A stretch of DNA of 64,000 nucleotides. Source: Candidatus Woesearchaeota archaeon (GTDB lineage: Archaea; Nanobdellota; Nanobdellia; Woesearchaeales; ARS49). This document shows, in pieces, positions 1 through 64,000 of the stretch. Made by a program: the position numbers and the translations under genes. Location: positions 12,938-76,937 of the forward strand of contig WJJS01000001.1 of the NCBI GenBank assembly GCA_014729505.1, written 5' to 3'. The notes under the pieces were generated by a model. That model saw only the letters and a list, made by a program, of their open reading frames with translations, did not search any database and was not told where the DNA came from. The first letter of the stretch is position 1; each line of letters starts with the position of its first letter.

Positions 1-2013
1 AATAACAAGACGACCAGTGCATTTATTTTCCATAACCTTCTCAGCCCGTAGTAACAATTTCTCAGCAAACAACGGACAATCAATAACAAGACTTTCAAAC
101 TCCCCGCCCTCGCCAGCAACATTAAGACCTCTCTTTTCATGTAACCGCTGCAACTGTTTCACATCATCTCTGGTAATACTCCTGCCAAGCCACGACTCAT
201 CAAGACCATCACCAGCAATAGCAGTAAACCACAACACAAAACCATGATCGAGCAATTCGCGCATCTGCACCTCTTGAGGCTTATGCCACAAAGGAGAAAA
301 CATCTTGAGACCGAGCTCGTCACAAATACGCTCGATACGATCGCGCTGATATGTAGAAAACAAGGCCCCCGTTACGATACCTTGAATACCATACTGCTCT
401 TTTGCCGCACGAATAGTATGTTGCAGATCCAACAATTCCTTTTCCTTTTCACCAATAGTATTACCAATAACAAGAGGCAGACCCATTGATTGAGCCTGAA
501 GTGTTGTCAAATCAATAGTTGGCGTATGAAACATGAACGAATCAGGATTAGATGATTTCATCGTTATCAAACACGTCAACTCATAATTCTGCCTTTTCAT
601 AACATAAGCGGCATACGTACTGTCTTTACCTCCGCTAAATAGAACACCAAGCTTAACATTATGAGAAGGATAGAACTGAAGAAGATATTGTGACTTTAAG
701 AGTCCCTGTCGTTTTGCAAGTTTACCAATCGCATGATCAATTTTTGAACCGTACTGAGCAGCAATTTTCTTACGAGAAGCAAACTCCTCGGGAACACCCC
801 ATTCGCGAGCAATATCTCTTAACAATAACTTAGTAAGATCTCCAGAAATCTTATACTCGCCAGGAACACGCAACACATACTCGACAAGCGAACGATCAAG
901 AAAAGGAAGACGCAATTCAAGATGCAAAGCCATCGTAATAACATCATCACGATATAAATCACGCTCATACATCTTCAACAAACCCCACACACATTCCTTG
1001 TTCACATCCAGAGCCTTTTTATGACGTTCATACCCTGCAAAAATCTCCTCACTACCAAGACCAGAAAAAACAACCTTGCAACCATCCTCTTTAGCCAATT
1101 CACAAGCAAGAAAAAAAGTCAGTGCAACACCAACCTTCACCACATTAGAATCCTCAATAAGAGGAACAATACGAGACAAATACTGTGGAATATCATCTCT
1201 AGCAAGCTCGCGGACTTTAAGAGGTACGTCAAGAGCACGGGCAGCCCTTATAGCAGCATCAAGATCCTTAGCATTCGCATCTTTGATAGCCGCAGTGTAC
1301 AACGTGACTTCATGTCCATGATCCTTGAAATATTTAGCAAGAACAGTGCTATCCAAGCCACCACTAAACAACAATCCAATTTTTTGATGAGGAATTCGCT
1401 TTTTAATAGCCTCATCGAGCAAAGCTGCAGTTCTTGATTTAATACACTCATACGATTCAGTATGTTCGGGAAGATGCGTGACAAAAGAACGTTGTTGCCA
1501 AGAAACCGTATGAGAAGACACCTCAAAGAAAAGCAGTTGGCGAGGAATGAGTTCCTGCACATTTTCATACCCGAGATTCTCGAGCACTTTTTTTTCAGAA
1601 GCAAACGCAAAGACCTCGGTCGTATACACATACCACAATGGTTTGACACCAAACAAATCACGAGCAAGTAATAGTTGACCATCCCTTAGATACGCAAACG
1701 CAAAGACGCCGTCAAGAGAGGAGAGACACTCCTGACCGGACTCGTCGAGTACTCTGAGAAGAGCCTCCGCGTCATTTGCAGCATCAAGAACCAGTTCTTT
1801 CCAATTATAAATCTCACAATTAGCGACAAGCGTTCCACGACCAGACAAGGGCTGAGCAACATGATCAACAACAGCATGCAACGTATGACCAAGACAGCCG
1901 CCAGGCACCGGCTTCAATGCCTGTCCATCACGACCCCTCTCTTTAAGCAAACAAAGCGCTCTGCGTACCTGGGACTCTGCAGACGGGCCAAAAATACCTA
2001 CAATACCACACAT
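1..2013 (-). CDS. asnB: Glutamine-hydrolysing asparagine synthetase (AsnB) fused in-frame to a Dph6-like (MJ0570-family) PP-loop ATPase domain. The 3' end runs off the window start, so the CDS is partial.
   Basis: The minus-strand N-terminus reads MCGIVGIFG (Ntn Cys2). The AsnB PP-loop LFSGGLDSTVLA is near 1340-1375, and GLGSEEIFAGYERH and RDDVITMALHLELRLPFLD motifs follow. The same frame then continues without a stop or an internal start codon into NVKLGVLFSGGKDSTYAA ... VAGEGGEFESLVIDCPLF, which are diphthine-ammonia ligase-like motifs. I found no stop codon down to position 1. The ORF is absent from the supplied track, presumably because its stop lies outside the window. Confidence 0.6.
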   Translation of the reverse strand, partial: MCGIVGIFGPSAESQVRRALCLLKERGRDGQALKPVPGGCLGHTLHAVVDHVAQPLSGRGTLVANCEIYNWKELVLDAANDAEALLRVLDESGQECLSSLDGVFAFAYLRDGQLLLARDLFGVKPLWYVYTTEVFAFASEKKVLENLGYENVQELIPRQLLFFEVSSHTVSWQQRSFVTHLPEHTESYECIKSRTAALLDEAIKKRIPHQKIGLLFSGGLDSTVLAKYFKDHGHEVTLYTAAIKDANAKDLDAAIRAARALDVPLKVRELARDDIPQYLSRIVPLIEDSNVVKVGVALTFFLACELAKEDGCKVVFSGLGSEEIFAGYERHKKALDVNKECVWGLLKMYERDLYRDDVITMALHLELRLPFLDRSLVEYVLRVPGEYKISGDLTKLLLRDIAREWGVPEEFASRKKIAAQYGSKIDHAIGKLAKRQGLLKSQYLLQFYPSHNVKLGVLFSGGKDSTYAAYVMKRQNYELTCLITMKSSNPDSFMFHTPTIDLTTLQAQSMGLPLVIGNTIGEKEKELLDLQHTIRAAKEQYGIQGIVTGALFSTYQRDRIERICDELGLKMFSPLWHKPQEVQMRELLDHGFVLWFTAIAGDGLDESWLGRSITRDDVKQLQRLHEKRGLNVAGEGGEFESLVIDCPLFAEKLLLRAEKVMENKCTGRLVI

Positions 2014-2054
2014 ACCACAAGAACAGAAAAAACGGTTTAAAAAACCTCTGACAA

Positions 2055-3866
2055 TTATAGATTACTGCGCTCAAGAGCAAGATTATGCGCTTTGATATAA
2101 TTCTCAACAAAATGCTTCCAATCCGCAGTCTCGGCGAGCTTTTTTGCACTAATGCGGTTCTCTGTACGTTCATGCTTTGACAAATGAGCAAAATCGTACA
2201 TGACATCAGTGAGTTTTTGAATCGCCAACTCCTCAGATTGTTTACGAGGAATCACAAAAATACCAGGAAAACGACCCTTAGCCTTGTCCTGCACGTACGA
2301 GCCAAAACCGGCCACGTCAGTAGTAACCGCGCTTACCCCAAGAGCACTAGTCTCAAGAGGAGTATAGCCCCAGGGTTCATAAAATGAGGGAAAGATACCG
2401 AGATTTCCGGCATTCAATGATTCTCGATACGTCAAATCCAACAAACCATCCGCACCCGTCAGATAAATCGGGTAGAACACGACCTTTACAGGATCATCCT
2501 CGTCATTAGCAAGACCTTCTTGACCAAGCATTGATAGAATAGGATCGGACTCTTCATGGTACAAATCATGAGTAGCCACCGGCGGTTTTCCCGACTGTTT
2601 TAGGCGACGAATCTTCACTTTCAAATCCTGCAACAAATCCTTATCAAAAATATTCTCCTTAGAAATTTGCTTTCCAGACACCAGCAAGTACGTTAAAGTA
2701 TTGCGTAACTCCTCGCCGAGATCATCAATATCATCCTTAATATCAAAAAAGTGAGAACGATTCTCCAACAATTCTGATTTAATGCTCTTCATACCGGCAG
2801 GAACCCAAAAGAACGTGATGATTGTCTTATTGGTTTTTTCCTTTTTGAGCCTCTCATTAAGACGGCTCAAGGACTTAATCAGCACATCAATACCCTTATC
2901 ATGAAACTCGTACCTTCCAGCGATAAAATAAATCAGCGTGTTTTCCAAATCAAACTCGTAATAAGGAAAAAAATAGTACATAAGAAACGTATGAATGCGT
3001 TGCTTAAAGATACGATGACGCACAGCAGATTCATCAAGAGTGGGAAACTTCGCAAAATCAAGACCATTTGTCACAATCACGTCGGGTTTTCTACCCAAAA
3101 ACTTCTCAGCCTCGGCACCAGTAATCGCACTAACAGTCGTAAACACATCAGCCTCACGAGCACAAATACGCTCCATCTGCACCTTTGCCCACAAGCCAGG
3201 ACCATGACGCTGCGCTTCACTTGGAGAAATAGAATCAAGCTGGTAAATATCCACTTTATTTGTTGCAAGAGTCCTGCCAAGCATAGTAGCATGAGTGGTG
3301 AATACGGATCCAAGAGGGACATTTCTGTCTTTACAATAGAGTAAAGCCGCACCAGACATCCATTCATGAGTATGCAACACTGTTTTTTTGTTGAAGATAC
3401 CGGTCAATTCCTCAACAACACGACCAACCGCCCAGGCCCACACGACAGGCTCATCAAAATCGTGATACTGCGTCGACAAAGAATCAAGCTTGAAACGCTC
3501 CCATAACAAGGTTTTTATCTCATTATTCTTATACTGGAAATCAGTATAATCAACAAGCATAACCTTAGGGGTGCCCTTAATCAACCATTGACCAGTATGC
3601 ACTTCAATGCCGACTTGTTTTAACCGTTCAAAGCAATCTTTGCACTGTTCGGGTACGGGGGTCTCCTCAAAAATACCGCGCAATTTATCAGGAAAATACG
3701 GTCCGATAAGGTAATAATTCTCATAATTCTCCTGCATAGAAGGAGCTTTAGACGTGACAACAGTGTAGATACCGCCAACTTTATTGCACACTTCCCACGA
3801 CACTTCAAAGAGAAGATCAGCACGAGGATCCATACGCTCATTCACGACTGCCGCGTATATAAACAT
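2055..3866 (-). CDS. Glycogen synthase, eukaryote-type glycosyltransferase family GT3
   Basis: The N-terminal motif FEVSWEVCNKVGGIYTVVTSKAP...YYLIGPYF matches the GT3 glycogen synthase signature EVAWEVANKVGGIYTV. The protein is 603 aa. Confidence 0.75.
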   Translation of the reverse strand: MFIYAAVVNERMDPRADLLFEVSWEVCNKVGGIYTVVTSKAPSMQENYENYYLIGPYFPDKLRGIFEETPVPEQCKDCFERLKQVGIEVHTGQWLIKGTPKVMLVDYTDFQYKNNEIKTLLWERFKLDSLSTQYHDFDEPVVWAWAVGRVVEELTGIFNKKTVLHTHEWMSGAALLYCKDRNVPLGSVFTTHATMLGRTLATNKVDIYQLDSISPSEAQRHGPGLWAKVQMERICAREADVFTTVSAITGAEAEKFLGRKPDVIVTNGLDFAKFPTLDESAVRHRIFKQRIHTFLMYYFFPYYEFDLENTLIYFIAGRYEFHDKGIDVLIKSLSRLNERLKKEKTNKTIITFFWVPAGMKSIKSELLENRSHFFDIKDDIDDLGEELRNTLTYLLVSGKQISKENIFDKDLLQDLKVKIRRLKQSGKPPVATHDLYHEESDPILSMLGQEGLANDEDDPVKVVFYPIYLTGADGLLDLTYRESLNAGNLGIFPSFYEPWGYTPLETSALGVSAVTTDVAGFGSYVQDKAKGRFPGIFVIPRKQSEELAIQKLTDVMYDFAHLSKHERTENRISAKKLAETADWKHFVENYIKAHNLALERSNL

Positions 3867-3928
3867 TTAACACTCTTTATGAGTAATAAAATATTTCTGA
3901 ACATCTTTTTGTTCATCCAAGCATCTGT

Positions 3929-6550
3929 TCAGTATTTCCTGAACAGCTTCACGATTTCGCCGAAAATCAAAACACTGGACGCTACAGCAGCAGCAATCAT
4001 CCAATCCATAAATGAAAGCGGAATCGTCTCAAAAAGAGTATTGAAAATACCAAGATGCACACTTGCAATTTGCAAACCAAAACTGAGCAACACCGCACCA
4101 ATCAACCATTTGTTAGACCATAACCCTACCGTAAAAATTGATTTCGTCTCAGAACGCTGATTAAGCACGTTAAACAACTGGAAAAGAACCAAGGTAGTAA
4201 AAGCCATCGTTTGCGCATATGTTTTATTCACCTCAGGCTCGTACCATTCAAACACAAAAAGAGTGCCAGCCATCATCAAAAGGCCAATAAACAACATAAG
4301 ACCTGCCCTGCTCTTGTTAACAATCTTTTCATCAATATCGCGAGGCTTTCGCTCCATAACTCCCGGTTCTTTAGGATCAACACTTAAACTCGTCGCAGGC
4401 AATAAATCAGTGGCAAGATTAATCCACAAAATCTGTCTTGCAGTTAACGGATCAATAAGGCCGAGAAGCGTTGCCACAAAAATAGTCAAAATCTCGCCGA
4501 CATTGCTTGATAACAAGTATATGACAAACTTCTTGATGTTATCATAAATAACGCGACCTTCTTCAACTGCACGAACAATAGTTGCAAAATTATCATCGGC
4601 AAGAATCATATCGCTGGCCTGACGAGAAACATCAGTACCAGTGATACCCATTGCAATGCCAAGATCAGCCTTCTTTAAAGCAGGAGCATCATTAGCACCG
4701 TCACCCGTCATAGCAACAATATGCCTGTTCTTACGCAGTGCATCGACAATATGCAGTTTATCCTCTGGATTAACACGGGCATAAATACTAATCTTTTCAA
4801 CATCACGCGAAAGATTGATAGACTCAAGCTCTACACCCTCAATAGCCCTGCCCTCAAGACCAATCTGTTTACCAATCGCTTTAGCAGTACCGAGATGATC
4901 GCCAGTAATCATCACCACCTTGATACCTGCAGCATTGCACGTCTTAATTGCTTTTTTAACCTCCTCTCGAGGAGGGTCAATCATGCCCTGCAACCCAATA
5001 AAGATCATGCTCTTTTCAATATCATCATGACTCAATTCATCCTTGAACTCCTTATAACAAAAACCAAGAACGCGCAAAGCCTGACTGGTAAATTCATCAT
5101 TTGTTTCAAGAATATGATCCCGATCCTCTTTAGTCAGCCGACGAACCTTTCCATCAACCAACATATGAGTACAAAAACCAAGCACCACTTCAGGAGCGCC
5201 CTTCGTATACGCCGTCTTCTTACCTTCAAAAGTGGAATGAATCGTCGTCATACACTTGCGTTCAGAACTAAAATCGATTTCATCAACGCGCGTATTATCA
5301 GAACGCACCTTGTCAAGATCAATACCTGACTTTGCTGCACTGACCAATAAAGCACCTTCAGTAGGGTCACCGACAATACTATGACGGCCCTGCTCCACAT
5401 CAAGCTGGGCATTATTGTTCAACACTCCTGCACGCAATAACGTATCAAGAGAGGATGTCTCTTTGGAAAAATCACCCTTTGGTTCATAACCAGAACCAGT
5501 TACCTGAACCACCTGTCCATCAACATACAGTTTTTTAACAGTCATCTCGTTATGCGTCAGCGTACCCGTTTTATCGGTACAAATCACCGTACACGCGCCC
5601 AGCGTTTCAACACTTGGAAGCTTGCGCATCAACGCCTTCTTCTTAGCCATGCGCTGCACGCCAAGAGCAAAAGCAATAGTAACCACTGCAGGCAAACCCT
5701 CAGGAATAGCAGCGACTGCAAGGGCAACAGCCTTTTCAAACACTTCAAGAAGATTTTTACCCAACAACACATCAACGCCAATCATCACCATAGCGATCAA
5801 GACCACCGCAGCAGTAAGCTGATATGCCAGTTTCTTGAGATCCTTTTGTATCGGCGTGGGCTCGCTTTTTGTCTTTTTGAGCATAGTTGCAATCTTACCG
5901 ATCTCAGTACGCATGCCAGTAGAAGTGACAACCGCCTTGCCGTGACCGGCAGTAACTGTCGTGCCAGAAAACACCATATTCTTCTGATCACCAATAGACA
6001 AACGATCAGCAATTCTCTTCACATCCTTTTTAACAGGAACAGATTCCCCGGTCAAAGCCGCTTCCTGCGTTTGCACATTCACCGCATCAATAAGACGAGC
6101 ATCTGCAGGCACAATATTACCTGTCTCCAGCACAATAATATCGCCCTTCACCACTTCTTCAGCAGGAATTTCGCGCCGACGACCATCACGAATAACAATG
6201 GCCTTAGGACTCACCATCTTACGCAATGCTTCAATAGATTCCTCGGCCTTATACTCCTGCCAAAAACCAAACAACGCATTAGCAATAACAACAATTGTAA
6301 TAACGTAAAAATCAATAAACTCTTGTAAAAACAAAGAAATACCCATCGCTGCCAAGAGAATCCAGACAAGAGGACTTGTAAACTGATGCAAGAAGATCAC
6401 AAACGGACTTATCTTCTTTTCACGCTCAAGAGCATTTTTACCAAACTTTTGCAAACGCTCCTTAGCCTGAGATTGTGATAATCCTTCCTTAGAAGAAGCA
6501 ACCTTATCAAATACCTTCTCCAAAGGCAGTTGATACCACTCTTTTTCCAT
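3929..6550 (-). CDS. P-type cation-transporting ATPase (P2/Ca2+-type-like)
   Basis: Motifs [24 protein letters not shown] and [21 protein letters not shown] are present. The protein is 873 aa with multiple transmembrane segments. Confidence 0.9.
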
Positions 6551-6648
6551 ATCCTGATGTACGCGCTAATAATTATATAATAGTTTCTATACCTGCTCTG
6601 GCAGACGACAAAAAATTTATATGCGTTGCACGTAACCGTCTAATAAAA

Positions 6649-7491
6649 ATGGTGAATGCAAGCGACCTGCTCACAACAACATACGTAACCTGTGATGTAA
6701 ACGACAGAATCTCCTCATTATTAGGAAAAATGAAACGAGCACAGGAAGGAGCTGCAGTCGTAACAAAAAAAGGAAACTATCTTGGCATTGTACATCGCAG
6801 TGCATTTCTCGTCTCGCGAGCGCATGCCAGCGATACAAAAGTAGCAAATATTTACCAACGCCGAAGCAAAGCAAAATCAAACTTTTTTGTACCAACATTA
6901 TCACGCACTTCTTCACTGCCAGTCATGTGCAAACGCATGCTGCAAAGCAATTCACGCATGCTGCCCGTCATGGAAAAAGACCGACTAATAGGAGTAGTTA
7001 AAGATATGGAGTTACTTAAGGCGATAGCTCCAGATTTCTCATCAATACCTGCATTTGAACTGGCAAGCACAGATTCAATAACGGTGAGAGAAAACAACGT
7101 TATTTATGCGGCCATGACTGCTATGAAAAAACACAAGATCGGACACATTCCTGTAGTGGATAAGAACGGAAAACTGTTAGGAATCCTCAGCGGTTATGAT
7201 TATCTGGAAATGCACTTACACTCACGATCACGAATGCATCAGTCACGCAAAGGAACACATTCTGACTACAAAAACCGAGGATTTGATACGGGCGAAAAAA
7301 TAAGTCTTGGAGACTTACCAGTACGAGATTTTATGAGCGAAAAAGTAATCACTGCAACGCCGCGCACAACAATCGCACAATGCATACAACTCATGATAGA
7401 CAATAATGCGCACAGCATTGTTCTCACACGATACGACAAGCCAGTAGGAGTACTTACCTGTCACGATATATTTATTCACGCCGCTCAATAG
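6649..7491 (+). CDS. CBS-domain pair protein
   Basis: Repeated CBS-like segments are present, for example GHIPVVDKNGKLLGILSGYD. A TATA-like AT-rich stretch lies upstream at about 6600-6640. Confidence 0.65.
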   Translation: MVNASDLLTTTYVTCDVNDRISSLLGKMKRAQEGAAVVTKKGNYLGIVHRSAFLVSRAHASDTKVANIYQRRSKAKSNFFVPTLSRTSSLPVMCKRMLQSNSRMLPVMEKDRLIGVVKDMELLKAIAPDFSSIPAFELASTDSITVRENNVIYAAMTAMKKHKIGHIPVVDKNGKLLGILSGYDYLEMHLHSRSRMHQSRKGTHSDYKNRGFDTGEKISLGDLPVRDFMSEKVITATPRTTIAQCIQLMIDNNAHSIVLTRYDKPVGVLTCHDIFIHAAQ

Positions 7492-8320
7492 AAACGCCGG
7501 GAGTAAGAAGTTCCCGCGTAGATAAAGGACAGACAAACGAGGGCAACACTGGTTCTCCAGTACTTCGATTTTCAATTGTCGCGTCATGTCGTGATTGATC
7601 TCTTGAAAGAATGGCTCCGCGTGTTGCACGAAAATGAGTATACAAACGCGCAGCAAGTTCTTGCTCTGTAGGACCAACAATAGTATATTGTTGTCCATTG
7701 GACAATAAATGAACCTGCAACGGCATCTTATACGGCAAAACCAGTTCAGGACCATGAGCACTATTATCAAGATCCTGAGCAGACGCTGCAGAACCATTAG
7801 GATGCGAATGCCAGGTCAGTACATACTCGTGATTCGTTTGAGGACGACCATACGTGTGAGGCAAAATATGTTGACGAGCAACATGTTCAAGAACCTTACA
7901 ATCATCATCACTCCATTCATTTTTTGAAAGCAAAGGACGCGCTTTATCAATCGCTTCTACAACGCCAGTATTACCGGTACGCACGTGCACCCGGCGGGCG
8001 CGAGCAAACAGGCTCTTCATATTGTCAAGATGCTGTGCAGAACCCTCACGTAATTCATTGACATACTCGATCAAGTCAAGAAATTCATTACGCAAAGGAA
8101 CAACAATATAGCGTCCGTTACTCTCGCGGACAATACCGCCAGTTTCATACCCTTGTGTCAACTCGTGATTAGTCTGACTAAGCAAATCACTGCGTGTTTG
8201 ACTGTCCTCAAGCATTTGCATAACGCGAGGACGAATCTCGTCAAGAGAAATGGTGTGCTCGGGCGCGGTACAACCCGCAAGACCGGCCAGTACTATTGTT
8301 GCTAAACGTCGTCCACTCAT
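7472..8320 (-). CDS. Hypothetical lipoprotein with a lipobox and a possible JAMM-like HxH...S..D patch
   Basis: The N-terminus is MSGRRLATIVLAGLAGCTAP (lipobox LAGC). The internal WHSHPNGSAASAQD stretch resembles a metal-binding HxH motif but is imperfect. Confidence 0.45.
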   Translation of the reverse strand: MSGRRLATIVLAGLAGCTAPEHTISLDEIRPRVMQMLEDSQTRSDLLSQTNHELTQGYETGGIVRESNGRYIVVPLRNEFLDLIEYVNELREGSAQHLDNMKSLFARARRVHVRTGNTGVVEAIDKARPLLSKNEWSDDDCKVLEHVARQHILPHTYGRPQTNHEYVLTWHSHPNGSAASAQDLDNSAHGPELVLPYKMPLQVHLLSNGQQYTIVGPTEQELAARLYTHFRATRGAILSRDQSRHDATIENRSTGEPVLPSFVCPLSTRELLTPGVSIERRE

Positions 8321-8344
8321 AAAATATATATTGGGAAATATATG

Positions 8345-9133
8345 TTATAAAGGTTTCGGTGATTGGCGATACTGATAATAGAGTATTGCGCTGCCCGCGA
8401 TACACATAACGATATTGAACACCTGACCCAAGGTCAAACCAAGCAGACTTGGTTCGCCCACACGCAAAAACTCAGTACAAAAGCGAAACACTGCATATAA
8501 AATGAGCCAGATCGCAAGAAGACTTCCCGGACGAAGACCGCGATCACGCAAAAGCCACAGCACTACAAAAATAACAACATTATACGCGACTTCATACAAC
8601 TGGTTTGGATGACGAAACACCAATTGACCAAAAGCGTCAGTTTCACCACCAAAATTAACACCCCAGGGAAGCGACGTGACACGACCAAACAGTTCGCCAT
8701 TAATGAAATTACCCATCCTGCCAAAGGCTTGCCCAAGGGAAAGCGGCACAATCAAAAGATCGCCAAGCGAGAGCAACGATAAGCCAAAACGACGAGCAAG
8801 AATATACGCAGTAATAATCATCGCTACAAGAGAACCATGAAAACTAAGACCACCCTTCCAAATAGCAAGAATTTCAACAGGATGAGCAAAATAATAACCG
8901 GGCTGCCAAAACAGAACCTCAAACAGCCGCGCTCCAATAATCAACGCAACAACAAGCCAGACCATGAGCGAGTCCAACTGCTCAAGAGTAAGCGCAGTCT
9001 TTTCTTGACGAATACGACGACGAACATACCAGTACGCAAACAAAAAGGCCAAGACGTACATCACGCCATACCAATGAATCCTCAAAGGGCCAATACTAAT
9101 GAGGACCGGATCAATCGTGTGAATCCATACCAT
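8345..9133 (-). CDS. lgt: Prolipoprotein diacylglyceryl transferase
   Basis: ISIGPLRIHWYGVMYVLAF ... GRMGNFINGELFG matches the Lgt signature region. It is a polytopic membrane protein of 262 aa. Confidence 0.75.
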   Translation of the reverse strand: MVWIHTIDPVLISIGPLRIHWYGVMYVLAFLFAYWYVRRRIRQEKTALTLEQLDSLMVWLVVALIIGARLFEVLFWQPGYYFAHPVEILAIWKGGLSFHGSLVAMIITAYILARRFGLSLLSLGDLLIVPLSLGQAFGRMGNFINGELFGRVTSLPWGVNFGGETDAFGQLVFRHPNQLYEVAYNVVIFVVLWLLRDRGLRPGSLLAIWLILYAVFRFCTEFLRVGEPSLLGLTLGQVFNIVMCIAGSAILYYQYRQSPKPL

Positions 9134-9893
9134 ATGTAGCTAATGAAAAAAGACGAATAAATGATAAGAGCGGAAACAGCGCAAGACCAACAACAAATCC
9201 TGCAAAAGGACTTAACAGATTGACGCTATAGATAATGACCTGAGCGAAAGCAAGACTGCCGGCAATCACGACCATCATAGGAACAAAGAGTTTCCAACGT
9301 CGAAGCCCGAGACGAAACGCGTAACGCACATTCAAGGAACCATACGAAATAAGAGCGAAATACACAAGAGCGACAAGCAAGATATAGAACGGAATAAAAG
9401 GCCATACAGGTTTTGTCGTCGAAGTAAGCGATGCAATAAGAGTGTAGCGCAAATCAACATAGAGCAAAGCAAAAAACAACACAAGACCGGAGATAAACCA
9501 TGGCAGATTTACCAAAAAGAAACGAAGAAAAAACCTCTTGACTTCATACATAAGCAAGCGTCTAGACAAATGCCACGCCAAACCCTGAAGAACACCATAC
9601 ACGACGTAAGCAATCAAACCCGCAAGCAGCGTATATAGCACAAACCGCAGTACAAGAGGTTGCAAAGTGCTATGAGACACTAACGTCCACACACTAAACG
9701 AGTCAAGCTGTTGCAACACTTGACCGATACCAGTAGTCAGCGTAAAGGACAATTCCAGTAAACGATCAACAACAGGAGCAGTAGCAAAACCTAGCACAAA
9801 AAGAAAAGAGACATCAATAAGACCAAGAGCAAGCACCACTAACACATTGTTTTTCATCACTCGTGCAGTATAGTAAATACTCTTTTGTAACAT
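9111..9893 (-). CDS. Hypothetical polytopic membrane protein
   Basis: 260 aa and hydrophobic throughout. It is co-directional with lgt and overlaps it by 23 nt. Confidence 0.45.
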   Translation of the reverse strand: MLQKSIYYTARVMKNNVLVVLALGLIDVSFLFVLGFATAPVVDRLLELSFTLTTGIGQVLQQLDSFSVWTLVSHSTLQPLVLRFVLYTLLAGLIAYVVYGVLQGLAWHLSRRLLMYEVKRFFLRFFLVNLPWFISGLVLFFALLYVDLRYTLIASLTSTTKPVWPFIPFYILLVALVYFALISYGSLNVRYAFRLGLRRWKLFVPMMVVIAGSLAFAQVIIYSVNLLSPFAGFVVGLALFPLLSFIRLFSLATYGMDSHD

Positions 9894-9894
9894 A

Positions 9895-11898
9895 TTATTT
9901 CGAACTTTTGAGATACCAATTCCTCAAACGGACAACCTTATCAACAACAGAAGGATACATATAGAACTGACCATATTTTTTTGCAGTTTTACTCAGCAAC
10001 TTATCAAGCTCAAGCATTTTGTACATCACCTGAATAGCGTCCTTTTTGCGATCGTATCTAAACAATAATTTGACAAGTTCGACGCCATCATCAGGATGTT
10101 TGGTCAACTTGTAAAAAATCTCCGCGTGAGAAACAGCCTTATCAGGATCGCCCTTTTGCGCATACAGTATAGAGATTGCTCGATGATACTGGGCAATCCA
10201 GGGCTTCTTTTTATGAAACTCATCGAGCAACTGCATTGCCTCGTCTATTCTACCCTGCGCATGAAGAATCTCTGAGTGCGCATGAACAAGATCAAACTCG
10301 CGAGTCCAAGAAGGTGCTTTATCAAGCAAAGACAGTCCCTTTTTTGGTTTTCCAACAAACGCGAGCAACACTGCTTCCCACAAAAGAAGAAACTCATTAT
10401 GAGGCGCCCTCTTACGAGCTTGTTGTACCACTCGAAGAGCGCGATCGTGATTACCGACGTGACTTAACGCGTTTATCACATGCTCTTCATATTGAAGATC
10501 CTTCTTGTGATATGGCAATCCCCTCTCAAGATACGCCAAAGCCTTTTTTGCTTTACCGTCACTGCGAGCAATACGACTGCCAGTAAGATAGCCAGTCTGA
10601 TCCTTAGGATACCACTTGATAATTTTGTCAGCTATCGGATACGCTTTGCCAGGCTTACCGAAATGATCGAAATCTTCGAGAAGAACATACAATGCGCGAA
10701 AGTTTCTGGGAAACTTCATAAGGACTTTTTTTGCCAGATCGTAATACGAGGTCCAGTCATTGCATTTTCGCAGACACTCAAGAGCAGAAAGCCAATTATC
10801 CAGGGTAGGAGGTAAGGAAAGAAACACCTTAGCAGCTTCGCGAAACCGGCCGAGCTCACGCAAGCAGGTAGCCTTTGTTTCAAGCAACACTATTGAAGAA
10901 TACTGCTTTAACTTTTTGTTTATCTCCCGCAATTTCTCCCGTTCATTGCCCTGCGTAAACAAGACATGAGGGTACAATGATGGAAGTTTGTCAATCTCAG
11001 AAGCTCTCTTCGCATATTCATGCGCCTTTTTATTCTTGCCGATGGAGAAATACAACGCAGTCAATCGGTTACACACATCAGAATTTTCAGGTTGCAAGAC
11101 TGCAAGTTTTTCATAGTCAGCAATAGCTTTCTTGACTTGATCTGTTACCATAAACAAATCAGCTCGGGCAGTGAGAATGCCTTCATCAGGACCCATCAGA
11201 GATATTGCATGTGTAAGAAACTTCTCCGCTTCACTGAATTTTCCTTCGGCTTTAAGAGAATCCACATACACCACGTAATCATATTCTGCAAATGAAAAAT
11301 TCTCTGCAAACGCTTGAGCAAAAAACTTGTTGGCCTTTTTATGCTCATGATTGTCAAAATACCGGCGTGCAAGATCAAGAAGACTGCGTGCAAGACCAAA
11401 CTTACGATGAATTAACTTCAAGGTCTGCTTATACTTCTTGTCATTTCGAGCATAATAATACAGGTGAGCGAGATCTTCATAATGAGACACTTTAAATGGT
11501 TCGAGCTTGATGACTTTCTTCATCGCGCTAAGAGCTTTAGAACTGTTTGTTTCCCTAAACAACCAATACACACGAAGAGGCCAATACACATTATTTGGTT
11601 GCCTCCTCATATACCTACGCAAAAGCCTTTCTTCACCAACAGCGTCGTGAAGCTCCCTATAGACATCAACTTTACTTTGCATAACATCAATTTCTTCAAG
11701 ACCGCACTCTCTTGCTTTGTCAAGGATTGCCAAAGCCTCCTTTTTCTTTTTGAGCTTAGAGAGTAACTCTGCTTTTCTCTGCAAATACAAAGGATGGCGA
11801 GGATTCTTTTCCAAAGCTCTATTGACGATGCGAAGCTGTTGACTAGTTGGTAAGTACGGATTAACAAACGGGAACACGGAATAGGTACAAGTCTTCAT
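9895..11898 (-). CDS. TPR-repeat protein
   Basis: It contains many 34-aa TPR-like repeats rich in A, L, Y and K. The track ORF extends to 12060, but the N-terminal extension looks non-coding, so the probable start is the MKTCTYSVFPF ATG near 11898. Confidence 0.6.
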   Translation of the reverse strand: MKTCTYSVFPFVNPYLPTSQQLRIVNRALEKNPRHPLYLQRKAELLSKLKKKKEALAILDKARECGLEEIDVMQSKVDVYRELHDAVGEERLLRRYMRRQPNNVYWPLRVYWLFRETNSSKALSAMKKVIKLEPFKVSHYEDLAHLYYYARNDKKYKQTLKLIHRKFGLARSLLDLARRYFDNHEHKKANKFFAQAFAENFSFAEYDYVVYVDSLKAEGKFSEAEKFLTHAISLMGPDEGILTARADLFMVTDQVKKAIADYEKLAVLQPENSDVCNRLTALYFSIGKNKKAHEYAKRASEIDKLPSLYPHVLFTQGNEREKLREINKKLKQYSSIVLLETKATCLRELGRFREAAKVFLSLPPTLDNWLSALECLRKCNDWTSYYDLAKKVLMKFPRNFRALYVLLEDFDHFGKPGKAYPIADKIIKWYPKDQTGYLTGSRIARSDGKAKKALAYLERGLPYHKKDLQYEEHVINALSHVGNHDRALRVVQQARKRAPHNEFLLLWEAVLLAFVGKPKKGLSLLDKAPSWTREFDLVHAHSEILHAQGRIDEAMQLLDEFHKKKPWIAQYHRAISILYAQKGDPDKAVSHAEIFYKLTKHPDDGVELVKLLFRYDRKKDAIQVMYKMLELDKLLSKTAKKYGQFYMYPSVVDKVVRLRNWYLKSSK

Positions 11899-11953
11899 AG
11901 AGTAACACCTAAGTCGAGAAAAGTTTAAATAGTATAAAAACCATACTGTTTTC

Positions 11954-12124
11954 ATGGCCAAATTGACACTACGATGCACTTCATGCAACTGGAAATTCCG
12001 CAGAGTATACGAACCAAAACTGTGTCCTAATTGTGGCAAAGCCACCGTAGAAAAAGACAAACGTCAAGGCGCTTCTGACATTCTGCGAGAACTCGACGAG
12101 ATGCAGTCGGGTTTTGATCGCTAA
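11954..12124 (+). CDS. Small zinc-ribbon protein (CxxC...CxxC), 56 aa
   Basis: The sequence is MAKLTLRCTSCNWKFRRVYEPKLCPNCGKATVEKDKRQ.... It is below the ORF-track size cutoff and was found by manual translation. Confidence 0.45.
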   Translation: MAKLTLRCTSCNWKFRRVYEPKLCPNCGKATVEKDKRQGASDILRELDEMQSGFDR

Positions 12125-12159
12125 CTACATTCTTGTCTATTCTTTTTCAGAACACTATT

Positions 12160-13257
12160 CTACGACACTTCGTGAGTTTTGTACACCACATTAAGCGCAT
12201 CAAGATTGCGCAGCACATACATGCCATCATTTTCTACAGTGCCAAGATCACTCCATGTCGCCTGAATACCCTGATAGTACTGAGCCTCTTTATTGAACAA
12301 CACTGTTGGCGTAACGTTAATAGCATATCTTGACATCAAACGCTGACCATCAGGACTGGACACATCATAGGACACCTGACTCAAGAACACCATACCAAAA
12401 TTATCCTCAAAAATGGAAGTTACTGCGGAAGTATCAGAACAGGTCTCACACGTTTCATCAGTAAGAATAATCATAGTCGCTAATCCTCTCACGGTCTTTT
12501 CTTCACGATCAACATAGGGAGCAGGAGTATCACGAAGCACGTATTTACCATCTGACTCCACAGAACCAATACTCTGCCAGCCAGCACGAATAAACTCATA
12601 CTCAGAAGCATCATTTGAAAGAATAAGAGAAGGCGTTCTTGTAATATTATAATGATCAAGAAGACGCTGACCGTCAGCACTGGATGATTCAATCGTTTCA
12701 ATAGCTGAAAAGACCATCCCATTCAGTTCCAACTGCGAAAGCAAACGCTGAGTATCAAAACATTCAGGACAATTCTCATCCTCAAGAACAAGAGCAGTCA
12801 CCAAACCAAATACTTCGCCATCAAGATTAGAATACGGAACAAGAGAGTCAGACAAGACATAACCACTATCACTTTTTACAAACAAAGGAATCTGATCAAG
12901 ACGAGGATCAGCACCCTCAATAACAATAGCCGGCAATTTTTCAATAGAGAACTCCTCAATCAAAGATACTGCCTGGGCTTGCGTCTTATACTCCACTTCT
13001 TCAAAGACAAGACCTGCAAGTTCCAAAGCCTGAACAATCTCAGACGCGTTTACACACTGATCACAAAACGGTTGAATAACAGTTGCACGCAGTGAGGATG
13101 ATTCACTAGGCACAATGTCAATAACCGGTTCCTCGCCAGCGCGAGAAACGTAAAAAGACAAGATCACATTAGCCAACGTTGCAATAACAATCAAAACAAC
13201 GAGCAATACATGCAGCGTCGTCCACGGTGATTGCATCTTTTTTGCTGACATAGACAA
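12160..13257 (-). CDS. Membrane-anchored protein with three tandem thioredoxin-like CxxC repeats
   Basis: It has an N-terminal TM helix followed by three ~100-aa repeats, each with a CxxC pair (CDQC, CPEC, CETC). Each repeat also carries conserved G(M/L)VF ... DGQRL(L/M) ... Y(N/A)I..TP ... W..(I/L)G.VE.DG.YVL blocks. Confidence 0.6.
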   Translation of the reverse strand: MSMSAKKMQSPWTTLHVLLVVLIVIATLANVILSFYVSRAGEEPVIDIVPSESSSLRATVIQPFCDQCVNASEIVQALELAGLVFEEVEYKTQAQAVSLIEEFSIEKLPAIVIEGADPRLDQIPLFVKSDSGYVLSDSLVPYSNLDGEVFGLVTALVLEDENCPECFDTQRLLSQLELNGMVFSAIETIESSSADGQRLLDHYNITRTPSLILSNDASEYEFIRAGWQSIGSVESDGKYVLRDTPAPYVDREEKTVRGLATMIILTDETCETCSDTSAVTSIFEDNFGMVFLSQVSYDVSSPDGQRLMSRYAINVTPTVLFNKEAQYYQGIQATWSDLGTVENDGMYVLRNLDALNVVYKTHEVS

Positions 13258-13367
13258 AAACCATTAGAGGAGATATTTAAGTATTATCGTACTGCAGGCA
13301 CACTTTGCAATACCTATAAACAACCTGTATTGAAACATTTAAATAATCTGACGGACGAGAGACTCAT

Positions 13368-15044
13368 ATGGACCTGACAGATCTCATACGGGAACTGGCA
13401 CTGCGCAATGCCGCAAAATTTGGCAAAGCAAACGCTAACGCTGTACTGGGATCAGTACTCAAAGCACGACCAGAACAAAAACAACACATCAACCTTATCA
13501 AACAACACGTACAAGGCATTGTCAATGAAATCAACACTCTTGACAGCAAGACATTACAACAAGCAATCGCCGCGTTACCAGAAAAAGAAAAAGAAACGCC
13601 AAAAGAAAAAACACTCAAAGACCTGCCAAACGTCAGTAATAGTGTCATCATGCGCTTTGCACCATCACCCTCAGGACCGCTGCACATAGCACACGCTTAT
13701 GGACTCAGTCTGAATTATCATTATGCAAAGCGATACCATGGCACATTCCTCTTTCGCATAGAAGACACGAACCCAGAAAACATCTATGCGCCTGCATATG
13801 ATATGATGGTCGAAGATGCACAATGGCTTACGAATAACGGCATAGATCATGTCATCATACAATCAGACCGGTTAGGCCGGTATTATGACATTGCAGAACA
13901 ACTAGTCGACAAAGAGAAGGCATACGTTTGTACATGCAACAGCGATGAATTTCGCACACTTCTCTTCAAAAAAACAGCCTGTCCATGCCGCACGGCAGGA
14001 GTCAAAGAGCACCTTAAACGCTACGCAGCAATGTTTTCAAGCTACAAACCAGGAGAAGCCGTCTTACGAAGCAAAACAGATATCACACACAAAAATCCGG
14101 CCATGAGAGATTTTCCACTCATGAGAATAAACGAGCATCCACATCCGCGCACAGGCACAGAACACCGCGTTTGGCCACTCATGAATCTTGCAGTATTTGT
14201 CGACGACATGGATTACCACGTCACACACATCATTCGAGCAAAAGAACACCGTGATAATGCAGCACGACAAGAATTTCTCTACAACGCGTTTGACCATCCA
14301 GTACCAGTAACGCTCTTTGTTGGACGCATCAATTTTACTGATATGAAAGTTAGCTGTAGTGCAACAAAAGCAGCAATAGAAGAAGGAAAATATACGGGAT
14401 GGGAAGATATACGATTACCTTTTCTACGACCATTACGACGACGAGGATACCAACAAGAAGCATTTATGAAATACGCCATAGAGATAGGCATCAGTCAAGC
14501 AGACAAAACAGTCAAAAAAGAAGAATACTTCAAAACACTCAATGCATTCAACAAAGATATTATCGATGCACATGCGAACCGCTACTTTTTCTTGCACGAT
14601 CCCGTACCGGTACACATTACCGACGTGGAACAAAAAACAATAACAATAGCTCTACATCCCGATGTCAAAGACCGAGGACTGCGAACCTTTAAGATTAACG
14701 GACACTTTTTACTAGAACGAAAAGATGTAGAACAATTACCAGACGGATTGCACAGGCTCATGGACTGCCTGAACTTTATCAAAAAAGGACAACAATTCAC
14801 CTTTCATTCATTTGCCTATGACGTGTTCAAACAAGAAGGACAACACATACTCCACTGGCTACCAGCACAAGACACACAACAAGTAATTGTACACCAGCCC
14901 GACGGAAAACAATTACAGGGAGTTGGAGAAACAACATTACAGGAAGTAGAAATCGGATCACTCATACAGTTTGAACGATTCGGATTTGCACGACTGGACG
15001 CTCACACAAGACAAGCACTAGAATTCTGGTATGCTCACAGATAA
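13368..15044 (+). CDS. gltX: Glutamate--tRNA ligase (archaeal type)
   Basis: The class I HIGH motif sits in RFAPSPSGPLHIAHAYG. The protein is 558 aa. A TTTAAATA box lies about 25 nt upstream of the ATG. Confidence 0.9.
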   Translation: MDLTDLIRELALRNAAKFGKANANAVLGSVLKARPEQKQHINLIKQHVQGIVNEINTLDSKTLQQAIAALPEKEKETPKEKTLKDLPNVSNSVIMRFAPSPSGPLHIAHAYGLSLNYHYAKRYHGTFLFRIEDTNPENIYAPAYDMMVEDAQWLTNNGIDHVIIQSDRLGRYYDIAEQLVDKEKAYVCTCNSDEFRTLLFKKTACPCRTAGVKEHLKRYAAMFSSYKPGEAVLRSKTDITHKNPAMRDFPLMRINEHPHPRTGTEHRVWPLMNLAVFVDDMDYHVTHIIRAKEHRDNAARQEFLYNAFDHPVPVTLFVGRINFTDMKVSCSATKAAIEEGKYTGWEDIRLPFLRPLRRRGYQQEAFMKYAIEIGISQADKTVKKEEYFKTLNAFNKDIIDAHANRYFFLHDPVPVHITDVEQKTITIALHPDVKDRGLRTFKINGHFLLERKDVEQLPDGLHRLMDCLNFIKKGQQFTFHSFAYDVFKQEGQHILHWLPAQDTQQVIVHQPDGKQLQGVGETTLQEVEIGSLIQFERFGFARLDAHTRQALEFWYAHR

Positions 15045-15565
15045 GATTCTTCCAATTCCTTTATTTTATCCTTTAACAACTTAATATGCTTAGCAATATC
15101 TTTCATATCCTGAGCAGAATGCTCACCGGATTTTCTCTCTTCCTTATACTGTTTTTCCAACATCTCCAAACCTTCCTTAAGCTTGACCACTTCATACTTT
15201 TTAGGTTGAGTAACGGAGAAAATCTTTTCCTCAAGTTTTTTCAAACGCTTCTCACGATTCTCGCGCGTATCAAGATATCGAGACAATTTCTCCTGCAATT
15301 TATCAATCTTCATTAACAATTCATTATGTTCGCGTTCCTCCTGCATCTGGCGCGAAAGAATCTTCTTTTCATTCTCCAACGCTTCAGAAACAGTCGCTTC
15401 AAGCTGATGAATATCCTTTTCAAAAGTTTCAGGAGAAATAGTCTTCAGACGATTAATAGCCATACGAACCTTCTCACGAGAACGCTCGCGCTCTTCAAGA
15501 CGTTTATTGGATTGTCCTAAATAATACAAAAGCGTGCGAACCTTAGAAACATCAAATGCCAACAT
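15035..15565 (-). CDS. Coiled-coil protein, hypothetical
   Basis: 176 aa, heptad-rich and full of E, K and L, with no recognised catalytic motif. Confidence 0.45.
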   Translation of the reverse strand: MLAFDVSKVRTLLYYLGQSNKRLEERERSREKVRMAINRLKTISPETFEKDIHQLEATVSEALENEKKILSRQMQEEREHNELLMKIDKLQEKLSRYLDTRENREKRLKKLEEKIFSVTQPKKYEVVKLKEGLEMLEKQYKEERKSGEHSAQDMKDIAKHIKLLKDKIKELEESYL

Positions 15566-15566
15566 A

Positions 15567-15989
15567 TCACTTAGGAGGGGGAGGAGGAATATCGTTAGTC
15601 GTTACTTCAGGTTCTGGAGGTAGCGATCCAGACATGCCACCCTGCGTAATCGACTCATGAATATCAGTCAACGTAGGAGCAATCACTTCTTGAAGTACAT
15701 CAGTCATAGCACCAACCTGCTTTTCCAATCGATCAATACGATTAACCACTGGTTTAATCTTGTCAGCGAACAATAATCCACCCTCTTCAATATGAATTTC
15801 GCGCAACGCCTCTTCAAAAATGTTCAACAATTTCTCAATATTTCGATTCAACTCCACAATAGAAATATGCAATCGCTTTGTTGGCGTGATATCCATCTCT
15901 TTTAGCGATTCCAACTCTTTTTTGAGATCTGCAATTTCCTGGTGTGGAAGAAGTTCATAATGTTCGGTATCCTTAGCCATAACAGTCAC
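15567..15989 (-). CDS. Coiled-coil protein with a proline-rich C-terminus, hypothetical
   Basis: 140 aa, ending in ...DIPPPPPK. It is separated by 1 nt from the downstream coiled-coil gene. Confidence 0.45.
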   Translation of the reverse strand: MTVMAKDTEHYELLPHQEIADLKKELESLKEMDITPTKRLHISIVELNRNIEKLLNIFEEALREIHIEEGGLLFADKIKPVVNRIDRLEKQVGAMTDVLQEVIAPTLTDIHESITQGGMSGSLPPEPEVTTNDIPPPPPK

Positions 15990-16036
15990 CCTTTTTTTCC
16001 TTAATCAGGGGTAAACGCTATATAAACGTTTCGTCC

Positions 16037-16831
16037 CTATTTTCGCGTTGATTTCCTGCTTTTTTTCTTCGTTGCCTTCTTCTTTTTACGCGAAACAGAT
16101 TTTTTTGCGGTTTTCTTTACAGGTTTTTTTGCTTCTTTAGACCTGCCCGTTGATTTTTTAACATTTTTTTTACGCGCCTTGATCGAAGGAATAACCGGTT
16201 CTTCAGGTTCCACAAGAGGAGACTTACTGCGACGACGAGAACGCCAAGCGCCTACCATGATCATGATAAACACTCCAATGAGTACAATCATAAGAGCAGA
16301 AAAGAACGTCACGCCGGAGACTCCCTGAATGATGCCAGTAAAAAAATACCCTGTCCATGCAAGAGCAAACAGCACGTACAGTACCACCGCAATCGTCGCT
16401 ACCGCCTTGACCAAGAAGTCAGCAATCCTGCTTGACGGAAACATAAGCAAGATAGGCAACAATACCAAAACAAATGCGATAATAAGAAGAAAAAGCGATA
16501 CAATAAGAGCGACAACAAGGAAAAAAGACGTAACAGTCACATACGACCATGCAATAAGATGCTGCATATATGAAGCTTGAGCGCCAACAACGAGCGTTGT
16601 CACATACGTATATGCCGCAGCAAGAACCACACCAATAACACAGTATGACCAGCGAACTACAGCACGCGCAACAGGATGGGCAACGTCACGAAGACCTGCC
16701 TTAACAAAAGAAAACAACAACGCAGCAACAGCAATAATAATAGCGGATTCCCACAATACCGTAGAACTCACCGTTTGAGCGATATCATGAGGCCTCCACA
16801 ATAAGGAGAGAAAAGCATACCAGTCGATCAT
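16037..16831 (-). CDS. Polytopic membrane protein with a poly-Lys C-terminal tail
   Basis: About 6 TM helices are followed by KARKKNVKKSTGRSKEAKKPVKKTAKKSVSRKKKKATKKKSRKSTRK. Confidence 0.5.
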   Translation of the reverse strand: MIDWYAFLSLLWRPHDIAQTVSSTVLWESAIIIAVAALLFSFVKAGLRDVAHPVARAVVRWSYCVIGVVLAAAYTYVTTLVVGAQASYMQHLIAWSYVTVTSFFLVVALIVSLFLLIIAFVLVLLPILLMFPSSRIADFLVKAVATIAVVLYVLFALAWTGYFFTGIIQGVSGVTFFSALMIVLIGVFIMIMVGAWRSRRRSKSPLVEPEEPVIPSIKARKKNVKKSTGRSKEAKKPVKKTAKKSVSRKKKKATKKKSRKSTRK

Positions 16832-17517
16832 TTTTTATTCCTCTTTCTTACTTTACGAGTCCTGGTAGTATAAGTTTCTTTCGCTGCTGTCGCTCTACGA
16901 AAAAAACCAGAACCTCGCTCAAGAAGACGACCCCACACGCCACGAGCAGAACCGATCAGTGCTGCACCGATTACTGCAAACAATACAACAGCTGCAGAGG
17001 AAAAGCGACTGATCTCGTTTGCATGAGCAACAGAAGTAATATGAACGATCAAACCAAAAAGGAAGGAAACAAACGAAAAGATCCACGTACAAATGACGAT
17101 CCATCCAATTATTGAAGGCATTTTATCATTTTTAACTACTCCTCGATTTTCGAAGAATACATACGTCCTAAGAAACAGAAAGTAAAGACCTGCAAGGAGA
17201 ATACCATACACCCCGATAATCACTGTAACAGTCAACATTACATAGAGCAAAAAAGCCACATTGATCTGAAAATCCACCACGCCACTAAAAAGAGCGCTTG
17301 CCAGAGTGATATATACCCAGTATCCTAGAAGAAACGCTGCAGTAGCAGCAAAACGTACCGCCCTGGTCTTCAAAGAAATAAGGACTTCATGTTTGCGTTT
17401 TCCGCTGCCAAGCGCTGCAAGAGCGAGCAGAATCACCACACCAATAGAAATGGTGATGCCCTCAATAAAATGTGCGGGCGGCACAGCCACTGAAATGATA
17501 AAATCACTGAATGTCAT
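16828..17517 (-). CDS. Polytopic membrane protein with a basic C-terminal tail, possibly a paralogue of the downstream gene
   Basis: Hydrophobic, with a tail RRATAAKETYTTRTRKVRKRNKK. It overlaps the next gene by 4 nt. Confidence 0.5.
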   Translation of the reverse strand: MTFSDFIISVAVPPAHFIEGITISIGVVILLALAALGSGKRKHEVLISLKTRAVRFAATAAFLLGYWVYITLASALFSGVVDFQINVAFLLYVMLTVTVIIGVYGILLAGLYFLFLRTYVFFENRGVVKNDKMPSIIGWIVICTWIFSFVSFLFGLIVHITSVAHANEISRFSSAAVVLFAVIGAALIGSARGVWGRLLERGSGFFRRATAAKETYTTRTRKVRKRNKK

Positions 17518-17605
17518 AGTCTCTTTTTTATTGCAGGAAAAAGTTCAAAGTTATAAACTTTTCAGCGACAATTTTTTAAAGAATCCGATGAAAAAGCATC
17601 CGTAC

Positions 17606-17640
17606 GGGCCGGTAGCTCAACCTGGTAGAGTGCTCCGTTG
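17606..17640 (+). repeat. Direct repeat: duplicate of tRNA-Ala nt 1-35 (5' segment)
   Basis: GGGCCGGTAGCTCAACCTGGTAGAGTGCTCCGTTG is identical to 17730-17764. Confidence 0.85.
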
Positions 17641-17696
17641 CGATGCTTTCGCCCATCGACAGCGAGGTCCGATCTCACTTGCGTGAGATCCGACAG
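17641..17696 (+). repeat. Conserved ~55-nt hairpin element (copy 1), tRNA-associated
   Basis: CGATGCTTTCGCCCATCGACAGCGAGGTCCGATCTCACTTGCGTGAGATCCGACAG contains a 12-bp hairpin, TCCGATCTCAC/GTGAGATCCGAC. It matches 20053-20108 at about 85% identity. Confidence 0.7.
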
Positions 17697-17729
17697 TTTT
17701 ATGAATAGGTGTTTTTAGTATACGTTTAT

Positions 17730-17803
17730 GGGCCGGTAGCTCAACCTGGTAGAGTGCTCCGTTGGCTTCGGAGAGGCTGCGGGTTCAAATCCCGCTCGGT
17801 CCA
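17730..17803 (+). tRNA. tRNA-Ala (anticodon GGC), no intron
   Basis: Manual fold: acceptor GGGCCGG/TCGGTCC with G3:U70, D-arm GCTC-AACCTGGTA-GAGT, anticodon stem CTCCG/CGGAG with loop TTGGCTT, T-arm GCGGG-TTCAAAT-CCCGC and discriminator A. Confidence 0.85.
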
Positions 17804-17857
17804 TGGGTGGCCTTGACGCCCTTTTTTTGATCAAACTTTTTGTAAAAGTTTGCGGTT

Positions 17858-17879
17858 AGAGGCTGCGGGTTCAAATCCC
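17858..17879 (+). repeat. Partial duplicate of the tRNA-Ala 3' portion (variable arm plus 5' T-arm)
   Basis: AGAGGCTGCGGGTTCAAATCCC matches tRNA-Ala nt 44-65 but lacks the acceptor 3' strand. Confidence 0.7.
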
Positions 17880-18127
17880 TTCAGGCTCATCTTGAAACTG
17901 CTCGCGCAGTTTCGTGTTTTTTCACCTGCGATGAAATGCGGCACTCAACCAACTGCTGAAACCCCTCTCACACCATTCTTCAGACCAGTTCTCGACCACA
18001 CCATGGCCCGAACGGTGCGCTTGCTGCCTATAGTCGTCAACAACACGGTAGTTTTACCGGATCTTATCCTTCTTGTTTTACGATTTGTCCACAAGGTTTA
18101 TCAATGAGAGCGTGACAACACCATATT

Positions 18128-18754
18128 ATGGGGGCGTTACTCTTTGACTTTTGGGGAACATTGCTAGATCACGGCACGTACAGTCCTATTCGACAAACAT
18201 ACAAGATCATGCGACCACGCATGAGATTTGGTGATTTTGTTCCTCGATTCGAACAAGCTTTTATGACCGCCACATTCGAATCACAAGAACAGGCGTTTAA
18301 GGCGGCAGCAGAAGAACTCCACGTACGGCTCAAACCATTCATGGTTGACAAACTTATAGGTTTATGGAACAAAAGCCGTCTTCTCGCACAACCATACCCA
18401 GAAACATTTACTGTTCTTGAAGATCTCAAAAAAGAACACAAACTCGTCCTCTTGTCCAATACAGATTGTTTTGTAGAATCAGTGCTTAATAAATTTGAGA
18501 TAGAAAAATACTTCGATCTTATAGCACTATCATACCAAACCGGACTACTCAAGCAAGACGCGAAATCATTTGCATTAGTAGCAAAAAAACTGAAAATGAA
18601 AAAAAATGATCTCATCATGATTGGTGACAGCATGGAAACAGACATAAACGGAGCGGAACGCGCAGGAGTGCGAGCGATACTTGTAGATCGACGTGATCGA
18701 CGAGCACACGATCCAAAGATTGCAGATCTGACAGGACTCAAGGAGGTACTGTAA
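18128..18754 (+). CDS. HAD-superfamily hydrolase
   Basis: The N-terminus is LLFDFWGTLLD (motif I DxD-like) and the C-terminus is IMIGDSMETDINGAERAGV. Confidence 0.7.
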   Translation: MGALLFDFWGTLLDHGTYSPIRQTYKIMRPRMRFGDFVPRFEQAFMTATFESQEQAFKAAAEELHVRLKPFMVDKLIGLWNKSRLLAQPYPETFTVLEDLKKEHKLVLLSNTDCFVESVLNKFEIEKYFDLIALSYQTGLLKQDAKSFALVAKKLKMKKNDLIMIGDSMETDINGAERAGVRAILVDRRDRRAHDPKIADLTGLKEVL

Positions 18755-19161
18755 TGGACTGTTTGTTTTGCAAGATCGCGAAAAAAGAAATGCCAAGCGA
18801 AGTCCTCTACGAAGACGACGATATTTTTTGCTTCTTAGACATTAGGCCAATCAACAAAGGACACGCACTTATCATACCAAAACAACACCACGAAAACCTC
18901 TTTGATACGCCAGACGACTTGCTCAGCAAACTGATCATTACCGCCAAAAAACTAGGAAAGGTCATCCTGAACACCGTACAAGCTGACGGTCTTAATCTGG
19001 GCATGAACAACAAGCCAGCAGCAGGACAAGTAATTTTTCACACACACTTACATGTCATGCCGCGATTTGAAGATGACGGACATACACACTGGAAAGGAAA
19101 AGAAACAACAAAAACAGAGCGCGAAGCAGTAGCAGAAAAAATCAAAGAACAACTGCACTAG
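18754..19161 (+). CDS. HIT-family (histidine triad) protein
   Basis: CLFCKI at the N-terminus and HTHLHVMPR as the histidine triad. Confidence 0.8.
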   Translation: MDCLFCKIAKKEMPSEVLYEDDDIFCFLDIRPINKGHALIIPKQHHENLFDTPDDLLSKLIITAKKLGKVILNTVQADGLNLGMNNKPAAGQVIFHTHLHVMPRFEDDGHTHWKGKETTKTEREAVAEKIKEQLH

Positions 19162-19257
19162 CAAGAGCGCTATACTCCACATATTTCTTAAGTATACCTG
19201 CAGCTAAATGATAAAAATAGTCTGTGCGTTCTTTTTACTTCCATTCTTTTAAAAGAG

Positions 19258-19542
19258 GTGTTAATCGTGTCCCAAAAACAATTTACAACAGTATCGATCA
19301 TAGTCTTTCTCGTTTTGCTGAGCAGTACAGTACTCGCTATCTGCGATCAAACAATTGGAACATCAACAACGCTCAGTAGCGATATCGTGAACTGCAGCAC
19401 AACAAATGGGGTAACCATAAACTCGTCAAACGTCGTGCTGGATTGTGCAGGTCACACGATAATGAGCAATGGGACAGGTCTGCTCAATATTTACGGTGTG
19501 GAAGTAGAACCGGGATTAACAAATGTGACTATACAAAACTGA
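19258..19542 (+). CDS. Signal-peptide protein fragment, beta-helix-like start; possibly the 5' part of a disrupted surface protein
   Basis: A signal/TM segment is followed by CAGHTIMSNGTGLL, then a stop. Confidence 0.3.
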   Translation: MLIVSQKQFTTVSIIVFLVLLSSTVLAICDQTIGTSTTLSSDIVNCSTTNGVTINSSNVVLDCAGHTIMSNGTGLLNIYGVEVEPGLTNVTIQN

Positions 19543-19687
19543 AACATAAACGGATACTGCAGAACTACGCATTAATGGAGGAATTGTCAATATTAGACAA
19601 GGACGAAGCGTTAACGTAGATCTTGACAATGATAATAAAGCCGATCTGGTCATAACGACAACTAGCGTAGAGTACAGCACACTTGGA

Positions 19688-19936
19688 GTGACACTGAAAA
19701 AGTACGAAAAACCAGAACCGGTCATTACAGGAGAAGCCACGACAGAGGAACCAACAACAGAACCAGAACCTGAGCCGGTTGACGAACCAGTTGTGCAACC
19801 ACAGCCCGAACCTGAAAGCGACGAGCAAGCAGAGCCCGAACCAGAACCGCAACGTTCTGTTTTGCTTTACATCGTCATTGCAGGAGTAGGTTTAGTAGGC
19901 ATTGGCATTGTGGTGTGGTACTTATTCAAAAAATAG
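19688..19936 (+). CDS. PEPEP-linker plus C-terminal TM-anchor fragment; possibly the 3' part of a disrupted surface protein
   Basis: EPTTEPEPEPVDEPVVQPQPEPE is followed by LLYIVIAGVGLVGIGIVVWYLFKK. The frame is open from 19616 and the track start is a GTG. Confidence 0.3.
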   Translation: MTLKKYEKPEPVITGEATTEEPTTEPEPEPVDEPVVQPQPEPESDEQAEPEPEPQRSVLLYIVIAGVGLVGIGIVVWYLFKK

Positions 19937-20031
19937 AAGGCAGGAAAACCCCTGCTCATTTTTACTTTCTTTTTTCTCAAGAGTACAAAAACCTTTAAAA
20001 AAGACTTGTCTTCTCGAATATTCCAGAAGTA

Positions 20032-20046
20032 TGGTGGCGGAGTGGC
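20032..20046 (+). repeat. Direct repeat: duplicate of the tRNA-Met 5' end, including 4 nt of flank
   Basis: TGGTGGCGGAGTGGC is identical to 20132-20146. Confidence 0.8.
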
Positions 20047-20052
20047 ATATTC

Positions 20053-20108
20053 CGATGTTTTCCGCCATCGACACGGAGGTCCGATCTCGCTTGCGCGAGA
20101 TCCGACGG
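20053..20108 (+). repeat. Conserved ~55-nt hairpin element (copy 2), tRNA-associated
   Basis: CGATGTTTTCCGCCATCGACACGGAGGTCCGATCTCGCTTGCGCGAGATCCGACGG. Confidence 0.7.
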
Positions 20109-20135
20109 TAGTCAAGTAACACGAGTATCATTGGT

Positions 20136-20253
20136 GGCGGAGTGGCTTAGCCTGGTTAGAGCACCGCGCTCATAGGTCATACCTTTGAGCACTGAGCTTT
20201 CGAGCTATGACGAAGAAACGCGGGGGTCACGAGTTCAAATCTCGTCTCCGCCA
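20136..20253 (+). tRNA. tRNA-Met (CAT), elongator-like, with a 43-nt intron at 37/38
   Basis: Manual fold: acceptor GGCGGAG/CTCCGCC, D-arm GCTT-AGCCTGGTTA-GAGC, anticodon stem CCGCG with loop CTCATA|intron 20175-20217|A then CGCGG, variable GGGTC, T-arm ACGAG-TTCAAAT-CTCGT and discriminator A. Confidence 0.75.
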
Positions 20254-20396
20254 CTTTTTTATGGTGGGTGAGTGTAAGCGAACCCTCCTTTTTTTTCACA
20301 TTTTTCTCAAAAATTTGGTTTATTTTTTTGTCTTTGCCACTTTTTTTGTGCTGTTGAGCGTTAGCGAGGCGCACTTGTCATTTCACAGTACCATGC

Positions 20397-20759
20397 TCAA
20401 TCCTCAAAGGGATGAGAAAAAAGACGAAGATGCTGCTCAAGTTGGTGAGGATCCCAGATTTCAAGATGCGTAGAAAAAGGAATTATTTGACAGCGATTTG
20501 TCCACGGCCATGTTTCAGGATCGGGGAATCGCAGGTACGGATTGCAGACGACTTCATAGCGTTGCAGCACATCAAGATCAGGTGTTTGTTCAATGAGGTA
20601 TTCTTGATCTTTAGTAACAAGCAAGCCCATAACGAAAGCATCTTCAAGTACGCGGCATAACGTGTTGCGACCGTACCATCGACTGCATTCTTGAGGAAGC
20701 GCCAATTTATTATTACGATACGTGATAATGGGAGATAAGGGTATTGAGCGTCTTCGCAT
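20397..20759 (-). CDS. Hypothetical protein
   Basis: 120-aa ORF. An alternative overlapping frame (20483..20773) exists, so the call is weak. Confidence 0.3.
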   Translation of the reverse strand: MRRRSIPLSPIITYRNNKLALPQECSRWYGRNTLCRVLEDAFVMGLLVTKDQEYLIEQTPDLDVLQRYEVVCNPYLRFPDPETWPWTNRCQIIPFSTHLEIWDPHQLEQHLRLFSHPFED

Positions 20760-20866
20760 GACAATACAGACAAAAAAACGATTTATAAATGCCGCGATAA
20801 AAGGCCATTACAACCTAAACGTTTAAATAGAAAATTTGCCTAATTGGCAAAAAAGGAGGTGAATTC

Positions 20867-21232
20867 ATGGCAAAAAAACCATCAATGTGGAAGCAAGTAG
20901 GTAATTGGGCCTTTATAGGCGGTGTTATCCTTGCAGTAGTGATTGGACTATTTTCTAGTCAAGTCGGCAATCTTGGACCTACACTCACGACAGTACTCGT
21001 CATTTTAGGATTGATCGTAGGATTGCTCAATGTCCAACCAGACGAAGCACTACACTTTTTGGCAGCTGCAGTCTCAATTGTTGTCGTCGCAGAATTTGGC
21101 GGTGCAGGATTTGAGCAAGTACAAACAGTAGGACCTGCTCTATCAGGACTATTTATGTCGCTTAAGACGTTTGTCGTTCCGGCAACAGTCGTTGTGGCAT
21201 TAGCAGCACTCTTTAGTGTAGCACGAGACTAA
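20867..21232 (+). CDS. Small membrane protein, hypothetical
   Basis: 121 aa with 3-4 TM helices. A strong SD-like AGGAGGTG lies 7 nt upstream of the ATG. Confidence 0.55.
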   Translation: MAKKPSMWKQVGNWAFIGGVILAVVIGLFSSQVGNLGPTLTTVLVILGLIVGLLNVQPDEALHFLAAAVSIVVVAEFGGAGFEQVQTVGPALSGLFMSLKTFVVPATVVVALAALFSVARD

Positions 21233-21284
21233 GTCTCGTCTTTTTCTTTTTCTTTTCATAACATTTTTAAGGAGTATATTTGAC

Positions 21285-22355
21285 TTGCAGATCATGGTTT
21301 ATTCGCTAGTCAGACCGCTGCTTTTTCGCATGGACGCAGAAAAAGTACATCATCGCCTCGTCAGGTTAGGAACGATGCTCCAACAAGTTCCCCTCGTCTT
21401 GCCGGTGCTTCGCAGTATCTTCACGTATCAGCATCCCGCACTACACGTACAAGTGGACGGCGTAGCGTATGAAAACCCGATAGGGTTAGCAGCAGGTTTT
21501 GACAAAAACGGCGAAATACCTCGATTTATGAGCAGTTTTGGTTTTGGACACGTAGAAATAGGCTCTGTGACAAGTAAACAACACACAGGCAATCCAAAAC
21601 CGCGAGTGCATCGCGTAATAGAAGAACAAGCATTAGTTATCAATTATGGACTAGCAAATCACGGTGCTGCAACAGTAAAACGACGAATAGCAGCGTATGA
21701 TGAAAAGATGCCTATTGGAATTAGCATCGCAAAGACACCCCGCGTAGGAGGAGAACAAGGGATACGCGATTACGCACAATCATTTAGAGATCTATCCATG
21801 CATGGAACGTATACGACGATAAACATCAGTTGTCCAAATGTGGCAGACGGAGAAACGTATGGAGAGAATCCCCGATTATTGCGATCTTTATTGCAAACAC
21901 TCTCAAAAGAAAAAATCGTCTCACCCGTATATCTCAAACTCAAACCAGATTATTCGCACAAACAAATCGATGACATACTCGAGGTTATCAATTCGTTTCC
22001 GTTTGTAAAAGGAGTAATCATCGGCAATCTCACAAAAGAACGAAAAGGGGCAGTCGCGAAAAGAACAGAGTCGGGCGGTATCAGCGGAAAACCAACTAGA
22101 AACAAAAGCACAGCATTAATACGATACGTCTACAAGAAAACAAATGGTCAACTCACCATTATTGGGTGCGGCGGTATCTTTACTGCCCAAGACGCGTATG
22201 ACAAAATAACATCCGGAGCAAGCATGTTACAACTCATAACGGGCATGATCTATTTAGGACCTAGCACCATAAGAAACATCAATAAAGGGCTTGTTACACT
22301 GCTCGAACAAGACGGATTTAAAAGCATCACCGAAGCAACAGGTTCGCGAGCGTGA
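21285..22355 (+). CDS. pyrD: Dihydroorotate dehydrogenase (quinone), class 2
   Basis: The N-terminal membrane-association helix is followed by GLAAGFDKNGE and GFGHVEIGSVT.... The C-terminus is IIGCGGIFTAQDAYDKITSGAS. Confidence 0.85.
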   Translation: MQIMVYSLVRPLLFRMDAEKVHHRLVRLGTMLQQVPLVLPVLRSIFTYQHPALHVQVDGVAYENPIGLAAGFDKNGEIPRFMSSFGFGHVEIGSVTSKQHTGNPKPRVHRVIEEQALVINYGLANHGAATVKRRIAAYDEKMPIGISIAKTPRVGGEQGIRDYAQSFRDLSMHGTYTTINISCPNVADGETYGENPRLLRSLLQTLSKEKIVSPVYLKLKPDYSHKQIDDILEVINSFPFVKGVIIGNLTKERKGAVAKRTESGGISGKPTRNKSTALIRYVYKKTNGQLTIIGCGGIFTAQDAYDKITSGASMLQLITGMIYLGPSTIRNINKGLVTLLEQDGFKSITEATGSRA

Positions 22356-22413
22356 AAGAAAACCACGTTCAAATCCGTAAACTTCTTAACTGGGGCATTT
22401 TATGTGCATATAT

Positions 22414-22427
22414 GCCGACGTCGCATA
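22414..22427 (+). repeat. Direct repeat: duplicate of tRNA-Ser nt 1-14
   Basis: GCCGACGTCGCATA is also present at 22540 and 22756. Confidence 0.8.
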
Positions 22428-22437
22428 CTCTGCGTAT

Positions 22438-22462
22438 CGATGTTTTCCGCCATCGACACGGA
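22438..22462 (+). repeat. Partial copy (copy 3) of the conserved tRNA-associated element
   Basis: CGATGTTTTCCGCCATCGACACGGA matches the first 25 nt of the element at 20053. Confidence 0.6.
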
Positions 22463-22539
22463 CGCGCGGCATTCGCTATTGCTCAGCCCCGCAAGACACA
22501 AATCTTAAAAGGCAGTTCCTTTGTTACTCACTTATTCTT

Positions 22540-22718
22540 GCCGACGTCGCATAATCTGGTACGCTAAAAAACGCATTAGCGTTTTTGGCGCGCCGAAAAG
22601 CTTTGCTTTTCTCGCGTTGCGCCGGTCTTGAAAACCGGTTCCCTTGGGTGCTCGAAAATCTGCGATTTTCGGCACGTACAAAAGCTGACGCTTTTGTCCG
22701 TATCCCGTTTCAAATCCG
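22540..22718 (+). pseudogene. tRNA-Ser(TGA) pseudogene with two large insertions and a degenerate 3' end
   Basis: GCCGACGTCGCATAATCTGGTA, a 55-nt insertion, TTGCGCCGGTCTTGAAAACCGGTTCCCTTGGGT, a 52-nt insertion, then ATCCCGTTTCAAATCCG. The acceptor 3' strand is missing. Confidence 0.6.
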
Positions 22719-22755
22719 TAAACTTCTTAACTAGTGGCATTTCATGCGCATATAT

Positions 22756-22837
22756 GCCGACGTCGCATAATCTGGTATTGCGCCGGTCTTGAAAACCGGT
22801 TCCCTTGGGTATCCCGGTTCAAATCCGGGCGTCGGCG
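22756..22837 (+). tRNA. tRNA-Ser (TGA), class II with a long variable arm, no intron
   Basis: Manual fold: acceptor GCCGACG/CGTCGGC, anticodon stem CCGGT/ACCGG with loop CTTGAAA, variable arm TTCCCTTGGGTAT, T-arm CCCGG-TTCAAAT-CCGGG and discriminator G. Confidence 0.8.
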
Positions 22838-22891
22838 TTTCTATGACGCGAAAGCGTCATCCCATTTTTGAAGTAGTGATTTGAACCGGGG
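22833..22891 (+). repeat. Left copy of a perfect 59-nt direct repeat (last 5 nt of tRNA-Ser plus 54 nt downstream); att-like
   Basis: CGGCGTTTCTATGACGCGAAAGCGTCATCCCATTTTTGAAGTAGTGATTTGAACCGGGG is identical to 23742-23800. Confidence 0.85.
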
Positions 22892-23068
22892 CCAGTCAAG
22901 CTTTGCTTGACGTTGTCCTGGTTTCAAATCCGGGCGTCGGCGTTGTGGGCGCGTTAGCGCTCTTTTTTGTTGTTGTGATTTGAACCGGGGCCAGTCAAGC
23001 TTTGCTTGACGTTGTCCTGGTTTCAAATCCGGGTGTCGGCGTTGTGGGCGCGTTAGCGCTCTTTTTTT
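22843..23068 (+). repeat. Tandem repeat, ~99 nt x ~2.3. Each unit contains an inverted T-arm-like palindrome and ends with the tRNA-Ser 3' end sequence.
   Basis: The unit is TTGTGGGCGCGTTAGCGCTCTTTTTTGTTGTTGTGATTTGAACCGGGGCCAGTCAAGCTTTGCTTGACGTTGTCCTGGTTTCAAATCCGGG(C/T)GTCGGCG. GGGCGCGTTAGCGCTC followed by a T-run is terminator-like. Confidence 0.8.
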
Positions 23069-23135
23069 GATTGCTGCATCATTTCGAATCTAAACCATAA
23101 CCTTTATAAACTATGGCCACTATAGTAACTATAGT

Positions 23136-23336
23136 ATGCCAACAACTATCCAACTCAGCAAAGAAACCAAGAAGCTAATAAGCACGTTTGGTTCCAAAGA
23201 AGATACTTACGACACGATAATTAGAAGACTGTACAAATTAGCTGTTAAGGAGCAACTGAAAGAATTCTTGCTCTCATCAGAAGGAACAATGCCGATAGAT
23301 GAGGCGATTAAGAAAGCCAAGAAAAAATGGCAATAG
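23136..23336 (+). CDS. Small RHH/antitoxin-like protein (putative)
   Basis: 66 aa, MPTTIQLSKETKKLISTFGSKEDTYDTIIRRLYKL. It overlaps the next ORF by 10 nt. Confidence 0.4.
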   Translation: MPTTIQLSKETKKLISTFGSKEDTYDTIIRRLYKLAVKEQLKEFLLSSEGTMPIDEAIKKAKKKWQ

Positions 23337-23668
23337 TAGAGATTACGAAAACACTCTATGAACAGATAGATCGAAAATTCAAAGGAAAAAGTGTCAAAGT
23401 ATTACAACATTTGAAATCATTAGAAGAATCGCCAAAGAAAGGAAAACTCCTAGGAACCATAGGAGGAATAGTGATTAAAGAAGTAAAGTATGAAGGTTTC
23501 AGATTTTATTTCATCACCGACGGATTCAAACTCAAATATACCTCCTCTGAAGATCTTACCGACTTACTTTTGCGGGTTGTAAGAATGTCAGATAAGAAAC
23601 ATCAGCAACAGACTATCGACGAGATCAAACAGATTCTACTAACCATCGGTGTTGAAGGTTTGACTTGA
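23327..23668 (+). CDS. RelE/ParE-like toxin candidate (putative)
   Basis: KSLEESPKKGKLLGTIGGIVIKEVKYEGFRFYFITDG resembles the RelE/ParE core. This is sequence-pattern judgement only. Confidence 0.35.
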   Translation: MAIVEITKTLYEQIDRKFKGKSVKVLQHLKSLEESPKKGKLLGTIGGIVIKEVKYEGFRFYFITDGFKLKYTSSEDLTDLLLRVVRMSDKKHQQQTIDEIKQILLTIGVEGLT

Positions 23669-23741
23669 TAGCCTTCCTTGGCTTGATGTAATGCAAACCG
23701 CATGCACAGGTAAAAAATAACTCAAAAGAAGCCCAGAACCA

Positions 23742-23800
23742 ACCATACACCGGCGTTTCTATGACGCGAAAGCGTCATCCCATTTTTGAAGTAGTGATTT
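23742..23800 (+). repeat. Right copy of the perfect 59-nt direct repeat
   Basis: Identical to 22833-22891. Confidence 0.85.
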
Positions 23801-23854
23801 GAACCGGGGATCTTTGCTTGGCAGTATGCTGATGAAAATACGGCGTTTCAAGAA

Positions 23855-24286
23855 TTATATCAAACCAGTAATTGCTGCAGAGACAAAGAAAATGATGAGG
23901 AAAAAACCAAGCATAATCACATTTGCAGCGATCATGAACCCGAGCCAGACAAGACCGACAAGAGCGCCCTTACCGTAATCAACATGCAACATCCACGAAG
24001 GCAAAAGCAAATACAACGCGAGCTGTACGATCATACCAATAGCACTGATAATGATACTTGCAAACGAGCCCACATTCATAGCAAGCAATCCTATAAGAGC
24101 ACTGAACACGCCAAGAATCAGCGCAGGCCACAACGATTGCACATACGTTCGCGGCACATGAAAAATCTTCGCACTCAACCACAACAGCAAGGCACTAAGA
24201 GGAGTAAAGATAACAAAAACAACAAGAGAGACAATAAGTGTTCCAAGAAAACTCAGGTATGGCAGCTGAGGCTCAACGATCGTCAT
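23855..24286 (-). CDS. Hypothetical membrane protein
   Basis: 143 aa with 4 predicted TM helices. Confidence 0.5.
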   Translation of the reverse strand: MTIVEPQLPYLSFLGTLIVSLVVFVIFTPLSALLLWLSAKIFHVPRTYVQSLWPALILGVFSALIGLLAMNVGSFASIIISAIGMIVQLALYLLLPSWMLHVDYGKGALVGLVWLGFMIAANVIMLGFFLIIFFVSAAITGLI

Positions 24287-24382
24287 AGTAGTGGAAAGCA
24301 GACGTCACATAAAAACTTTGCTAGAGAACATTCTAGATCTATAACTATTGTACACTGCTCGAAAAACAATGAAGATCACGTT

Positions 24383-24625
24383 TCACTCGATATCCTCATC
24401 AGCTAACAACGCTGGTTCAGTAAAACCCTGCAGCATATCAAGAATCTGAATAATATAATCCTCGTCCACCTCAGTAAACTCATTACCCTGCATACTGTCA
24501 AGAAAATCCTGAAATAATTTAAAAATCTGAGCCTTTTTCATACCTTTCTCAGACAAATCAAGAACTACTTGCTGCAAAGCTTGCAGAGGGTCAGCAGAAC
24601 GAAGAGCGTTTTTTATTTGTCGCAT
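24383..24625 (-). CDS. Small acidic hypothetical protein
   Basis: 80 aa. Its ATG overlaps the S10 stop codon. Confidence 0.4.
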   Translation of the reverse strand: MRQIKNALRSADPLQALQQVVLDLSEKGMKKAQIFKLFQDFLDSMQGNEFTEVDEDYIIQILDMLQGFTEPALLADEDIE

Positions 24626-24948
24626 TAGACATCAATCATTTCGATTTCAATCTTTACAGATTCTGCGGGAATTTGAATACGCATAACGAGTCGCAAAGCG
24701 CGCTCATCAAGACCAAGATCGATTAATCGCTTGAAAATACGCATTTCATAGCGTTCCCACGTCGCAGTACCATCACCAGAAGTTGCCTTACGGGTAGTCA
24801 GACGAAGTTTCTTAGTAGGAAGAGGTACGGGCCCGCGCATTTCTGCACCGGTTTTTTCAGCTATATCAGAGATTGCCTTGCAGATATCGTTCAACTTGTC
24901 GATATCGATACTGGTTAGTTTTATTCGGGCCTTTTGCATGGTAAACAA
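24625..24948 (-). CDS. rps10: 30S ribosomal protein S10 (uS10)
   Basis: KARIKLTSIDIDKLNDICKAISDIAEKTGAEMRGPVPLPTKKLRLTTRKA. Confidence 0.85.
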   Translation of the reverse strand: MFTMQKARIKLTSIDIDKLNDICKAISDIAEKTGAEMRGPVPLPTKKLRLTTRKATSGDGTATWERYEMRIFKRLIDLGLDERALRLVMRIQIPAESVKIEIEMIDV

Positions 24949-24965
24949 AAAAATAAAAGGGCTAT

Positions 24966-26255
24966 TTAAGCCTTTTTAACAAGATCAACACAGACGCCAG
25001 CAGCGACTGTCTTACCACTGTCACGAACAGCAAAGCGGGACAATTTTGGATTGTCCTTTTGCGTCTCAATGACCAACGCTTGTACCGGCTTGAACTTGAT
25101 GATCGCAATGTCTCCATTCTTGACAAAATCAGGCTTTTCCTGAAGCGTCTCACCAGTAGCAGGGTTTAGTGTCTTTACGATCTCTGTTACTCTACACGCG
25201 ACCTGAGCCGTGTGAATGTGGAACACAGGTGTGTAGCCGATAGTGATCACAGATGGGTGATCCATTACCACTACTTGACCGGTAAACTCCGTAGCAACTG
25301 TAGGCGGATTGTCTGTATGTCCTAGCACATCTCCACGAGCGATATCCTTAATACCAATACCACGAACGGAGAATCCAACATTATCGCCGGGCAGAGCCTT
25401 TTGCATTTGCTGGTGGTGCATCTCAATGGACTTACACTCTCCAGTCACTCCCTTACCTTCACGACCAGGAGTTACAATAACCTTATCACCGACCTTCATT
25501 ACTCCAGTCTCAACTTTACCAACGGGAACAACGCCAATACCCTTGATGTTATACACGTCTTGCAAAGGCAAGCGGAGAGGAAGATCCGTAGGTTTTTCAG
25601 GAACATTCAAACTGTTCAATGCGTCAAGCAGTGTCTTACCCTGGTACCAAGGCATCTTGTCAGATTTCTTGACAACATTATCGCCTTTTAGAGAAGCAAT
25701 AGCAACAAATTGTACGTCGTCAACCTTCCAACCGGCTGTCGTTAGAGTCTTCTTGACATCTTCAACAACCTTCTTGAACTTGTCTTCAGAGTACTCAACT
25801 CCGCTGATATCCATTTTGTTAACAGCAACGATAAGCTGGCTAACGCCAAGGATCTTTGACAATCGGGAATGCTCAATCGTTTGAGCATTAACACCGTCAT
25901 TAGCAGCGACAACAAGCACGGCAGCATCCGCTTGAGATGTTCCCGTAATCATGTTTTTGACAAAATCCCTGTGTCCAGGAGCGTCAATGATCGTAAAATA
26001 GAACTTGTCTGATTTGAATTCTTTGTGCGCAAGATCGATAGTTACACCGCGCTCCTGCTCTTCCTTTAATCCATCCATAACAAAAGCAAACTCAAAACCG
26101 CCCTTACCGAGCTGTTCAGCTTTCTCTTTGAGTTTACGCATTGCTTGCTCATCAATGTTTCCACTATCGAAAAGCAATCGTCCAACCGTCGTGGACTTTC
26201 CGTGGTCAACGTGTCCAATGAACACGAGATTCATGTGTGGTTTATCTTCAGCCAT
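24966..26255 (-). CDS. tuf: Translation elongation factor 1-alpha
   Basis: [25 protein letters not shown] and NKMD motifs. The protein is 429 aa. Confidence 0.95.
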
Positions 26256-26346
26256 TGTAAGTTACCCCCTCTTCTCTTGAGTATACCTGAAAAGATTTTA
26301 TGACCCTATATAAATGTTACTGTTAATGTGAGATGCTCTTCTCGTC

Positions 26347-28515
26347 CTATTGCGCGTCGGTCAAACCCTTTCTCTCACGGATTTGTTTGACAACCTTGTC
26401 CTGCAATTCTCCTGGGAGCCGTTCAAAGACCTGATCGACGAGAGAACTGTTTCCACGACCGCCAGTCGCACTACGCAATTCTGAACTCCATCCAAACATC
26501 TCGGCGACAGGAAGCTTTGCACGAATCATCACCATAATATTCTCCTGATTCATATCAAGCAATTGTCCGCGTTTGTTACTGATCAATTTACTGACATCGC
26601 CCATATGCTCGACGGGAGCATCGATTTGGTGAATTTGCTTAGGTTCGTAAAGCACAGGAGTTGCCGCCATGATAGCCTGACGAATACCGTCGCGAACAGC
26701 AGGATACATCTGCGCAGGACCGCGGTGGATCGCATCCTCGTGAAGCTTTGCATCCATCAAAGAAACCTTCACTTTAACACAAGGCTCTCGCGCAACAGGA
26801 CCTGCATTCATAACATCTTCAAACATGTCAAGAACCATTTCCATAATCTCGTTAATCTGCACAATTCCTCTCGTCAAATCAAGAAAGACACAACCGTTAT
26901 GGATATCCTTAACACTCAATGCAACCTTGTTATCCCAACCGCAAGCAACAAGCACGTCACGCATTTCCAGATCTTTCTTTTTAACGCGACCTTCACTAAT
27001 CTTACCTTCTCTGATAGCATCAATAACTTCTTGTTCGAGAGGTTCAACCTTGAAGTACAACTTGTTGTGCTTATTAGGAGATTTTCCTTCAAAAGTATCA
27101 GATTCTCTTGTAACATTTTCACGATACACGACGATAGGAGGACTAGTTTTTACCTCAACACCCTTCTCAGACTTAATACGATTCTCAATAATTTCAAGAT
27201 GCAATTCTCCCATGCCGTGAATCAAGTGTTCGCCTGTCTCCTCATTGATCTCGACTTTAAGCGTAGGATCCTCCTTGACAACCATTCTCAACACTTCAAT
27301 AAGTTTTGGAAGATCGCTAGGTTTTTTTGCCTCAATAGCTTTAGAGACAACAGGCTCAAAAATGTGTGTGATCTCTTCAAAAGGCTCGGTAGGTTCTGTA
27401 GTAATCGTCTCACCAGGAAACGCTTTGACGCCAGCCAAACCAATAACATTACCAGCAGGACTACTCGGCACAATATCACGCTTTGCACCATTAAAGACAA
27501 AAACCTGCTGAATACGACTGGGCATCTTGGCGCGATTCAAATATACACTATCGCCTTTACTAATAGTGCCGGAAAAAATGCGACCACAGGAAATCTCACC
27601 AGCCTGAGGATCGACGACAACCTTAGTGATACAAATAAAAGTAGGCCCTTTTGGATTTGCTGCAAGAAGAGACTTGCCCTCCTCACTTTCAAGATCTCCC
27701 TTCCACAATTTAGGAATGCGATATTTTTGAGCCTGCGTAGGACTTGGATGATGTCGAATACACATGTTAAGAATCACTTCATGAATAGGTGCTTTTTTCT
27801 GCAAGACCTTATACGCTTCACCGCCCTGTTCATATGCATCAATAATATCCTTAAACCCAATATTATTTCTTTGCATATACGGAACTGAAAGTGCCCAATT
27901 ATGAAATGCACTGCCAAAAGCAACAGTACCATTTTGTACATCAACCTGCCACTCCTTCTTATATTCTGCAGGAGCAATGTTTGCGATAAGCTTATTCACT
28001 TCACCAATCACCTTCAAAAAACGCTCCTGCATTTTGTCAGGGGCAAGCTGCAATTCCTTTATCAAACGATCAACCTTATTGATGAACAAAACAGGCTTAA
28101 CACGCTCTTTTAGAGCCTGACGCAAAACCGTCTCGGTTTGAGGCATAATACCCTCAACAGCACACACAAGAACAATCGCACCGTCAATAGCGCGCATAGC
28201 ACGCGTTACGTCACCGCCAAAATCAACGTGACCCGGCGTATCAATAAGATTAATCAAATATTCCTTGCCATCAAACTGATGCACCATTGACACTGCAGCA
28301 CTATCAATAGTAATACCACGAGCCTTTTCATCCTCATGAAAATCAAGAGCGCAAGCCTTACCAGCGAGTAACTCACTCATCATGCCAGCTCCCGCTAAGA
28401 GATTATCAGAAAATGTAGTCTTACCGTGATCAATGTGAGCACAAGTACAAATATTACGGATTTGATCGGGCTTGCTAGAAATTTCTGCAACCCTTTCTGA
28501 CATCTTTTTAGCCAT
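26347..28515 (-). CDS. fusA: Translation elongation factor 2
   Basis: AHIDHGKTTFSDNLL and DTPGHVDF motifs. The protein is 722 aa. Confidence 0.95.
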   Translation of the reverse strand: MAKKMSERVAEISSKPDQIRNICTCAHIDHGKTTFSDNLLAGAGMMSELLAGKACALDFHEDEKARGITIDSAAVSMVHQFDGKEYLINLIDTPGHVDFGGDVTRAMRAIDGAIVLVCAVEGIMPQTETVLRQALKERVKPVLFINKVDRLIKELQLAPDKMQERFLKVIGEVNKLIANIAPAEYKKEWQVDVQNGTVAFGSAFHNWALSVPYMQRNNIGFKDIIDAYEQGGEAYKVLQKKAPIHEVILNMCIRHHPSPTQAQKYRIPKLWKGDLESEEGKSLLAANPKGPTFICITKVVVDPQAGEISCGRIFSGTISKGDSVYLNRAKMPSRIQQVFVFNGAKRDIVPSSPAGNVIGLAGVKAFPGETITTEPTEPFEEITHIFEPVVSKAIEAKKPSDLPKLIEVLRMVVKEDPTLKVEINEETGEHLIHGMGELHLEIIENRIKSEKGVEVKTSPPIVVYRENVTRESDTFEGKSPNKHNKLYFKVEPLEQEVIDAIREGKISEGRVKKKDLEMRDVLVACGWDNKVALSVKDIHNGCVFLDLTRGIVQINEIMEMVLDMFEDVMNAGPVAREPCVKVKVSLMDAKLHEDAIHRGPAQMYPAVRDGIRQAIMAATPVLYEPKQIHQIDAPVEHMGDVSKLISNKRGQLLDMNQENIMVMIRAKLPVAEMFGWSSELRSATGGRGNSSLVDQVFERLPGELQDKVVKQIRERKGLTDAQ

Positions 28516-28527
28516 AGTCTATCACCT

Positions 28528-28713
28528 TTACTTAGACGGTTTAAGCTTACGAGCTTCTGCCGTCCATTTAACATTACGAGGTTTGCGCTTGAGTTTTACA
28601 TGACTCTTCTCACACTTCCTTTTACAAAAGTGCAATTCCTTGCCATCGTTTTTTACAAACAACATGCCCGTTCCCGGAGGAATGGACATCCCACAAAAAG
28701 CACACGTAGCCAT
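28528..28713 (-). CDS. rpl24e: 50S ribosomal protein L24e
   Basis: MATCAFCGMSIPPGTGMLFVKNDGKELHFCKRKC. Confidence 0.85.
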   Translation of the reverse strand: MATCAFCGMSIPPGTGMLFVKNDGKELHFCKRKCEKSHVKLKRKPRNVKWTAEARKLKPSK

Positions 28714-28995
28714 CTACTTCCTCCCCCGACCGCCACGAGACAACGGACGAGCCTCAAGTTCAGTTTCACGAAGCATCAAAATATCATCGATTTGCACAGG
28801 ACCGCGCACATTACGACGAAGAACCTTATCCTTATCACGACCATCAAGGACACGACAACGTACTTGAATAGCCTCCCCACGAGTGCCTGTACGACCAATC
28901 ACTTCTTCAACACGTGCAGGAACAGCAGGGCTGAAGCGAACGCCGCCTTTTTTCTCTTCCTTTTGATCCTTACGCACTGGTTTTTTTGCTGCCAT
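28714..28995 (-). CDS. rps28e: 30S ribosomal protein S28e
   Basis: [59 protein letters not shown]. Confidence 0.85.
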
Positions 28996-28996
28996 T

Positions 28997-29329
28997 TTAC
29001 GCTGCCTTTAGATTTTGTTGGATTTCTTGAATAACCTTCTTAGCATCGCCCTCGGCGATAATTGCTACTGCCGCTGTAGACACCGGAAGACCGGCAGCAG
29101 TGCCAAGATCTTCCTTATTATCAATCTCGACACAAACAATATTCTTCTCCTTAGCAAGAAGAGGCAAATGCATCACAATTTCAGGTGGCGACACATTCTT
29201 TGCAAACGCTACAAGTTTAGCCGTACCACGCTCAAGAGCTTTTGTAACCTCATTTGAACCCTTCTTGAGTTTTCCTGTATTTTTTGCGATCTCAATCGCT
29301 TCCAAGACTTTATCGGTAAGTTCACTCAT
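28997..29329 (-). CDS. rpl7ae: 50S ribosomal protein L7Ae
   Basis: [46 protein letters not shown].... GGAGGGG lies 6 nt upstream of this ATG. The longer track ORF (to 29470) looks like a spurious N-terminal extension. Confidence 0.85.
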
Positions 29330-29463
29330 GATACCCCTCCGGAGATTAGAAACCTCCTCGGCCAAAGGCCTCATTGGATACCAATTTGAGCAAGACGGTG
29401 GTATATAAAAGTATCGTCTATAATCGAGAAGTATATAAACCAATTTTGTTTCATAAGGAACAC

Positions 29464-29703
29464 ATGGCAAAAAAGAGATGGAAAACAGTACTCATATACG
29501 TAGCATTCATATTTTTGGGACTATTGTGGGGAGTGATAGAAGAATTCTACATGGAACCAAGCAATGAAGAAAAACTCGACGAGTATATCTCTTGCGGTCT
29601 TGAAATGAACTGGTGCATAAACGACTGCTACGGAAACTTTGCATGCAAAGAAGACTGCATACAACAAAGAATTATTTGTGACAAAGAGACACTTGATCAA
29701 TGA
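29464..29703 (+). CDS. Small Cys-rich protein with an N-terminal TM anchor (paralogue 1)
   Basis: MAKKRWKTVLIYVAFIFLGLLWG... with 6 Cys (CG..C..C.....C...C....C). I chose an internal ATG start. Confidence 0.45.
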   Translation: MAKKRWKTVLIYVAFIFLGLLWGVIEEFYMEPSNEEKLDEYISCGLEMNWCINDCYGNFACKEDCIQQRIICDKETLDQ

Positions 29704-29963
29704 AAAAAAATATCATATTCATAGCTAGCGGATTGCTTCTTTTGTTACTATTTTTTATTGGCGCAAGCATATGGGCAACACATTATTTCGCCCAGAACAT
29801 TGAAAAAGAACTCGAAGGAGCCCGAGGATGTCGCACAAGTTTTGAACGATGCTACAACGAATGCACAGACTATATGCGAGAACAATGTGTACATACTTGT
29901 TTAAGTAACAGATATTTGTGTGAAGAAAGAACATTGGGTTGGGAAGCGCCGACGCCAGGGTAA
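29700..29963 (+). CDS. Small Cys-rich protein with an N-terminal TM anchor (paralogue 2)
   Basis: MKKNIIFIASGLLLLLLFFIGASIW..., then CR...C..C...........C..C. Same architecture as the upstream gene. Confidence 0.45.
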   Translation: MKKNIIFIASGLLLLLLFFIGASIWATHYFAQNIEKELEGARGCRTSFERCYNECTDYMREQCVHTCLSNRYLCEERTLGWEAPTPG

Positions 29964-29999
29964 TATTTAAATACTGACACAAGACGTTCAAAGAATTAC

Positions 30000-30107
30000 G
30001 CGCAGATAGTACAATGGCTAGTATAGCGGCCTTCCACTGCACGGCAGAAGCAAGCCGTTGATCCGGGTTCGAAAATGAATCTTTCATCGAATGTCCCGGT
30101 CTGCGCA
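30000..30107 (+). tRNA. tRNA-Gly (TCC) with two introns: 16 nt at 37/38 and 20 nt in the T-loop (59/60)
   Basis: Manual fold: acceptor GCGCAGA/TCTGCGC, D-arm GTAC-AATGGCTA-GTAT, anticodon stem GCGGC with loop CTTCCA|intron 30037-30052|A then GCCGT, T-arm CCGGG-TTCGAA|intron 30074-30093|T-CCCGG and discriminator A. Confidence 0.7.
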
Positions 30108-30111
30108 TTTT

Positions 30112-30614
30112 TTACTTTTTACAACGAGCATTGTTTTGTCTCCAAACGCAATATGCTGCATATTTTTCCTTCTTTATGTGGTGATTAAAACCGATGAGTT
30201 GGAAAAGTAAATAGTCTTTAGCTGGAATTCGTAGAGTAAAACAATGCTTGTGTTTTGGATTGGTCGAATATCTTGTGTGCCACGTAGAACTTATGCCTTC
30301 TGCAAGAAGCATTTGTTGAACTTGACGTCTTGCATCCTCGTTGGGATTATAGGCAATGATGCTACTTCTATAAACGGCACCCTCATCATCGAAGAACGCT
30401 CTTAACCCGTCCGCCTTAGAATTTTATCTTTTGTGATTTCTTTCGAGATTGTCCAAGGGCGATCAAGAGTATATCCAAGTTCACATATCTTCTCAAAAAG
30501 AAGTCGATTAGCTACTTGAAGGCGATGTTTATTCCTTCCAAAATAGATGTAGATTCCCGGCAAAACTTTTCGAACTGCCGCGGCTGCAGAACAGTTGAAC
30601 ATAGGAGCAGACAC
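30112..30614 (-). pseudogene. Frameshifted gene remnant (two ORFs, 30402..30614 and 30112..30401, in different frames); function unknown, possibly a mobile-element-derived fragment
   Basis: Manual translation shows the upstream ORF ending ...KDKILRRTG* and the downstream frame open from codon SKADGLRAFFDDEG.... It sits next to tRNA-Gly. Confidence 0.3.
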
Positions 30615-30889
30615 GGGCTACTACAAGGACTATATTGCAGAACCTGAAAATGTACGAAAGAAACTTGAAAAAGAAGCCGCAGAAAGGGTCTTACTGTTTC
30701 AAATCGCGTCTGAAGATGGAGCGGACATGAACCGGATAGATGGCGGAAAAATTGTACGTTTATATCCGGAAAAACCATCTCAAGAACAAGGATTTTTCTC
30801 GCGAGTATTGCACGATGCAAACACATTAAAGCCCAAAGCTTTATATAATAATTGATAATTTATACCTTATAATATAGGGGGGGAATAAT

Positions 30890-31126
30890 ATGCCATACGA
30901 TAAAAGTCTTGATAAACAGCTCTTTAGTGAGTCAGTAGAATTTGAAACCACGAGACTAACAGTTAGTGTATTCTCGTACAACGACGGAACACCAAAAATC
31001 CAGATCGCCAGAGAAAATAAGAACCGCGACGGAGAATGGCAGTTTGCAAAGCTTGGCCGCATGGTCAAAGCAGAAGCTGAAGCCGTCTTACCACTACTCA
31101 AGAAAGCGGTAGAATCACTCGATTAG
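30890..31126 (+). CDS. PC4/YdbC-like ssDNA-binding small protein (putative)
   Basis: LTVSVFSYNDGTPKIQIARENKNRDGEWQFAKLGRMVKAEAEAVLPLL resembles the PC4/DUF3276 pattern. Confidence 0.4.
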   Translation: MPYDKSLDKQLFSESVEFETTRLTVSVFSYNDGTPKIQIARENKNRDGEWQFAKLGRMVKAEAEAVLPLLKKAVESLD

Positions 31127-31470
31127 CGCGATAAGTGCACTTCAGTAGCATTGTCGCCAGATCCTATAACGACATAAACATCAGTACGTTCTTGATCGAA
31201 AAACACGGTGTACGGCAACGTTCCCCCATCAGATTGAAGAGCAGTCGTCGCGTAGCACATCGATTTATTCTTATATGCTGTCATACCCTGAATAACGGTT
31301 TTCACACCATCTTCAGTCGTTAATTCTCCTGCTTTACACCACTCCGTGGAAGGAGCGGATGGTGCAGTTATGACTCCAGCATTCTTGGAACTCGTCGTTT
31401 TCAGCGTTTGCTGACAAGCGCTCATCAACAATAAAGACACTAGGATCATCACTACACACAATCGTTTCAT
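31123..31470 (-). CDS. Small secreted or lipoprotein-like protein
   Basis: MKRLCVVMILVSLLLMSACQ is a signal peptide with a Cys after the hydrophobic core. Confidence 0.45.
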   Translation of the reverse strand: MKRLCVVMILVSLLLMSACQQTLKTTSSKNAGVITAPSAPSTEWCKAGELTTEDGVKTVIQGMTAYKNKSMCYATTALQSDGGTLPYTVFFDQERTDVYVVIGSGDNATEVHLSR

Positions 31471-31505
31471 GAACGAGCACCTGTATTTTCCAGTATATAA
31501 GTTTA

Positions 31506-32186
31506 ATGGCTTTGCTCATAAGGTATATAAGGGAAAGACACATCACTATAGCAAAAGAGATGGCCTTAGAAACATTTCACCACTATCAGCACCTGTATGA
31601 AGAATTCTTCAGTGTTCGATTCAAACCAATACCCATAGTTGATATTGTCGAAGACTACGACCTCGTCGCAGGAAGCGTGCGCATCCACGAAAACGCATCA
31701 CGATGGTACTTCTTCATCCCAGAACGACTCACCGAATGGGAACTCTTTGTACTGCTTGAAACAAAACAATGGCTCAGTCCCAACACAGAAAAAGTTGTTA
31801 TACGAAACAAGATAAAAGAATTGACAACAAGAAAAGGAATAGCTGAAGCGAGGGCACAACATTTGTACGACTTATTCATGCAAGTCACCTGTGGATATGG
31901 ATTACTCGAAGTATTGCTTGGCGATGCGAAACTCAAAGCCATACGCATTCACACACTCAACAAGGTAAGCACGGTAAAAGTTGACATTGAACACTACGGG
32001 GAATGTAACACGAACCTTCTATTTACCAAAGAATTTATTGACACACTCTCAAAAAAATTACGACACGAGCGATGCGCAGGACTCGAACCATGCTCTATTC
32101 GCATAGGCGATATCCCGGTTAGCGCGCACGTCAAAGACGAAGCAGGACAACACCTGCACTCAAGGACTATTAAAATAAAGAAATAG
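31506..32186 (+). CDS. Hypothetical protein
   Basis: 226-aa ORF with no recognised motifs. Confidence 0.35.
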   Translation: MALLIRYIRERHITIAKEMALETFHHYQHLYEEFFSVRFKPIPIVDIVEDYDLVAGSVRIHENASRWYFFIPERLTEWELFVLLETKQWLSPNTEKVVIRNKIKELTTRKGIAEARAQHLYDLFMQVTCGYGLLEVLLGDAKLKAIRIHTLNKVSTVKVDIEHYGECNTNLLFTKEFIDTLSKKLRHERCAGLEPCSIRIGDIPVSAHVKDEAGQHLHSRTIKIKK

Positions 32187-32199
32187 CAATGCTCAGCAA

Positions 32200-33807
32200 T
32201 CAGGACTCTGGCGGCATATTATGCTCGGTTTCTTGACCTGAAGCAATCACGTCATCAATGCGAAGAATCATCTGTGCCACTTCTGAAGCAGCTGTAATCG
32301 CCTGAGTCTTAATGCGCAGGGGCTCGATTACGCCAGCATCAAAACTGTTTACGATTTTACCCGCATGCACATCAATGCCAGCCTTTTTACTGCCAGCATC
32401 ATGAGCCGCTTTTAATTCGGTCAACACATCAATAGGATCAAGACCTGCATTTTCCGCAAGCGTCCGAGGAATGATTTCCAGTGATTGAGCAAAAGCCTGC
32501 ACAGCCAACTGTTCACGACCACTCAACGTTTCTGCATACACACGAAGACCTCGAGCAAGTTCTATCTCTGTAGCACCGGCACCAGTAACCACTTTACCAA
32601 GCTTGAGCGCAGCAGCAATATCACCAATAGCATCAGTCAACGCGCGTTTAGCCTCGTCAGCGATATGATCAGTTCCTCCGCGCACAAGAATAGAAACAGA
32701 CTTAGGATTAGTGCATTCAGTAACAAAAATCATCTCCTCACCAGCAATACGACGTTCAGTCACCTGGCCAGCAGCACCCAAATCCTCAGCACTCAAATCT
32801 TCAAGATTAGACACGACACGACCGCTAGTTGCAAGCGCCAACGATTCCATATCACTTTTCTTTACACGACGACAAGCAAGAATACCCTCCTTAGCAAGAA
32901 AATGCTGCGCAATATCATCAATACCCTTTTGACAAAACAACACCGACGCGCCAGTAGCCTTCACTTTAGAAACCATAGCACGGAGCATTTTCTCTTCTTG
33001 ATCAATAAACGCCTGCATCTGTGACGGATCAGTAATGGAGATCTTTGCATCGATCTCAGTATTTCGAATCTCAAAAGCTGCATCAACAAGAGCAACCTTC
33101 GCATTCTTAACAATTCTTGGCATCGACGGATGAACAGCTTCCTTTTCAATAATAATGCCTTCAATAAGTTCGCTGTCTTCAACACCGCCACCAGCCTTTT
33201 TCTCGATCTTTACATGATCATCATCAAACTCAAAAACGCCGTCTTTTTGTTCAGCAACACGAAGCACTGCACGAACGGCGATTGTAGAAAGTTTTTCCTG
33301 AGCAGATTCTGCACCCTTACCATTAATTGCAGTCATTCCAATCTTAATAAGCGTATCAGTATCATCTCGAGCAATATCATCAGCAAACTCTGCGAGCAAC
33401 TCATGAGCCTTAACCGTAGCCATGCGATAGCCACGAGCAATCACTGTTGGATGAATATCCTGATCAAGCAAATTCTCAGACTGTTTGAGCAGTTCACCAG
33501 CAATAACAACAGCAGTTGTGGTACCATCACCGATCTCCTCCTCTTGAGTTCTCGACACCTCTACAAGCATCTTCGCAGCAGGATGATTAACCTGCATCTC
33601 TTCTAGAATAGTCACACCATCATTAGTGATCGTAATCTCGCCCATACTGTCAACGAGCATCTTATCCATACCCTTAGGACCGAGTGTTGTACGAACAGCC
33701 TCAGCAAGCGCTTTAGCCGCAAGAATATTATTACGTTGTGCAGATCGTCCAGTCACACGCTGCGATCCTTCAGGCAAAATAAATATAGGTTGCATTTCTT
33801 TTGACAT
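32200..33807 (-). CDS. ths: Thermosome subunit (group II chaperonin)
   Basis: [30 protein letters not shown] and the GDGTTT ATP-binding motif. The protein is 535 aa. Confidence 0.95.
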
Positions 33808-33863
33808 ACTAATCCCCCGTGTATACCATCACTATCACTTTCTTTTAAACGTTTCGTCTGCCC

Positions 33864-35107
33864 ATGCAATGCAAAGACAATAATAAAGTTTATAGCAAAC
33901 GTCATGTTCTTACCAGTATGCGCGTTTTTGAAAGAGGGGAACTGAGACTCTTATGGCCGTTTTATGCCGATTATCTACTATCACAACTACTCTTTTTTGC
34001 ACCAGCGTTTTACATCGTGTATTTTCTGGATATTGGCCTGTCCTTGTTTCAGTTAGGACTTGTTATGGCTGCAGCACCACTGGCAGGTCTGCTCTTTGAG
34101 ATTCCAACAGGAGCCGTAGCAGATCTGTACGGGAGAAAATTTTCAGTCCTGCTAAGCTTTCTACTGGTAGCAGCAGGTTATTTGCTTCTCTTCTTCTTTA
34201 CAAGTATCCCAGCACTTATTGCCATTTTTGCGTTAATCGGATTTGCAGGAACATTCTGGTCGGGAGCAAAAGATGCGTGGGTTGTTGATCTTATAGGAAA
34301 AAGAAAAACATTACTCCAAATTATTTTGCAAAAGCAGATTTTCTCAGCAGTCTTGGACTAGTCATATCAGGCATCCTTGGAGCGTTCATTGTTGAAGTCA
34401 TTGGCCTACGATCCATATGGTTATTTGCTGCAGGTGCGTACGCGATATCATTTGTAGTTCTACTCACAGCCCCTGAACGTTATCGCAGACGACACACTTC
34501 ATTTAGTCGAGCTCTTAAAACTGTAACACAACAAAGCGGGGATGCGTTACGATACTGTCGAATGCACCACATACTTTACGCATTTTTCATTGCAAGCGCT
34601 CTTTGGCTTATCGCAGGAGCAATAGGAGGAGTCATGGCATGGACACCCTTTCTTATCGAACTTGGTTTTGCAGAACAACACTTTGGCTACTTGTGGAGTG
34701 CGATGGCCGTAGTACAAATGATGGGACTTGCCATCTCACAATTCGCTCTAAAAACGATCTCGTCTCGAAAAGTGATCATTGTTGCCCAGTCATTGTTTGC
34801 TGCAACTCTCCTTGCCGTGTATTGGGTATCTTCACTGCCGTTTGCGTTGTTACTGGTACTGTTTAGCATCTTATTTGCCTCAGCAAAAGCACCTTCATTA
34901 AACGTGTTCTTTCATCGGTTTACTCCTTCATACATGAGAGCAACCATCGGTTCAGTCAAGGCAACACTCGGCGCAGCTATAGCCATACTCATGATGCCGA
35001 TTTCAGGACATTTTATTGACACTATAGGTGCTCAAAACGCATTATTTAGCGCGGGACTTGCATTACTGCCTGCAGTAGGGATATACCTGCTAATGAAAGA
35101 ACACTAA
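33864..35107 (+). pseudogene. MFS transporter interrupted by a frameshift in an A-rich run near 34296-34310 (pseudogene or sequencing error)
   Basis: The N-terminal-half ORF (to 34361) and the C-terminal half (the frame is open from 34289) are both polytopic. The second frame reads ...LSSLGLVISGILGAFIV, continuous with the 34562 ORF. Confidence 0.6.
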
Positions 35108-35133
35108 ATCTTTAAATAGTTCCTTTCACTGAT

Positions 35134-36117
35134 TTGACCAAAAAGAGAATGTATGATATCATTACTATAGGATCCGGTACTGTCGACGTATTTGTAGAAA
35201 CAGAAGACAAGCAAATAGTGCCGCACAACAATCATCAAGACGTTTGCTATCACATCGGGGACAAAGTACTCATCAAACGATTGCAGCACAGCACCGGTGG
35301 CGGAGGAACAAACAGTGCTGTAGGATTCTCGCGTATGGGACTCAACACTGGCTGGATAGGTCAAGTAGGCCAAGACGCGAATATGCACTATATTATGGAA
35401 ACGCTGCAACAAGAACGCGTCACCTTTCTTGGCAACTGTTCAAAGGGTATGAGCGGTTACAGCGTTATACTCGTCGGACTGCGAAAAGACAGAACGATAC
35501 TTACCTACAAAGGAATCAACAATATGCTTGCCGTAAAGGACAAGGATCTCAAACAATTGAAAACGAAATGGTTCTATTTCTCATCAATGATGGACAAAAG
35601 CTTACGCACGCAAAAAAAGATAGCACAACACGCTAAGAAAAAAGGCATACGATATGCGTACAATCCGAGCTGTTACCTCGCAGAAAAAGGAATGAGAGTG
35701 CTCGGACCCATTGTACGAGGAGCCACAGTGCTTGTAATGAACGCACAAGAAGCAGCATACTTGCTTGACACTTCGCCACAACAAAAAGCAGAGAATGCCA
35801 GAGCACTCACCAAGTACGGCCAGTACGGTATTGTCACCGACGGGCCGCGGGAAGGCTATGCAAGCGACGGTACTCATCTGTACGTGTGGAAACCACGAAA
35901 AGCAAAAATCGTCGAAACAACAGGAGCAGGAGACAGTTTTGCTGTTGGAGTTGTCACAGGCATTATCAAAGGCATGACCCTAGCACAATCACTACAATTA
36001 GGCTATGCAAATGCAGTTTCAGTACTCGGAGAGATCGGTGCAAAAAACAACTTGCTCACATATCGTAATGCTCGACGAGAACTAAGGGAACATCCAGTGA
36101 GGGTAAAACGAATATGA
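35134..36117 (+). CDS. PfkB-family carbohydrate or nucleoside kinase
   Basis: GGGGTNSAVGFSRMG and the C-terminal TTGAGDSFAVG motif. Confidence 0.8.
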   Translation: MTKKRMYDIITIGSGTVDVFVETEDKQIVPHNNHQDVCYHIGDKVLIKRLQHSTGGGGTNSAVGFSRMGLNTGWIGQVGQDANMHYIMETLQQERVTFLGNCSKGMSGYSVILVGLRKDRTILTYKGINNMLAVKDKDLKQLKTKWFYFSSMMDKSLRTQKKIAQHAKKKGIRYAYNPSCYLAEKGMRVLGPIVRGATVLVMNAQEAAYLLDTSPQQKAENARALTKYGQYGIVTDGPREGYASDGTHLYVWKPRKAKIVETTGAGDSFAVGVVTGIIKGMTLAQSLQLGYANAVSVLGEIGAKNNLLTYRNARRELREHPVRVKRI

Positions 36118-37028
36118 TTATATCACTCAAACGTATGCTTGCACAAGCGAACAAGAAAAACTACGCTGTTGGCGCGTACAACATCAATAACATGGAATTT
36201 GTCCAAGCAGTTGTCAGCGCAAGCGAAAAAATGAACAGTCCAGCAATAATCTCGACAACAGAGGGAGCAATACGTTACGCAGGCATGCCATACCTGAAAA
36301 CGCTCGTCTACACGGCAGCAGCACACACAAAAATACCTATCACGTTTCATCTCGATCACGGAAGAGATTTTACGGTGATCAAACAAGCGATAAAAGCGGG
36401 ATACTCCTCAATAATGTATGACGGCAGTCATCTGCCTTTCAAAGAAAATGTTCGCAACACTGCAAAAGTCGTGCGATGGGCGCACAAAAAAGGAGTCAGC
36501 GTTGAAGGAGAACTAGGAACTATAGGTGGTGCAGAAGATCTCGTCAGTTCAAGAGAAATTATCTATACCGATCCAGACACTGCAAAAGAGTTCGTCGAAA
36601 AAACAGGAGTTGATGCACTCGCAATTGCTATTGGGACCAGTCACGGCGCGTACAAATTTTCAAGCACACCAACACTTGATATTGCGCGCCTCAAAACAAT
36701 AAAAAAACTCACTAAACTACCGCTCGTACTGCACGGCGCAAGTGAAGTACCACAATATCTGGTACGACAAGCGAACCGCTATGGAGCAACACTTGGCAAA
36801 GCTCGAGGAGTGCCAGACGCACAAATACGACAAGCAGTCAAGCACGGCATCAATAAAGTCAACGAGGATACGGACTTGCGCTTAGCATTTCTAGCCTCAA
36901 CTAGAAAAACACTCGTAAAACAACCAAGCGTATTTGATCCGCGAAAAATCCTTGGACCCGCACGAGATTACGTACAAAAAATCGTCGAGGATCGCATCAA
37001 ACTTTTAGGGAGTAAAGGTAAAGCATGA
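36114..37028 (+). CDS. fba: Class II fructose-bisphosphate aldolase
   Basis: NINNMEFVQAVV...HLDHG.... Confidence 0.8.
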   Translation: MIISLKRMLAQANKKNYAVGAYNINNMEFVQAVVSASEKMNSPAIISTTEGAIRYAGMPYLKTLVYTAAAHTKIPITFHLDHGRDFTVIKQAIKAGYSSIMYDGSHLPFKENVRNTAKVVRWAHKKGVSVEGELGTIGGAEDLVSSREIIYTDPDTAKEFVEKTGVDALAIAIGTSHGAYKFSSTPTLDIARLKTIKKLTKLPLVLHGASEVPQYLVRQANRYGATLGKARGVPDAQIRQAVKHGINKVNEDTDLRLAFLASTRKTLVKQPSVFDPRKILGPARDYVQKIVEDRIKLLGSKGKA

Positions 37029-37465
37029 AGGTTATACTAGGAGCAGATCATGCAGGATTCGCACTCAAAGAACACCTAAAAAAATACTTGAGCGCAAAAG
37101 GATACGACGTAATTGATCTTGGTGCAACAGTTCTCAAACCACGCGATGATTACCCAGACTATGCTGCTCGAGTTGCAAAACGCGTCGTAAAGCATAACGA
37201 ACCAGGCATTCTGGTGTGCGGCAGTTCTGAAGGCGTCTGCATTGCAGCAAACAAATTCAAAGGCATACGAGCAGTCTCGGCATGGTCAAAAAAAGTAGCA
37301 AAACTATCAAGAGAGCACGATAATGCAAACATACTCTGCTTATCAGGGTGGTTGCTCAGTAAAGAAAAGGCAAGCGGTATAGCTGACACGTTCTTAAGCA
37401 CGGCTTTTTCTAAGGAACCACGGCATGTCCGCCGTCTCAAAAAGATCGAAAAACTAGAACAATGA
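37025..37465 (+). CDS. rpiB: Ribose-5-phosphate isomerase B
   Basis: MKVILGADHAGFALKEHLKKYLSAKGYDVIDLG and GILVCGSSEGVCIAANK. Confidence 0.8.
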   Translation: MKVILGADHAGFALKEHLKKYLSAKGYDVIDLGATVLKPRDDYPDYAARVAKRVVKHNEPGILVCGSSEGVCIAANKFKGIRAVSAWSKKVAKLSREHDNANILCLSGWLLSKEKASGIADTFLSTAFSKEPRHVRRLKKIEKLEQ

Positions 37466-38088
37466 TACGCGTCATCCCCGCAGTCAATGCCACAACAATG
37501 CTGGCTTTACGAAAAAACATCTCAATCGCAGAAACACTCAGTCCACTTATTGACGTCGATATTTGTGATGGAAGATTCGTCGCGCGAAAAACGGTTTCCT
37601 TAACTCAATTACGAGGTCTGACAACAAAAAAGTTGAGCATTGATTATATGGGTCAACATCCAGCACGTGCGTTTGTTCGACTGCCAAAAAACACGTATCG
37701 TTTTGTGTTCCACGTCGAGGTAGCCAATGATATCGATGCTCTTATACGACGCTGTAAAGCACATAAGATCATTGCATCAATAGGATTGAATCCCGAGACT
37801 CCTGTTTCGAGTATCGCAAAGTATCTGGGTAAAGGAGTGCAGGTTCATCTCCTCACAGTACATCCAGGAAAAAGCGGACAAGAACTCATCCCTTCAGTAT
37901 TGCAAAAGGTGCGAAAGATCAAAAAGATACGGGAAGACACAAGGATTGGTATTGACGGAGGAGTAAACCTCAAGACCGCGAAACTGATCAAACGATATCC
38001 GCTCAACTATGTCTCAGCAACGTCAGCAATCTTTGGCGCAAAAGACCCAAAGAACGCGTTTAGGGAACTTAAGAAGGCGCTCAACTAG
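37462..38088 (+). CDS. Ribulose-phosphate 3-epimerase-like TIM-barrel protein
   Basis: IDVDICDGRFV ... GIDGGVNLKTAKLIKRYPLNYVSATSAIFGAKDP follows the Rpe pattern. The exact family is uncertain. Confidence 0.55.
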   Translation: MIRVIPAVNATTMLALRKNISIAETLSPLIDVDICDGRFVARKTVSLTQLRGLTTKKLSIDYMGQHPARAFVRLPKNTYRFVFHVEVANDIDALIRRCKAHKIIASIGLNPETPVSSIAKYLGKGVQVHLLTVHPGKSGQELIPSVLQKVRKIKKIREDTRIGIDGGVNLKTAKLIKRYPLNYVSATSAIFGAKDPKNAFRELKKALN

Positions 38089-38127
38089 ATTTTTTTTCCT
38101 TTTTCGTATATGTGAATGCAATTAACA
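38087..38127 (+). repeat. 41-nt direct repeat (copy 1), a duplicated ferredoxin 3'-end remnant
   Basis: TTTTTCCTTTTTCGTATATGTGAATGCAATTAACAGGAC is identical to 38219-38259. On the - strand it encodes a remnant ...PVNCIHIYEKGKKI*. Confidence 0.75.
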
Positions 38128-38209
38128 GGACGAGCATTCTGCCGCTGTTTTTGCCCAGCGGTTGCAATGCGTGACGCTCGGCTTTGCCTCGATCACGCAG
38201 TTAGAATTT

Positions 38210-38467
38210 CTAGATTCTTTTTTTTCCTTTTTCGTATATGTGAATGCAATTAACAGGACAACACTCTGCGGCGTCCATATTATCTTTGAGATCATCGAGT
38301 TCGAGATGTTCTTCAAGACCGACCTTTTTGGCTCCCTTCAAATCAACTTTGCCATCATCACTTATCGTCCAAAATTCTTCAGCAATAGCAGTACAACTAC
38401 CACAACCAATACATTCAGAACGCTCATGAACAATCCTGAACTTTTTATCTTTGTTTTTCTCAGGCAT
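38210..38467 (-). CDS. 4Fe-4S ferredoxin
   Basis: ECIGCGSCTAI plus AECCPVNC. The protein is 85 aa. Confidence 0.75.
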   Translation of the reverse strand: MPEKNKDKKFRIVHERSECIGCGSCTAIAEEFWTISDDGKVDLKGAKKVGLEEHLELDDLKDNMDAAECCPVNCIHIYEKGKKRI

Positions 38468-38492
38468 AGCAACACTCCCGAAATATTACTTT

Positions 38493-38732
38493 TTAATTGT
38501 TTCGCCAGACATGAGTAATGGCGCCAAGCGTATTGAGCAACAGCACAAGACTAGAGAGAAACAGCAATGCAAGAGCGATCATCAAAAACATCTCATCATC
38601 GACGTACAACCCCTGAAGAACTAAGGTTCCTTTCTTGAGCAAAAAAATAACTGCTGATGCTACTAAGGAAAGAATGCCGAGAATAAGCGAGAGTACCTCT
38701 CTAAAAATGCTGCTGTTCTGTAACAAGGTCAT
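38493..38732 (-). CDS. Small membrane protein, hypothetical
   Basis: 79 aa with 2 TM helices. Confidence 0.4.
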   Translation of the reverse strand: MTLLQNSSIFREVLSLILGILSLVASAVIFLLKKGTLVLQGLYVDDEMFLMIALALLFLSSLVLLLNTLGAITHVWRNN

Positions 38733-38826
38733 AAGACTGAGAAGACAAGGACAACATATAAATTTTGCTTATCCTTATTGAGTAATCAACAGCAAGATTA
38801 AATACTATTATCCCATCGCGGTACGC

Positions 38827-39483
38827 ATGTGTGGCCGCTACGCAATAGTCCAACAAAAAAACGATCTTGAAACATTCTATGACGCCAACATGAAAGCAGC
38901 ATGGAAACCGCGATACAACGCAGCACCCACACAAGAATTACCACTAGTGCTTGACGCAGATCCTGCGCATATCGTAGTCGCTCGATGGGGACTTATTCCT
39001 TTTTGGGCAAAAGACGACAAGATAGGAGCACGACTCATCAACGCACGAAGCGAAACTGTGGCAGAAAAACCGACTTTTCGAACATCGTTTAAGAAACGAC
39101 GATGCCTCATTCCCGCTACACATTTTTACGAATGGAAGAAAACAACAAGCATCAAGAAACCATTTGCAATTCATCTGAAGTCAAAAGAGTTGTTTTCATT
39201 TGCAGGACTGTGGGATGAATGGAAGAGTTCTAAAGGAGAATTGATTCGCACGTTTACAATATTGACGTGCGGTCCTAACAGTGTAATGAAAAAGATCCAT
39301 GATCGCATGCCGGTCATACTCAAAAAATCTGACGAAGAGGCGTGGATGAATCCTACGAGCTCAGAGACTGCACTGCAGAAGTTGTTGAAACCTTTTTCAT
39401 CGTCGCAACTCGTCGCGTACGAGATCAGCACGCTTGTCAACTTGCCGACAAACGACAACCCTGCAGTAGTACAACCAGTCTAA
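38827..39483 (+). CDS. SOS-response-associated peptidase (SRAP/YedK/HMCES family) abasic-site processing protein
   Basis: The N-terminus is MCGRYA (Cys2 nucleophile). The protein is 218 aa and matches the DUF159 pattern. Confidence 0.8.
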   Translation: MCGRYAIVQQKNDLETFYDANMKAAWKPRYNAAPTQELPLVLDADPAHIVVARWGLIPFWAKDDKIGARLINARSETVAEKPTFRTSFKKRRCLIPATHFYEWKKTTSIKKPFAIHLKSKELFSFAGLWDEWKSSKGELIRTFTILTCGPNSVMKKIHDRMPVILKKSDEEAWMNPTSSETALQKLLKPFSSSQLVAYEISTLVNLPTNDNPAVVQPV

Positions 39484-39535
39484 TCTCTACATTCTTTCTC
39501 ACAAGTCACAAGACACGACTTCGCAGCGCTTTTTA

Positions 39536-40006
39536 GTGACTACGCTTTTGTTTTTTGTCATGGGGTTATTAGGGGTGCGAGGAGAACAACGTATCATCAA
39601 TGATCATATTCTCTACTATGCCGTTTATCACACGCCGTGTTTATTGATCGACGCAGCAAACTGTGCAAACCCACACAAACTATATCCTCTGGCACGTGAA
39701 GAACAACTCTACAACATCCACGTTATTGAAGTCGAACTACTCTACGTTTTTCGCGACGTCCTACTGCGCTGTCACCGCTTTGCACAACAACGAGCAGTGC
39801 GCCACATACTCCTCACGACATTCAACCAACTCTTTCACTATCAAGACGCCAAAGAAAACGACAACATCCACGAACATGCATGGGAATTGCTGCGCACACT
39901 AGGACAACGCTATGACGTACGCGTCGGCATACATCACCGTCACGAAGCGCGCGCAAGACGATTTTGTGACGCGATCATTACGCAGCACTCTCTGGCGGGA
40001 TATTGA
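39536..40006 (+). CDS. Hypothetical protein
   Basis: 156 aa and His-rich, with no recognised motifs. Confidence 0.35.
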   Translation: MTTLLFFVMGLLGVRGEQRIINDHILYYAVYHTPCLLIDAANCANPHKLYPLAREEQLYNIHVIEVELLYVFRDVLLRCHRFAQQRAVRHILLTTFNQLFHYQDAKENDNIHEHAWELLRTLGQRYDVRVGIHHRHEARARRFCDAIITQHSLAGY

Positions 40007-40009
40007 ATT

Positions 40010-40324
40010 ATGGGACATACCGTATGGAGCCAACGGATGAATGCAGAGCGCATCATCACAGAACTACTTCGTTACAAGAAAGCATTGCGAAGCGAACAAC
40101 AAGCACTGTTTGACGAATTACTGAAACGATCCATGAATCATCTCGGTACCATAAGTTACGCAAACAGCATGCACACCTGGGCATTACTGCTCTTATCAAT
40201 ACTACTAGAACAAGAACAACGCATAAAGAAACTAGAACATGTGGTTAATAGATACCTATCAAAAAAAGAACAAGATCGTCGTGTGGCTGAAAACGAAAAC
40301 GACGAATATGCATCGAACCTATGA
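40010..40324 (+). CDS. Hypothetical protein; 3' end overlaps the polymerase gene start, so the extent is uncertain
   Basis: 104-aa ORF that overlaps 40239..42794 by 86 nt in another frame. Confidence 0.3.
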   Translation: MGHTVWSQRMNAERIITELLRYKKALRSEQQALFDELLKRSMNHLGTISYANSMHTWALLLLSILLEQEQRIKKLEHVVNRYLSKKEQDRRVAENENDEYASNL

Positions 40325-42794
40325 GTACTCTGTCACACTCTACGCACACGAAGATGCACGAGAATTCCTTACAACGAACAAGATTGCTTTTACAGAACAA
40401 CTCAAAAAAGATCCTTTTCGCAACAAGAAACATGTTCTTGCCATAACGTTATCATGCGAACGACTCGCACCATTTGTAAGATGGTTTGAACTCGGCACCA
40501 AACACCGCATACCGCTTTACAATGCAGATATCACGCCGGAACAACGCTTTCTTTACGAGAACAAGCTAGTACCGTGCAGCAACGTGCGAGACGTTGATGG
40601 GAGACTTGTACACGTCAACGAATCCGCACCACCGCTAAGCACTGTTCATTTGCGATGCGCCACACAAGGACCTATTACACGATTAGAATACCAGGATCAC
40701 ACTATCGTAGGCGAGGAACGAGAAGTACTCGCGCATTTTACGCAACGCTTCAGACAGGACGATCCAGATGTACTACTTATGCGACGAGCATACAAAGCAG
40801 TACCACATCTCTTTGAACGGTTACGTGCGAACGGATTGCACGTGCCTTTTCATCGATGGGATGAGATACCGCTGCGCCACCGCGGCGGCAAGACACACTT
40901 CAGTTACGGAAGAGTATATTATCAAGATCACTCGTTTCAACTGCGAGGACGATTACTCGTTGACACGGCAAGCAGTGTAGGATCAACATGCTCTGTACCT
41001 GCAATCATCGAACTTGCACAGCTCACAGGCACTCGATTCCAACGCGTAGCAGCACGCAGTTTCGGTGCCTCATTTCAACTTCAACTCGTCAAAGAACTGC
41101 TCGCCCAAGATCTGCTTGTGCCATACAAGGAAAAACCCTTTGATGAACCGCTGCGCATGACAGAGTTATTCGACGCAGACAGAGCAGGACATACCTTTGA
41201 TCCTCAACTAGGATTTCACAATGATGTTGTAGCAATAGACTTCTCAAGCATGTATCCATGGATCATCCACAACTACAACATCAGCGCAGATACCATACTC
41301 ACAAAAAAAGGAAAGAAGACCAAGATTCCTGCAGTACCAATTGATGTAACCACACAATATCAAGGAGTGATACCAAAAGCAATCAAACCATTGTTAGATC
41401 GACGCATGTACTACAAAAAACATCCGACGCCGGAAAACAAACGACGAGCAATAGGACTAAAAACACTGCTCGTGACCTGTTATGGTTATCTGCGATTTCG
41501 CGAATTTAAAATGGGACTTGCCACATCACACATGGCAATTTGTTCATACGCGCGAGAACTCCTCCTACAATCAGCAACGCTTGCAGAAGAACAAGGCTTT
41601 CGCGTCATTCACGGCATCATCGATTCACTCTACATATCAAAAAAAGACATTACCACAACAGAAGTCGAAACATTTCGAAAAGAACTAGAACACATGAGCG
41701 GTATACCCGTTGCCTGCGATGGCATCTTCAAATGGATCGTGTTTCTTTCACGACGACATGACAACACTGTCGGAGTGCCGGCCCGTTATTTTGGCGCATA
41801 TAAAAATGGTGGCATTAAAGCAAGAGGTATTGAAGTACGACAATCGAGTGCGCCGCTACTTATACGACGATTCCAACAAAACGTGTTAGAAGAGCTCGCA
41901 GCGTTTTCAACGAAAAGAGCGATACAGGATCACTTGCCACAAGTCATGAAACGCGCACGAGCAGTCCTGCACGATCTGCCTGCGACGCCACGAGAAGAAC
42001 TGTGTTGCAGAATACGCATCAGTAAGACCACGTATTCTCGAAACATTCCACAACGGCAAGTGATACGCTTGTTAACACAACAAGGGAGAGACATTATCGC
42101 TGGACAGGTCATACGGTTCTGGTACAGTGCGAATGGACCGTTACTAGTCGATATGACTGGAAGGCCAGACTACAAAAAATATCGCGATTTGTTATTACGC
42201 GCAATACACTCAGTGTACCAGCCTTTCGGTTATACTACCAAACAACTACAACACCTCCTATTAGACGAATATCAAAGCGTTCTGCAAGATTTTGCGCGAC
42301 AACAGATCCGCTACGAATACGTGCCTATGAAAAAACACTATGCACAAAAACGAGGACTGTCAGAGAGAATCCTGCGACAACGACTGGAACGACAAGGATG
42401 GACGGTGTGGCGCGGCGGCAGCATACATATTACTCGTTATGAAGAACTGTATCCCAACGTACGACGAAAGTACGAATTACTCATCCGTCTGCTTGACGAT
42501 CATAAGCCAGACACAAAAGAAATACTGCAATATTATTGCATGATACAGCACGGCATGCCAGATTTTCTCTGCTACAAAAATGGACGATTCAAATTTGTTG
42601 AATGCAAATTGCAATACGAGCAATTAAGTCATCGACAAAAACGCTGCATTATGAAGCTACAAGACCTGGGATTTGATGTGGAAGTTCACAAACTCGTTGA
42701 CAAACGCACAAAAATGAGAGAGGCACTAGTTGACATGTTTACCAATTGCAAAATAGTACGAGAACGACAACTAGCCCTACTCTCAACATGGTGA
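40239..42794 (+). CDS. Divergent family-B DNA polymerase (exonuclease-dead, motif C degenerate; PolB2/Dpo2-like) fused to a C-terminal PD-(D/E)xK Hjc/VRR-NUC-like nuclease domain
   Basis: The PolB N-terminus is WLIDTYQKKNKIVVWLK.... The exonuclease region is present but Exo I reads LRCAT, not FDIET, and Exo II has no YN..FD. GRLLVD and motif A DFSSMYPWII are present. Motif B is K..LVTCYGYL, the KxY region is YFGAYKNGGIKARGIEVRQSS, and motif C is IHGIIDSLY (vs YGDTDS). The C-terminal domain reads ERILRQRLERQGWTVWRGG ... GMPDFLCYKNGRFKFVECK (D...E-x-K). Confidence 0.65.
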   Translation: MWLIDTYQKKNKIVVWLKTKTTNMHRTYEYSVTLYAHEDAREFLTTNKIAFTEQLKKDPFRNKKHVLAITLSCERLAPFVRWFELGTKHRIPLYNADITPEQRFLYENKLVPCSNVRDVDGRLVHVNESAPPLSTVHLRCATQGPITRLEYQDHTIVGEEREVLAHFTQRFRQDDPDVLLMRRAYKAVPHLFERLRANGLHVPFHRWDEIPLRHRGGKTHFSYGRVYYQDHSFQLRGRLLVDTASSVGSTCSVPAIIELAQLTGTRFQRVAARSFGASFQLQLVKELLAQDLLVPYKEKPFDEPLRMTELFDADRAGHTFDPQLGFHNDVVAIDFSSMYPWIIHNYNISADTILTKKGKKTKIPAVPIDVTTQYQGVIPKAIKPLLDRRMYYKKHPTPENKRRAIGLKTLLVTCYGYLRFREFKMGLATSHMAICSYARELLLQSATLAEEQGFRVIHGIIDSLYISKKDITTTEVETFRKELEHMSGIPVACDGIFKWIVFLSRRHDNTVGVPARYFGAYKNGGIKARGIEVRQSSAPLLIRRFQQNVLEELAAFSTKRAIQDHLPQVMKRARAVLHDLPATPREELCCRIRISKTTYSRNIPQRQVIRLLTQQGRDIIAGQVIRFWYSANGPLLVDMTGRPDYKKYRDLLLRAIHSVYQPFGYTTKQLQHLLLDEYQSVLQDFARQQIRYEYVPMKKHYAQKRGLSERILRQRLERQGWTVWRGGSIHITRYEELYPNVRRKYELLIRLLDDHKPDTKEILQYYCMIQHGMPDFLCYKNGRFKFVECKLQYEQLSHRQKRCIMKLQDLGFDVEVHKLVDKRTKMREALVDMFTNCKIVRERQLALLSTW

Positions 42795-42882
42795 TTTTTA
42801 TCACCGAACGGTGTCGGCCTACTCGTGTCTTTCTTACGAATTCTTTTTATAGAAAGAATGATTTAGATACGGTGGGGGTATA

Positions 42883-43659
42883 ATGCACAAAGCATTAACG
42901 ATAGTATTGCTAGGAATTCTTCTAGTTGGATGCTCAACAACACTAGACACGTCGTCGACAAATCCGCCAACAGCGCCGCACTCAACTTCAAGTCCTCCAA
43001 CAACACAACACCCCGCAACAGAGAACAATTCACAACACACCACAACACAAAATGATTCACAATATCCGACAACGCAGAACGATTCACAACACACGGCAAC
43101 CAATGACTACGTTGCGGGACGAGAACTCTTCAAACTACAACGGGATTCAGACAGTGCACTGGGACAACGAGTAACAGACTTTTTCCCACTTCCTGCAGGA
43201 GCAGTTCTTGTCGAGACAAGACATTTTGGAGCGCAACAATTCAAAGCAAATCTTGTATCAAAAACAGGAGACATATTTCCTTTAGTCAATGATGAAGGAT
43301 ACATTCTTACCACTACGCTGCACTCTTTTGCGGCAGGCCAGTACCTGCTAGACATGATCATCAATGGCGAAGTTACCTTTATCATACGAACACCGGACAT
43401 AGAAGAAGCAACATCATGGAGCGGAGCCGGCAAGAAGTTCACCCCCTTCTTTACACTTTCAGGAACCAACACCTTTGAGATGTCGTTTCAAGGAAATGGA
43501 TTATACATCGTGTCACTATACAATCAAGCAGGAGAACGCATCGCCGTACTTGCACAAGGCGACACCACAGAAAAAACAAACACTGACGTAACCGTACCAC
43601 AAGGACTCTATCTGTTAGGTATAGAATCAACAGGAGTCTGGGACATACAACTCAAATAA
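42883..43659 (+). CDS. Lipoprotein with a Thr/Gln-rich repeat linker
   Basis: MHKALTIVLLGILLVGCSTT (lipobox LVGC) and repeats TTQNDSQ(Y/H)(P/T)TTQNDSQHTAT. Confidence 0.55.
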   Translation: MHKALTIVLLGILLVGCSTTLDTSSTNPPTAPHSTSSPPTTQHPATENNSQHTTTQNDSQYPTTQNDSQHTATNDYVAGRELFKLQRDSDSALGQRVTDFFPLPAGAVLVETRHFGAQQFKANLVSKTGDIFPLVNDEGYILTTTLHSFAAGQYLLDMIINGEVTFIIRTPDIEEATSWSGAGKKFTPFFTLSGTNTFEMSFQGNGLYIVSLYNQAGERIAVLAQGDTTEKTNTDVTVPQGLYLLGIESTGVWDIQLK

Positions 43660-43671
43660 TTCCAACTACTT

Positions 43672-44157
43672 CTAATTAAGAGCGACAATCGCCGTATTAA
43701 GAAGAGTGGCAAACAAAACCCAGAACGCATAAGGAAGCAACAACCACAACGTGACCTTATTCACACGATAAAATGCGCTTATCATACCAACAATCGCGCC
43801 GTTGAGCAGAATAATGTCAACCAGCGCCGCCAAAGGATTCTGCAAACCAAAAAATAAGATACTCCATAACATATTAAGAACCCAATGAGCTGCAAACCAG
43901 TACGACGCGTTCTTATCAGGCCAGACAAGATAGAGTGCAATACCAATAAGCGTGAATAAGGTAAGCCACACCGGGCCAAACAACCATGAAGGAGGTTGAA
44001 ATGCGGGAAAGGTCAATGTCAAATACCACGTTCTCACACTACTCGCGGTAAAAAAACTTCCAATAAATCCCGCTGCATGGGAGATAAGCAAGCACAGAGC
44101 AAGAGTACGCCATCGCATACGTATAAGAAAGCTCCAGAGTTTTTTAAGATTATGCAA
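43672..44157 (-). CDS. tspO: TspO/MBR family tryptophan-rich sensory protein
   Basis: 161 aa with 5 TM helices and Trp-rich TspO-like motifs. Confidence 0.7.
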   Translation of the reverse strand: MHNLKKLWSFLIRMRWRTLALCLLISHAAGFIGSFFTASSVRTWYLTLTFPAFQPPSWLFGPVWLTLFTLIGIALYLVWPDKNASYWFAAHWVLNMLWSILFFGLQNPLAALVDIILLNGAIVGMISAFYRVNKVTLWLLLPYAFWVLFATLLNTAIVALN

Positions 44158-44209
44158 CAGTAGATTTTTATGTACAAAGACGCTTTACCACCAAAAAAAA
44201 GAGGAAGTC

Positions 44210-44617
44210 ATGGCGTACAACATTATTTACAGAGGATCCCCATCGTTTCGAGGATACCTCGTCTGGTTTATCGTAGCGTTCTCGCTCATTGCGCTAGGCT
44301 ATGTCGTACACCCGTTACTCATACTCTTATCCCTGCCCTTCTTCATGATACCCCTCATCGACAAATTACGACACACCTACATCATTGCCACAAACGAAAT
44401 AGTGCAACGCACAGGCATAATCCGCACGGTTACACAATCAGCAACATTTAAACACATTACAGGCTTAACAGTACACCAAGGAATAGCGGGAAAAATACTT
44501 GGTTATGCAACAATAACGATCGACACTTCAGGCGGAGCAACAAACAAAGAATTCAGCTGGAAATTCGTAAGAAAAGCACACGATATCAGCATGATGATAC
44601 GCAAAAAAATACAATAA
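44210..44617 (+). CDS. Membrane protein with a bacterial-PH-like (YdbT/DUF304-type) domain
   Basis: Two N-terminal TM helices are followed by YIIATNEIVQRTGIIRTVTQSATFKHITGLTVHQGIAGKILGYATITIDTSGG. Confidence 0.45.
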   Translation: MAYNIIYRGSPSFRGYLVWFIVAFSLIALGYVVHPLLILLSLPFFMIPLIDKLRHTYIIATNEIVQRTGIIRTVTQSATFKHITGLTVHQGIAGKILGYATITIDTSGGATNKEFSWKFVRKAHDISMMIRKKIQ

Positions 44618-44659
44618 TATTTTATACTGAGACAGTACCAAAAATTTTGAGGTGATACC

Positions 44660-44854
44660 GTGTTAGAAAACCATGTCTATAATCTAATGCAGCAACTCGT
44701 TGAAGAACACAAAAGTCTGTGGCGCATCAAGAAATTCTACACCAAAGATGCGGGAAAGTGCAAAGATTGCAAAGCGTTTTGGGCAAAAATGAAAAAAGAC
44801 AAAGAAGACCATATCAAAGAACTGCGAGGCCTTATAAAGAAACACCTGAAATGA
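44660..44854 (+). CDS. Small hypothetical protein (64 aa)
   Basis: Its stop overlaps the ATG of the next gene (ATGA). Confidence 0.35.
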   Translation: MLENHVYNLMQQLVEEHKSLWRIKKFYTKDAGKCKDCKAFWAKMKKDKEDHIKELRGLIKKHLK

Positions 44855-45369
44855 TTGATTTTTCGCGAGTACCGGATCTGGCACGAGATCCATCGTACTC
44901 CTTTTTACTTCTCACGACACAACAGTCATCACTGCAACTTCCAAAACAACGTACCGCATATCTAGGACTACTCATTCCAGTAACAGGAAATGCCATACGC
45001 GTTGAAGAAACACTCGTCGGTATTTTATACCTGGGGCCAGAAGACGTGCGCATCAAAAAACTCTTACCATCAAACGAAAAAGAAGAACAACAACTGCAGG
45101 AAATAACACACGCCATAGAAGAAACACTAAACGAAAACAAGACGTTAACTATACCACAGGACCTGCTGCTTTTTCTCACAACACAAGAAGCACAAGCAGG
45201 ATATCCTATGAACCGAGTAGGAGAAGAACTACAGTACGAAGGGACGTTTCCTACGAGATTATGGTACGTGGCAAAAGAAGAAAAAAATCCGCCAGTATAC
45301 ATAGCCATACAAAGCACCATTGGTGGAGAATACGTAGGAATATTTATTGCAACGCGACCACGAACCTAG
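44851..45369 (+). CDS. Hypothetical protein
   Basis: The start was chosen at MIDFSRVPDL, overlapping the upstream stop. The longer track ORF from 44719 overlaps the upstream gene. Confidence 0.4.
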   Translation: MIDFSRVPDLARDPSYSFLLLTTQQSSLQLPKQRTAYLGLLIPVTGNAIRVEETLVGILYLGPEDVRIKKLLPSNEKEEQQLQEITHAIEETLNENKTLTIPQDLLLFLTTQEAQAGYPMNRVGEELQYEGTFPTRLWYVAKEEKNPPVYIAIQSTIGGEYVGIFIATRPRT

Positions 45370-45794
45370 AGAAAACGCGTAATACGATCAATCAAACGCT
45401 TCATAACCTTCTCAGAAAGAACACGATTACTCTCCTTAGGCAAACCCTTGAACTGTTCATCAACAAAAGATTCACCTTCAAAAGACACTTCATTCTTATA
45501 GCGAGGAATAATATGAAAATGAAAATGACGCACACTATTGTTAGTCTGCATGTAATTAAACCAATCAGGATGAAACGCTTGTTGTAACGCAGATTCAATC
45601 CTTTTAAGAATGCGAAACGCTTCAATCAGCTCTTCTTCACAAAGAGAAGTGAACCCTTCCTTATGCTCCTTATGAACCAAAACACTAGCCCCGGGAAGAA
45701 ACTGACTAAGATTTAAACGAAACACCCAATTACCAAAATCCTTGACAAAAGTAATATCTTGCTTGTTTCTCAATTGACAAAAGATGCAGGTCAT
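45366..45794 (-). CDS. HIT-family protein (second copy)
   Basis: MTCIFCQL...HFHFHIIPR. The start was chosen at the internal ATG. Confidence 0.7.
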   Translation of the reverse strand: MTCIFCQLRNKQDITFVKDFGNWVFRLNLSQFLPGASVLVHKEHKEGFTSLCEEELIEAFRILKRIESALQQAFHPDWFNYMQTNNSVRHFHFHIIPRYKNEVSFEGESFVDEQFKGLPKESNRVLSEKVMKRLIDRITRFL

Positions 45795-46024
45795 GGGATA
45801 GTAGAAAGAGAAAAACAATAAATAAGTTTTGAATTCATTTTAGCGCAGTAGTACCTATGAGATCTACTTCCATATACAATTCTTCCTGTCTACCGATTAC
45901 AGAAATCGTCTTTTTCTCTATACTACTCATTTTGCTACAGTACTGCCAATGCAGGACTACTTTCGAAAGCCCAAGGTATGTTCAACGGGATTGCAGTACT
46001 AACGTTATTATCGTTGAATAAGAA

Positions 46025-46106
46025 TCCCCGCCCCCGGACTCAGCGTTAACCTGCGGTTAACTGGCTGCAGAAAACACTTCGTGTTTTTGCAGTGAACCAG
46101 GAACCT
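46025..46106 (-). repeat. Partial duplicate of the tRNA-Tyr 3' portion (variable arm to 3' end) with a 50-nt hairpin-rich insertion in the T-loop
   Basis: The minus strand reads AGGTTCCTGGTTCA, then a 50-nt insert, then AGTCCGGGGGCGGGGA. Perfect palindrome TGAACCAGGAACCTGGTTCA is on the plus strand at 46093-46112. Confidence 0.65.
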
Positions 46107-46144
46107 GGTTCAAGCCTTGTAAGATATTGTTTCCAAAAAGAAAA

Positions 46145-46268
46145 GTCCCCGCCCCCGGACTTGAACCAGGAACCTCGCGGTGACGGCTGACTCGCCTTCA
46201 CGTCTCGAGCGTTGCTCGGAATCAGTTGAGTTTCTACAGCCGCGCGCTCTACCATTGAGCTAGGCGGG
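46145..46268 (-). tRNA. tRNA-Tyr (GTA) with a 51-nt intron at 37/38
   Basis: Manual fold on the minus strand: acceptor CCCCGCC/GGCGGGG (C1:G72, archaeal Tyr identity), D-arm GCTC-AATGGTA-GAGC, anticodon stem CGCGG with loop CTGTAG|intron|A then CCGCG, T-arm CCTGG-TTCAAGT-CCGGG and discriminator A. Confidence 0.75.
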
Positions 46269-46346
46269 GATAGACGAGAAAAAAAACTACGGGGTTTAAA
46301 AGGGTTTTGGACGAAAAGACATAAATATCCCTTGCTTTGAGCCTTT

Positions 46347-46664
46347 TTGATCATGACACCTCTCGATTATCTGGCAGTCTTTGAAGAACTTCGACGATAC
46401 GACGATGATCTTCCTAATAGAGAATTTGATGACTGGCATCCGTCATGGCCCAAACTGAAAGGCAGAGGCAATTCAATAGTGGGGTTACTACTCTATTTGC
46501 ATTTAGGACAAAGGCAGGGTTTGTTTGGAGATGAAGTAGAAGGTTGCCTTAGGCACGAATGGAGTGTGAAATCAGGACGTTATACGACGCCAGAAGAGAT
46601 AAAGTTGATCAACAGAACCTTAGACTATGTTATAGAGTATCTGCGAGAAACTACTTCACGATAA
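46347..46664 (+). CDS. Hypothetical protein
   Basis: 105-aa ORF. Confidence 0.35.
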   Translation: MIMTPLDYLAVFEELRRYDDDLPNREFDDWHPSWPKLKGRGNSIVGLLLYLHLGQRQGLFGDEVEGCLRHEWSVKSGRYTTPEEIKLINRTLDYVIEYLRETTSR

Positions 46665-48057
46665 ACTGCGCTTTATTTGACTGTACAGAGCCCTTCTTGT
46701 CACCAGCACTGAAATGAACAATGATAGGATCGAGCGTGATTGTTCCAATCATTTGCACACGACTGCGAATCTTATACGTGACAAAGACTTCTTGACGACC
46801 TTCAACATTTTTGAATTCCCACTTAATACGAGTGCCAAGCGTGTCATGAGTGGACTTACTCTTCAAGGTCGCAACAGCAGAGGGTTTAACATGTCCAGGA
46901 CCGAATTCGCTTAGCACTTCAAAGACCTTTGGCACTTTTTCCACCAAGGAAATATCAACAGGAGAACGCGATCTATTGCGCACCTGTACATGAATAGAGA
47001 GCTCCTTACCACCATGATGGCGACGAATATTCTTCTTGACGACAACAGGAGCGCGAAACATATAATACGCTCCAAGCGCCAGTAACGCGATAATAATGAA
47101 AATAAGAATAGGCCAGTAATTTTTTGAGACCACAATAGTCTTGGATTCTTCAGGATCTAACTGAACAGTCCACACATACACACCGTCTTCTCGCTCAACT
47201 GAAGGCTCAGTCGATGAAAATAAGTTATCAAACCAGCTAACATCAAAACGATACGTATGACGCTTCACATCATTACCATTGTTTGTAAGCGTCACCACAT
47301 CGCGTGTTCGCAAAAATGATGAAGAGGATTGCAACTCTTCGGCTACCTCGCCGTATTCTGCCACTCTAAAAGCAACAGGCGAAGCTTCCATGCGAATCGT
47401 ACGATTCTCGTGTTCAGTAACCAGTGTTGCGCGCAGTTCATCCTCTTGAGGACGAAGGTCAGGATCGAGATCTGCAGTAAACGTGACTGTTTTTGTCTCG
47501 TCAGGACCCAACGTTACCGCGTGCTGGGCATTAATCAAATTACTGCGCACGTACAAGGTCATTTCAGTGATGTTACGTGGGTTCAAGTTTTCCATTTCAA
47601 GAGAATATGTTATGGGTTGTCGAGGATCAACAGACTCGGCAATATGTACTGTGGAACGCACTGAAGGCGTATACAAACGAGGAGTATCCACTAGCGGTTT
47701 CAAACCGACTAGAGGAGTCTCTTTTTTGACAACGCCAAATTGTCGGGCACTAAACGTGATAGGAATAAGATAAAATGCAGGATCATCAACATGCACTTGA
47801 CGAATACGCAATTTTGTAGTTAAACCCTGCGGCGGAACCCGAAGAACGTCTTTTGTAGAGACATCCCAGCGAATGTCAAGGGTGTACATAGTAATATAGA
47901 CCGTTTCACTCGAGTCATGAGTAATAGTCATATCAAATTCTGCAGTTTCATTCATGCGGATCGAGCGTTCATCAGGAGAAATCTGCACATCAAAAGAAAA
48001 CGCAGCAACACCAAACGCGCACAACAACAAGATGACCAATACAGTAATTCGTTTCAC
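46651..48057 (-). CDS. Surface or membrane-anchored protein, hypothetical
   Basis: An N-terminal signal peptide and a C-terminal TM segment WPILIFIIIALLALGAYYMF. The protein is 468 aa. Confidence 0.5.
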   Translation of the reverse strand: MKRITVLVILLLCAFGVAAFSFDVQISPDERSIRMNETAEFDMTITHDSSETVYITMYTLDIRWDVSTKDVLRVPPQGLTTKLRIRQVHVDDPAFYLIPITFSARQFGVVKKETPLVGLKPLVDTPRLYTPSVRSTVHIAESVDPRQPITYSLEMENLNPRNITEMTLYVRSNLINAQHAVTLGPDETKTVTFTADLDPDLRPQEDELRATLVTEHENRTIRMEASPVAFRVAEYGEVAEELQSSSSFLRTRDVVTLTNNGNDVKRHTYRFDVSWFDNLFSSTEPSVEREDGVYVWTVQLDPEESKTIVVSKNYWPILIFIIIALLALGAYYMFRAPVVVKKNIRRHHGGKELSIHVQVRNRSRSPVDISLVEKVPKVFEVLSEFGPGHVKPSAVATLKSKSTHDTLGTRIKWEFKNVEGRQEVFVTYKIRSRVQMIGTITLDPIIVHFSAGDKKGSVQSNKAQFIVK

Positions 48058-48106
48058 AAGACTACCTCTTTACTGTTAGGTACATGATTCATTTATATAA
48101 ACATTT

Positions 48107-50149
48107 CTACTGTAAGCGACTGACATTCTCATATTTCGAGATGGACACTACATGATCTGCAAAACTCTCAATCTTTCGCTCATGACTTACAATAATTACT
48201 TGGTCAAGCTCAAGAGAGTCAAGGACCTCGCGCAAACGATCAAGCTGCTGGGACGAAAAACCATCGGTGGGCTCGTCAAGAATCAGCACATCCCTCGTCT
48301 TAATAGTAGTAATCAAGTTATTAATGACCTTAGTTAGCGCAAGACGATACGCGAGCGCACAAGCGGTACGCTCACCGCCACTCAAATTATCAATCGTTGT
48401 CTCATAACCATTTTGCTCAATAATAGGTGTGAACTCATCATCAAGACGTGCAGAAAACAAATCATCATCAACAAGAGCCGCAAACCACTCGGCAAACAAA
48501 TCATTAAAATTGTGATAAATACGCGCTAACACCTGCTTTTCAATATCCTGCATGAGCGGAATAAAATAACGCGACAACCAGTCACGCGTTTGAGAAACAT
48601 AACGCATCTTCTTTTGAGCCTTCACCTTTTCCTCGATCTCCTTATCAAGCGAATCAATTGTTTGAGAGAGAAGATCAGCTCGCTGAGCAAGCGCCGCAAC
48701 ACGCGCATGCAATTCCTGAAACGCACTAAGAGCAGTATCAAGACGTTTTTTCACCTCCTGCATCGCTTCAGGAACACCAGGAGTAATACGTTGACGCAAA
48801 AGTGCCAGTTCGTTCTTATGATCTTTTTCCAAGGTCATGAACTTCTCCAAGCGGGACTTCAATGTGAGAAGTTCCTTTTCTTGCTCTTGGCGCTGCGCAA
48901 CCTTTGCACGAACTTGCGCTTGAGCCTTTTCCTTTTCAAACATTTCTTGCAGCGCGGACCGAATATCCGAACACCTTTTTTCCAACTGTTCTTTTTGCTC
49001 CTTTTGCGACAATATCTTATCCTGCATACGCTGCAATTTTTGAGACTCCCGCTCAGCAATATTTTGCTTATGCTCTACAGACACGTTCTGCAAACAAGTC
49101 GGGCACTGAGACAAATTATTAATCGCCTGCTTCAACTCCTCGCTCTGCGAGATATGAGTACTACACACGGTGAGTCGCTCACGCACAGATGTTAATTCCT
49201 GCTCGACACTCTTTTGCTCCTCTTCGATCTTTTTGCGCTGCTCAGCAAGCTTCTCCTCGGTCAAGTGAGGCTCCAAAGGCACAGACACTGCCTGTGTCAA
49301 CACCGCGATACGAGAACGAAGATCCTCAGAAAATTGCGAAGTCTGAACGCATTTCTCTTCGAGAAGACGAATTTTTGTAATAAGTTCTTGTTGTTCTTTT
49401 GCAACGCGTTCCCTTTCTGCCACTTCCTTTTTTATCGTCTCAACCACTTGAAACGCAGAATCCTTTTGCGCCTTGACATCACGAAGCGATGCGATAGTGT
49501 GCGCATGATCCTTCTTCTTTTCTTGGAGTCCTTGTTGTTTTACAACAATATCCTTTGTAAACCCTTCAAGGTTGCGCTGCTTGTCACGAAGCGTGCGCAG
49601 GTAAGGCTGCGCATTATCACAAATACGCTTATACTTGTCAATATCAAAGATCTTTCGAAGCACATTAATCCTTGTCTCAGCACTCTCAGTCAAAATCCGC
49701 TTCATCTGCTCTTGAGGAGTATAAACCGTATACCGGTAAATCAACGTTTTACTCTTTGTCAGCATATCTTGAGGGTAGCCAAGCAAGTCAAGAATGCGCA
49801 CCTTGAGTTCAGTAGGAGTCAAATTATGCACGACACCATCAATAATAAGCACGCCTTCATCTTGATCAACAGTTCCTCGAGACGCTTTTAGAGATCGCTT
49901 GATAAACACATGCTGACCGTTCACGTTGAACTCGAGCGTCACAGATCCCTTTTTTGTACCATGACGAAGCAAAGCATTACCTGATAACATACCCCGAAGA
50001 ATGCCAAACAATGAAAACTCAATTGCGAGAAGAACCGTAGATTTGCCAGCACCAATATCGCCCTGCAACAATACCTTTCCTTGAGAAAATGATAACTTCT
50101 CATTAACATAAGAACGGATATTTTCCAGTTGTAAAGAGAGCAATCGCAT
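48107..50149 (-). CDS. rad50: DNA double-strand break repair ATPase Rad50
   Basis: Walker A QGDIGAGKST, a long coiled coil with zinc-hook CPTC, signature LSGGERTACALAYRLAL and Walker B ILDEPTDGFS. The start was chosen at MRLLSLQLENIRSY. Confidence 0.85.
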   Translation of the reverse strand: MRLLSLQLENIRSYVNEKLSFSQGKVLLQGDIGAGKSTVLLAIEFSLFGILRGMLSGNALLRHGTKKGSVTLEFNVNGQHVFIKRSLKASRGTVDQDEGVLIIDGVVHNLTPTELKVRILDLLGYPQDMLTKSKTLIYRYTVYTPQEQMKRILTESAETRINVLRKIFDIDKYKRICDNAQPYLRTLRDKQRNLEGFTKDIVVKQQGLQEKKKDHAHTIASLRDVKAQKDSAFQVVETIKKEVAERERVAKEQQELITKIRLLEEKCVQTSQFSEDLRSRIAVLTQAVSVPLEPHLTEEKLAEQRKKIEEEQKSVEQELTSVRERLTVCSTHISQSEELKQAINNLSQCPTCLQNVSVEHKQNIAERESQKLQRMQDKILSQKEQKEQLEKRCSDIRSALQEMFEKEKAQAQVRAKVAQRQEQEKELLTLKSRLEKFMTLEKDHKNELALLRQRITPGVPEAMQEVKKRLDTALSAFQELHARVAALAQRADLLSQTIDSLDKEIEEKVKAQKKMRYVSQTRDWLSRYFIPLMQDIEKQVLARIYHNFNDLFAEWFAALVDDDLFSARLDDEFTPIIEQNGYETTIDNLSGGERTACALAYRLALTKVINNLITTIKTRDVLILDEPTDGFSSQQLDRLREVLDSLELDQVIIVSHERKIESFADHVVSISKYENVSRLQ

Positions 50150-50195
50150 AGTAAGAGGAAGAGGCAAAAGAGTATATAAGCACTGTTGGCGAGAA

Positions 50196-51122
50196 CTATA
50201 TATCTTTTGGCACCACAAACTGTCTATGGTGTTCAAGAGCAGTAATGAAGCGTTTTATTCTGTCAATACTAAGGTCTGATTGTCCAAACTGTCGACGAAG
50301 AGTCACCGACAAGACCGTGCCGCGCTCGTAACGACAGGTACTAGTATCAGTGAAAAAATAGTACTTGCCGTTAATCTTTTTTAGAGCGATAAGATGATGA
50401 TGTGCGCCATCCTTACAAAGCCATATCGGTCTTTTATGATTAAGATCAGAATACCACTGCGTAATTGAATCAACAACAACGTCGAGCTTCACTTTTTGAA
50501 CCTGTTGCAGGGTCTTAAAGAATTTTGGAGCGTGCTTTCTAATAGCTGCACGATTTCTTGTGTTCATGGCCCTAGAAAGAGCACAGGCAGCAGAACAAGG
50601 AGTGTGAGAGATAAAAGGAAATTTTCTCATCAGTTTCTCACGACGGGAAAAATACTCGTAATACGAATATTTCTTTTCAAGATACTTCTCTTCTTGCTCA
50701 CGAATAAACTCCCGAACACAACAAGCAGGATACCCATACAGTTTGCCAGCAATTTTATGAGCTGCTGTTTGACGGCCGCGCTTTATTTCAGACAAATAGT
50801 TCTCAAAAAGCTTTTTCTGCTTTTTTGAAGAAAAAACGTCAAAACCGTACCACGTACCTGCCATTTCCCACTCAATAATATTCTTATGAATACGCGCAAT
50901 CTGTTCAAACGATTTAGGATGGCTCACAGAGAAAAGACAGTTATTTTCCTGCAGATGAAACTGGAAATGCCTGCGCTCATCCAAAGTTGTGGGCGTGATA
51001 CGAAACTGAAGATAGGTAGCAGGCTTTAAACCTGCGGCAAAAAGAAGCAAACGCATACGCGCAGCAGTATCAAGGGCAGGCGTATCCTCTGCAAAGTCAA
51101 GAAACCTCCTCTTTTTATCCAT
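50196..51122 (-). CDS. Hypothetical protein immediately upstream of rad50 (not a recognisable Mre11)
   Basis: 308 aa with no metallophosphoesterase motifs. It contains YGYPACCVREF. Confidence 0.4.
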   Translation of the reverse strand: MDKKRRFLDFAEDTPALDTAARMRLLLFAAGLKPATYLQFRITPTTLDERRHFQFHLQENNCLFSVSHPKSFEQIARIHKNIIEWEMAGTWYGFDVFSSKKQKKLFENYLSEIKRGRQTAAHKIAGKLYGYPACCVREFIREQEEKYLEKKYSYYEYFSRREKLMRKFPFISHTPCSAACALSRAMNTRNRAAIRKHAPKFFKTLQQVQKVKLDVVVDSITQWYSDLNHKRPIWLCKDGAHHHLIALKKINGKYYFFTDTSTCRYERGTVLSVTLRRQFGQSDLSIDRIKRFITALEHHRQFVVPKDI

Positions 51123-51199
51123 GATCAGTGGTACGACAACGCAGTATATATTTGTTTTGGACCAAAAAGTTTAAGAATCCATTAAAAATCAATTGTCAC

Positions 51200-52063
51200 A
51201 TGAAATTTCTCGCCATCGGTGATCTGCACGGCGCCATACCAAAGATTCACTTCAAGAATTTTCAGGCGGTTATTGCGCCAGGAGACTTTTGTTCAGATGC
51301 ACCACGACAATACATGTTTCAAGCATTACAATATAATTTGTCACATCCCACAAAAAAAGAAAAACAATGGTATGATATTGTAGGCAAACGCAAAGCAAAA
51401 GCAATGATTGAACAAAGCCTTGCAGACGGCAGAGTCATAGTAGAACGACTCAACGCTCTGAACGTACCTGTATATGTCGTACCAGGAAACTGGGACTGGA
51501 CACCAAAAGATGACAGCGATTGGCATTATTACAGAAAGCATCACTGGACAGCACTTCTTGAAGGATTAGAAAATATAATCGATTGCCATCATCGCCTCGT
51601 CGATGCAGGAACATTTGATATCATAGGACACGGCATTATTTCAGGACCGGAATATCCGCAACACAAAAAAGATCAACAACAACTCACTGCAAAACAACGA
51701 AAAGAAAAACGACGCGAGTACGACAGACAATATCGCAAACTGGACCGTTTATTTCAGCAATCACAAAAACCAGTACTTTTTATTTCTCACAATGTGCCTT
51801 ATGGCACGCCATTTGACAAGATCAACAATCCGTCCTCGCCACGAGACGGAGAACACGTAGGGTCAGTACTTGCAAGAAGAATGAGTCTCAAATATTCGCC
51901 GCTGCTAGGCATCGCAGGACACATGCACGAATATTTTGGCAAGTGCAGACTTGGAAAAACAACGTGGATTGATACCGGTTTTGGCTCAGATGTCAATGTA
52001 GCAATTGACGCAGCACCGCGAAAAATCCGTAAGATAGTTTTCAAAGGGAACACTGCAGTATAA
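51200..52063 (+). CDS. Calcineurin-like metallophosphoesterase (Mre11/SbcD-related fold); motif III is GNWD, not GNHD
   Basis: LAIGDLHG, APGDFCSD, VVPGNWD and GHMHEYFG motifs. It is divergent to the rad50 operon. Confidence 0.55.
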   Translation: MKFLAIGDLHGAIPKIHFKNFQAVIAPGDFCSDAPRQYMFQALQYNLSHPTKKEKQWYDIVGKRKAKAMIEQSLADGRVIVERLNALNVPVYVVPGNWDWTPKDDSDWHYYRKHHWTALLEGLENIIDCHHRLVDAGTFDIIGHGIISGPEYPQHKKDQQQLTAKQRKEKRREYDRQYRKLDRLFQQSQKPVLFISHNVPYGTPFDKINNPSSPRDGEHVGSVLARRMSLKYSPLLGIAGHMHEYFGKCRLGKTTWIDTGFGSDVNVAIDAAPRKIRKIVFKGNTAV

Positions 52064-52123
52064 AACGCCCCAACTTTTTTATAGATCCAGACCTCCAAAG
52101 AAAAATAAGATAAAAAAACACAG

Positions 52124-52525
52124 GTGAAGCTAATGAAACTCGATAAGAAACACGAAATTGCACTTCAAGAAGTCGCAGACGCGCATTTTGCTCTTCAACA
52201 GCGATTAAACGAAATCGTCTTTTTAGAAGGTGCAAAACTCTTTGAACCAATAAAAGACATGAGTCTTGATCCGGGCGACATCGTCAAGATTGAAAACCAA
52301 CTCTTTAAACTCCTCGAACAGTACCCTGAATTCAACGGATACCTTGATGCAAGAAAAAAAGCACTGCCCGCCATGCTCGATTTAATGACTAAAATGAAAA
52401 AGGCAAAAAAAGACGATTGGAAACAACTTGTCGAGACAGAACTGGGATTGGAGATTTCTAAAGGAGTACGACTCATGGCAAGCAAAATGGGCATCTCCTA
52501 CGGTTCAAAAGTGTACATCCAGTGA
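52124..52525 (+). CDS. Hypothetical protein
   Basis: 133-aa ORF. Confidence 0.35.
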   Translation: MKLMKLDKKHEIALQEVADAHFALQQRLNEIVFLEGAKLFEPIKDMSLDPGDIVKIENQLFKLLEQYPEFNGYLDARKKALPAMLDLMTKMKKAKKDDWKQLVETELGLEISKGVRLMASKMGISYGSKVYIQ

Positions 52526-53574
52526 AACGAATCGTAGTTGTTGGCGGCGGATTTGCAGGAGCATATATCTGCAAAAAACTCGAAAACGCATTCGATGTCA
52601 CACTCATCGATACAAAAAACTATTTCGAATTTACGCCTTCCATTCTGCGATGTTTAGTTGAACCAGACCATCTACGAAAAATACAAGCACTGCACAGAGA
52701 GTATCTTGCAAAAACCACTGTATTGCAGGACACGGTTATTTCCATACCTCAACTGGAATGCAAAAAAAACCGTGAAGTACGTACAAACTCACAAACGTAC
52801 GGTTACGATTATCTCGTACTCTGCACAGGATCATCGTATAGTCTGCCAATAAAAGACCGAGAAGTCATAGCGGCAACGAGAGCAGAAGAACTAACACGTT
52901 ATCATCGCAGGCTTGAAAAATCAAAAAGTGTTCTTGTCATTGGAGGAGGACTTGCAGGTGTTGAAATGGCAGCAGAACTCTGCACTGTCTTTGCAGATAA
53001 AGCAATTATTCTGGCAGACTCCCATAACGTCCTAATGAGTCGCGCACCAAAAAAAGCACAACAATACGCACAACGATTTTTAGAAAAATACGACGTAGAA
53101 CTTATCTTTGGAGAACGAGTAAAGGAACACAAAAAAGGAGCATTCATCTGTGAGAGCGGCCGCCGCATTAGCGCAGACTTTGCCATACTCTGTACAGGCA
53201 TCAAGCCAAACTTTGATTATCTAAAAGAACACAAAAAAGTGCTGAGCAAACGAAAATATGTCAACGTCAAAGACACACTACAAATCAAAGGACACCCATG
53301 TATTTTTGCAGCAGGCGATATTACGGCAATAAAAGAAGAAAAAACAGCACAAAACGCAGAAGAACACGCAAAAATTGTGGTCAAAAATATTATGAACCTG
53401 GAAAAAGGCGAAACATTACAGCACTACGAGTCCAAGAAGCGCACAATGGTCATCAGTCTTGGAAAACATAATGGAATACTGATCAAGAAAAAATGCGTCT
53501 GGACAGGACTACTGCCAGGACTTCTCAAACGAGCAATAGAGAAAAAAACAATGTGGCGTTATCGATATTTGTAG
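52522..53574 (+). CDS. FAD/NAD(P)-binding oxidoreductase, NDH-2 or pyridine nucleotide-disulfide family
   Basis: RIVVVGGGFAGAY at the N-terminus and VLVIGGGLAGVEMAAEL as a second Rossmann motif. Confidence 0.7.
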   Translation: MKRIVVVGGGFAGAYICKKLENAFDVTLIDTKNYFEFTPSILRCLVEPDHLRKIQALHREYLAKTTVLQDTVISIPQLECKKNREVRTNSQTYGYDYLVLCTGSSYSLPIKDREVIAATRAEELTRYHRRLEKSKSVLVIGGGLAGVEMAAELCTVFADKAIILADSHNVLMSRAPKKAQQYAQRFLEKYDVELIFGERVKEHKKGAFICESGRRISADFAILCTGIKPNFDYLKEHKKVLSKRKYVNVKDTLQIKGHPCIFAAGDITAIKEEKTAQNAEEHAKIVVKNIMNLEKGETLQHYESKKRTMVISLGKHNGILIKKKCVWTGLLPGLLKRAIEKKTMWRYRYL

Positions 53575-53901
53575 TAACAGTAGTTTTTTTTTTCGAGAAT
53601 ACAGGTTGTTGCGTTACAGGTTATACCTCAAGCCAGTACCAGAATTTTCTACCGTAGCGCTTATCGCAGCCCTGATGGTAGTTGTTGGAGGTTTCTTGAT
53701 AGTAAGGCGGCAAGCTTAAGGATTTTGGCCTAATCCGCTCAATTTTGGCCCGTTATCACCAACTAGGCCTTAAAAAGGGTAAGATTTATAAACCCCCTCA
53801 AGTTTTTTTGGAAAAAATGGCGGGTAGACATAATTCTCACTGAACTGCAAACTATGTGAGTGAGACGTCTATCACACGTGAGGAGTCATAATGACCCTTG
53901 C

Positions 53902-54025
53902 GCCCTGGTAGTGTAGTGGCCTATCATGAAGCCCTGTCGAGACGAAAACCGTCGCATAAAGGCTTCGACCCGGGTTCAAAGACGGCGTCGGGTTAACCGA
54001 TCCGCTGAAATTCCCGGCCAGGGCG
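53902..54025 (+). tRNA. tRNA-Asp (GTC) with two introns: 20 nt at 37/38 and 30 nt in the T-loop (59/60)
   Basis: The exons read GCCCTGG TA GTGT AGTGGCCTA TCAT G AAGCC CTGTCG|...|A GGCTT CGAC CCGGG TTCAAA|...|T CCCGG CCAGGGC G. They are near-identical to a typical archaeal tRNA-Asp. Confidence 0.7.
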
Positions 54026-54063
54026 TGTGCTCAGCATCCAGCATGCTGGGAGTATACAACAAA

Positions 54064-54179
54064 GGGCCGGTAGCTCAGCCTGGTAGAGCACCTGACTTTT
54101 ATGAAAGTCAAGGACATCAGGTGGTCGCGAGTTCAAAACGATCCCGCGTATGCGGTTCGTGAACGTCTCGTCCGGCCCA
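54064..54179 (+). tRNA. tRNA-Lys (TTT) with two introns: ~14 nt at 37/38 and ~28 nt in the T-loop (59/60)
   Basis: GGGCCGG TA GCTC AGCCTGGTA GAGC A CCTGA CTTTTA|...|A TCAGG TGGTC GCGAG TTCAAA|...|T CTCGT CCGGCCC A. Confidence 0.65.
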
Positions 54180-54187
54180 TTTTTACT

Positions 54188-54433
54188 ATGGCAAAAACAA
54201 CCTTCGACGTATCCAAACACGTGCTTGTACCAAAGCACAAAAAGGTGAGTGAAAAGGAGAAAAAAGAATTACAAGAGCGATACTCCCCCTCACTAAAAGA
54301 ACTGCCGCGCATCCTACAAAACGATCCTGCAATACAACATCTCGACATCAAAGAGAACGACGTTATCAAGATCGAACGCAAAAGCATGACTGCAGGAACG
54401 ATCACTTTCTATCGGAGGGTATCGAATGGTTGA
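54188..54433 (+). CDS. rpoH: DNA-directed RNA polymerase subunit H (Rpo5)
   Basis: MAKTTFDVSKHVLVPKHKKVSEKEKKELQERY...DVIKIERKSMTAGTITFYRRV. The track ORF start at 54101 overlaps tRNA-Lys, so the ATG at 54188 was chosen. Confidence 0.8.
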   Translation: MAKTTFDVSKHVLVPKHKKVSEKEKKELQERYSPSLKELPRILQNDPAIQHLDIKENDVIKIERKSMTAGTITFYRRVSNG

Positions 54434-55910
54434 TCAAACACGACTCATTTTACAAAAATTCTTTGAAGAACACAGCTTTGTAGAAAGCGATATTGAATCA
54501 TTCAACCAATTCGTTGACCAACAATTACAGGAAATCATTGACGAAAACAGAGTAATTGAACCTGCGATTATCCCACCGAACGTTGAAAGCTTCAAAATAC
54601 GACTCGACAAAGTATGGGTAACAAAACCAGAAATTACCGAAGCAGACGGCTCGAAACGAATGGTTTATCCGCAAGAAGCAAGACTTCGAAAACTCAGTTA
54701 CGCAGCACCCATCTATCTGGAGATAAGTTCTCACATCAATGACGTACAACGAGAAACGTTTACGACACAAATAGGCAACCTGCCCATTATGCTCAAGAGC
54801 AATTACTGCCACCTCAATAGGTTAAACAGAGACGAACTCTTTGCCAAAGGAGAAGATCCTGATGATCCTGGCGGATACTTCATTATCAACGGTACAGAAA
54901 GAGTACTCGTCAATATTGAAGACCTGGGAGCAAACCGTTTTCTCGTCGAGCGTACGGGAGGAGTATCAAAATACACCGGCAAACTATTCAGTGAAGCGGG
55001 ATCGTACAAAATACCTCACATGATCGAAAGACTCAAAGACGGCATCTTCTACCTCTCATTTACACGAGTAAAACGCATACCGCTGATACTCGTACTCAAA
55101 GCTCTTGGTTTGACAAAAGATGAAGATATCGTACGAACAGTCTCAGACAAAAAACAATACGATGAAGTCCTCATTAACATTTTCGAATACGTCGGTGTAA
55201 AAAATGCAGAAGACGCAATCGATACAATGGCCAAAAAAATTGGCATCACACAAACAAAGGACATACGATTACAACGCATGAGCGAAATCATCGATCGATT
55301 CCTCTTGCCACACCTAGGAACAGAAAAAAGCGACCGCATCAAAAAAGCACATAACTTATGCAAAATGGTGCGCAAGTTTATCGATGTATCAAATGGCAAA
55401 ATGCGAACAGATGACAAAGATCATTATCTCAATAAACGAGTAAAAATGAGCGGCGATCTCCTGGCAGATCTATTGCGCACAAACATCAAAGTACTCATCA
55501 GCGATCTGCTTTACAACTTTCAGCGCATCGTCAAAAGAGGAAAATTTCCAAGCATCAAAGTAATCATCAGAGACCAACTACTCACCATGAGAATATACGG
55601 AGCGATGGCTACAGGAAACTGGGTTGGGGGACGAAAAGGAATAAGCCAACGAATACAACGAACAAACCATCTCAACACCATCAGCTATCTTCAAAAGGTA
55701 GTATCACCACTTTCAACATCACAGGAAAACTTCCTAGCACGTGAACTTCATGCTACACATTTAGGACGACTCTGTCCAAGTGAAACGCCGGAAGGAACAA
55801 ACATCGGGCTACGAAAGAATCTAGCACTACTTGCTTCTGTAAGTAAAGAAGGCAATGAAGAAGAAGTGCACAAAGCATTGCAAGGATTAGGGCTGCGAGG
55901 TTTTGAGTAA
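54426..55910 (+). CDS. rpoB2: DNA-directed RNA polymerase subunit B'' (Rpo2 N-terminal part)
   Basis: 494 aa. Its start overlaps the rpoH stop. Typical B'' N-terminal motifs are present. Confidence 0.9.
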   Translation: MVDQTRLILQKFFEEHSFVESDIESFNQFVDQQLQEIIDENRVIEPAIIPPNVESFKIRLDKVWVTKPEITEADGSKRMVYPQEARLRKLSYAAPIYLEISSHINDVQRETFTTQIGNLPIMLKSNYCHLNRLNRDELFAKGEDPDDPGGYFIINGTERVLVNIEDLGANRFLVERTGGVSKYTGKLFSEAGSYKIPHMIERLKDGIFYLSFTRVKRIPLILVLKALGLTKDEDIVRTVSDKKQYDEVLINIFEYVGVKNAEDAIDTMAKKIGITQTKDIRLQRMSEIIDRFLLPHLGTEKSDRIKKAHNLCKMVRKFIDVSNGKMRTDDKDHYLNKRVKMSGDLLADLLRTNIKVLISDLLYNFQRIVKRGKFPSIKVIIRDQLLTMRIYGAMATGNWVGGRKGISQRIQRTNHLNTISYLQKVVSPLSTSQENFLARELHATHLGRLCPSETPEGTNIGLRKNLALLASVSKEGNEEEVHKALQGLGLRGFE

Positions 55911-57716
55911 ATGGCAACAGAAGTATTTCTCAACGGAAAATATGTCGGTACCGTCGACAATCACAGGGATTTTTTAGACTCGCTCAAGACAGAACGACGA
56001 CGAGGAGCAATCAGTAACAACGTCAATGTACAATACGAAGAACACCTTGATCGCATCCATGTGGAAACCACCAGAGGTCGAACGAGACGACCACTCATCG
56101 TTGTACAAGACGGAAAAAGTCTTATCACCGATGAGATAATCCAACAACTGCAAAAAGGAGAACTCACCTGGAATAATCTAGTGGAGAAAGGTATTATCGA
56201 ATACCTTGATGCAGCAGAAGAAGAAAACGCACTCGTAGCGTTTTACGAAAGAGAACTCACACCATCACACACCCACCTGGAAGTCTCACCATTAGCAATG
56301 TTTGGACTTGTCACATCAATGGTTCCCTACGGCAATTTCAGTCAATCAGCACGATTACTCATTGGAGCAAAAAATCAAAAATACGGAATAGGACTGTACA
56401 CGGCAAACTATCTTCACCGTCTAGATATGGATGTCAATATTCTTCACTACCCGCAAATGCCCATAGTACAATCACTCACACATGGCATATCACGAAATGA
56501 AAAACACCCTGCAGGGCAAAACGTTGTCGTCGCAGTCATGAGCTACAAAGGATACAACATTGAAGACGCAATAATCATCAACAAAGGCAGTGTCGATTTC
56601 GGCTTTGCACGATCTACCTATTTTCGACCGGCAGTTGCAGAAGAACTACGCTACAGCGGAGGACTCACAGACCAGGTCAGTGTGCCGGACAAAGAAGTCA
56701 AAGGCTACAAGTCAGAACGCGATTATCGACATTTAGAAGATGATGGAATAGTATATCCAGAAGCGGTTGTCGGACCAGAAGATGTCATTATCGGAAAAAC
56801 AAGTCCGCCACGATTCCTTTCCTCGCTCGACGAGTACAGCCTTGCAGGAAACATACGACGTGAAAGCTCAGTAGGTCTTAAACACGGAGAAAACGGCGTG
56901 GTCGACTTTGTTGTGCTTACAGAAAACGGAGAAGGAAACAAACTCGTACAAGTCAGACTGCGCGATCAACGATTGCCAGAAATCGGTGACAAATTCACAA
57001 GCCGCGCAGGACAAAAAGGAATAGTCGGACTCATTGTTCCAGAAGCGGATCTTCCTTTCACATCAAACGGTATGACGCCAGACATTATCTTCAGTCCACA
57101 CTCCATACCCGGACGTATGACCGTATCACACTTACTGGAAATGCTCGGCGGAAAAACAGGAGCTCTTGGAGCGCGAAAAGTTGATGCAACATCCTTTAGT
57201 CCAGAACCGGAAGAGCGCATACGACAAGAACTGCTCAGTTTAGGATTCCGTGAAGACGGCACAGAAACACTCTACAATGGTCAGACAGGAGAACGCATAC
57301 AAGCAAAAATCTATGTCGGCTCCATGTACTACCTAAAACTACGACACCTCGTCGCAAACAGAATACAATCACGTGCAAGAGGACCAATACAACTCCTTAC
57401 AAGACAACCAACAGAAGGACGTGCAAAAGAAGGAGGACTTCGACTGGGAGAAATGGAAAAGGACACGCTTGTTGCTCACGGTGCATCACTACTCCTCAAA
57501 GAACGATTTGACTCTGACCAAACACTTGTACCAGTCTGTGAAAGCTGCGGAGTCATAGCAATTCATGACAGTGTAAAAAACAAACGACATTGCCCAATCT
57601 GCGGAGAAGGAGTCGAAGTCTCAGATATCGAGATAAGCTATGCATTCAAACTCATACTGGACGAATTCAAAAGCCTAGGATTATATCCAAAAATGATATT
57701 GGAGAGTAAATACTAA
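55911..57716 (+). CDS. rpoB1: DNA-directed RNA polymerase subunit B' (Rpo2 C-terminal part)
   Basis: 601 aa. GDKFTSRAGQKG motifs and the C-terminal zinc ribbon CESCG...CPICG. Confidence 0.9.
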   Translation: MATEVFLNGKYVGTVDNHRDFLDSLKTERRRGAISNNVNVQYEEHLDRIHVETTRGRTRRPLIVVQDGKSLITDEIIQQLQKGELTWNNLVEKGIIEYLDAAEEENALVAFYERELTPSHTHLEVSPLAMFGLVTSMVPYGNFSQSARLLIGAKNQKYGIGLYTANYLHRLDMDVNILHYPQMPIVQSLTHGISRNEKHPAGQNVVVAVMSYKGYNIEDAIIINKGSVDFGFARSTYFRPAVAEELRYSGGLTDQVSVPDKEVKGYKSERDYRHLEDDGIVYPEAVVGPEDVIIGKTSPPRFLSSLDEYSLAGNIRRESSVGLKHGENGVVDFVVLTENGEGNKLVQVRLRDQRLPEIGDKFTSRAGQKGIVGLIVPEADLPFTSNGMTPDIIFSPHSIPGRMTVSHLLEMLGGKTGALGARKVDATSFSPEPEERIRQELLSLGFREDGTETLYNGQTGERIQAKIYVGSMYYLKLRHLVANRIQSRARGPIQLLTRQPTEGRAKEGGLRLGEMEKDTLVAHGASLLLKERFDSDQTLVPVCESCGVIAIHDSVKNKRHCPICGEGVEVSDIEISYAFKLILDEFKSLGLYPKMILESKY

Positions 57717-60406
57717 TGCCAGAAGAAGTCAAACCGGACGAAGAAGTAAAAACTGAAGACACTGAAGACTCAGAGGTTGATGACGAAGAACAAAAAAACA
57801 TCCTTCGAGAATCACTCTCACGAGAACGAATGGAAGGACTGCAGCGTCACGTCTCAAAGAAAGTTAACAGCATAGTCTTTGGGATACTCAGTCCGAAAAT
57901 GATTCGAAAAATGGCAAGTGTCAAAGTAGTCACACCAGAACTCTACGACAAAGAAGGATATCCTGTCGACGGCGGACTCATGGACGTGCGTTTAGGAGTC
58001 ATTGATCCTGGACTGCGCTGCAAAACCTGCGGCAGCAAACTCAAGGAATGTATCGGACACTTCGGATACATAGAACTGGCACGACCGGTCATACACATCA
58101 GTTACATCAAAATCGTCTATTTACTATTACGAAGCACCTGCGGCGACTGTGGACGAGTCCTCATACCAGAAGATAAGATCCGCAAATACTCGAAATATCT
58201 CGAACGCATCGAACAACAAGAAGGAATCGCTGCAAAACGAAACGCCGTCAAGGAAATCGTCGACACATTCAAAAAAGTCAACAAATGCCCGCACTGCAGT
58301 GCAAAACAAGAAAAAATCGTTTTAGAAAAACCAAGCACATTTATCGAAGGAGAAAAAAGACTCACGCCAATAGATGTACGCAGTCGCTTAGAAAAAATAC
58401 CTGATGAGGATCTGCCACTTTTTGCAATCAACCCTGAAATGGGACGGCCAGAATGGTTAGTACTAACAATACTTGCAATACCTCCAGTAACAGTGCGCCC
58501 GTCAATAACACTGGAGAGCGGGGAGCGAAGCGAAGACGATCTCACACACAAATTAGGAGATATCGTCCGTATAAATCAACGATTATTTGAAAACATCAAT
58601 GCAGGAGCGCCGGAAATCATTATCGAAGACCTATGGGATCTATTACAGTATCACGTGACAACATTCTTTGATAACGGCGTAGCACAACTACCTCCGGCAC
58701 GTCACAGAAACGGACAACCACTCAAAACAATAACGGAGCGTATTAAGAGTAAAGAAGGACGAATACGCCGAAACCTTGCAGGTAAGAGAACTAATTTCTG
58801 TGCAAGAACTGTCATCAGCCCGGATCCAATGCTTAAGATCAACGAAGTAGGAGTGCCAAAAATCATGGCTAAAAAACTCACAGTTCCAGAAGTGATCAAT
58901 GAATGGAACATGGCGTACCTCAAGAAATTCGTTGAAAACGGTCCAGACAAATACCCAGGATCAAACTATATCATCAGACCTGACGGTAAACGAAAAAAGA
59001 TTACAGACGAAACAAAAGAAGCAGCACTAGAAGAATTGCAACCGGGTTACATCGTTGAACGACATCTTCTCGACGGTGATGTTGCGTTATTTAACCGCCA
59101 ACCTTCACTGCACAGAATGTCAATGATGTGCCACAAAATAAAAGTGCTGCCTTACAAAACATTGCGATTAAATCCTGCAGTATGTGCACCATACAACGCA
59201 GACTTCGACGGGGATGAGATGAACCTGCACGTACCACAAACAGAAGAAGCACGAGCCGAAGCAGAAATACTCATGGATGTACAAACACAACTCATCAGTC
59301 CGGGTTATGGACGAAGTGCTGTTGGCTGTATTCATGACGGAATTTCAGGAAACTATGTGCTAACAAAAGATCTGGAATTTGATCGACAAACAGCAATAGA
59401 CATTCTCAGTTCCATTGGATACTTTGACTTTTCAAAATTACCACACAAGAAAAAAATAAGCGGAAAAGAAATATTCAGCGCACTTTTACCAAAAGATTTC
59501 AATTATGTAGGAACAACAAAACAAGGAGAAAAAGTGACGGTACGCGACGGACAAATCATTGAAGGAGTAATGGACATAAAAGCAATCGGCGGAGAAGGAA
59601 ACGGAGATCTTCTGCGACTATTGCACAAACAATATGGTCCGGCAGCAACAGTAGAAATGTTGCACTACATCTTTAAGCTTGGCATCGAAGTACTTCTTCG
59701 CACCGGTCTCACAAGTGCTATCGGCGATGTTGATCTGCCACCATCAGCTCGAAAAGAGATCAATGAACTGCTTACAAAAGCAGAAGAGGAAGTGCAAGGT
59801 TTTATCGACGCATACGAAGCAGGAACACTCGAAGCATTTCCAGGACGAACAGTCAAACAAACACTGGAATTAAAGATCATCCAGGTTCTCAACAAAGCAA
59901 GAAACGGCTGCGGTAATGTAATAAAGAATAATGTGCATGAAAACTTCAACAGTCACGTTCTTATCAATAGCGGAGCTCGAGGAAACATACTCAACGTTGT
60001 ACAAATGTCTGCTTGTGTAGGACAGCAGGCACTGCGAGGAAGCAGAATAGACAAAGGCTACTCGGGACGAACACTGTCGTGCTTTAAAAAAGGAGATCTC
60101 TCGCCGGCAGCAAGAGGTTTTGTACGCACAGGATTCAAAAACGGACTCAACCCAAAGGAATTCTTTTTCCACGCGATTACAGGAAGAGATGCACTGATGG
60201 ATACTGCGCTTAGAACGCCAAAATCCGGATACCTTTATCGACGATTAGCAAATGCCCTGCAAGATCTACGGGTTGAATATGATAATACCGTACGCGATGC
60301 AAACGGCATGATTATCCAATTCGAATACGGTGAAGACGGCATTGACGTTTCGCGAAGCGAAAGCGGAACAATAGATGTTAAACGCATAGTGGAGTTGATC
60401 AAATAA
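57716..60406 (+). CDS. rpoA1: DNA-directed RNA polymerase subunit A' (Rpo1N)
   Basis: 896 aa with the NADFDGDEMN catalytic motif. Confidence 0.95.
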   Translation: MPEEVKPDEEVKTEDTEDSEVDDEEQKNILRESLSRERMEGLQRHVSKKVNSIVFGILSPKMIRKMASVKVVTPELYDKEGYPVDGGLMDVRLGVIDPGLRCKTCGSKLKECIGHFGYIELARPVIHISYIKIVYLLLRSTCGDCGRVLIPEDKIRKYSKYLERIEQQEGIAAKRNAVKEIVDTFKKVNKCPHCSAKQEKIVLEKPSTFIEGEKRLTPIDVRSRLEKIPDEDLPLFAINPEMGRPEWLVLTILAIPPVTVRPSITLESGERSEDDLTHKLGDIVRINQRLFENINAGAPEIIIEDLWDLLQYHVTTFFDNGVAQLPPARHRNGQPLKTITERIKSKEGRIRRNLAGKRTNFCARTVISPDPMLKINEVGVPKIMAKKLTVPEVINEWNMAYLKKFVENGPDKYPGSNYIIRPDGKRKKITDETKEAALEELQPGYIVERHLLDGDVALFNRQPSLHRMSMMCHKIKVLPYKTLRLNPAVCAPYNADFDGDEMNLHVPQTEEARAEAEILMDVQTQLISPGYGRSAVGCIHDGISGNYVLTKDLEFDRQTAIDILSSIGYFDFSKLPHKKKISGKEIFSALLPKDFNYVGTTKQGEKVTVRDGQIIEGVMDIKAIGGEGNGDLLRLLHKQYGPAATVEMLHYIFKLGIEVLLRTGLTSAIGDVDLPPSARKEINELLTKAEEEVQGFIDAYEAGTLEAFPGRTVKQTLELKIIQVLNKARNGCGNVIKNNVHENFNSHVLINSGARGNILNVVQMSACVGQQALRGSRIDKGYSGRTLSCFKKGDLSPAARGFVRTGFKNGLNPKEFFFHAITGRDALMDTALRTPKSGYLYRRLANALQDLRVEYDNTVRDANGMIIQFEYGEDGIDVSRSESGTIDVKRIVELIK

Positions 60407-61533
60407 TGGTACATAAAGATCTCGAAGAATACGCAGGCGTATTACCGCCAAAACTCCTAGAAGAGATTGAAGAACAGGCGCCTGCAAGCAAGCGAAAAAA
60501 AGTCGGACAAATCGTTTACGATGAGTACATGAAAGCGCGAGTAGATGCAGGAGAAAGCGTAGGTCTTATCAGTGCTGAATCAATAGGAGAGCAGGCAACA
60601 CAGATGACGCTTAACACCTTCCACTTTGCAGGAGTCGCAGAAATGAACGTCACCATGGGATTGCCTCGAATCATTGAAATCCTTGACGCGAGAAAAGCAA
60701 TCAAAACACCAAAAATGGAAATTTATCTTAACAGTCCTTACAACAAAGGAAAGGACATCAGACAAATAGCGCTCTCAATCAAAGATACCAGACTGGGAGA
60801 ACTGGTCAGCGAGTATGCAATCAACATCTTTGAATTCGTCATCGACATCCATCTCAATGCAGAAAAGATGCAACTGCTAAGCCTAACACCTGCAAAAATA
60901 AGCAAGCTCCTTGACAAAGCACTGGGAAAAGTCACCAAAATAACAGATGCAGGAGAAAACAAAATTTCACTGCAACTCAAGGCAAAAGAAGACCGCAATC
61001 TCAACACACTCTACAAACTCAAAGAAAAAATAAAGGATGTACACGTAAAAGGAATCAAAGGCATACGACAAGTCCTGCCAGTACGACGACAAGATGAATT
61101 CATCATCATCACCGCAGGAACAAACCTGAAAAAAGTCCTCGCCCTTGAATTTGTTGATCCAACACGAACTATCACCAATGACGTTCACGAATTTGCAAAA
61201 GTGATGGGCATCGAAGCTGCACGACATTTGATCATTGAAGAAGTCTACCGCGTAATCGAAGCACAAGGATTGAGCGTGGATATCCGCCACATCATGCTTG
61301 TTGCAGATACCATGTGCGTGACAGGAGAGATCAAAGGAATAACGCGATACGGTGTTGTAAGCGAAAAATCAAGCGTGCTTGCACGAGCATCCTTTGAAAC
61401 GCCAATAAGACACCTCATCAATGCAGCATTACTCGGAGAAGTCGATAAGCTTAATAGTGTTGTTGAAAATGTCATGCTGAACCAGCCAGTACCCATAGGA
61501 ACTGGACTACCACAACTACGAGTCAAGGAATAA
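60406..61533 (+). CDS. rpoA2: DNA-directed RNA polymerase subunit A'' (Rpo1C)
   Basis: 375 aa. Its start overlaps the rpoA1 stop. Confidence 0.9.
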   Translation: MVHKDLEEYAGVLPPKLLEEIEEQAPASKRKKVGQIVYDEYMKARVDAGESVGLISAESIGEQATQMTLNTFHFAGVAEMNVTMGLPRIIEILDARKAIKTPKMEIYLNSPYNKGKDIRQIALSIKDTRLGELVSEYAINIFEFVIDIHLNAEKMQLLSLTPAKISKLLDKALGKVTKITDAGENKISLQLKAKEDRNLNTLYKLKEKIKDVHVKGIKGIRQVLPVRRQDEFIIITAGTNLKKVLALEFVDPTRTITNDVHEFAKVMGIEAARHLIIEEVYRVIEAQGLSVDIRHIMLVADTMCVTGEIKGITRYGVVSEKSSVLARASFETPIRHLINAALLGEVDKLNSVVENVMLNQPVPIGTGLPQLRVKE

Positions 61534-61793
61534 TGGATAACGAAGAAATACGAAACCTGTTTAAAGACGGCAAACTCGTTATAGGCACTGATAGAGTACT
61601 CAAAGGAGTGCGCGAAGGTACCATAACAAAAGTCATTGCTGCAAAAAACTGTCCAGAAGAAACGCTCAAAGAACTTGCACATTACAAAAAGCTAACTACT
61701 ATCGATATAGAACACTCAGACCTTACAAACGAACAACTTGGCGTACTGTGCAAGAAACGCTTTTCTATAGCTCTTATCGGCGTACTTGCATGA
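61533..61793 (+). CDS. rpl30e: 50S ribosomal protein L30e
   Basis: 86 aa, LVIGTDRVLKGVREGTITKVIAAKNCP. Confidence 0.8.
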   Translation: MDNEEIRNLFKDGKLVIGTDRVLKGVREGTITKVIAAKNCPEETLKELAHYKKLTTIDIEHSDLTNEQLGVLCKKRFSIALIGVLA

Positions 61794-62227
61794 AACGCAT
61801 ATTCGACACCCAAACCATGCAAGTAATGCGTATGTTTGAACAGATAACACACGCGAATCTCAAAGACTGTTTCACCGAAGACGAGATACAATATTTTATC
61901 GTCGAAGAACACCAAATAGGCAAAGCAGTTGGAAAACAAGGGCGCAACCTCAAAAAATTAGAGAAAGCTTTAAAAAGGAAAGTCAAAATCGTTGAATACA
62001 GTAGCGATCTTGCGACATTTGTTCGCAATCTCTATTATCCTACCAAGATAGAAGATATCGTCGTGGAGGAAGAGACAGTAACCATCATGCCAGCAGATCT
62101 GCAGGCGCGAGGATACCTGATCGGGCGTGGCGCAAACACGCTTAGACGAATCGAACGGATCGTACAACGCTACTTTGATATTAAAGAAATTAAAATCGCA
62201 CCATGGTCAAAAAAGCAAGAGGCTTAA
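61790..62227 (+). CDS. nusA: Transcription elongation/termination factor NusA (archaeal KH-domain type)
   Basis: [19 protein letters not shown] and [20 protein letters not shown] motifs. The ATG overlaps the L30e stop, and the track alternative start is 61748. Confidence 0.8.
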
Positions 62228-62640
62228 ACGCAGGCAGCAAATTACGACAGCGACGAGAACGATTCCGCTGGAGTCAAAAAACATGGGTACGAAAATTTTT
62301 GGACCTGAAACGAAAATCCGACCCTCTGGAAGCTGCACATCAAGCTAAAGGTATTGTTCTTAAAAAAGTGCAAGTAGAAGCAAAACAACCAAACTCAGGT
62401 CTTCGAAAATGTGTCAGAGTACAATTGACGAAAAACAGCCGACAAGTCACTGCAATGCTTCCAGGAGACAAAGCAAAAGATTTTGTTGACGAGCACGACG
62501 AAGTCATCATCCAATGTATTGGAGGAGCAAAAGGTCGGGCAAAAGGAGATCTTGGAGGAGTGCGCTGGGAAGTAACACATGTTAACGGACAAAGCCTCAA
62601 GGATTTGCGCAAAGGAAAGATAGAGAAGGCAAGAAAATAA
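62203..62640 (+). CDS. rps12: 30S ribosomal protein S12 (uS12)
   Basis: [29 protein letters not shown]. Confidence 0.9.
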
Positions 62641-63236
62641 TGGATATACTCGTGTTTGACAAATGGAGTGCAAAAGATCTGGCAGTTGAAGATCCAGGTC
62701 TGCAACGATATATCACACTTGATCCTGCGTATCGAAGCAAGACAGGAGCGCGATACGGCGGCCGACGATTCTACAAATCAAAAATCTTTATTGTAGAACG
62801 CTTAATCAACAAACTCATGGTACCGGGACATCGGGGGAAAAAACACAAAATCACGAGCGGACATGTCACAGGCAAAGCAGCAAATGCACGACGCATCGTC
62901 GAAGAAGCATTCGAACTCGTTGAAAAACGCACAAAAAAGAACCCTGTCGAAGTCTTTGTCAAAGCACTGGAAAACGGAGCTCCACGAGAAGAAATACTCA
63001 CGATCGAGTACGGTGGTGCCAGATATCCAAAAGCAGTAGATGTAGCACCACAACGACGCGTTGATTATGTACTGCGACTCCTCGTCCATGGATCGTTTGA
63101 CCGCTCCTTTAACAAAAAGAAAAGCATGGCACAAGCACTGGCAGACGAAATCGTCGCAGCATATTCTATGAGTGCAGACAGTACTGCTATTTCCAAAAAA
63201 AACGACGTCGAACGACAAGCAGACAGCAGCAGGTAG
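62640..63236 (+). CDS. rps7: 30S ribosomal protein S7 (uS7)
   Basis: 198 aa and S7-like throughout. Confidence 0.85.
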   Translation: MDILVFDKWSAKDLAVEDPGLQRYITLDPAYRSKTGARYGGRRFYKSKIFIVERLINKLMVPGHRGKKHKITSGHVTGKAANARRIVEEAFELVEKRTKKNPVEVFVKALENGAPREEILTIEYGGARYPKAVDVAPQRRVDYVLRLLVHGSFDRSFNKKKSMAQALADEIVAAYSMSADSTAISKKNDVERQADSSR

Positions 63237-63282
63237 TTGTCCGATCAGTAGTTTTTTATAACACAGAATACTCAATGCACAT

Positions 63283-64000
63283 ATGAAAAGAGGTCTTATA
63301 CTGGTAGTATTGCTCTGCGTTCTCAATATTGTTATAGCCGAGACTACAGGCGGCACTACAGAAACAGGCCACTTCAGTCAATCAGGACAACTCCTCAACA
63401 TCAATGATCAAGATAATGACGGGGTAGTTGATAGCAGCGATCGTTGCCAAAACACGAGAGAAGAATCAGTAACCCTGCAAGGATGCGCAGAAGAACAACT
63501 CCTTGAAGAAGCACGCTTTACCGTTCCCCTCACAGAAGGAGTAAACGAGATCGCACCAGAAGACACCATTGGTACGGTTCCAGAAGATTTCACCGTTATC
63601 ATCATCAAAGAAGGAGACTTCTACACCCTACACGTTGACAGTCTGGACAATGAACCACTACTGCTAGAAGAAGGAAAAACCATACGAGTACACAGTGTCA
63701 CACATACCGTTGCATCCATTGCTGAAAATGCAGTAGAATTTTCATGGGAATACGCGCCGGACTTCACCCCACATTCATTGTGTCAACAAGTGTATCTCAC
63801 CTACTTGCCCATTTCAACAACAGAAGTACTGGCGCATCCCACCTGCTACGTTCAAGATGGAAAGGAACTCATCGTATACACTACAAAAATCACGTGCACG
63901 CACCGCGTTACTGACACGGTTATTCTCAGTGATGATCGGGCATGCGAACTTGCAGGACTAGGAACTGCATGCATGCGAAACGAACAATGCAGTACAGGTT
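63283..64000 (+). CDS. Secreted hypothetical protein (partial; continues beyond the window end)
   Basis: MKRGLILVVLLCVLNIVIAETTGG is a signal peptide. The frame stays open to position 64000 (manual translation). It is not in the ORF track because no stop lies in the window. Confidence 0.5.
   Translation, partial: MKRGLILVVLLCVLNIVIAETTGGTTETGHFSQSGQLLNINDQDNDGVVDSSDRCQNTREESVTLQGCAEEQLLEEARFTVPLTEGVNEIAPEDTIGTVPEDFTVIIIKEGDFYTLHVDSLDNEPLLLEEGKTIRVHSVTHTVASIAENAVEFSWEYAPDFTPHSLCQQVYLTYLPISTTEVLAHPTCYVQDGKELIVYTTKITCTHRVTDTVILSDDRACELAGLGTACMRNEQCSTG

Follow-up and report, generated by a model that had tools for sequence, protein, structure and literature searches.

The minus-strand gene at the start of the window (the whole 64,000-nucleotide stretch analysed here) encodes a Woesearchaeota member of the AsnB–DUF71 (Dph6) fusion family, which was first reported in 2012 and is already known. 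It is a genuine single gene, and its product is one 680-aa enzyme of three modules: an Ntn amidotransferase, an AsnB-family PP-loop domain and a complete Dph6. The 2012 report described AsnB-DUF71 fusions in Methanohalophilus mahii, Methanosalsum zhilinae and Ca. Nanosalinarum J07AB56 and already proposed intramolecular ammonia supply for them (de Crécy-Lagard et al., Biol Direct 7:32, PMC3541065). Searches for later literature on the fusion brought up only this paper. The initial annotation took the fusion to be undescribed, which is wrong, since apart from the publication hundreds of such proteins are already annotated by NCBI and JGI. Because the fusion was published in 2012 and NCBI nr already contains this very protein, the fusion itself adds nothing new. 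The question of interest is the role of the AsnB-like PP-loop within it. This was raised in 2012 by a reviewer, who asked which of the PP-loops uses ammonia and what the AsnB-like one does (PMC3541065).

The features discussed below are as follows.

1..2013, minus strand: fusion ORF, codons 1-671 of 680 (continuous frame and 100% identity to the 680-aa protein P0001)
1474..2013, minus strand: Ntn (class II) amidotransferase domain, aa 1-180, with the Cys2 codon at 2008-2010 (Pfam, alignments)
673..1461, minus strand: AsnB-family PP-loop (synthetase-like) domain, aa 185-447 (Pfam, NCBIfam, alignments)
1348-1365, minus strand: AsnB-like PP-loop SGGLDS, S217 onward (motif)
1123-1158, minus strand: IEDSNVVKVGVA in place of IETYDVTTIRAS (alignment)
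1045-1068, minus strand: FSGLGSEE in place of LSGEGSDE (alignment)
655..675, minus strand: short conserved linker FYPSHNV, aa 447-453 (homologue conservation; free of stop and start codons in a codon scan)
1..654, minus strand: Dph6 (diphthine-ammonia ligase) domain, aa 454-671 and beyond (Pfam, NCBIfam, phmmer, Foldseek, motifs)
619-636, minus strand: Dph6 PP-loop SGGKDS, S460-S465 (motif)
91-114, minus strand: Dph6 catalytic motif GEGGEFES (motif)
26347..28515, minus strand: EF-2, the presumed protein substrate, with His597 in ...KLHEDAIHRGPAQ (codon 26725-26727)

Frame, junction and distribution of the fusion

In translation, one open frame of 671 codons starts with MCGIVGIF at position 2013 and proceeds to position 1 without a stop. 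It leaves the window, as had been noted; just nine codons lie beyond the window start, and their residues (TKASLAKKC) were recovered from the protein record P0001, which is 680 aa long, 100% identical to the window translation and named ‘diphthine--ammonia ligase [Ca. Woesearchaeota archaeon]’ by NCBI. Pfam finds GATase_7 (aa 50-145, 1.9e-18), Asn_synthase (2.7e-49) and Diphthami_syn_2 (PF01902, aa 454-666, 1.5e-60). The motifs SGGLDS and SGGKDS, quoted in the initial annotation, are located at aa 217-222 and 460-465, and GEGGEFES is at aa 634-641. The junction DNA (TTC TAT CCT TCT CAT AAT GTT AAG CTT GGT GTT CTA TTT AGC GGA GGT AAA GAC AGT) was scanned for a stop, ATG, GTG and TTG, and none is present. 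The frame, the Pfam domains and the junction DNA thus bear out the earlier claim of a stop-free in-frame fusion with no plausible internal start.

The linker between the AsnB-like and Dph6 domains is only 7 residues long and is conserved, with F447, Y448, P449 and N452 kept in at least 90% of 42 homologues. The AlphaFold model of the entire three-domain chain has a pLDDT of 88.5 and a pTM of 0.84. From the short conserved linker and these confidence values we infer that the two parts are probably coupled rigidly.

The full-length fused homologues number at least 120 (56-62% identity) and come from separate NCBI, JGI, ENA and Logan assemblies. Three of the fused homologues, P0031, P0093 and P0102, lie on near-complete contigs of 568, 663 and 614 kb. 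The order of GAT-II, Asn_synthase PP-loop and DUF71 in one ORF is that of the window protein and is the same in relatives L001-L015. The fusion is spread over five lineages of DPANN archaea and methanogens, namely Woesearchaeota, Nanoarchaeota, Iainarchaeota, Altiarchaeota and Methanosarcinales. The probability that a sequencing or assembly error merged two neighbouring genes is negligible: no point in its favour was found, and the identical architecture recurs in these proteins of separate assemblies and in at least 15 species-representative genomes. A frameshift or an internal start at the junction was rejected, since the amino-acid sequence there is conserved and the DNA offers no start codon. 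A stop or frameshift separating two genes, which the initial annotation had named as the finding that would undo the fusion, is absent, and an artefact is excluded because the same continuous frame is seen in at least 120 independently assembled proteins.

The Dph6 domain and its presumed substrate

The C-terminal module is predicted to be a bona fide diphthine-ammonia ligase with all the catalytic and EF-2-facing residues. It scores 256.4 bits with NCBIfam TIGR03679 (Dph6_archaeal, cutoff 197.3) and covers model positions 2-215 of 218. PH1257 and PF0828 are matched by phmmer with E-values of 1.6e-56 and 3.7e-56, and Foldseek of the predicted model against their chains gives 37-46% identity and TMt of 0.89-0.95. 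About 182 of 188 fused homologues have the second PP-loop in the form S[SGT]GKDS. In the alignment to 3RJZ the positions facing EF-2 are S492, F493, E526, Y555, Q556, G601, E635 and E638 (reference residues in PF0828 numbering: S44, Y45, E78, Y103, Q104, A149, E183 and E186), with F493 replaced by Tyr and G601 by Ala in most homologues.

Dph6 is marked by EGG(E/D)xE188, while the DUF71-B12 subfamily has ENGE(F/Y)H instead (PMC3541065). The window protein carries E635-G-G-E-F-E640, and the B12 subfamily was rejected, its motif being absent. A non-Dph6 PP-loop family was rejected as well (PAB0415 at 71.6 and TTX_0299 at 53.1 bits, far under the cutoff of 250). The earlier assignment of this domain to Dph6/MJ0570 and to no other PP-loop family therefore holds by the TIGR03679 score, the EGGExE motif and the phmmer matches.

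The EF-2 encoded by fusA in the window retains the diphthamide-site His, which the initial annotation had singled out; it is His597, in AIHRG. Among the 30 ORFs of the 64-kb window scanned with Pfam there is no dph2 or dph5, and a search of the window with local HMMs gave no further Dph6 or AsnB-like gene.

The putative glutaminase and AsnB-like domains

The alignments identify the two N-terminal domains as an AsnB-family amidotransferase paralogue, predicted not to be a canonical asparagine synthetase. The paralogue keeps the residues expected of a Cys nucleophile, an oxyanion Asn, a hydrophobic ammonia-tunnel lining with a gate residue and an intact PP-loop. The residues that it lacks are, by the same alignments, Arg49, assigned to binding of the glutamine carboxylate, and TTxR with Glu348, assigned to formation of beta-aspartyl-AMP. 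The reading of the upstream part as AsnB hence stands for the fold and the PP-loop, but not for these three sites, nor for TIGR01536 (AsnB), where the score of 265.3 bits is just below the curated cutoff of 267.1. PRK09431 gives 200.6 against a cutoff of 499.

The Ntn domain contains Cys2, N65-C66-E67 and D81, and the equivalents of Cys1, oxyanion Asn74 and Asp98 (C2, N65 and D81) are invariant. Of the glutaminase and tunnel residues, mapped using PMC6748925 and PMC11615228, C2, N65, E67, D81, V103, K124, L215, F300, D357, E366 and L367 vary little or not at all, and K124 corresponds to Arg-142, the gate of the human ammonia tunnel. The Arg49 position lies in H43-T-L45-H46, that is, Leu45 followed by an invariant His46. 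Arg occupies this position in 39 of 40 aligned bacterial AsnB-family loci (26-31% identity) and is gone from nearly all members of the archaeal clade, a few representatives retaining it. Arg49 is universal in Ntn glutamine amidotransferases and is Leu here, therefore the use of glutamine is not assured. In some relatives the glutaminase is dead (L013 with Thr1; L014 of Methanohalophilus with Cys1 missing) or absent (L023 and L025), yet the AsnB-like PP-loop domain and Dph6 are kept.

In the AsnB-like domain S217GGLDS, D352, R355 and K416 represent SGGxDS, Asp384, Arg387 and Lys449 of AsnB, and E366 is kept too. The PP-loop and Lys416 are retained in about 182 of 188 fused proteins. The canonical Arg49, TTxR and Glu348 positions read L, VKxG and L. 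The TTxR and Glu348 sites (human T336, T337, R339 and E364) are occupied by V292, K293, G295 and L319, which are invariant or nearly so. Boehlein and co-workers reportedly established the role of TTxR in beta-aspartyl-AMP formation in 1997. Glu is absent at position 348 from all of the 150 nearest cluster representatives, and no archaeal clade member that was checked has either Glu348 or the TTxR Arg; all three of Arg49, the TTxR Arg and Glu348 are kept by the 40 bacterial loci except L078.

These residues bear on the reading, in the wording of the 2012 authors, of a true bifunctional enzyme, asparagine synthetase and diphthine-ammonia ligase in one, in which the aspartate site has diverged and a single glutaminase supplies both activities. 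Such an enzyme would account for the overall AsnB fold of the predicted model (TMt 0.74-0.79 to ASNS and AsnB), the 265 bits with TIGR01536 and the retained equivalents of Cys1, the PP-loop, D384, R387 and K449, and DPANN genome reconstructions list ‘asparagine synthase’ among only a handful of genes for amino-acid biosynthesis (e.g. PMC10266531). However, the TIGR01536 score is under the curated cutoff, the clade lacks Glu348 and the TTxR Arg and mostly Arg49, which the aligned bacterial loci other than L078 keep, and human asparagine synthetase is inactive as E364A or E364Q. We consider a bifunctional asparagine synthetase highly improbable.

The same clade includes unfused proteins, either GATase plus synthetase (440-500 aa) or synthetase only (about 300 aa), which exist without Dph6 nearby. 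A Pfam scan of the regions flanking the synthetase-only genes finds no conserved neighbours, and in an all-against-all BLAST of flanking ORFs at 18 loci only intragenic antisense ORFs and the synteny of close relatives recur. HerA, an AspRS/AsnRS-type synthetase and a cytidylyltransferase are seen among the neighbours, inconsistently from locus to locus.

Proposed path of ammonia and comparison with known enzymes

As the best explanation we tentatively suggest a three-module fusion in which ammonia produced by the Ntn domain is passed via the AsnB-like domain to Dph6. Cys2 would hydrolyse an amide donor, most probably glutamine, and the ammonia would move through the AsnB-like domain, which would no longer make asparagine and whose ATP site may have a gating or coupling role. 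The Dph6 domain, rigidly attached, would receive the ammonia, which would attack the adenylated diphthine on His597 of EF-2 with the formation of diphthamide. The outcome would be a glutamine-dependent diphthamide synthetase.

The hand-off of ammonia to Dph6 is a proposal from sequence. The identity of the Dph6 domain, the conserved glutaminase and tunnel residues, the loss of asparagine synthetase sites, the probable rigid coupling, the recurrence of the fusion across five archaeal lineages and, by analogy, the eukaryotic Dph6-RidA fusions speak for it; the Leu at the Arg49 position and the unfused AsnB-like proteins of the same clade without Dph6 nearby count against it. Conservation of the AsnB-like PP-loop and Lys416 is better explained by a second catalytic adenylation than by a passive conduit. 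With the glutaminase dead or missing in relatives that retain the AsnB-like PP-loop and Dph6, the simple view that a glutaminase feeds Dph6 is plausible but incomplete, and because L013, L014, L023 and L025 have no working glutaminase, ammonia supply cannot be the sole reason for the association.

Alternatively, two separate ATP-dependent reactions may take place, a possibility that we hold to be somewhat unlikely. The AsnB-like module would then be an autonomous amidotransferase or amide ligase for a carboxylate other than aspartate, perhaps acting on EF-2 or another translation component, and it would be fused to Dph6 since both serve one pathway or complex. The ammonia from the Ntn domain would be consumed at the AsnB-like site, and Dph6 would use free ammonia like stand-alone archaeal Dph6. 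The strong conservation of both PP-loops and Lys416, the preserved tunnel to the AsnB-like site, the conserved remodelling of the acceptor pocket (V292, K293, G295, L319), the stand-alone forms of the clade and the persistence of the synthetase-like domain on Dph6 even after glutaminase loss are all consistent with this, and the 2012 reviewer voiced the same possibility (PMC3541065). Against it, no candidate substrate emerged and conserved gene neighbours are absent, a single amidation suffices for diphthamide synthesis, and what the second reaction would be does not follow from the fusion alone.

It is also conceivable, though unlikely, that the conserved partner of Dph6 is not the glutaminase but the AsnB-like adenylating domain, from an uncharacterised archaeal clade in which Lys293, Gly295 and Leu319 replace Thr, Arg and Glu. 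If so, an annotation as ‘AsnB’ in a DPANN genome would be no sign of asparagine synthesis. DPANN metabolic reconstructions may wrongly count the ‘AsnB’ half of the fusion, or its unfused relatives, as asparagine synthase, because the module is without residues that asparagine synthetases require.

Compared with asparagine synthetases (E. coli AsnB, 1CT9; human ASNS, 6GQ3 and 8SUE), the window protein shares the two-domain fold, with 22-27% identity in the Foldseek structural alignment of the predicted model at TMt 0.74-0.79. Cys1, N74, E76, D98, SGGxDS, D384, R387, E414, K449 and the hydrophobic tunnel lining are common to them. Unlike AsnB and ASNS, the window protein has Leu for R49, VKxG for TTxR and Leu for E348, and about 100 C-terminal residues are missing. 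The next-best structural matches to the predicted model in Foldseek are beta-lactam and carbapenam synthetases (15-18% identity). In these AsnB-fold enzymes the synthetase domain has been retargeted and the N-terminal domain has ceased to be a glutaminase, a parallel to L013, L014, L023 and L025 with their dead or absent glutaminase. Unlike these synthetases, the window protein has the Cys nucleophile and a Dph6 partner.

Stand-alone archaeal Dph6 (PF0828, PH1257, MJ0570; TIGR03679) has the same SGGKDS, EGGExE and EF-2-facing residues but is about 220 aa long, while in the window protein Dph6 forms the C-terminal third of the 680 aa. In yeast, plant and fungal Dph6 the core is likewise joined to a proposed ammonia-generating module, namely two RidA (YjgF/UK114) domains, which may release ammonia, were fused independently and are essential in yeast. 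The RidA modules differ from the N-terminal AsnB-like module in fold and chemistry and lie on the opposite, C-terminal side of Dph6.

The fusions of 2012 have the same three modules in the same order in one polypeptide. A relative retrieved here, L014 of Methanohalophilus sp. RSK (the strain compared, rather than M. mahii itself), has the non-Glu348 signature of the Woesearchaeota protein, but it has no Cys at the N-terminus, and its GATase domain cannot be recognised over the first half. In the Woesearchaeota protein the glutaminase triad of Cys1, Asn and Asp is intact, and because of this difference from Methanohalophilus sp. RSK it is a good construct for the question of the 2012 reviewer.

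The fusion gene and its distribution

The frame at window 1-2013 on the - strand comprises 671 codons with zero stops, starts with MCGIVGIF at nt 2013 and has its 3' end beyond the window start. Three Pfam domains are found along it.

Pfam domains of the fusion ORF
aa 50-145, - strand ORF: class II glutamine-amidotransferase domain (GATase_7)
aa 196-335 (best stretch), - strand ORF: Asn_synthase, 2.7e-49
aa 454-666, - strand ORF: Diphthami_syn_2, 1.5e-60

With 671 open codons and three domains, the single in-frame ORF of AsnB and Dph6 modules proposed in the initial annotation is correct in every detail, and so is the proposed lack of a stop or start between them, since the junction DNA contains no stop, ATG, GTG or TTG. 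The linker FYPSHNV (aa 447-453) has four positions at least 90% conserved among 42 homologues. The protein search retrieves the NCBI protein 'diphthine--ammonia ligase [Candidatus Woesearchaeota archaeon]' (680 aa, 79-kb contig), which is 100% identical; the window ORF lacks only nine residues of it. No further Dph6 or AsnB-like gene lies within the window.

Directly upstream, on the same strand, a 603-aa glycogen synthase (Glycogen_syn, PF05693, 1.2e-145; 2055-3866, -) ends 41 nt before the fusion ATG, and a P-type cation ATPase (3929-6550) comes next. Elsewhere in the window, a 262-aa protein (8345-9133, -) matches Lgt, prolipoprotein diacylglyceryl transferase, over its full length (PF01790, 1.1e-70). 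This enzyme is familiar from bacterial lipoprotein maturation, and the rest of the contig is archaeal (Woesearchaeota). An 851-aa ORF (40239-42794, +) weakly matches family-B DNA polymerase over aa 280-632 (7e-14) and carries a VRR-NUC nuclease domain towards its C-terminus (aa 763-816), an unusual pairing. Several window ORFs of 229-468 aa are without a Pfam match; at 1e-5 none was obtained for 7472-8320, 9111-9893, 16037-17517, 42883-43659, 46651-48057 and 50196-51122.

The best 120 matches of the protein search are each 675-740 aa long with all three domains and 56-62% identity; they come from NCBI, JGI, ENA, Tara and Logan assemblies and, where named, from Woesearchaeota, Nanoarchaeota or Nanoarchaeia. 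A lineage survey, which combined a scan of species-representative genomes with local HMM searches, finds the three-domain architecture in Woesearchaeota, Nanoarchaeota, Ca. Iainarchaeum, Altiarchaeota, several Methanosarcinales MAGs and Ca. Methanospirareceae. A sequencing or assembly artefact is thus excluded, as the same architecture occurs across many separate assemblies and several lineages.

An AsnB domain N-terminal to DUF71, the Dph6 family, was reported in archaea including Nanosalinarum sp. J07AB56 (de Crécy-Lagard et al. 2012, PMC3541065); hence, the suggestion that the fusion is undescribed fails. The window gene is one of the Woesearchaeota representatives of a fusion family that has been on record since 2012 and is annotated in public databases, and the mechanistic idea, intramolecular ammonia supply, is the already published one. 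We consider the finding an accurate observation and an ordinary discovery. Literature searches returned no later work on the AsnB-DUF71 fusion beyond the 2012 paper.

The Dph6 module and its presumed target

The C-terminal module matches PH1257 and PF0828 with phmmer E of ~1e-56, and in Foldseek their chains are 37-46% identical to the predicted model with TMt of 0.89-0.95. TIGR03679 (Dph6_archaeal, NCBIfam) reaches 256.4 bits, its cutoff being 197.3, and aligns over positions 2-215 of the 218 in the model. The module carries the PP-loop SGGKDS, and E635-G-G-E-F-E640 fits the Dph6 signature EGG(E/D)xE188 (PMC3541065). The B12 subfamily is rejected, its ENGE(F/Y)H motif not being matched. Residues placed at the EF-2 interface in the 2012 paper (PMC3541065) align to S492, F493, E526, Y555, Q556, G601, E635 and E638; the F493 position is Tyr and the G601 position Ala in most homologues. 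By sequence and predicted fold, the module classes as a bona fide Dph6, as initially proposed. The diphthamide-site histidine is likewise present in the window EF-2 (26347-28515, -), as His597 within KLHEDAIHRGPAQ. Neither dph2 nor dph5 was detected among the 30 window ORFs scanned.

The AsnB-like module

The predicted N-terminal module resembles human ASNS and E. coli AsnB (Foldseek TMt 0.74-0.79), followed by beta-lactam synthetase and CarA. TIGR01536 (asn_synth_AEB, NCBIfam) scores 265.3 bits, slightly below its cutoff of 267.1. Residues were mapped by HMMER alignments to 1CT9, 6GQ3 and 8SUE and by family conservation. Cys1 (C2), Asn74 (N65), Glu76 (E67) and Asp98 (D81) are retained, as are the SGGxDS loop, Asp384 (D352), Arg387 (R355), human Glu414 (E366) and Lys449 (K416). 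The human ASNS tunnel residues V119, V141, L255, M344 and L415, with gate Arg-142 and its partner Asp405 (PMC11615228), correspond to V103, V123, L215, F300, L367, K124 and D357 and are likewise retained.

Three sites are replaced: HERL at Arg49, binder of the glutamine alpha-carboxylate, is HTLH; the TTxR motif IETYDVTTIRAS is IEDSNVVKVGVA; and SGEGSDE at Glu348 is SGLGSEE. The replacements are invariant or at least 90% conserved in a 42-sequence alignment. Human ASNS E364A and E364Q are inactive (PMC6748925). Tabulated across 80 genomic loci, Arg, Arg and Glu are kept in 40 aligned bacterial loci (26-31% identity) with the sole exception of L078; in the archaeal clade members checked, the TTxR Arg and Glu348 are absent throughout and Arg49 is absent bar a few representatives. 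The 348 position lacks Glu in all 150 of the nearest 50%-identity cluster representatives; the residue there is mostly Leu, sometimes V/I/M/T/N/S, and Gln in an unfused subclade that is more distant. To that subclade belong L017 and L018 (Methanobacteriaceae) and L038 and L041 (Thorarchaeota), with SGQGADE at the Glu348 site and Arg49 absent.

The assignment of the upstream part to AsnB thus holds for family, fold and PP-loop but not for the canonical synthetase residues, whose loss makes a genuine asparagine synthetase improbable. We assign the module to the AsnB family, distinct from canonical asparagine synthetase; the retained catalytic and tunnel residues, taken with the three replacements, give the picture of an apparently functional amidotransferase whose tunnel is intact but whose acceptor pocket has been remodelled and whose donor pocket is altered. 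'Asparagine synthase' is likely over-called in DPANN metabolic reconstructions (e.g. PMC10266531), and the remaining interest lies in this over-calling and in the uncharacterised AsnB-like clade.

Domain variants and the proposed route of ammonia

Among the 150 representatives, ~52 carry Dph6, ~60 have GATase and synthetase-like domains only, several ending at a natural C-terminus, and ~27 consist of the synthetase-like domain only (~300 aa). A crude neighbour-joining tree built from the synthetase-like domain mixes fused and unfused forms within the non-Glu clade; as it lacks support values, this is suggestive only. No gene neighbour recurs consistently between the loci compared. Of 188 fused proteins, ~182 keep both PP-loops intact; loop 1 has decayed together with Lys416 in a few fused lineages, and the Dph6 site in one.

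Some fused lineages can dispense with the glutaminase. L023:9995-11539 and L025:4612-6204 join the AsnB-like PP-loop domain directly to Dph6 (515 and 531 aa stop-to-stop; 500 and 523 aa from the first Met), with no GATase domain anywhere in either locus, an architecture unmentioned in the 2012 paper (PMC3541065). The fused L013:55-2286 (Methanospirareceae) has an MTR start, Asp for Asn74 and Ser for Asp98, suggesting that its N-terminal domain is dead or has been re-purposed. L013 and the fused proteins P0138 and P0177 start MTR(I)xG rather than MCG, with Thr in place of the Ntn Cys. The homologue L014 of Methanohalophilus sp. RSK, also retrieved, lacks the N-terminal Cys, and its GATase domain is recognisable in the second half only; the genus supplied a 2012 fusion example (PMC3541065). 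Longer variants are P0127 (1005 aa, ~340 extra N-terminal residues ahead of the AsnB-like match) and L012:396-2990 (865-aa ORF, in which large insertions interrupt the amidotransferase domain and precede the synthetase-like one).

A reviewer asked in 2012 at which PP-loop the ammonia is used and what the AsnB-like one catalyses (PMC3541065). The AsnB-like domain might run its own adenylation and amidation on a carboxylate other than aspartate. Its strongly conserved PP-loop, the conservation of the remodelled pocket itself and its persistence beside Dph6 where the glutaminase is lost favour this main alternative, which we nevertheless hold to be rather unlikely. We tentatively prefer the supply of ammonia to Dph6. 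Ammonia released at Cys2, probably from glutamine, would move through the preserved tunnel of the AsnB-like module, whose ATP site, having lost aspartate adenylation, might act as a gate or coupling site, and would meet the adenylated diphthine at the Dph6 site.

The whole-chain AlphaFold model (pLDDT 88.5, pTM 0.84, no disordered segment), together with the conserved seven-residue linker, suggests that Dph6 is held in a fixed arrangement against the AsnB-like module. The theme of ammonia supply also fits eukaryotic Dph6, which is independently fused to RidA-type domains; these may release ammonia and are essential in yeast.

Follow-up and report, generated by a model that had tools for sequence, protein, structure and literature searches.

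The stretch of DNA analysed here, a window of 64 kb, is a housekeeping region of an archaeal chromosome (DPANN, Woesearchaeota) that encodes EF-1alpha, S10, EF-2 and RNA polymerase subunits. EF-1alpha shows 72-74% identity to Woesearchaeota and Nanoarchaeota MAGs, and a flanking HAD hydrolase is 100% identical to a protein of a Candidatus Woesearchaeota MAG, its next relatives having about 60% amino-acid identity. GC skew keeps a single sign over the whole window. The tRNA genes of the window have many introns and no encoded CCA; two of them, at about 53.9-54.2 kb, hold two inserts each and were missed by ARAGORN.

At the locus under study lies an intact, intron-less tRNA-Ala(GGC) gene with a G3:U70 pair and no encoded CCA (17730-17803, + strand; ARAGORN; Rfam tRNA, 57.5 bits). 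The sequence-only reading had proposed that nucleotides 1-35 of this tRNA are repeated 124 nt upstream, and this is exactly what we find: 17606-17640 is a perfect 35-nt repeat of 17730-17764, with a period of 124. Counting three leader nucleotides, the displaced partial copy, which we call F, spans 17603-17640 (+ strand), and in the leader next to the 35-nt repeat two of three bases also agree (TAC/TAT). A TATA-like TTTTTTAAAG at about -34 to -25 upstream of F, the canonical distance, is a plausible promoter. F is followed by a core composed of module 1 (17641-17665, + strand), whose helices S1 (CGATG/CATCG) and S2 (TCGC/GCGA) co-vary among the four copies described below, and hairpin A (17667-17694, + strand). 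The latter had been taken for a perfect 12-bp hairpin; it folds instead as 3 bp, a C.C mismatch, 8 bp and a UUGC loop, which reads GCAA on the other strand. Between the core and the intact gene, the non-conserved spacer R (17697-17729, + strand) does not significantly resemble the corresponding spacers at the other three loci; a TATA-like TTTTATGAATA within it, at positions -33 to -23 relative to the intact tRNA, may act as the promoter of that tRNA.

The trailer of the gene (17804-17857, + strand) consists, by sequence and fold, of a hairpin with a T7 run and then the palindrome CAAACTTTT/AAAAGTTTG. It leads into a partial 3' copy of tRNA-Ala (17858-17879, + strand), in which the 22-nt AGAGGCTGCGGGTTCAAATCCC of 17772-17793, comprising the end of the anticodon stem, the variable loop and most of the T arm, recurs exactly with a period of 86. 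The copy lies 54 nt past the gene end. Beyond 17879 and up to about 17925 come TTCAGGCTCA, which resembles a degenerate acceptor, then a hairpin and a T6 run. The 56-nt Ala motif has a single exact occurrence in the window, and none of the repeats described here is expected by chance (0 of 100 shuffles; E values of 2.5e-14 and 1.5e-6).

A second copy of the core is located at 20053-20108 (+ strand; module 1, 20053-20077; hairpin A, 20079-20106), upstream of a tRNA(CAT) gene with a 45-nt intron (20136-20253, + strand). This gene is recognised by Rfam; ARAGORN reports it only when introns are allowed and then assigns it differently from tRNA(CAT). The displaced partial copy (20032-20046, + strand) comprises four leader nucleotides and nucleotides 1-11 of the tRNA, forming an exact 15-nt repeat with a period of 100, and the single clear TATA box of the locus stands upstream of this displaced copy. 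Between the Ala core and the CAT core (20053-20109), 49 of 57 positions are identical (86%). The approximately 85% likeness previously reported between the Ala insert and the tRNA-Met insert holds for the first ~57 nt only, whereas the last ~30 nt are unrelated. Six of the eight differences between the two cores form three compensatory pairs, and hairpin A of the Ala and CAT (Met) copies includes a compensatory A-T to G-C change. We discarded a likeness between the core and the acceptor end of tRNA(CAT), as the shared TCCGCCA is only 7 nt long and about 0.7 such matches are estimated by chance.

A third core copy (22438-22492, + strand), absent from the sequence-only reading, was recovered at tRNA-Ser by repeat finding and by the covariance model. 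It follows a displaced partial tRNA-Ser copy (22413-22437, + strand) that corresponds in the repeat comparison to about nucleotides 1-24 with one mismatch and one indel. The duplicated promoter region begins at 22368, and a 66-nt repeat with 92% identity to 22709-22774 joins the displaced fragment to the intact tRNA-Ser copy. Module 1 of the Ser copy (22438-22462) is identical to that of the CAT copy at 25 of 25 positions; the second hairpin has another sequence with the geometry kept (3 bp, C.C mismatch, 3 bp). The spacer before the intron-bearing tRNA-Ser copy appears to contain its own TATA-like box. At the 3' end of tRNA-Ser, an 859-bp segment with two small ORFs is bounded by 59-nt exact repeats, and the locus as a whole is a mosaic of fragments. 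Separately, 3' fragments of tRNA-Ala, tRNA-Ser and tRNA-Tyr display a mirror-image layout without the core; these are probably displaced older gene ends.

The fourth core copy, also new relative to the earlier reading, is remote from any tRNA (38143-38199, + strand; S1 CGCTG/CAGCG, S2 TTGC/GCAA, hairpin TGCGTGA/TCACGCA). The model match (38143-38203) has an E value of 0.002, and of 2e-11 after the model was rebuilt with this copy included. Two 42-nt repeats with 100% identity, 38090-38131 and 38218-38259, frame the core exactly. The first of these, with a diverged continuation, makes up a displaced 3' end of a ferredoxin gene (38090-38142, + strand); the second contains the last 42 coding nucleotides of the intact ferredoxin gene (Fer4_15; 38210-38467, - strand), whose last three codons fall inside the insert. 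The core lies antisense in the 3' region of the gene, and on the + strand it stands behind T8 and T5 runs. It shares only about half of its positions with the other copies. The displaced copy retains the native junction with the convergent epimerase gene, and in our own reading of the sequence, the other copy, which is joined to the ferredoxin body, gives a C terminus of KKRI, not KKI.

The perfect 42-nt block is flanked on both sides by sequence that is similar yet diverged: on one side GAGCATTCTGCCGC aligns with AACACTCTGCGGC (10 of 13 matches), and on the other CTAGA aligns with CTAGATTC. Such diverged borders are expected from recombination of a resident gene end with an incoming copy that had diverged from it, but gene conversion that homogenised the centre of an older duplication would leave an identical pattern. 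At the Ala and CAT loci there are fainter signs of diverged repeat borders, individually not significant.

The covariance model was first built from the Ala and CAT copies and run without filters over the window; the family is defined from one genome and within these 64 kb. All four core copies are on the + strand, three after tRNA 5' fragments (Ala, CAT, Ser) and one at ferredoxin, and the order at every locus is outer flank, F, core, spacer, intact gene, with module 1 adjoining the interior (broken) edge of F each time. The spacer between core and intact gene measures 18-46 nt and is non-conserved. The length between the exact repeats is nearly constant at three loci (86 nt for Ala, 85 nt for CAT and 86 nt for ferredoxin) and 106 nt at Ser; the repeats themselves vary from 35-38 nt (Ala) and 15 nt (CAT) to 42 nt (ferredoxin) and about 20 up to 66 nt (Ser). 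Intact tRNA-Ala, tRNA(CAT) and tRNA-Ser genes are found 100-342 nt downstream of the fragments. The duplicated tRNA segments end at different points, about nucleotide 35 in Ala, 11-17 in CAT and 19-24 in Ser, and the junctions of F with the core (TTG|CGATG, TTC|CGATG, TAT|CGATG and TGC|CGCTG) have no common motif.

Two further candidates were set aside. A fifth core-like match at 11014-11057 (- strand) falls within coding sequence; its S1 is mismatched, no repeat flanks it, and it is attributed to chance. A circularly permuted element of fixed length was considered as well: the core is offset by 0, 6 and 11 nt within the three inserts of 85-86 nt, but the flanks are not homologous. The covariance model found no core at tRNA-Tyr or at the two multi-intron tRNAs (53.9-54.2 kb). 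Given the ferredoxin copy and the other tRNAs of the window that lack a core, the core is neither tRNA-specific nor a general tRNA leader. The possibility that it represents a ubiquitous leader present without any duplication is excluded by tRNA-Tyr, the two multi-intron tRNAs and four core-less orthologous tRNA-Ala loci in other genomes.

The core of about 56 nt can be described as the 25-nt module 1, with two helices that overlap as an H-type pseudoknot or as alternative hairpins, and the variable hairpin A. S1 is CGATG/CATCG in Ala, CAT and Ser and CGCTG/CAGCG in ferredoxin; S2 is TCGC/GCGA in Ala, TCCG/CGGA in CAT and Ser, and TTGC/GCAA in ferredoxin. Hairpin A varies in sequence and length, with the C.C mismatch after the third pair in three of the four copies. 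In the alignment of the four copies, which was fitted to the structure by the model so that the counts are inflated, 69 of 69 aligned pair cells are Watson-Crick with no G-U, and 9 of 20 pairs co-vary by changes on both sides, with no one-sided change; the pairwise Ala-CAT result is independent of this fitting. None of 500 shuffles matched the covariation, and sliding the partners abolishes the signal. Because no G-U pair occurs, both strands fold equally well. At the tRNA loci the core is in sense orientation behind a presumed promoter, unlike at ferredoxin. Strict Watson-Crick pairing, together with an orientation that varies with respect to the adjacent genes, speaks more for action at the DNA level than for a strand-specific RNA, although the core may be transcribed. 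With Rfam 15 only tRNAs were matched, and no family covered the core at the gathering score or at E values up to 5. When the Ala and CAT precursors were folded to minimum energy, no bulge-helix-bulge was visible at the junctions, and the defining motifs of C/D or H/ACA guides and of small ribozymes are absent from sequence and folds, so these classes were rejected.

Searches outside the window did not extend the family. The core pattern gave no exact match in genome contigs, two patterns gave no core match in viral contigs, and BLAST of plasmids and phages with the core returned nothing. Three exact-pattern matches in metagenome contigs were all chance occurrences in eukaryotic telomere-like repeats, and a covariance-model search of 36-41 DPANN loci identified no core.

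In four related genomes (L084, L085, L086 and L087) we also examined the ortholog of tRNA-Ala(GGC), which lies upstream of the HAD gene. In L084 the tRNA has two introns, and a LAGLIDADG_3 ORF ends within its first 10 nt; in L085, L086 and L087 it has a T-loop intron of about 100 nt and a normal upstream TATA box. LAGLIDADG_3 ORFs are found near the orthologous locus in L084 and L087. Neither a 5' fragment nor a core is present at tRNA-Ala of any of the four. These are empty sites of the kind proposed for comparison, although the relatives are distant, with 55-59% amino-acid identity in the flanking protein; since even the closest genomes have only about 60% amino-acid identity there, the empty sites are not recent ones. 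A likeness of the core to the T-loop intron of the L085 tRNA-Ala (GCGAGGTC[C/T]GAT, 12 of 13 positions, estimated p~0.007) received no support from the covariance model and was dropped.

Comparable architectures exist at other gene ends of DPANN genomes. In L004, L008 and L011, hairpin-rich inserts of 80-229 nt lie between two copies of the last 17-27 nt of rps10, including the stop codon. The same layout with unrelated inserts is seen at a further gene end of L004, and in L014 at the 3' end of tRNA-Ser. Most of these unrelated gene-end inserts fold as two hairpins. Raw counts of short-range direct repeats are no higher in DPANN than in bacterial control loci, and we therefore rejected them as a DPANN signature. 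The informative pattern is a repeat spanning a gene end together with a hairpin insert, and in DPANN it is noted here from individual examples.

We consider it somewhat likelier than an even chance that the core and its surroundings represent a structured insertion element that carries no gene, acts as DNA, and on its arrival duplicates or replaces a gene end in such a way that the gene survives. We infer its movement, and the route of that movement, from the sequence of one genome. Non-autonomous mobile DNA would insert into the terminal part of a gene, and the duplication or replacement of the gene-end part would keep the gene functional; at tRNA-Ala and tRNA-Ser the spacer would supply a new TATA box. 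Two mechanisms can be envisaged. The resident gene end may recombine with a diverged end carried on the incoming DNA, either by Campbell-type integration or by end replacement, and recombination between the two repeats would then free a unit of 100-128 nt. Alternatively, insertion at widely staggered breaks may create long target duplications of variable length, and only those insertions would persist in which the duplicate restores the end of the gene; staggered-cut duplication with such survival would explain why all copies are at gene termini in a compact genome. A point against this reading is that the cores are highly diverged and the flanking repeats perfect, so that either the copies must have arrived recently from diverse sources or gene conversion must have kept the repeats alike. 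The sequence-only reading had offered, as one of its options, a small non-autonomous element that targets tRNA 5' halves. The element itself is the better-supported option, but targeting of 5' halves does not agree with the variable end points and the ferredoxin copy.

The other option of that reading, remnants of att sites, fits the layout of partial copy, insert and intact gene, whereas no integrase, no kb-sized DNA between the repeats and no common crossover sequence was found. Scars of larger integrative elements, whose surrogate ends served as attP and whose deletion or aberrant excision left an att-adjacent core, are an explanation that we regard as unlikely. Partial copy, foreign DNA and intact gene in series are the classical archaeal layout (PMC9897764; PMC3293823), the main sites are tRNA genes (Ala 5' and 3', CAT 5', Ser 5' and 3', Tyr 3'), and the 859-bp, two-ORF segment within 59-nt exact repeats at the tRNA-Ser 3' end could be read in the same way. 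But three independent deletions that all leave 85-86 nt are improbable, the residue is conserved on only one side, and no integrase fragment was found near the copies; moreover, the crossover differs for each tRNA and a protein gene is involved as well, so that one integrase family would need four specificities. A quite improbable alternative, in our view, is a by-product of repair, in which template switching or gene conversion at breaks or stalled forks in gene ends duplicated the end and copied hairpin-prone filler from elsewhere in the genome, with no dedicated mobility or function. The tRNA-Ser copy is suggestive here: its module 1 matches the CAT copy 2.4 kb away at 25 of 25 positions and then diverges abruptly, like a templated patch, in a locus that is a fragment mosaic. 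Three copies lie within 5 kb, and LAGLIDADG endonuclease genes stand beside the orthologous locus in related genomes. Filler, however, would not preserve two helices by compensatory change among diverged copies, the constant order and orientation in four cases are not expected from it, and the ferredoxin copy, with about half of the core positions in common, is no recent copy of the others.

The core could instead belong to a functional structured RNA, with fragment and core transcribed together from the retained promoter as a small RNA, as a leader or decoy in tRNA processing, or as the 5' half of a split tRNA; to this we give a similarly low probability. By sequence reading F keeps a plausible promoter at Ala, CAT and Ser, the structure is preserved by compensatory changes, and split tRNAs are known in DPANN relatives. 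At the CAT locus F also pairs with the core over 10 bp, but this pairing rests on a 7-nt match for which about 0.7 occurrences are estimated by chance. Against a functional RNA stand the lack of any Rfam family even at E up to 5, the zero G-U among 69 pair cells, the inconsistent strand and context (the ferredoxin core is antisense and behind the T8/T5 runs), and folds in which no bulge-helix-bulge is seen at the junctions; an intact tRNA beside each fragment and one trailer common to three tRNAs argue against a specific trans-splicing partner. A transposed archaeal tRNA intron, or its remnant, removed by the splicing endonuclease, is highly improbable. Introns at unusual tRNA positions are many, both here and in related genomes, and Fujishima and colleagues are said to have described in 2010 related introns at differing tRNA positions in Thermoproteales, which speaks for this origin. 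Past the core, however, the tRNA restarts at nucleotide 1 with no continuation, the boundaries in the Ala and CAT folds show no bulge-helix-bulge, the core has no similarity to the introns of the window, and the ferredoxin copy, outside any RNA gene, contradicts the reading.

The origin of the split, permuted and intron-rich tRNA genes of archaea is an old open question, and the leading idea involves mobile elements that integrate into tRNA genes, of which the documented cases are kb-sized. The present loci have that layout with a gene-less insert of less than 110 nt and a conserved fold, at three tRNA genes and one protein gene, and the four-copy family shows tRNA gene fragmentation on a small scale. 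If the DNA-level insertion element that we prefer is indeed mobile, it would provide a minimal system for the study of gene-end duplication or replacement and would account for stray tRNA fragments that confuse the annotation of DPANN genomes. It hints as well that two-hairpin inserts of this sort are common at DPANN gene ends. If the copies are only repair debris, they still flag tRNA loci as fragile sites in small genomes. As a more tentative extension, which we find possible but doubtful, DPANN archaea may have an undescribed class of gene-less, two-hairpin mobile elements of about 60-130 nt that insert into the final few dozen nucleotides of a gene, with duplication or replacement of that end. 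Recombination between the two repeats may release the moving unit, 100-130 nt long. Such elements would actively supply, on a small scale, fragments of tRNA genes and replaced promoters, and perhaps also split or intron-free tRNA genes.

We compared these features with known systems. An archaeal bulge-helix-bulge intron is rejected because the tRNA restarts at nucleotide 1 and one copy is outside RNA genes. The 5' half of a split tRNA of the Nanoarchaeum type is rejected since intact tRNA-Ala, tRNA(CAT) and tRNA-Ser genes are present. That one trailer follows three different tRNA fragments argues against specific pairing with a 3' half, and no partner was seen in the 64-kb window. An integron attC site is likewise rejected: the inverse core and core sites (RYYYAAC / GTTRRRY) are absent from the four cores and junctions, and no integron integrase is encoded among the scanned ORFs. 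Ten ORFs beside the copies were scanned, and none encodes a transposase, integrase or reverse transcriptase. Terminal inverted repeats, a target duplication of fixed length and a common junction motif are all absent from the inserts, which, judged by these sequence features, match no characterised transposition chemistry.

MITEs and derivatives of IS200/IS605 are alike in being short, ORF-less, structured and present in several copies, and elements that transpose as single strands typically share one orientation. MITEs are bounded by terminal inverted repeats and by short target duplications of fixed length, whereas reading of the ends and folds revealed no pairing between the insert termini here, and the duplications range from 15 to 66 nt and are all different. 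IS200/IS605 derivatives insert beside a fixed motif of 4-5 nt without duplicating the target, in contrast to the long duplications and the lack of a common junction motif at our loci; both core hairpins fold as DNA and are not located at the two insert ends.

In fungal mitochondria, Paquin and colleagues reportedly described, in 1994 and 2000, double-hairpin elements and endonuclease-linked duplications of gene ends. The double-hairpin elements are said to be, like the inserts described here, small two-hairpin mobile units in compact genomes, but both kinds belong to another domain of life and have no sequence in common with the core. In the endonuclease-linked cases a mobile insert is said to deliver a new gene terminus, so that the old one ends up downstream as a fragment; the four loci differ from them in having no endonuclease gene.

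Integration of the SSV or pNOB8 type is alike in that partial and complete gene copies form direct repeats and an incoming surrogate end preserves the gene. These elements encode an integrase, and the part duplicated is usually a defined 3' segment of about 40-50 nt. Gene-end direct repeats around an insert are present at our loci as well (35, 15, 42 and about 20-66 nt), but they span 15-66 nt with variable ends, lie mostly on the 5' side and are separated by 85-106 nt. No recombinase family was found in the ten ORFs near the copies or in the 85-106 nt between repeats, and the copies do not share one crossover site, as related elements might in the anticodon or T loop: the ends differ, and one is inside the ferredoxin coding region. 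Archaeal integrated elements flanked by partial tRNA copies, such as the Thermococcales islands, measure 9-23 kb (PMC9897764).

In Caldiarchaeum, a 5' fragment of tRNA-Thr is followed by a 1,868-bp insertion and by an intact tRNA whose first 27 nt are derived from the insertion, which encodes a putative recombinase and has six related copies (PMC3293823). The inserts described here differ in their length of 85-106 nt, the lack of an ORF, the 56-nt folded core and the one copy at a protein-gene end. The arrangement is nevertheless the same, a 5' tRNA fragment with its original upstream region, an insert and an intact tRNA, and in Caldiarchaeum this layout was proposed by the authors as a route to tRNA gene disruption (PMC3293823).

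Three of the inserts that carry the core, a ~56-nt two-part fold lying between two copies of a neighbouring gene's end, are nearly identical in length (window 17641-17726, 86 nt; 20047-20131, 85 nt; 38132-38217, 86 nt), and within them the core starts 0, 6 and 11 nt, respectively, from the left repeat, the displaced partial gene-end copy that precedes the insert. The overall length of the inserts is constant and the position of the core is shifted, and no homology was found between the flanks of the core in these three inserts. A weak core-like match on the minus strand (11014-11057, E 0.007), located inside a 721-aa coding region, was also considered as a further copy; because its first helix is mismatched and no flanking repeat was found around it, it is probably a chance match. 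Elsewhere in the window, an ORF at 42883-43659 contains at least three imperfect 27-nt tandem repeats (43004-43100) of sequence CACAACAC...GAACAATT.

The tRNA-Ser(TGA) locus (22356-23110) is a mosaic. It opens with a tRNA-Ser 5' fragment and a core, followed by a second tRNA-Ser copy (22540-22718) that bears two intron-like inserts and whose T arm is broken off past TTCAAATCCG, and then by an intact gene (22756-22837). Two 99-nt tandem units lie downstream of the intact gene, and both contain an inverted piece of the T arm, a hairpin of 7 bp, the 3' end of the tRNA and a hairpin resembling a terminator. These units have a leader with which the end of the broken copy could pair over 8 bp plus 5 bp; judging from this complementarity, it is conceivable that the broken copy and the 99-nt units may yield a tRNA joined in trans. 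At the same locus, exact 59-nt direct repeats (22833-22891 and 23751-23809), starting within the last 5 nt of tRNA-Ser, are found on either side of an 859-bp segment with two small ORFs of 66 aa (weak match to DUF7557) and 113 aa (no family found). This segment looks like a small, integrase-less cassette inserted at the tRNA-Ser 3' end.

The tRNA-Tyr(GTA) gene has a 52-nt intron. Downstream of it, on the minus strand, lies a second copy of its 3' part (46025-46145), the T loop of which is broken by a 52-nt insert with two hairpins. Upstream of this copy are an inverted T-arm piece and a promoter-like AACAATATCTTACAAGGC, which matches the putative promoter in the spacer of the tRNA-Ser locus at 17 of 20 positions. 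In both of two adjacent tRNA genes (53900-54027 and 54064-54180), probably Asp(GTC) and Lys(TTT), an intron-like insert lies close to the anticodon loop and another interrupts the T loop. Neither gene was called by ARAGORN, and Rfam gave a sub-threshold partial match to the second gene only. With a gap of ~35 nt between them, the two genes probably share a transcript.

Three other DPANN genomes have two or three copies of the rps10 3' end, including the stop codon, with hairpin-rich inserts between the copies (L004 11686-11950; L008 11662-11793; L011 7248-7545). The insert end in L008 contains a TATA-like GTTAATTG ~32-25 nt upstream of the next gene's start codon.

In two related genomes, LAGLIDADG_3 homing-endonuclease ORFs (L084 3098-3835; L087 4451-5212) are located at or near the orthologous tRNA-Ala/HAD/HIT locus. 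The TAG stop of the L084 ORF is supplied by nucleotides 8-10 of tRNA-Ala, and no flanking repeat was found in its surroundings. Compared with the intron-free tRNA-Ala(GGC) of the window genome, the orthologous gene has two shorter introns in L084, in the D and T regions, and an unusually long T-loop intron of ~100 nt in L085 (2278-2441) and L087 (2266-2445).

Follow-up and report, generated by a model that had tools for sequence, protein, structure and literature searches.

The DNA analysed here, a stretch of 64 kb (hereafter the window) from a Woesearchaeota genome, was part of an archaeal chromosome, and it encoded GluRS, aEF-1alpha, aEF-2, a thermosome subunit, RNA polymerase subunits, and a quinone-dependent dihydroorotate dehydrogenase. 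The closest sequences in the collections came from distant relatives. The EF-1alpha was 73–74% identical to proteins of other DPANN MAGs. The dihydroorotate dehydrogenase was 56% identical to its nearest match, which was encoded on the JGI contig L112, and the genes of this contig were in the same order as in the window (HAD, HIT, tRNA-Met, a small ORF, the dehydrogenase, tRNA-Ser, S10, EF-1alpha, and EF-2). The window contained four copies of a non-coding core of ~56 nt, each of which was flanked by a partial duplicate of a gene end. All four copies were in the sense orientation relative to the local transcription. The initial annotation had assigned this element to tRNA loci. Three copies were indeed associated with tRNA-Ala, tRNA-Met, and tRNA-Ser, but the fourth was located at the 3′ end of a ferredoxin gene.

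At the tRNA-Met locus (plus strand), the native promoter (about 19990–20031) was recognized by orthology to the promoter on contig L112. Just downstream of it there was a duplicate of 4 nt of the leader and nt 1–11 of tRNA-Met (20032–20046). This exact 15-nt repeat, TGGTGGCGGAGTGGC, was found again at 20132–20146, where it ran into an intact elongator-type tRNA-Met(CAU) gene (20136–20253; Rfam tRNA, 55 bits) with the anticodon CAT and a 43-nt anticodon-loop intron after position 37. The 85-nt insert between the two repeats (20047–20131) consisted of a 6-nt junction, ATATTC (20047–20052), the core (20053–20108), and an AT-rich tail (20109–20131). The first 3 nt of the junction could lengthen the repeat with one mismatch. 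The repeat, the length of the insert, and the match of its core to the element at the tRNA-Ala locus were all as the initial annotation had described them. Downstream of the gene, the 3′ end of tRNA-Met and its terminator were repeated with 74% identity (fragment 20330–20367).

At the tRNA-Ala locus (plus strand), an exact copy of tRNA-Ala nt 1–35, which ended at the first anticodon base (17606–17640), was followed by the core (17641–17696), an AT-rich tail (17697–17729), and the intact tRNA-Ala(GGC) gene (17730–17803), which was identified with the Rfam tRNA model. Downstream of this gene there was a 22-nt repeat of the T-arm and then a different acceptor strand (3′ fragment 17858–17889). One nested tRNA cassette inside an old tRNA-Ala was considered for this arrangement and rejected, because the downstream acceptor strand CAGGCTC cannot pair with the upstream 5′ end GGGCCGG. 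Fragments of a tRNA 3′ end were present after tRNA-Tyr as well, and multi-intron tRNAs occurred in the same genome.

The tRNA-Ser locus (plus strand) was composite. A unit starting with TTCAAATCCG occurred twice (22368 and 22709), and the promoter-containing duplication (22368–22432 vs. 22709–22774) showed 92% identity. The second unit was the intact tRNA-Ser gene (22756–22837). The first unit was a T-loop-truncated tRNA-Ser pseudogene, in which the element was flanked on either side by a copy of the tRNA-Ser 5′ end and which also contained two double-hairpin inserts of ~50 nt. The first 5′-end copy was diverged (about nt −1 to 23; 22413–22437) and lay directly left of the core (22438–22494). 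A 44-nt tail (22495–22538) separated the core from the second copy, within the pseudogene (22539–22561), and the 5′ duplicate sat inside a larger duplicated unit. After tRNA-Ser, there was an insert of 0.86 kb with perfect 59-bp repeats. The duplicate at this locus had been reported as 14 nt long and the core as truncated. The duplicate in fact extended over ~25 nt, with one substitution and one extra base, and the covariance models showed a full-length core, whose second hairpin was rebuilt by compensatory changes.

The fourth copy was bracketed by a direct repeat of ~58 nt at the end of a protein gene and not at a tRNA. Its left repeat (38085–38142, plus strand) duplicated the terminal ~56 nt of the ferredoxin gene, which is on the minus strand, together with a shared CTAG, in which the ferredoxin stop overlapped the stop of the plus-strand ribulose-phosphate epimerase gene. 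The core (38143–38200, plus strand) was followed by a 9-nt tail starting at 38201 and by the right repeat (38210–38269), which was the true 3′ end of the intact ferredoxin ORF (Fer4_15; 38210–38467, minus strand). Because of the duplication, the ferredoxin and the ribulose-phosphate epimerase genes were both intact. This copy was located downstream of a T-rich stretch following a protein gene. Its two repeats differed in the 14 nt adjoining the element and otherwise only by a TTC indel at the distal end. Such clustering looks more like the result of recombination with a diverged copy than of a fresh target duplication. It could also stem from selection acting on the remaining 45 nt, which are used by both genes.

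The element family and the anatomy of its insertions

In a gapless alignment, the cores at tRNA-Met and tRNA-Ala were identical at 48 of 56 positions, and six of the eight differences made up three compensated pairs. A 29-nt pattern of the hairpin matched the window twice (0.00 expected from dinucleotide shuffles), and a 21-nt pattern of the left half matched three times (0.01 expected). A two-sequence covariance model, which was built from the tRNA-Ala and tRNA-Met copies and run without filters, aligned the tRNA-Ser copy over its full length with 34.5 bits. The same model reported the ferredoxin copy with 12.7 bits (E 0.17), which by score alone was at noise level, as unrelated loci reached up to 12.3 bits. 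This fourth copy is credible because it was flush with the end of the left repeat, was followed by the second repeat after 9 nt, and showed covariation in its first helix (S1, see below). A four-sequence covariance model revealed no further convincing copy in the window. One match of covariance model R2 (11026–11057, minus strand, 20 bits) covered the pseudoknot only and lay inside a TPR gene, and it was taken as chance. The pattern matches far above the shuffle expectation and the covariance-model alignments supported the earlier view of a specific element family rather than chance similarity. The alternative of a segmental duplication of one region, also raised in the initial annotation, failed, since the flanks were three different tRNAs and a ferredoxin gene, and the sequences to the right of the core were unrelated.

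In searches against known families, Rfam 15 at the gathering score returned only tRNAs over the whole window. At E up to 10, the lone element match in 17400–23100 was Chlorobi-1 on the minus strand with 14 bits, for which the gathering score is 50. The exact 18-base pattern CCATCGACANNGAGGTCCGA gave 31 matches in JGI metagenome contigs, all of them unrelated and mostly coding, and this number was about the chance estimate. Pattern scans of viral contigs gave 0 matches, and blastn against phages and plasmids gave none. Covariance models R1 and R2 yielded only noise-level matches on contig L112 and 37 other archaeal loci (0.5 Mb). Neither an integrase nor a transposase or reverse transcriptase was detected by Pfam and NCBIfam scans among the examined ORFs of the 64-kb window; an integrase or recombinase gene carrying the element sequence, as envisaged in the initial annotation, was likewise not found among them.

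The direct repeats flanking the core were identical over 35/35 nt at tRNA-Ala and 15/15 nt at tRNA-Met, and over about 23/25 nt at tRNA-Ser and about 54/59 nt at the ferredoxin gene. In all four copies, the core started 0–6 nt past the right end of the left repeat, and the similarity between copies stopped 2–3 nt beyond the hairpin. The inserts between the repeats were 66–101 nt long and comprised the core at the left end plus an unrelated AT-rich tail of about 33 nt (tRNA-Ala), 23 nt (tRNA-Met), 44 nt (tRNA-Ser), or 9 nt (ferredoxin). No relationship was found when the tails were compared with one another, or with the native flank upstream of the left repeat (p = 0.55, 0.83, and 0.31). This indicated that the tails were not a diverged part of a larger duplication.

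In the syntenic relative L112, the tRNA-Met promoter (AAAACCTTTAAAAG...CTTCTCG) directly preceded the tRNA. The window sequence upstream of the left tRNA-Met repeat matched this promoter with a score of 34, compared with 13.8 ± 2.7 for shuffles. The native promoter thus precedes the fragment copy, and this showed that the core, the tail, and one copy of the repeat were inserted between the promoter and tRNA-Met, in agreement with the earlier description of the tRNA-Met copy as an insertion. L112 also had no insert before tRNA-Ser, and the promoter abutted the tRNA there.

The start-to-start spacing of the repeats was 124 nt at tRNA-Ala, 126 nt at tRNA-Ser, 125 nt at the ferredoxin gene, and 100 nt at tRNA-Met. 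The spacing of 124–126 nt held despite duplications of 35, 25, and 58 nt and tails of 33, 44, and 9 nt. A near-constant total length is predicted by none of the main or rival models discussed below, and it hints at a measured or fixed-size intermediate. The 3′-side duplications at tRNA-Ala and tRNA-Met both had a spacing of 86, and their inserts shared a module, CCTTTTTTT..TCA.A.TTTTT.T.AAAA.TTT..GGTT (p about 3e-4). A spacing of 86 was likewise found at a tRNA-Ser in the Iainarchaeum MAG L011, where the layout was alike and comprised a promoter, a 5′ fragment, a three-hairpin insert of ~100 nt, and an intact tRNA. Flank duplications were present at all four ARAGORN tRNAs in the window vs. 2 of the 22 tRNAs in 38 related loci.

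Fold and covariation of the core

Base pairs were counted on a MAFFT alignment of the four copies and belonged to three helices. Helix S1 paired alignment columns 1–5 with 14–18 (5 bp; 20053–57 with 20066–70 in the tRNA-Met copy), and helix S2 paired columns 8–12 with 22–26 (5 bp; 20060–64 with 20074–78). The third helix was a hairpin of ~12 bp with a C.C mismatch, which paired columns 27–39 with 44–56 (20079–20106 in the tRNA-Met copy) and started directly after S2. S1 and S2 interleaved as in an H-type pseudoknot, in which the connecting segments were 2, 1, and 3 nt long. It is possible that S1 and S2 are alternative structures instead of a pseudoknot, as the covariation backs each helix separately.

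Across the 21 pairs of the four-copy alignment, standard pairs were found in 90.5% of the cells. Both-sided changes were observed in 10 of the 21 pairs and were spread over the three helices, while one-sided variation was observed in none. The covariation score was reached by 0 of 500 shuffles, and the number of pairs with both-sided changes dropped to 0–2 when the 3′ partners were slid by 1–3 columns. S1 covaried in the ferredoxin copy (CGCTG...CAGCG vs. CGATG...CATCG elsewhere), and S1 was unpaired in the model with which this copy had been found. The S2 of the ferredoxin copy was TTTGC/GCAA. The tRNA-Ser copy had a pseudoknot identical to that of the tRNA-Met copy. Its second hairpin was GCG-C-GGC...GCC-C-CGC vs. 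GUC-C-GAU...AUC-C-GAC elsewhere, in the same register, and it kept three pairs, the C.C mismatch, and three more pairs.

The initial annotation had pointed to one change in the hairpin stem (TCACTTGCGTGA vs. TCGCTTGCGCGA) as compensatory, and this proved to be a genuine A-U to G-C exchange. The selection on structure that it had proposed is now backed, beyond this stem change, by the 10 covarying pairs in three helices including the pseudoknot. Since paired changes between copies are explained neither by coding nor by double-stranded protein-binding sites, the comparison of the copies indicates that some single-stranded form of the element is under selection. The core as a coding remnant, for example of a split integrase, was ruled out by the paired changes together with indels in the hairpin loop. 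The folding strand is most likely RNA; in the four-copy alignment, the wobble pairs provided too few informative cells to tell which strand is folded.

Origin of the element and comparison with known systems

We propose that the four copies represent a new non-autonomous insertion element, whose single-stranded fold is maintained by selection and which is tolerated because the target duplication regenerates an intact gene. We give this explanation about an even chance of being correct, and we infer mobility from the anatomy of four copies in one 64-kb window of one MAG. An insertion of this kind would leave the original promoter (or the end of the neighbor gene) and a useless fragment on the left, and a complete gene on the right. 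As the right-hand duplicate provides the complete gene, the insertion would be harmless, and for this reason such insertions could survive at gene ends. At tRNA-Met, tRNA-Ala, and the tRNA-Ser pseudogene, the element is placed between the native promoter and the tRNA. It should thus be transcribed within a 5′ leader of ~110–130 nt of the pre-tRNA, which RNase P should remove.

The tRNA-Ala and tRNA-Met cores differed at 14% of positions, yet their target duplications were perfect. This suggested that most of the divergence predated insertion and arose in the source copies. As the source copies diverged while keeping the fold, the fold appears to be needed for propagation. It may be the feature that is recognized by a trans-acting enzyme encoded elsewhere, and propagation might proceed through an RNA intermediate. 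The duplication could be produced by fill-in of staggered breaks 15–59 nt apart, or by target-primed copying. Imprecise joining is compatible with both the six extra bases at the tRNA-Met junction and the filler tails of unrelated sequence.

Some features stand against an insertion element. It has no terminal inverted repeats, and its right end is undefined. The duplication length is variable (15–59 nt), and we know of no ordinary transposase that makes duplications varying over this range. The tRNA loci also carry att-like 3′ fragments, in which a block of identity is followed by diverged sequence. In addition, the spacing of 124–126 nt in three of the four copies is not predicted by the insertion-element model. 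The same is true in part of the search results, with no copy found outside the window in the collections searched and no candidate enzyme gene among the ORFs examined in it, and the clustering of the ferredoxin repeat differences beside the element also weighs against this model.

MITEs, REP/BIME, and IS200/IS605-associated elements are miniature non-autonomous DNA elements of prokaryotes. The core resembles MITEs, REP/BIME, and IS200/IS605 palindromes in that it is small, non-coding, multi-copy, hairpin-forming, and intergenic, and the proposed element would also share with them the dependence on an enzyme encoded elsewhere. It differs from all of them in the presence of the pseudoknot and in the variable right end. 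MITEs have terminal inverted repeats and a short target duplication of fixed length. Here, by contrast, the left ends are CGATG/CGCTG, the right ends are AT-rich tails without complementarity to the left, and the duplications are 15, 35, about 25, and about 58 nt long. REP/RAYT and IS200/IS605 elements have an imperfect hairpin that is recognized as ssDNA, make no target duplication, and occur in genomes that encode a Y1 transposase. Our element contains an imperfect hairpin with a conserved C.C mismatch; every copy, however, has a long duplication, and no Y1 transposase was found in the window. IS1634/IS1549-type elements, the subject of J Bacteriol reports from 1998–1999, are said to make long, variable direct repeats. 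Like our element, they have target duplications that vary in length and run to tens of bases, but they are of kilobase size and possess a DDE transposase and inverted terminal repeats; neither a transposase nor inverted repeats were found here.

The serious rival is that the copies are miniaturised remnants of integrase-type elements (pNOB8- or SSV-like), whose attP was identical to a gene end and which integrated through site-specific recombination and were later reduced to about 100 nt. The pseudoknot-hairpin would then be a structured RNA or ssDNA module beside attP. We regard this explanation as unlikely on the whole, even though the layout has much in common with pNOB8/SSV-type integration: a partial 5′ copy of the tRNA upstream, a reconstituted tRNA downstream, and foreign sequence between them. 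The direct repeats consist of part of the tRNA gene (35, 15, and about 25 nt for tRNA-Ala, tRNA-Met, and tRNA-Ser), and the intact tRNAs score 55–58 bits. Direct repeats of a tRNA 5′ terminus with a reconstituted downstream tRNA are the textbook signature of integration. There is a precedent in Caldiarchaeum subterraneum, in which a tRNA-Thr 5′ fragment lies upstream of the tRNA and a 1.8-kb recombinase-bearing insert lies between (PMC3293823). The 3′ fragments at tRNA-Ala (17858–17889) and tRNA-Met (20330–20367), each with a block of identity and then diverged sequence, point in the same direction, as do the 0.86-kb insert with 59-bp perfect repeats after tRNA-Ser and the concentration of the ferredoxin repeat differences on the element side.

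However, pNOB8/SSV-type segments contain an integrase gene, whole or split, whereas the inserts here are 66–101 nt long and gene-free, with no coding remnant or integrase fragment, and no integrase was found among the window ORFs examined. One such family uses one attachment sequence, whereas the targets here are tRNA-Ala, tRNA-Met, tRNA-Ser, and the ferredoxin 3′ end. Three tRNAs and a ferredoxin gene would require four element variants sharing only the 56-nt core, and each of the four would need to have lost all sequence past the right side of the hairpin, with the similarity stopping at the same point. The conserved part in these systems is the integrase or the att arm, whereas here it is a covarying single-strand fold, and covariation in a pseudoknot is unlike the expectation for double-stranded arm sites. 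The layout works like tRNA-gene integration but without an integrase and without a single target.

A further explanation, which we consider rather doubtful, is an archaeal SINE-type retroposition or another insertion system with a length ruler. A promoter-less pseudoknot-hairpin RNA of ~56 nt would insert immediately behind strong promoters, for instance tRNA promoters, and would be copied back via an RNA intermediate, while the long duplications would keep the host gene intact. The spacing of 124–126 nt at three of the four loci (100 nt at the other one) would come from an intermediate of fixed length or from an enzyme that measures length. SINEs and retro-copied small RNAs, which insert through target-primed reverse transcription, are eukaryotic, and to our knowledge no SINE-type elements are known in archaea. 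The features shared with SINEs are a structured RNA-like core, target duplications of variable length with heterogeneous junctions (15–59 nt, and six extra nt at tRNA-Met), source lineages that keep the fold, and insertion beside tRNA-type promoters. SINEs have a partner reverse transcriptase and a shared 3′ end or simple-repeat tail; in contrast, no reverse transcriptase was found in the window, and the tails here are unrelated and non-repeat, neither A-rich nor derived from a partner.

It is improbable that the core is a host-useful RNA module, for instance a leader or UTR structure for processing, stability, or termination, which was copied by recombination with the duplications as by-products. 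The compensatory changes that conserve the fold would agree with such a function, and so would the sense orientation of all copies and the position of three of them in pre-tRNA leaders directly downstream of promoters. The 3′ module shared by tRNA-Ala and tRNA-Met also gives the tRNA flanks a modular appearance. On the other hand, L112 lacks the element at tRNA-Met and tRNA-Ser, and it is absent from 0.5 Mb of related loci. One copy is located in a tRNA-Ser pseudogene and another past the T-rich stretch that follows a protein gene. The element matches no known RNA family, and a useful leader would need no duplicated gene fragment before it.

The tRNA 5′ piece followed by helix-forming non-tRNA sequence is also reminiscent of the split halves and non-canonical introns that tRNAs of DPANN and other archaea can have, a topic of two reviews (PMC4033280, PMC4090602). 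Here, however, the intact tRNA follows directly, and no splicing or trans-joining is needed. In Nanoarchaeum-type split tRNAs, the tRNA has no intact gene, and its 5′ half is followed by sequence complementary to the leader of a separate 3′ half. Here, intact tRNA-Ala, tRNA-Met, and tRNA-Ser genes were located 100–340 nt downstream, and neither a reverse-complement partner of the core nor a complementary 3′-half leader was found in the window besides its own hairpin. A bulge-helix-bulge intron interrupts the mature tRNA and is bounded by the motif of that name, whereas the element lies upstream of a complete tRNA, outside the mature sequence. When the element together with one repeat was scanned by position for this motif, the crude scan produced no clear signal, but it also missed its positive control.

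More improbable still is a templated insertion during repair or replication, in which a fork that stalls, or a break, at the end of a strongly transcribed gene would switch template to a structured donor, and the return upstream would create the duplication with templated filler. tRNA genes are classic replication fork barriers, and the variable duplications, the unrelated tails, and the ATATTC at 20047–20052 resemble template-switch junctions. This model does not account for the repeated use of one 56-nt donor, at four sites and with the left end flush against the duplication. The compensatory differences would need several functional donor genes, and the window yielded none. Chance similarity or an assembly artefact is very improbable: the source is a MAG contig for which no independent assembly was found, but the pattern matches are far above the shuffle expectation, a homologous covarying structure is common to the four loci, the repeats are 100–126 nt apart and hence within read length, and all genes involved remain intact.

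Fragments of archaeal tRNA genes are usually interpreted as scars left by viruses and plasmids that carried an integrase, and they bear on the debate over the origin of split and intron-bearing tRNA genes. In the present case, the foreign sequence between the fragment and the gene is only about 100 nt long and gene-free, and it is recurrent at different targets with its fold conserved. The partial tRNA copies and the nearby multi-intron tRNAs confuse tRNA annotation in such genomes. If the proposed insertion element is mobile, DPANN archaea would harbor a novel type of small selfish insertion, through which tRNA 5′ fragments and long structured pre-tRNA leaders may arise with no need for an integrase in cis. 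Demonstration of an RNA intermediate would make it the first SINE-like element from archaea.

Spacing of the repeats around the pseudoknot element

The pseudoknot element comprises a ~56-nt core of an H-type pseudoknot and a hairpin, which in each copy is bracketed, together with an AT-rich tail, by a direct repeat of the target gene end. The start-to-start spacing of these repeats was 124 nt at tRNA-Ala (17606/17730), 126 nt at tRNA-Ser (22413/22539) and 125 nt at the ferredoxin gene (38085/38210), and was nearly constant despite widely different lengths of the duplications and tails. The duplication and tail together amounted to ~69-70 nt in three of the four copies. The repeat spacing of the tRNA-Met copy was 100. 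Within a TPR-protein gene (9895-12060), a sequence at 11026-11057 (-), CGTTGTATTTCTCCATCGGCAAGAAT, matched just the pseudoknot half with 20 bits; it had neither the hairpin nor a flanking repeat, and it was therefore considered probably a chance match.

Rearrangements at the tRNA-Ser locus

The truncated tRNA-Ser pseudogene (22539-22718) was broken up by two ~50-nt double-hairpin inserts (22562-22616 and 22650-22699). Inserts with the same two-hairpin design were also observed in 3' fragments, at the T-loop: one (46041-46092, minus strand) follows tRNA-Tyr, and the other (about 4190-4239) follows the tRNA-Ser of L112, a contig from a distant relative with the same gene order.

At 22833-23809, an insertion of ~0.86 kb followed the intact tRNA-Ser. 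It was flanked on both sides by perfect 59-bp direct repeats, whose start overlapped the tRNA gene by its final 4 nt. A 99-nt unit that includes a tRNA-Ser 3' fragment occurred twice in tandem within the insertion. Two small overlapping ORFs were also found in this insertion, and they possibly constitute a toxin-antitoxin pair: the first (23136-23336) had a weak match to DUF7557, and the family search gave no match for the second (23327-23668). About 45 nt downstream of tRNA-Ser, the motif GATTTGAACYG is an inverted copy of its T-loop and stem. This copy was kept in both genomes (22878-22888 in the window; about 4166-4176 in L112), and in both it was followed by a forward 3' fragment.

tRNA introns and protein-coding genes

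The adjacent genes for tRNA-Asp(GTC) (53902-54025, +) and tRNA-Lys(TTT) (54064-54179, +) each carried two introns, one in the anticodon loop and the other, of ~27-30 nt, in the T-loop. Neither gene was detected by ARAGORN or by Rfam at the gathering score; tRNA-Lys(TTT) reached just 25.4 bits in Rfam, as a partial match. The tRNA-Met intron (20173-20215; about 1786-1826 in L112) was kept in both genomes as TGAGCACTGAGCTTTCGAGC.ATGA, and its CTGA and ATGA(C/T) motifs recall box D and box C, with a guide-RNA role as a hypothetical reading.

An 851-aa family-B DNA polymerase (40239-42794, +), PRK05761-like and under the NCBIfam cut-off, carried a fused C-terminal VRR-NUC nuclease domain. Its neighbours were an SRAP gene and a number of ORFs that matched no family. 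ORF 42883-43659, which had no family match, contained degenerate, CACAAC-rich tandem repeats of 27 nt (43004-43100).

Duplications on the 3' side of tRNA genes

The tRNA-Ser of the Iainarchaeum MAG (L011 11693-11896) displayed the same overall layout as the tRNA loci with the pseudoknot element, in the order of promoter, 5' fragment, ~100-nt insert with three strong hairpins, and intact tRNA. One hairpin, CCAGCTGA..TCAGCTGG, was found again in the 3'-side insert of that gene.

Partial duplications of tRNA ends on the 3' side had a start-to-start spacing of 86 at tRNA-Ala (17772-17879), tRNA-Met (20244-20367) and the L011 tRNA-Ser (11880-11985), and of 94 at the L112 tRNA-Met (1845-1960). The Ala and Met inserts shared a module of a T-run and an AT-hairpin, which adjoined the displaced outer fragment. 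The 3'-side arrangement at these two genes mirrors the pseudoknot element of the 5' side.
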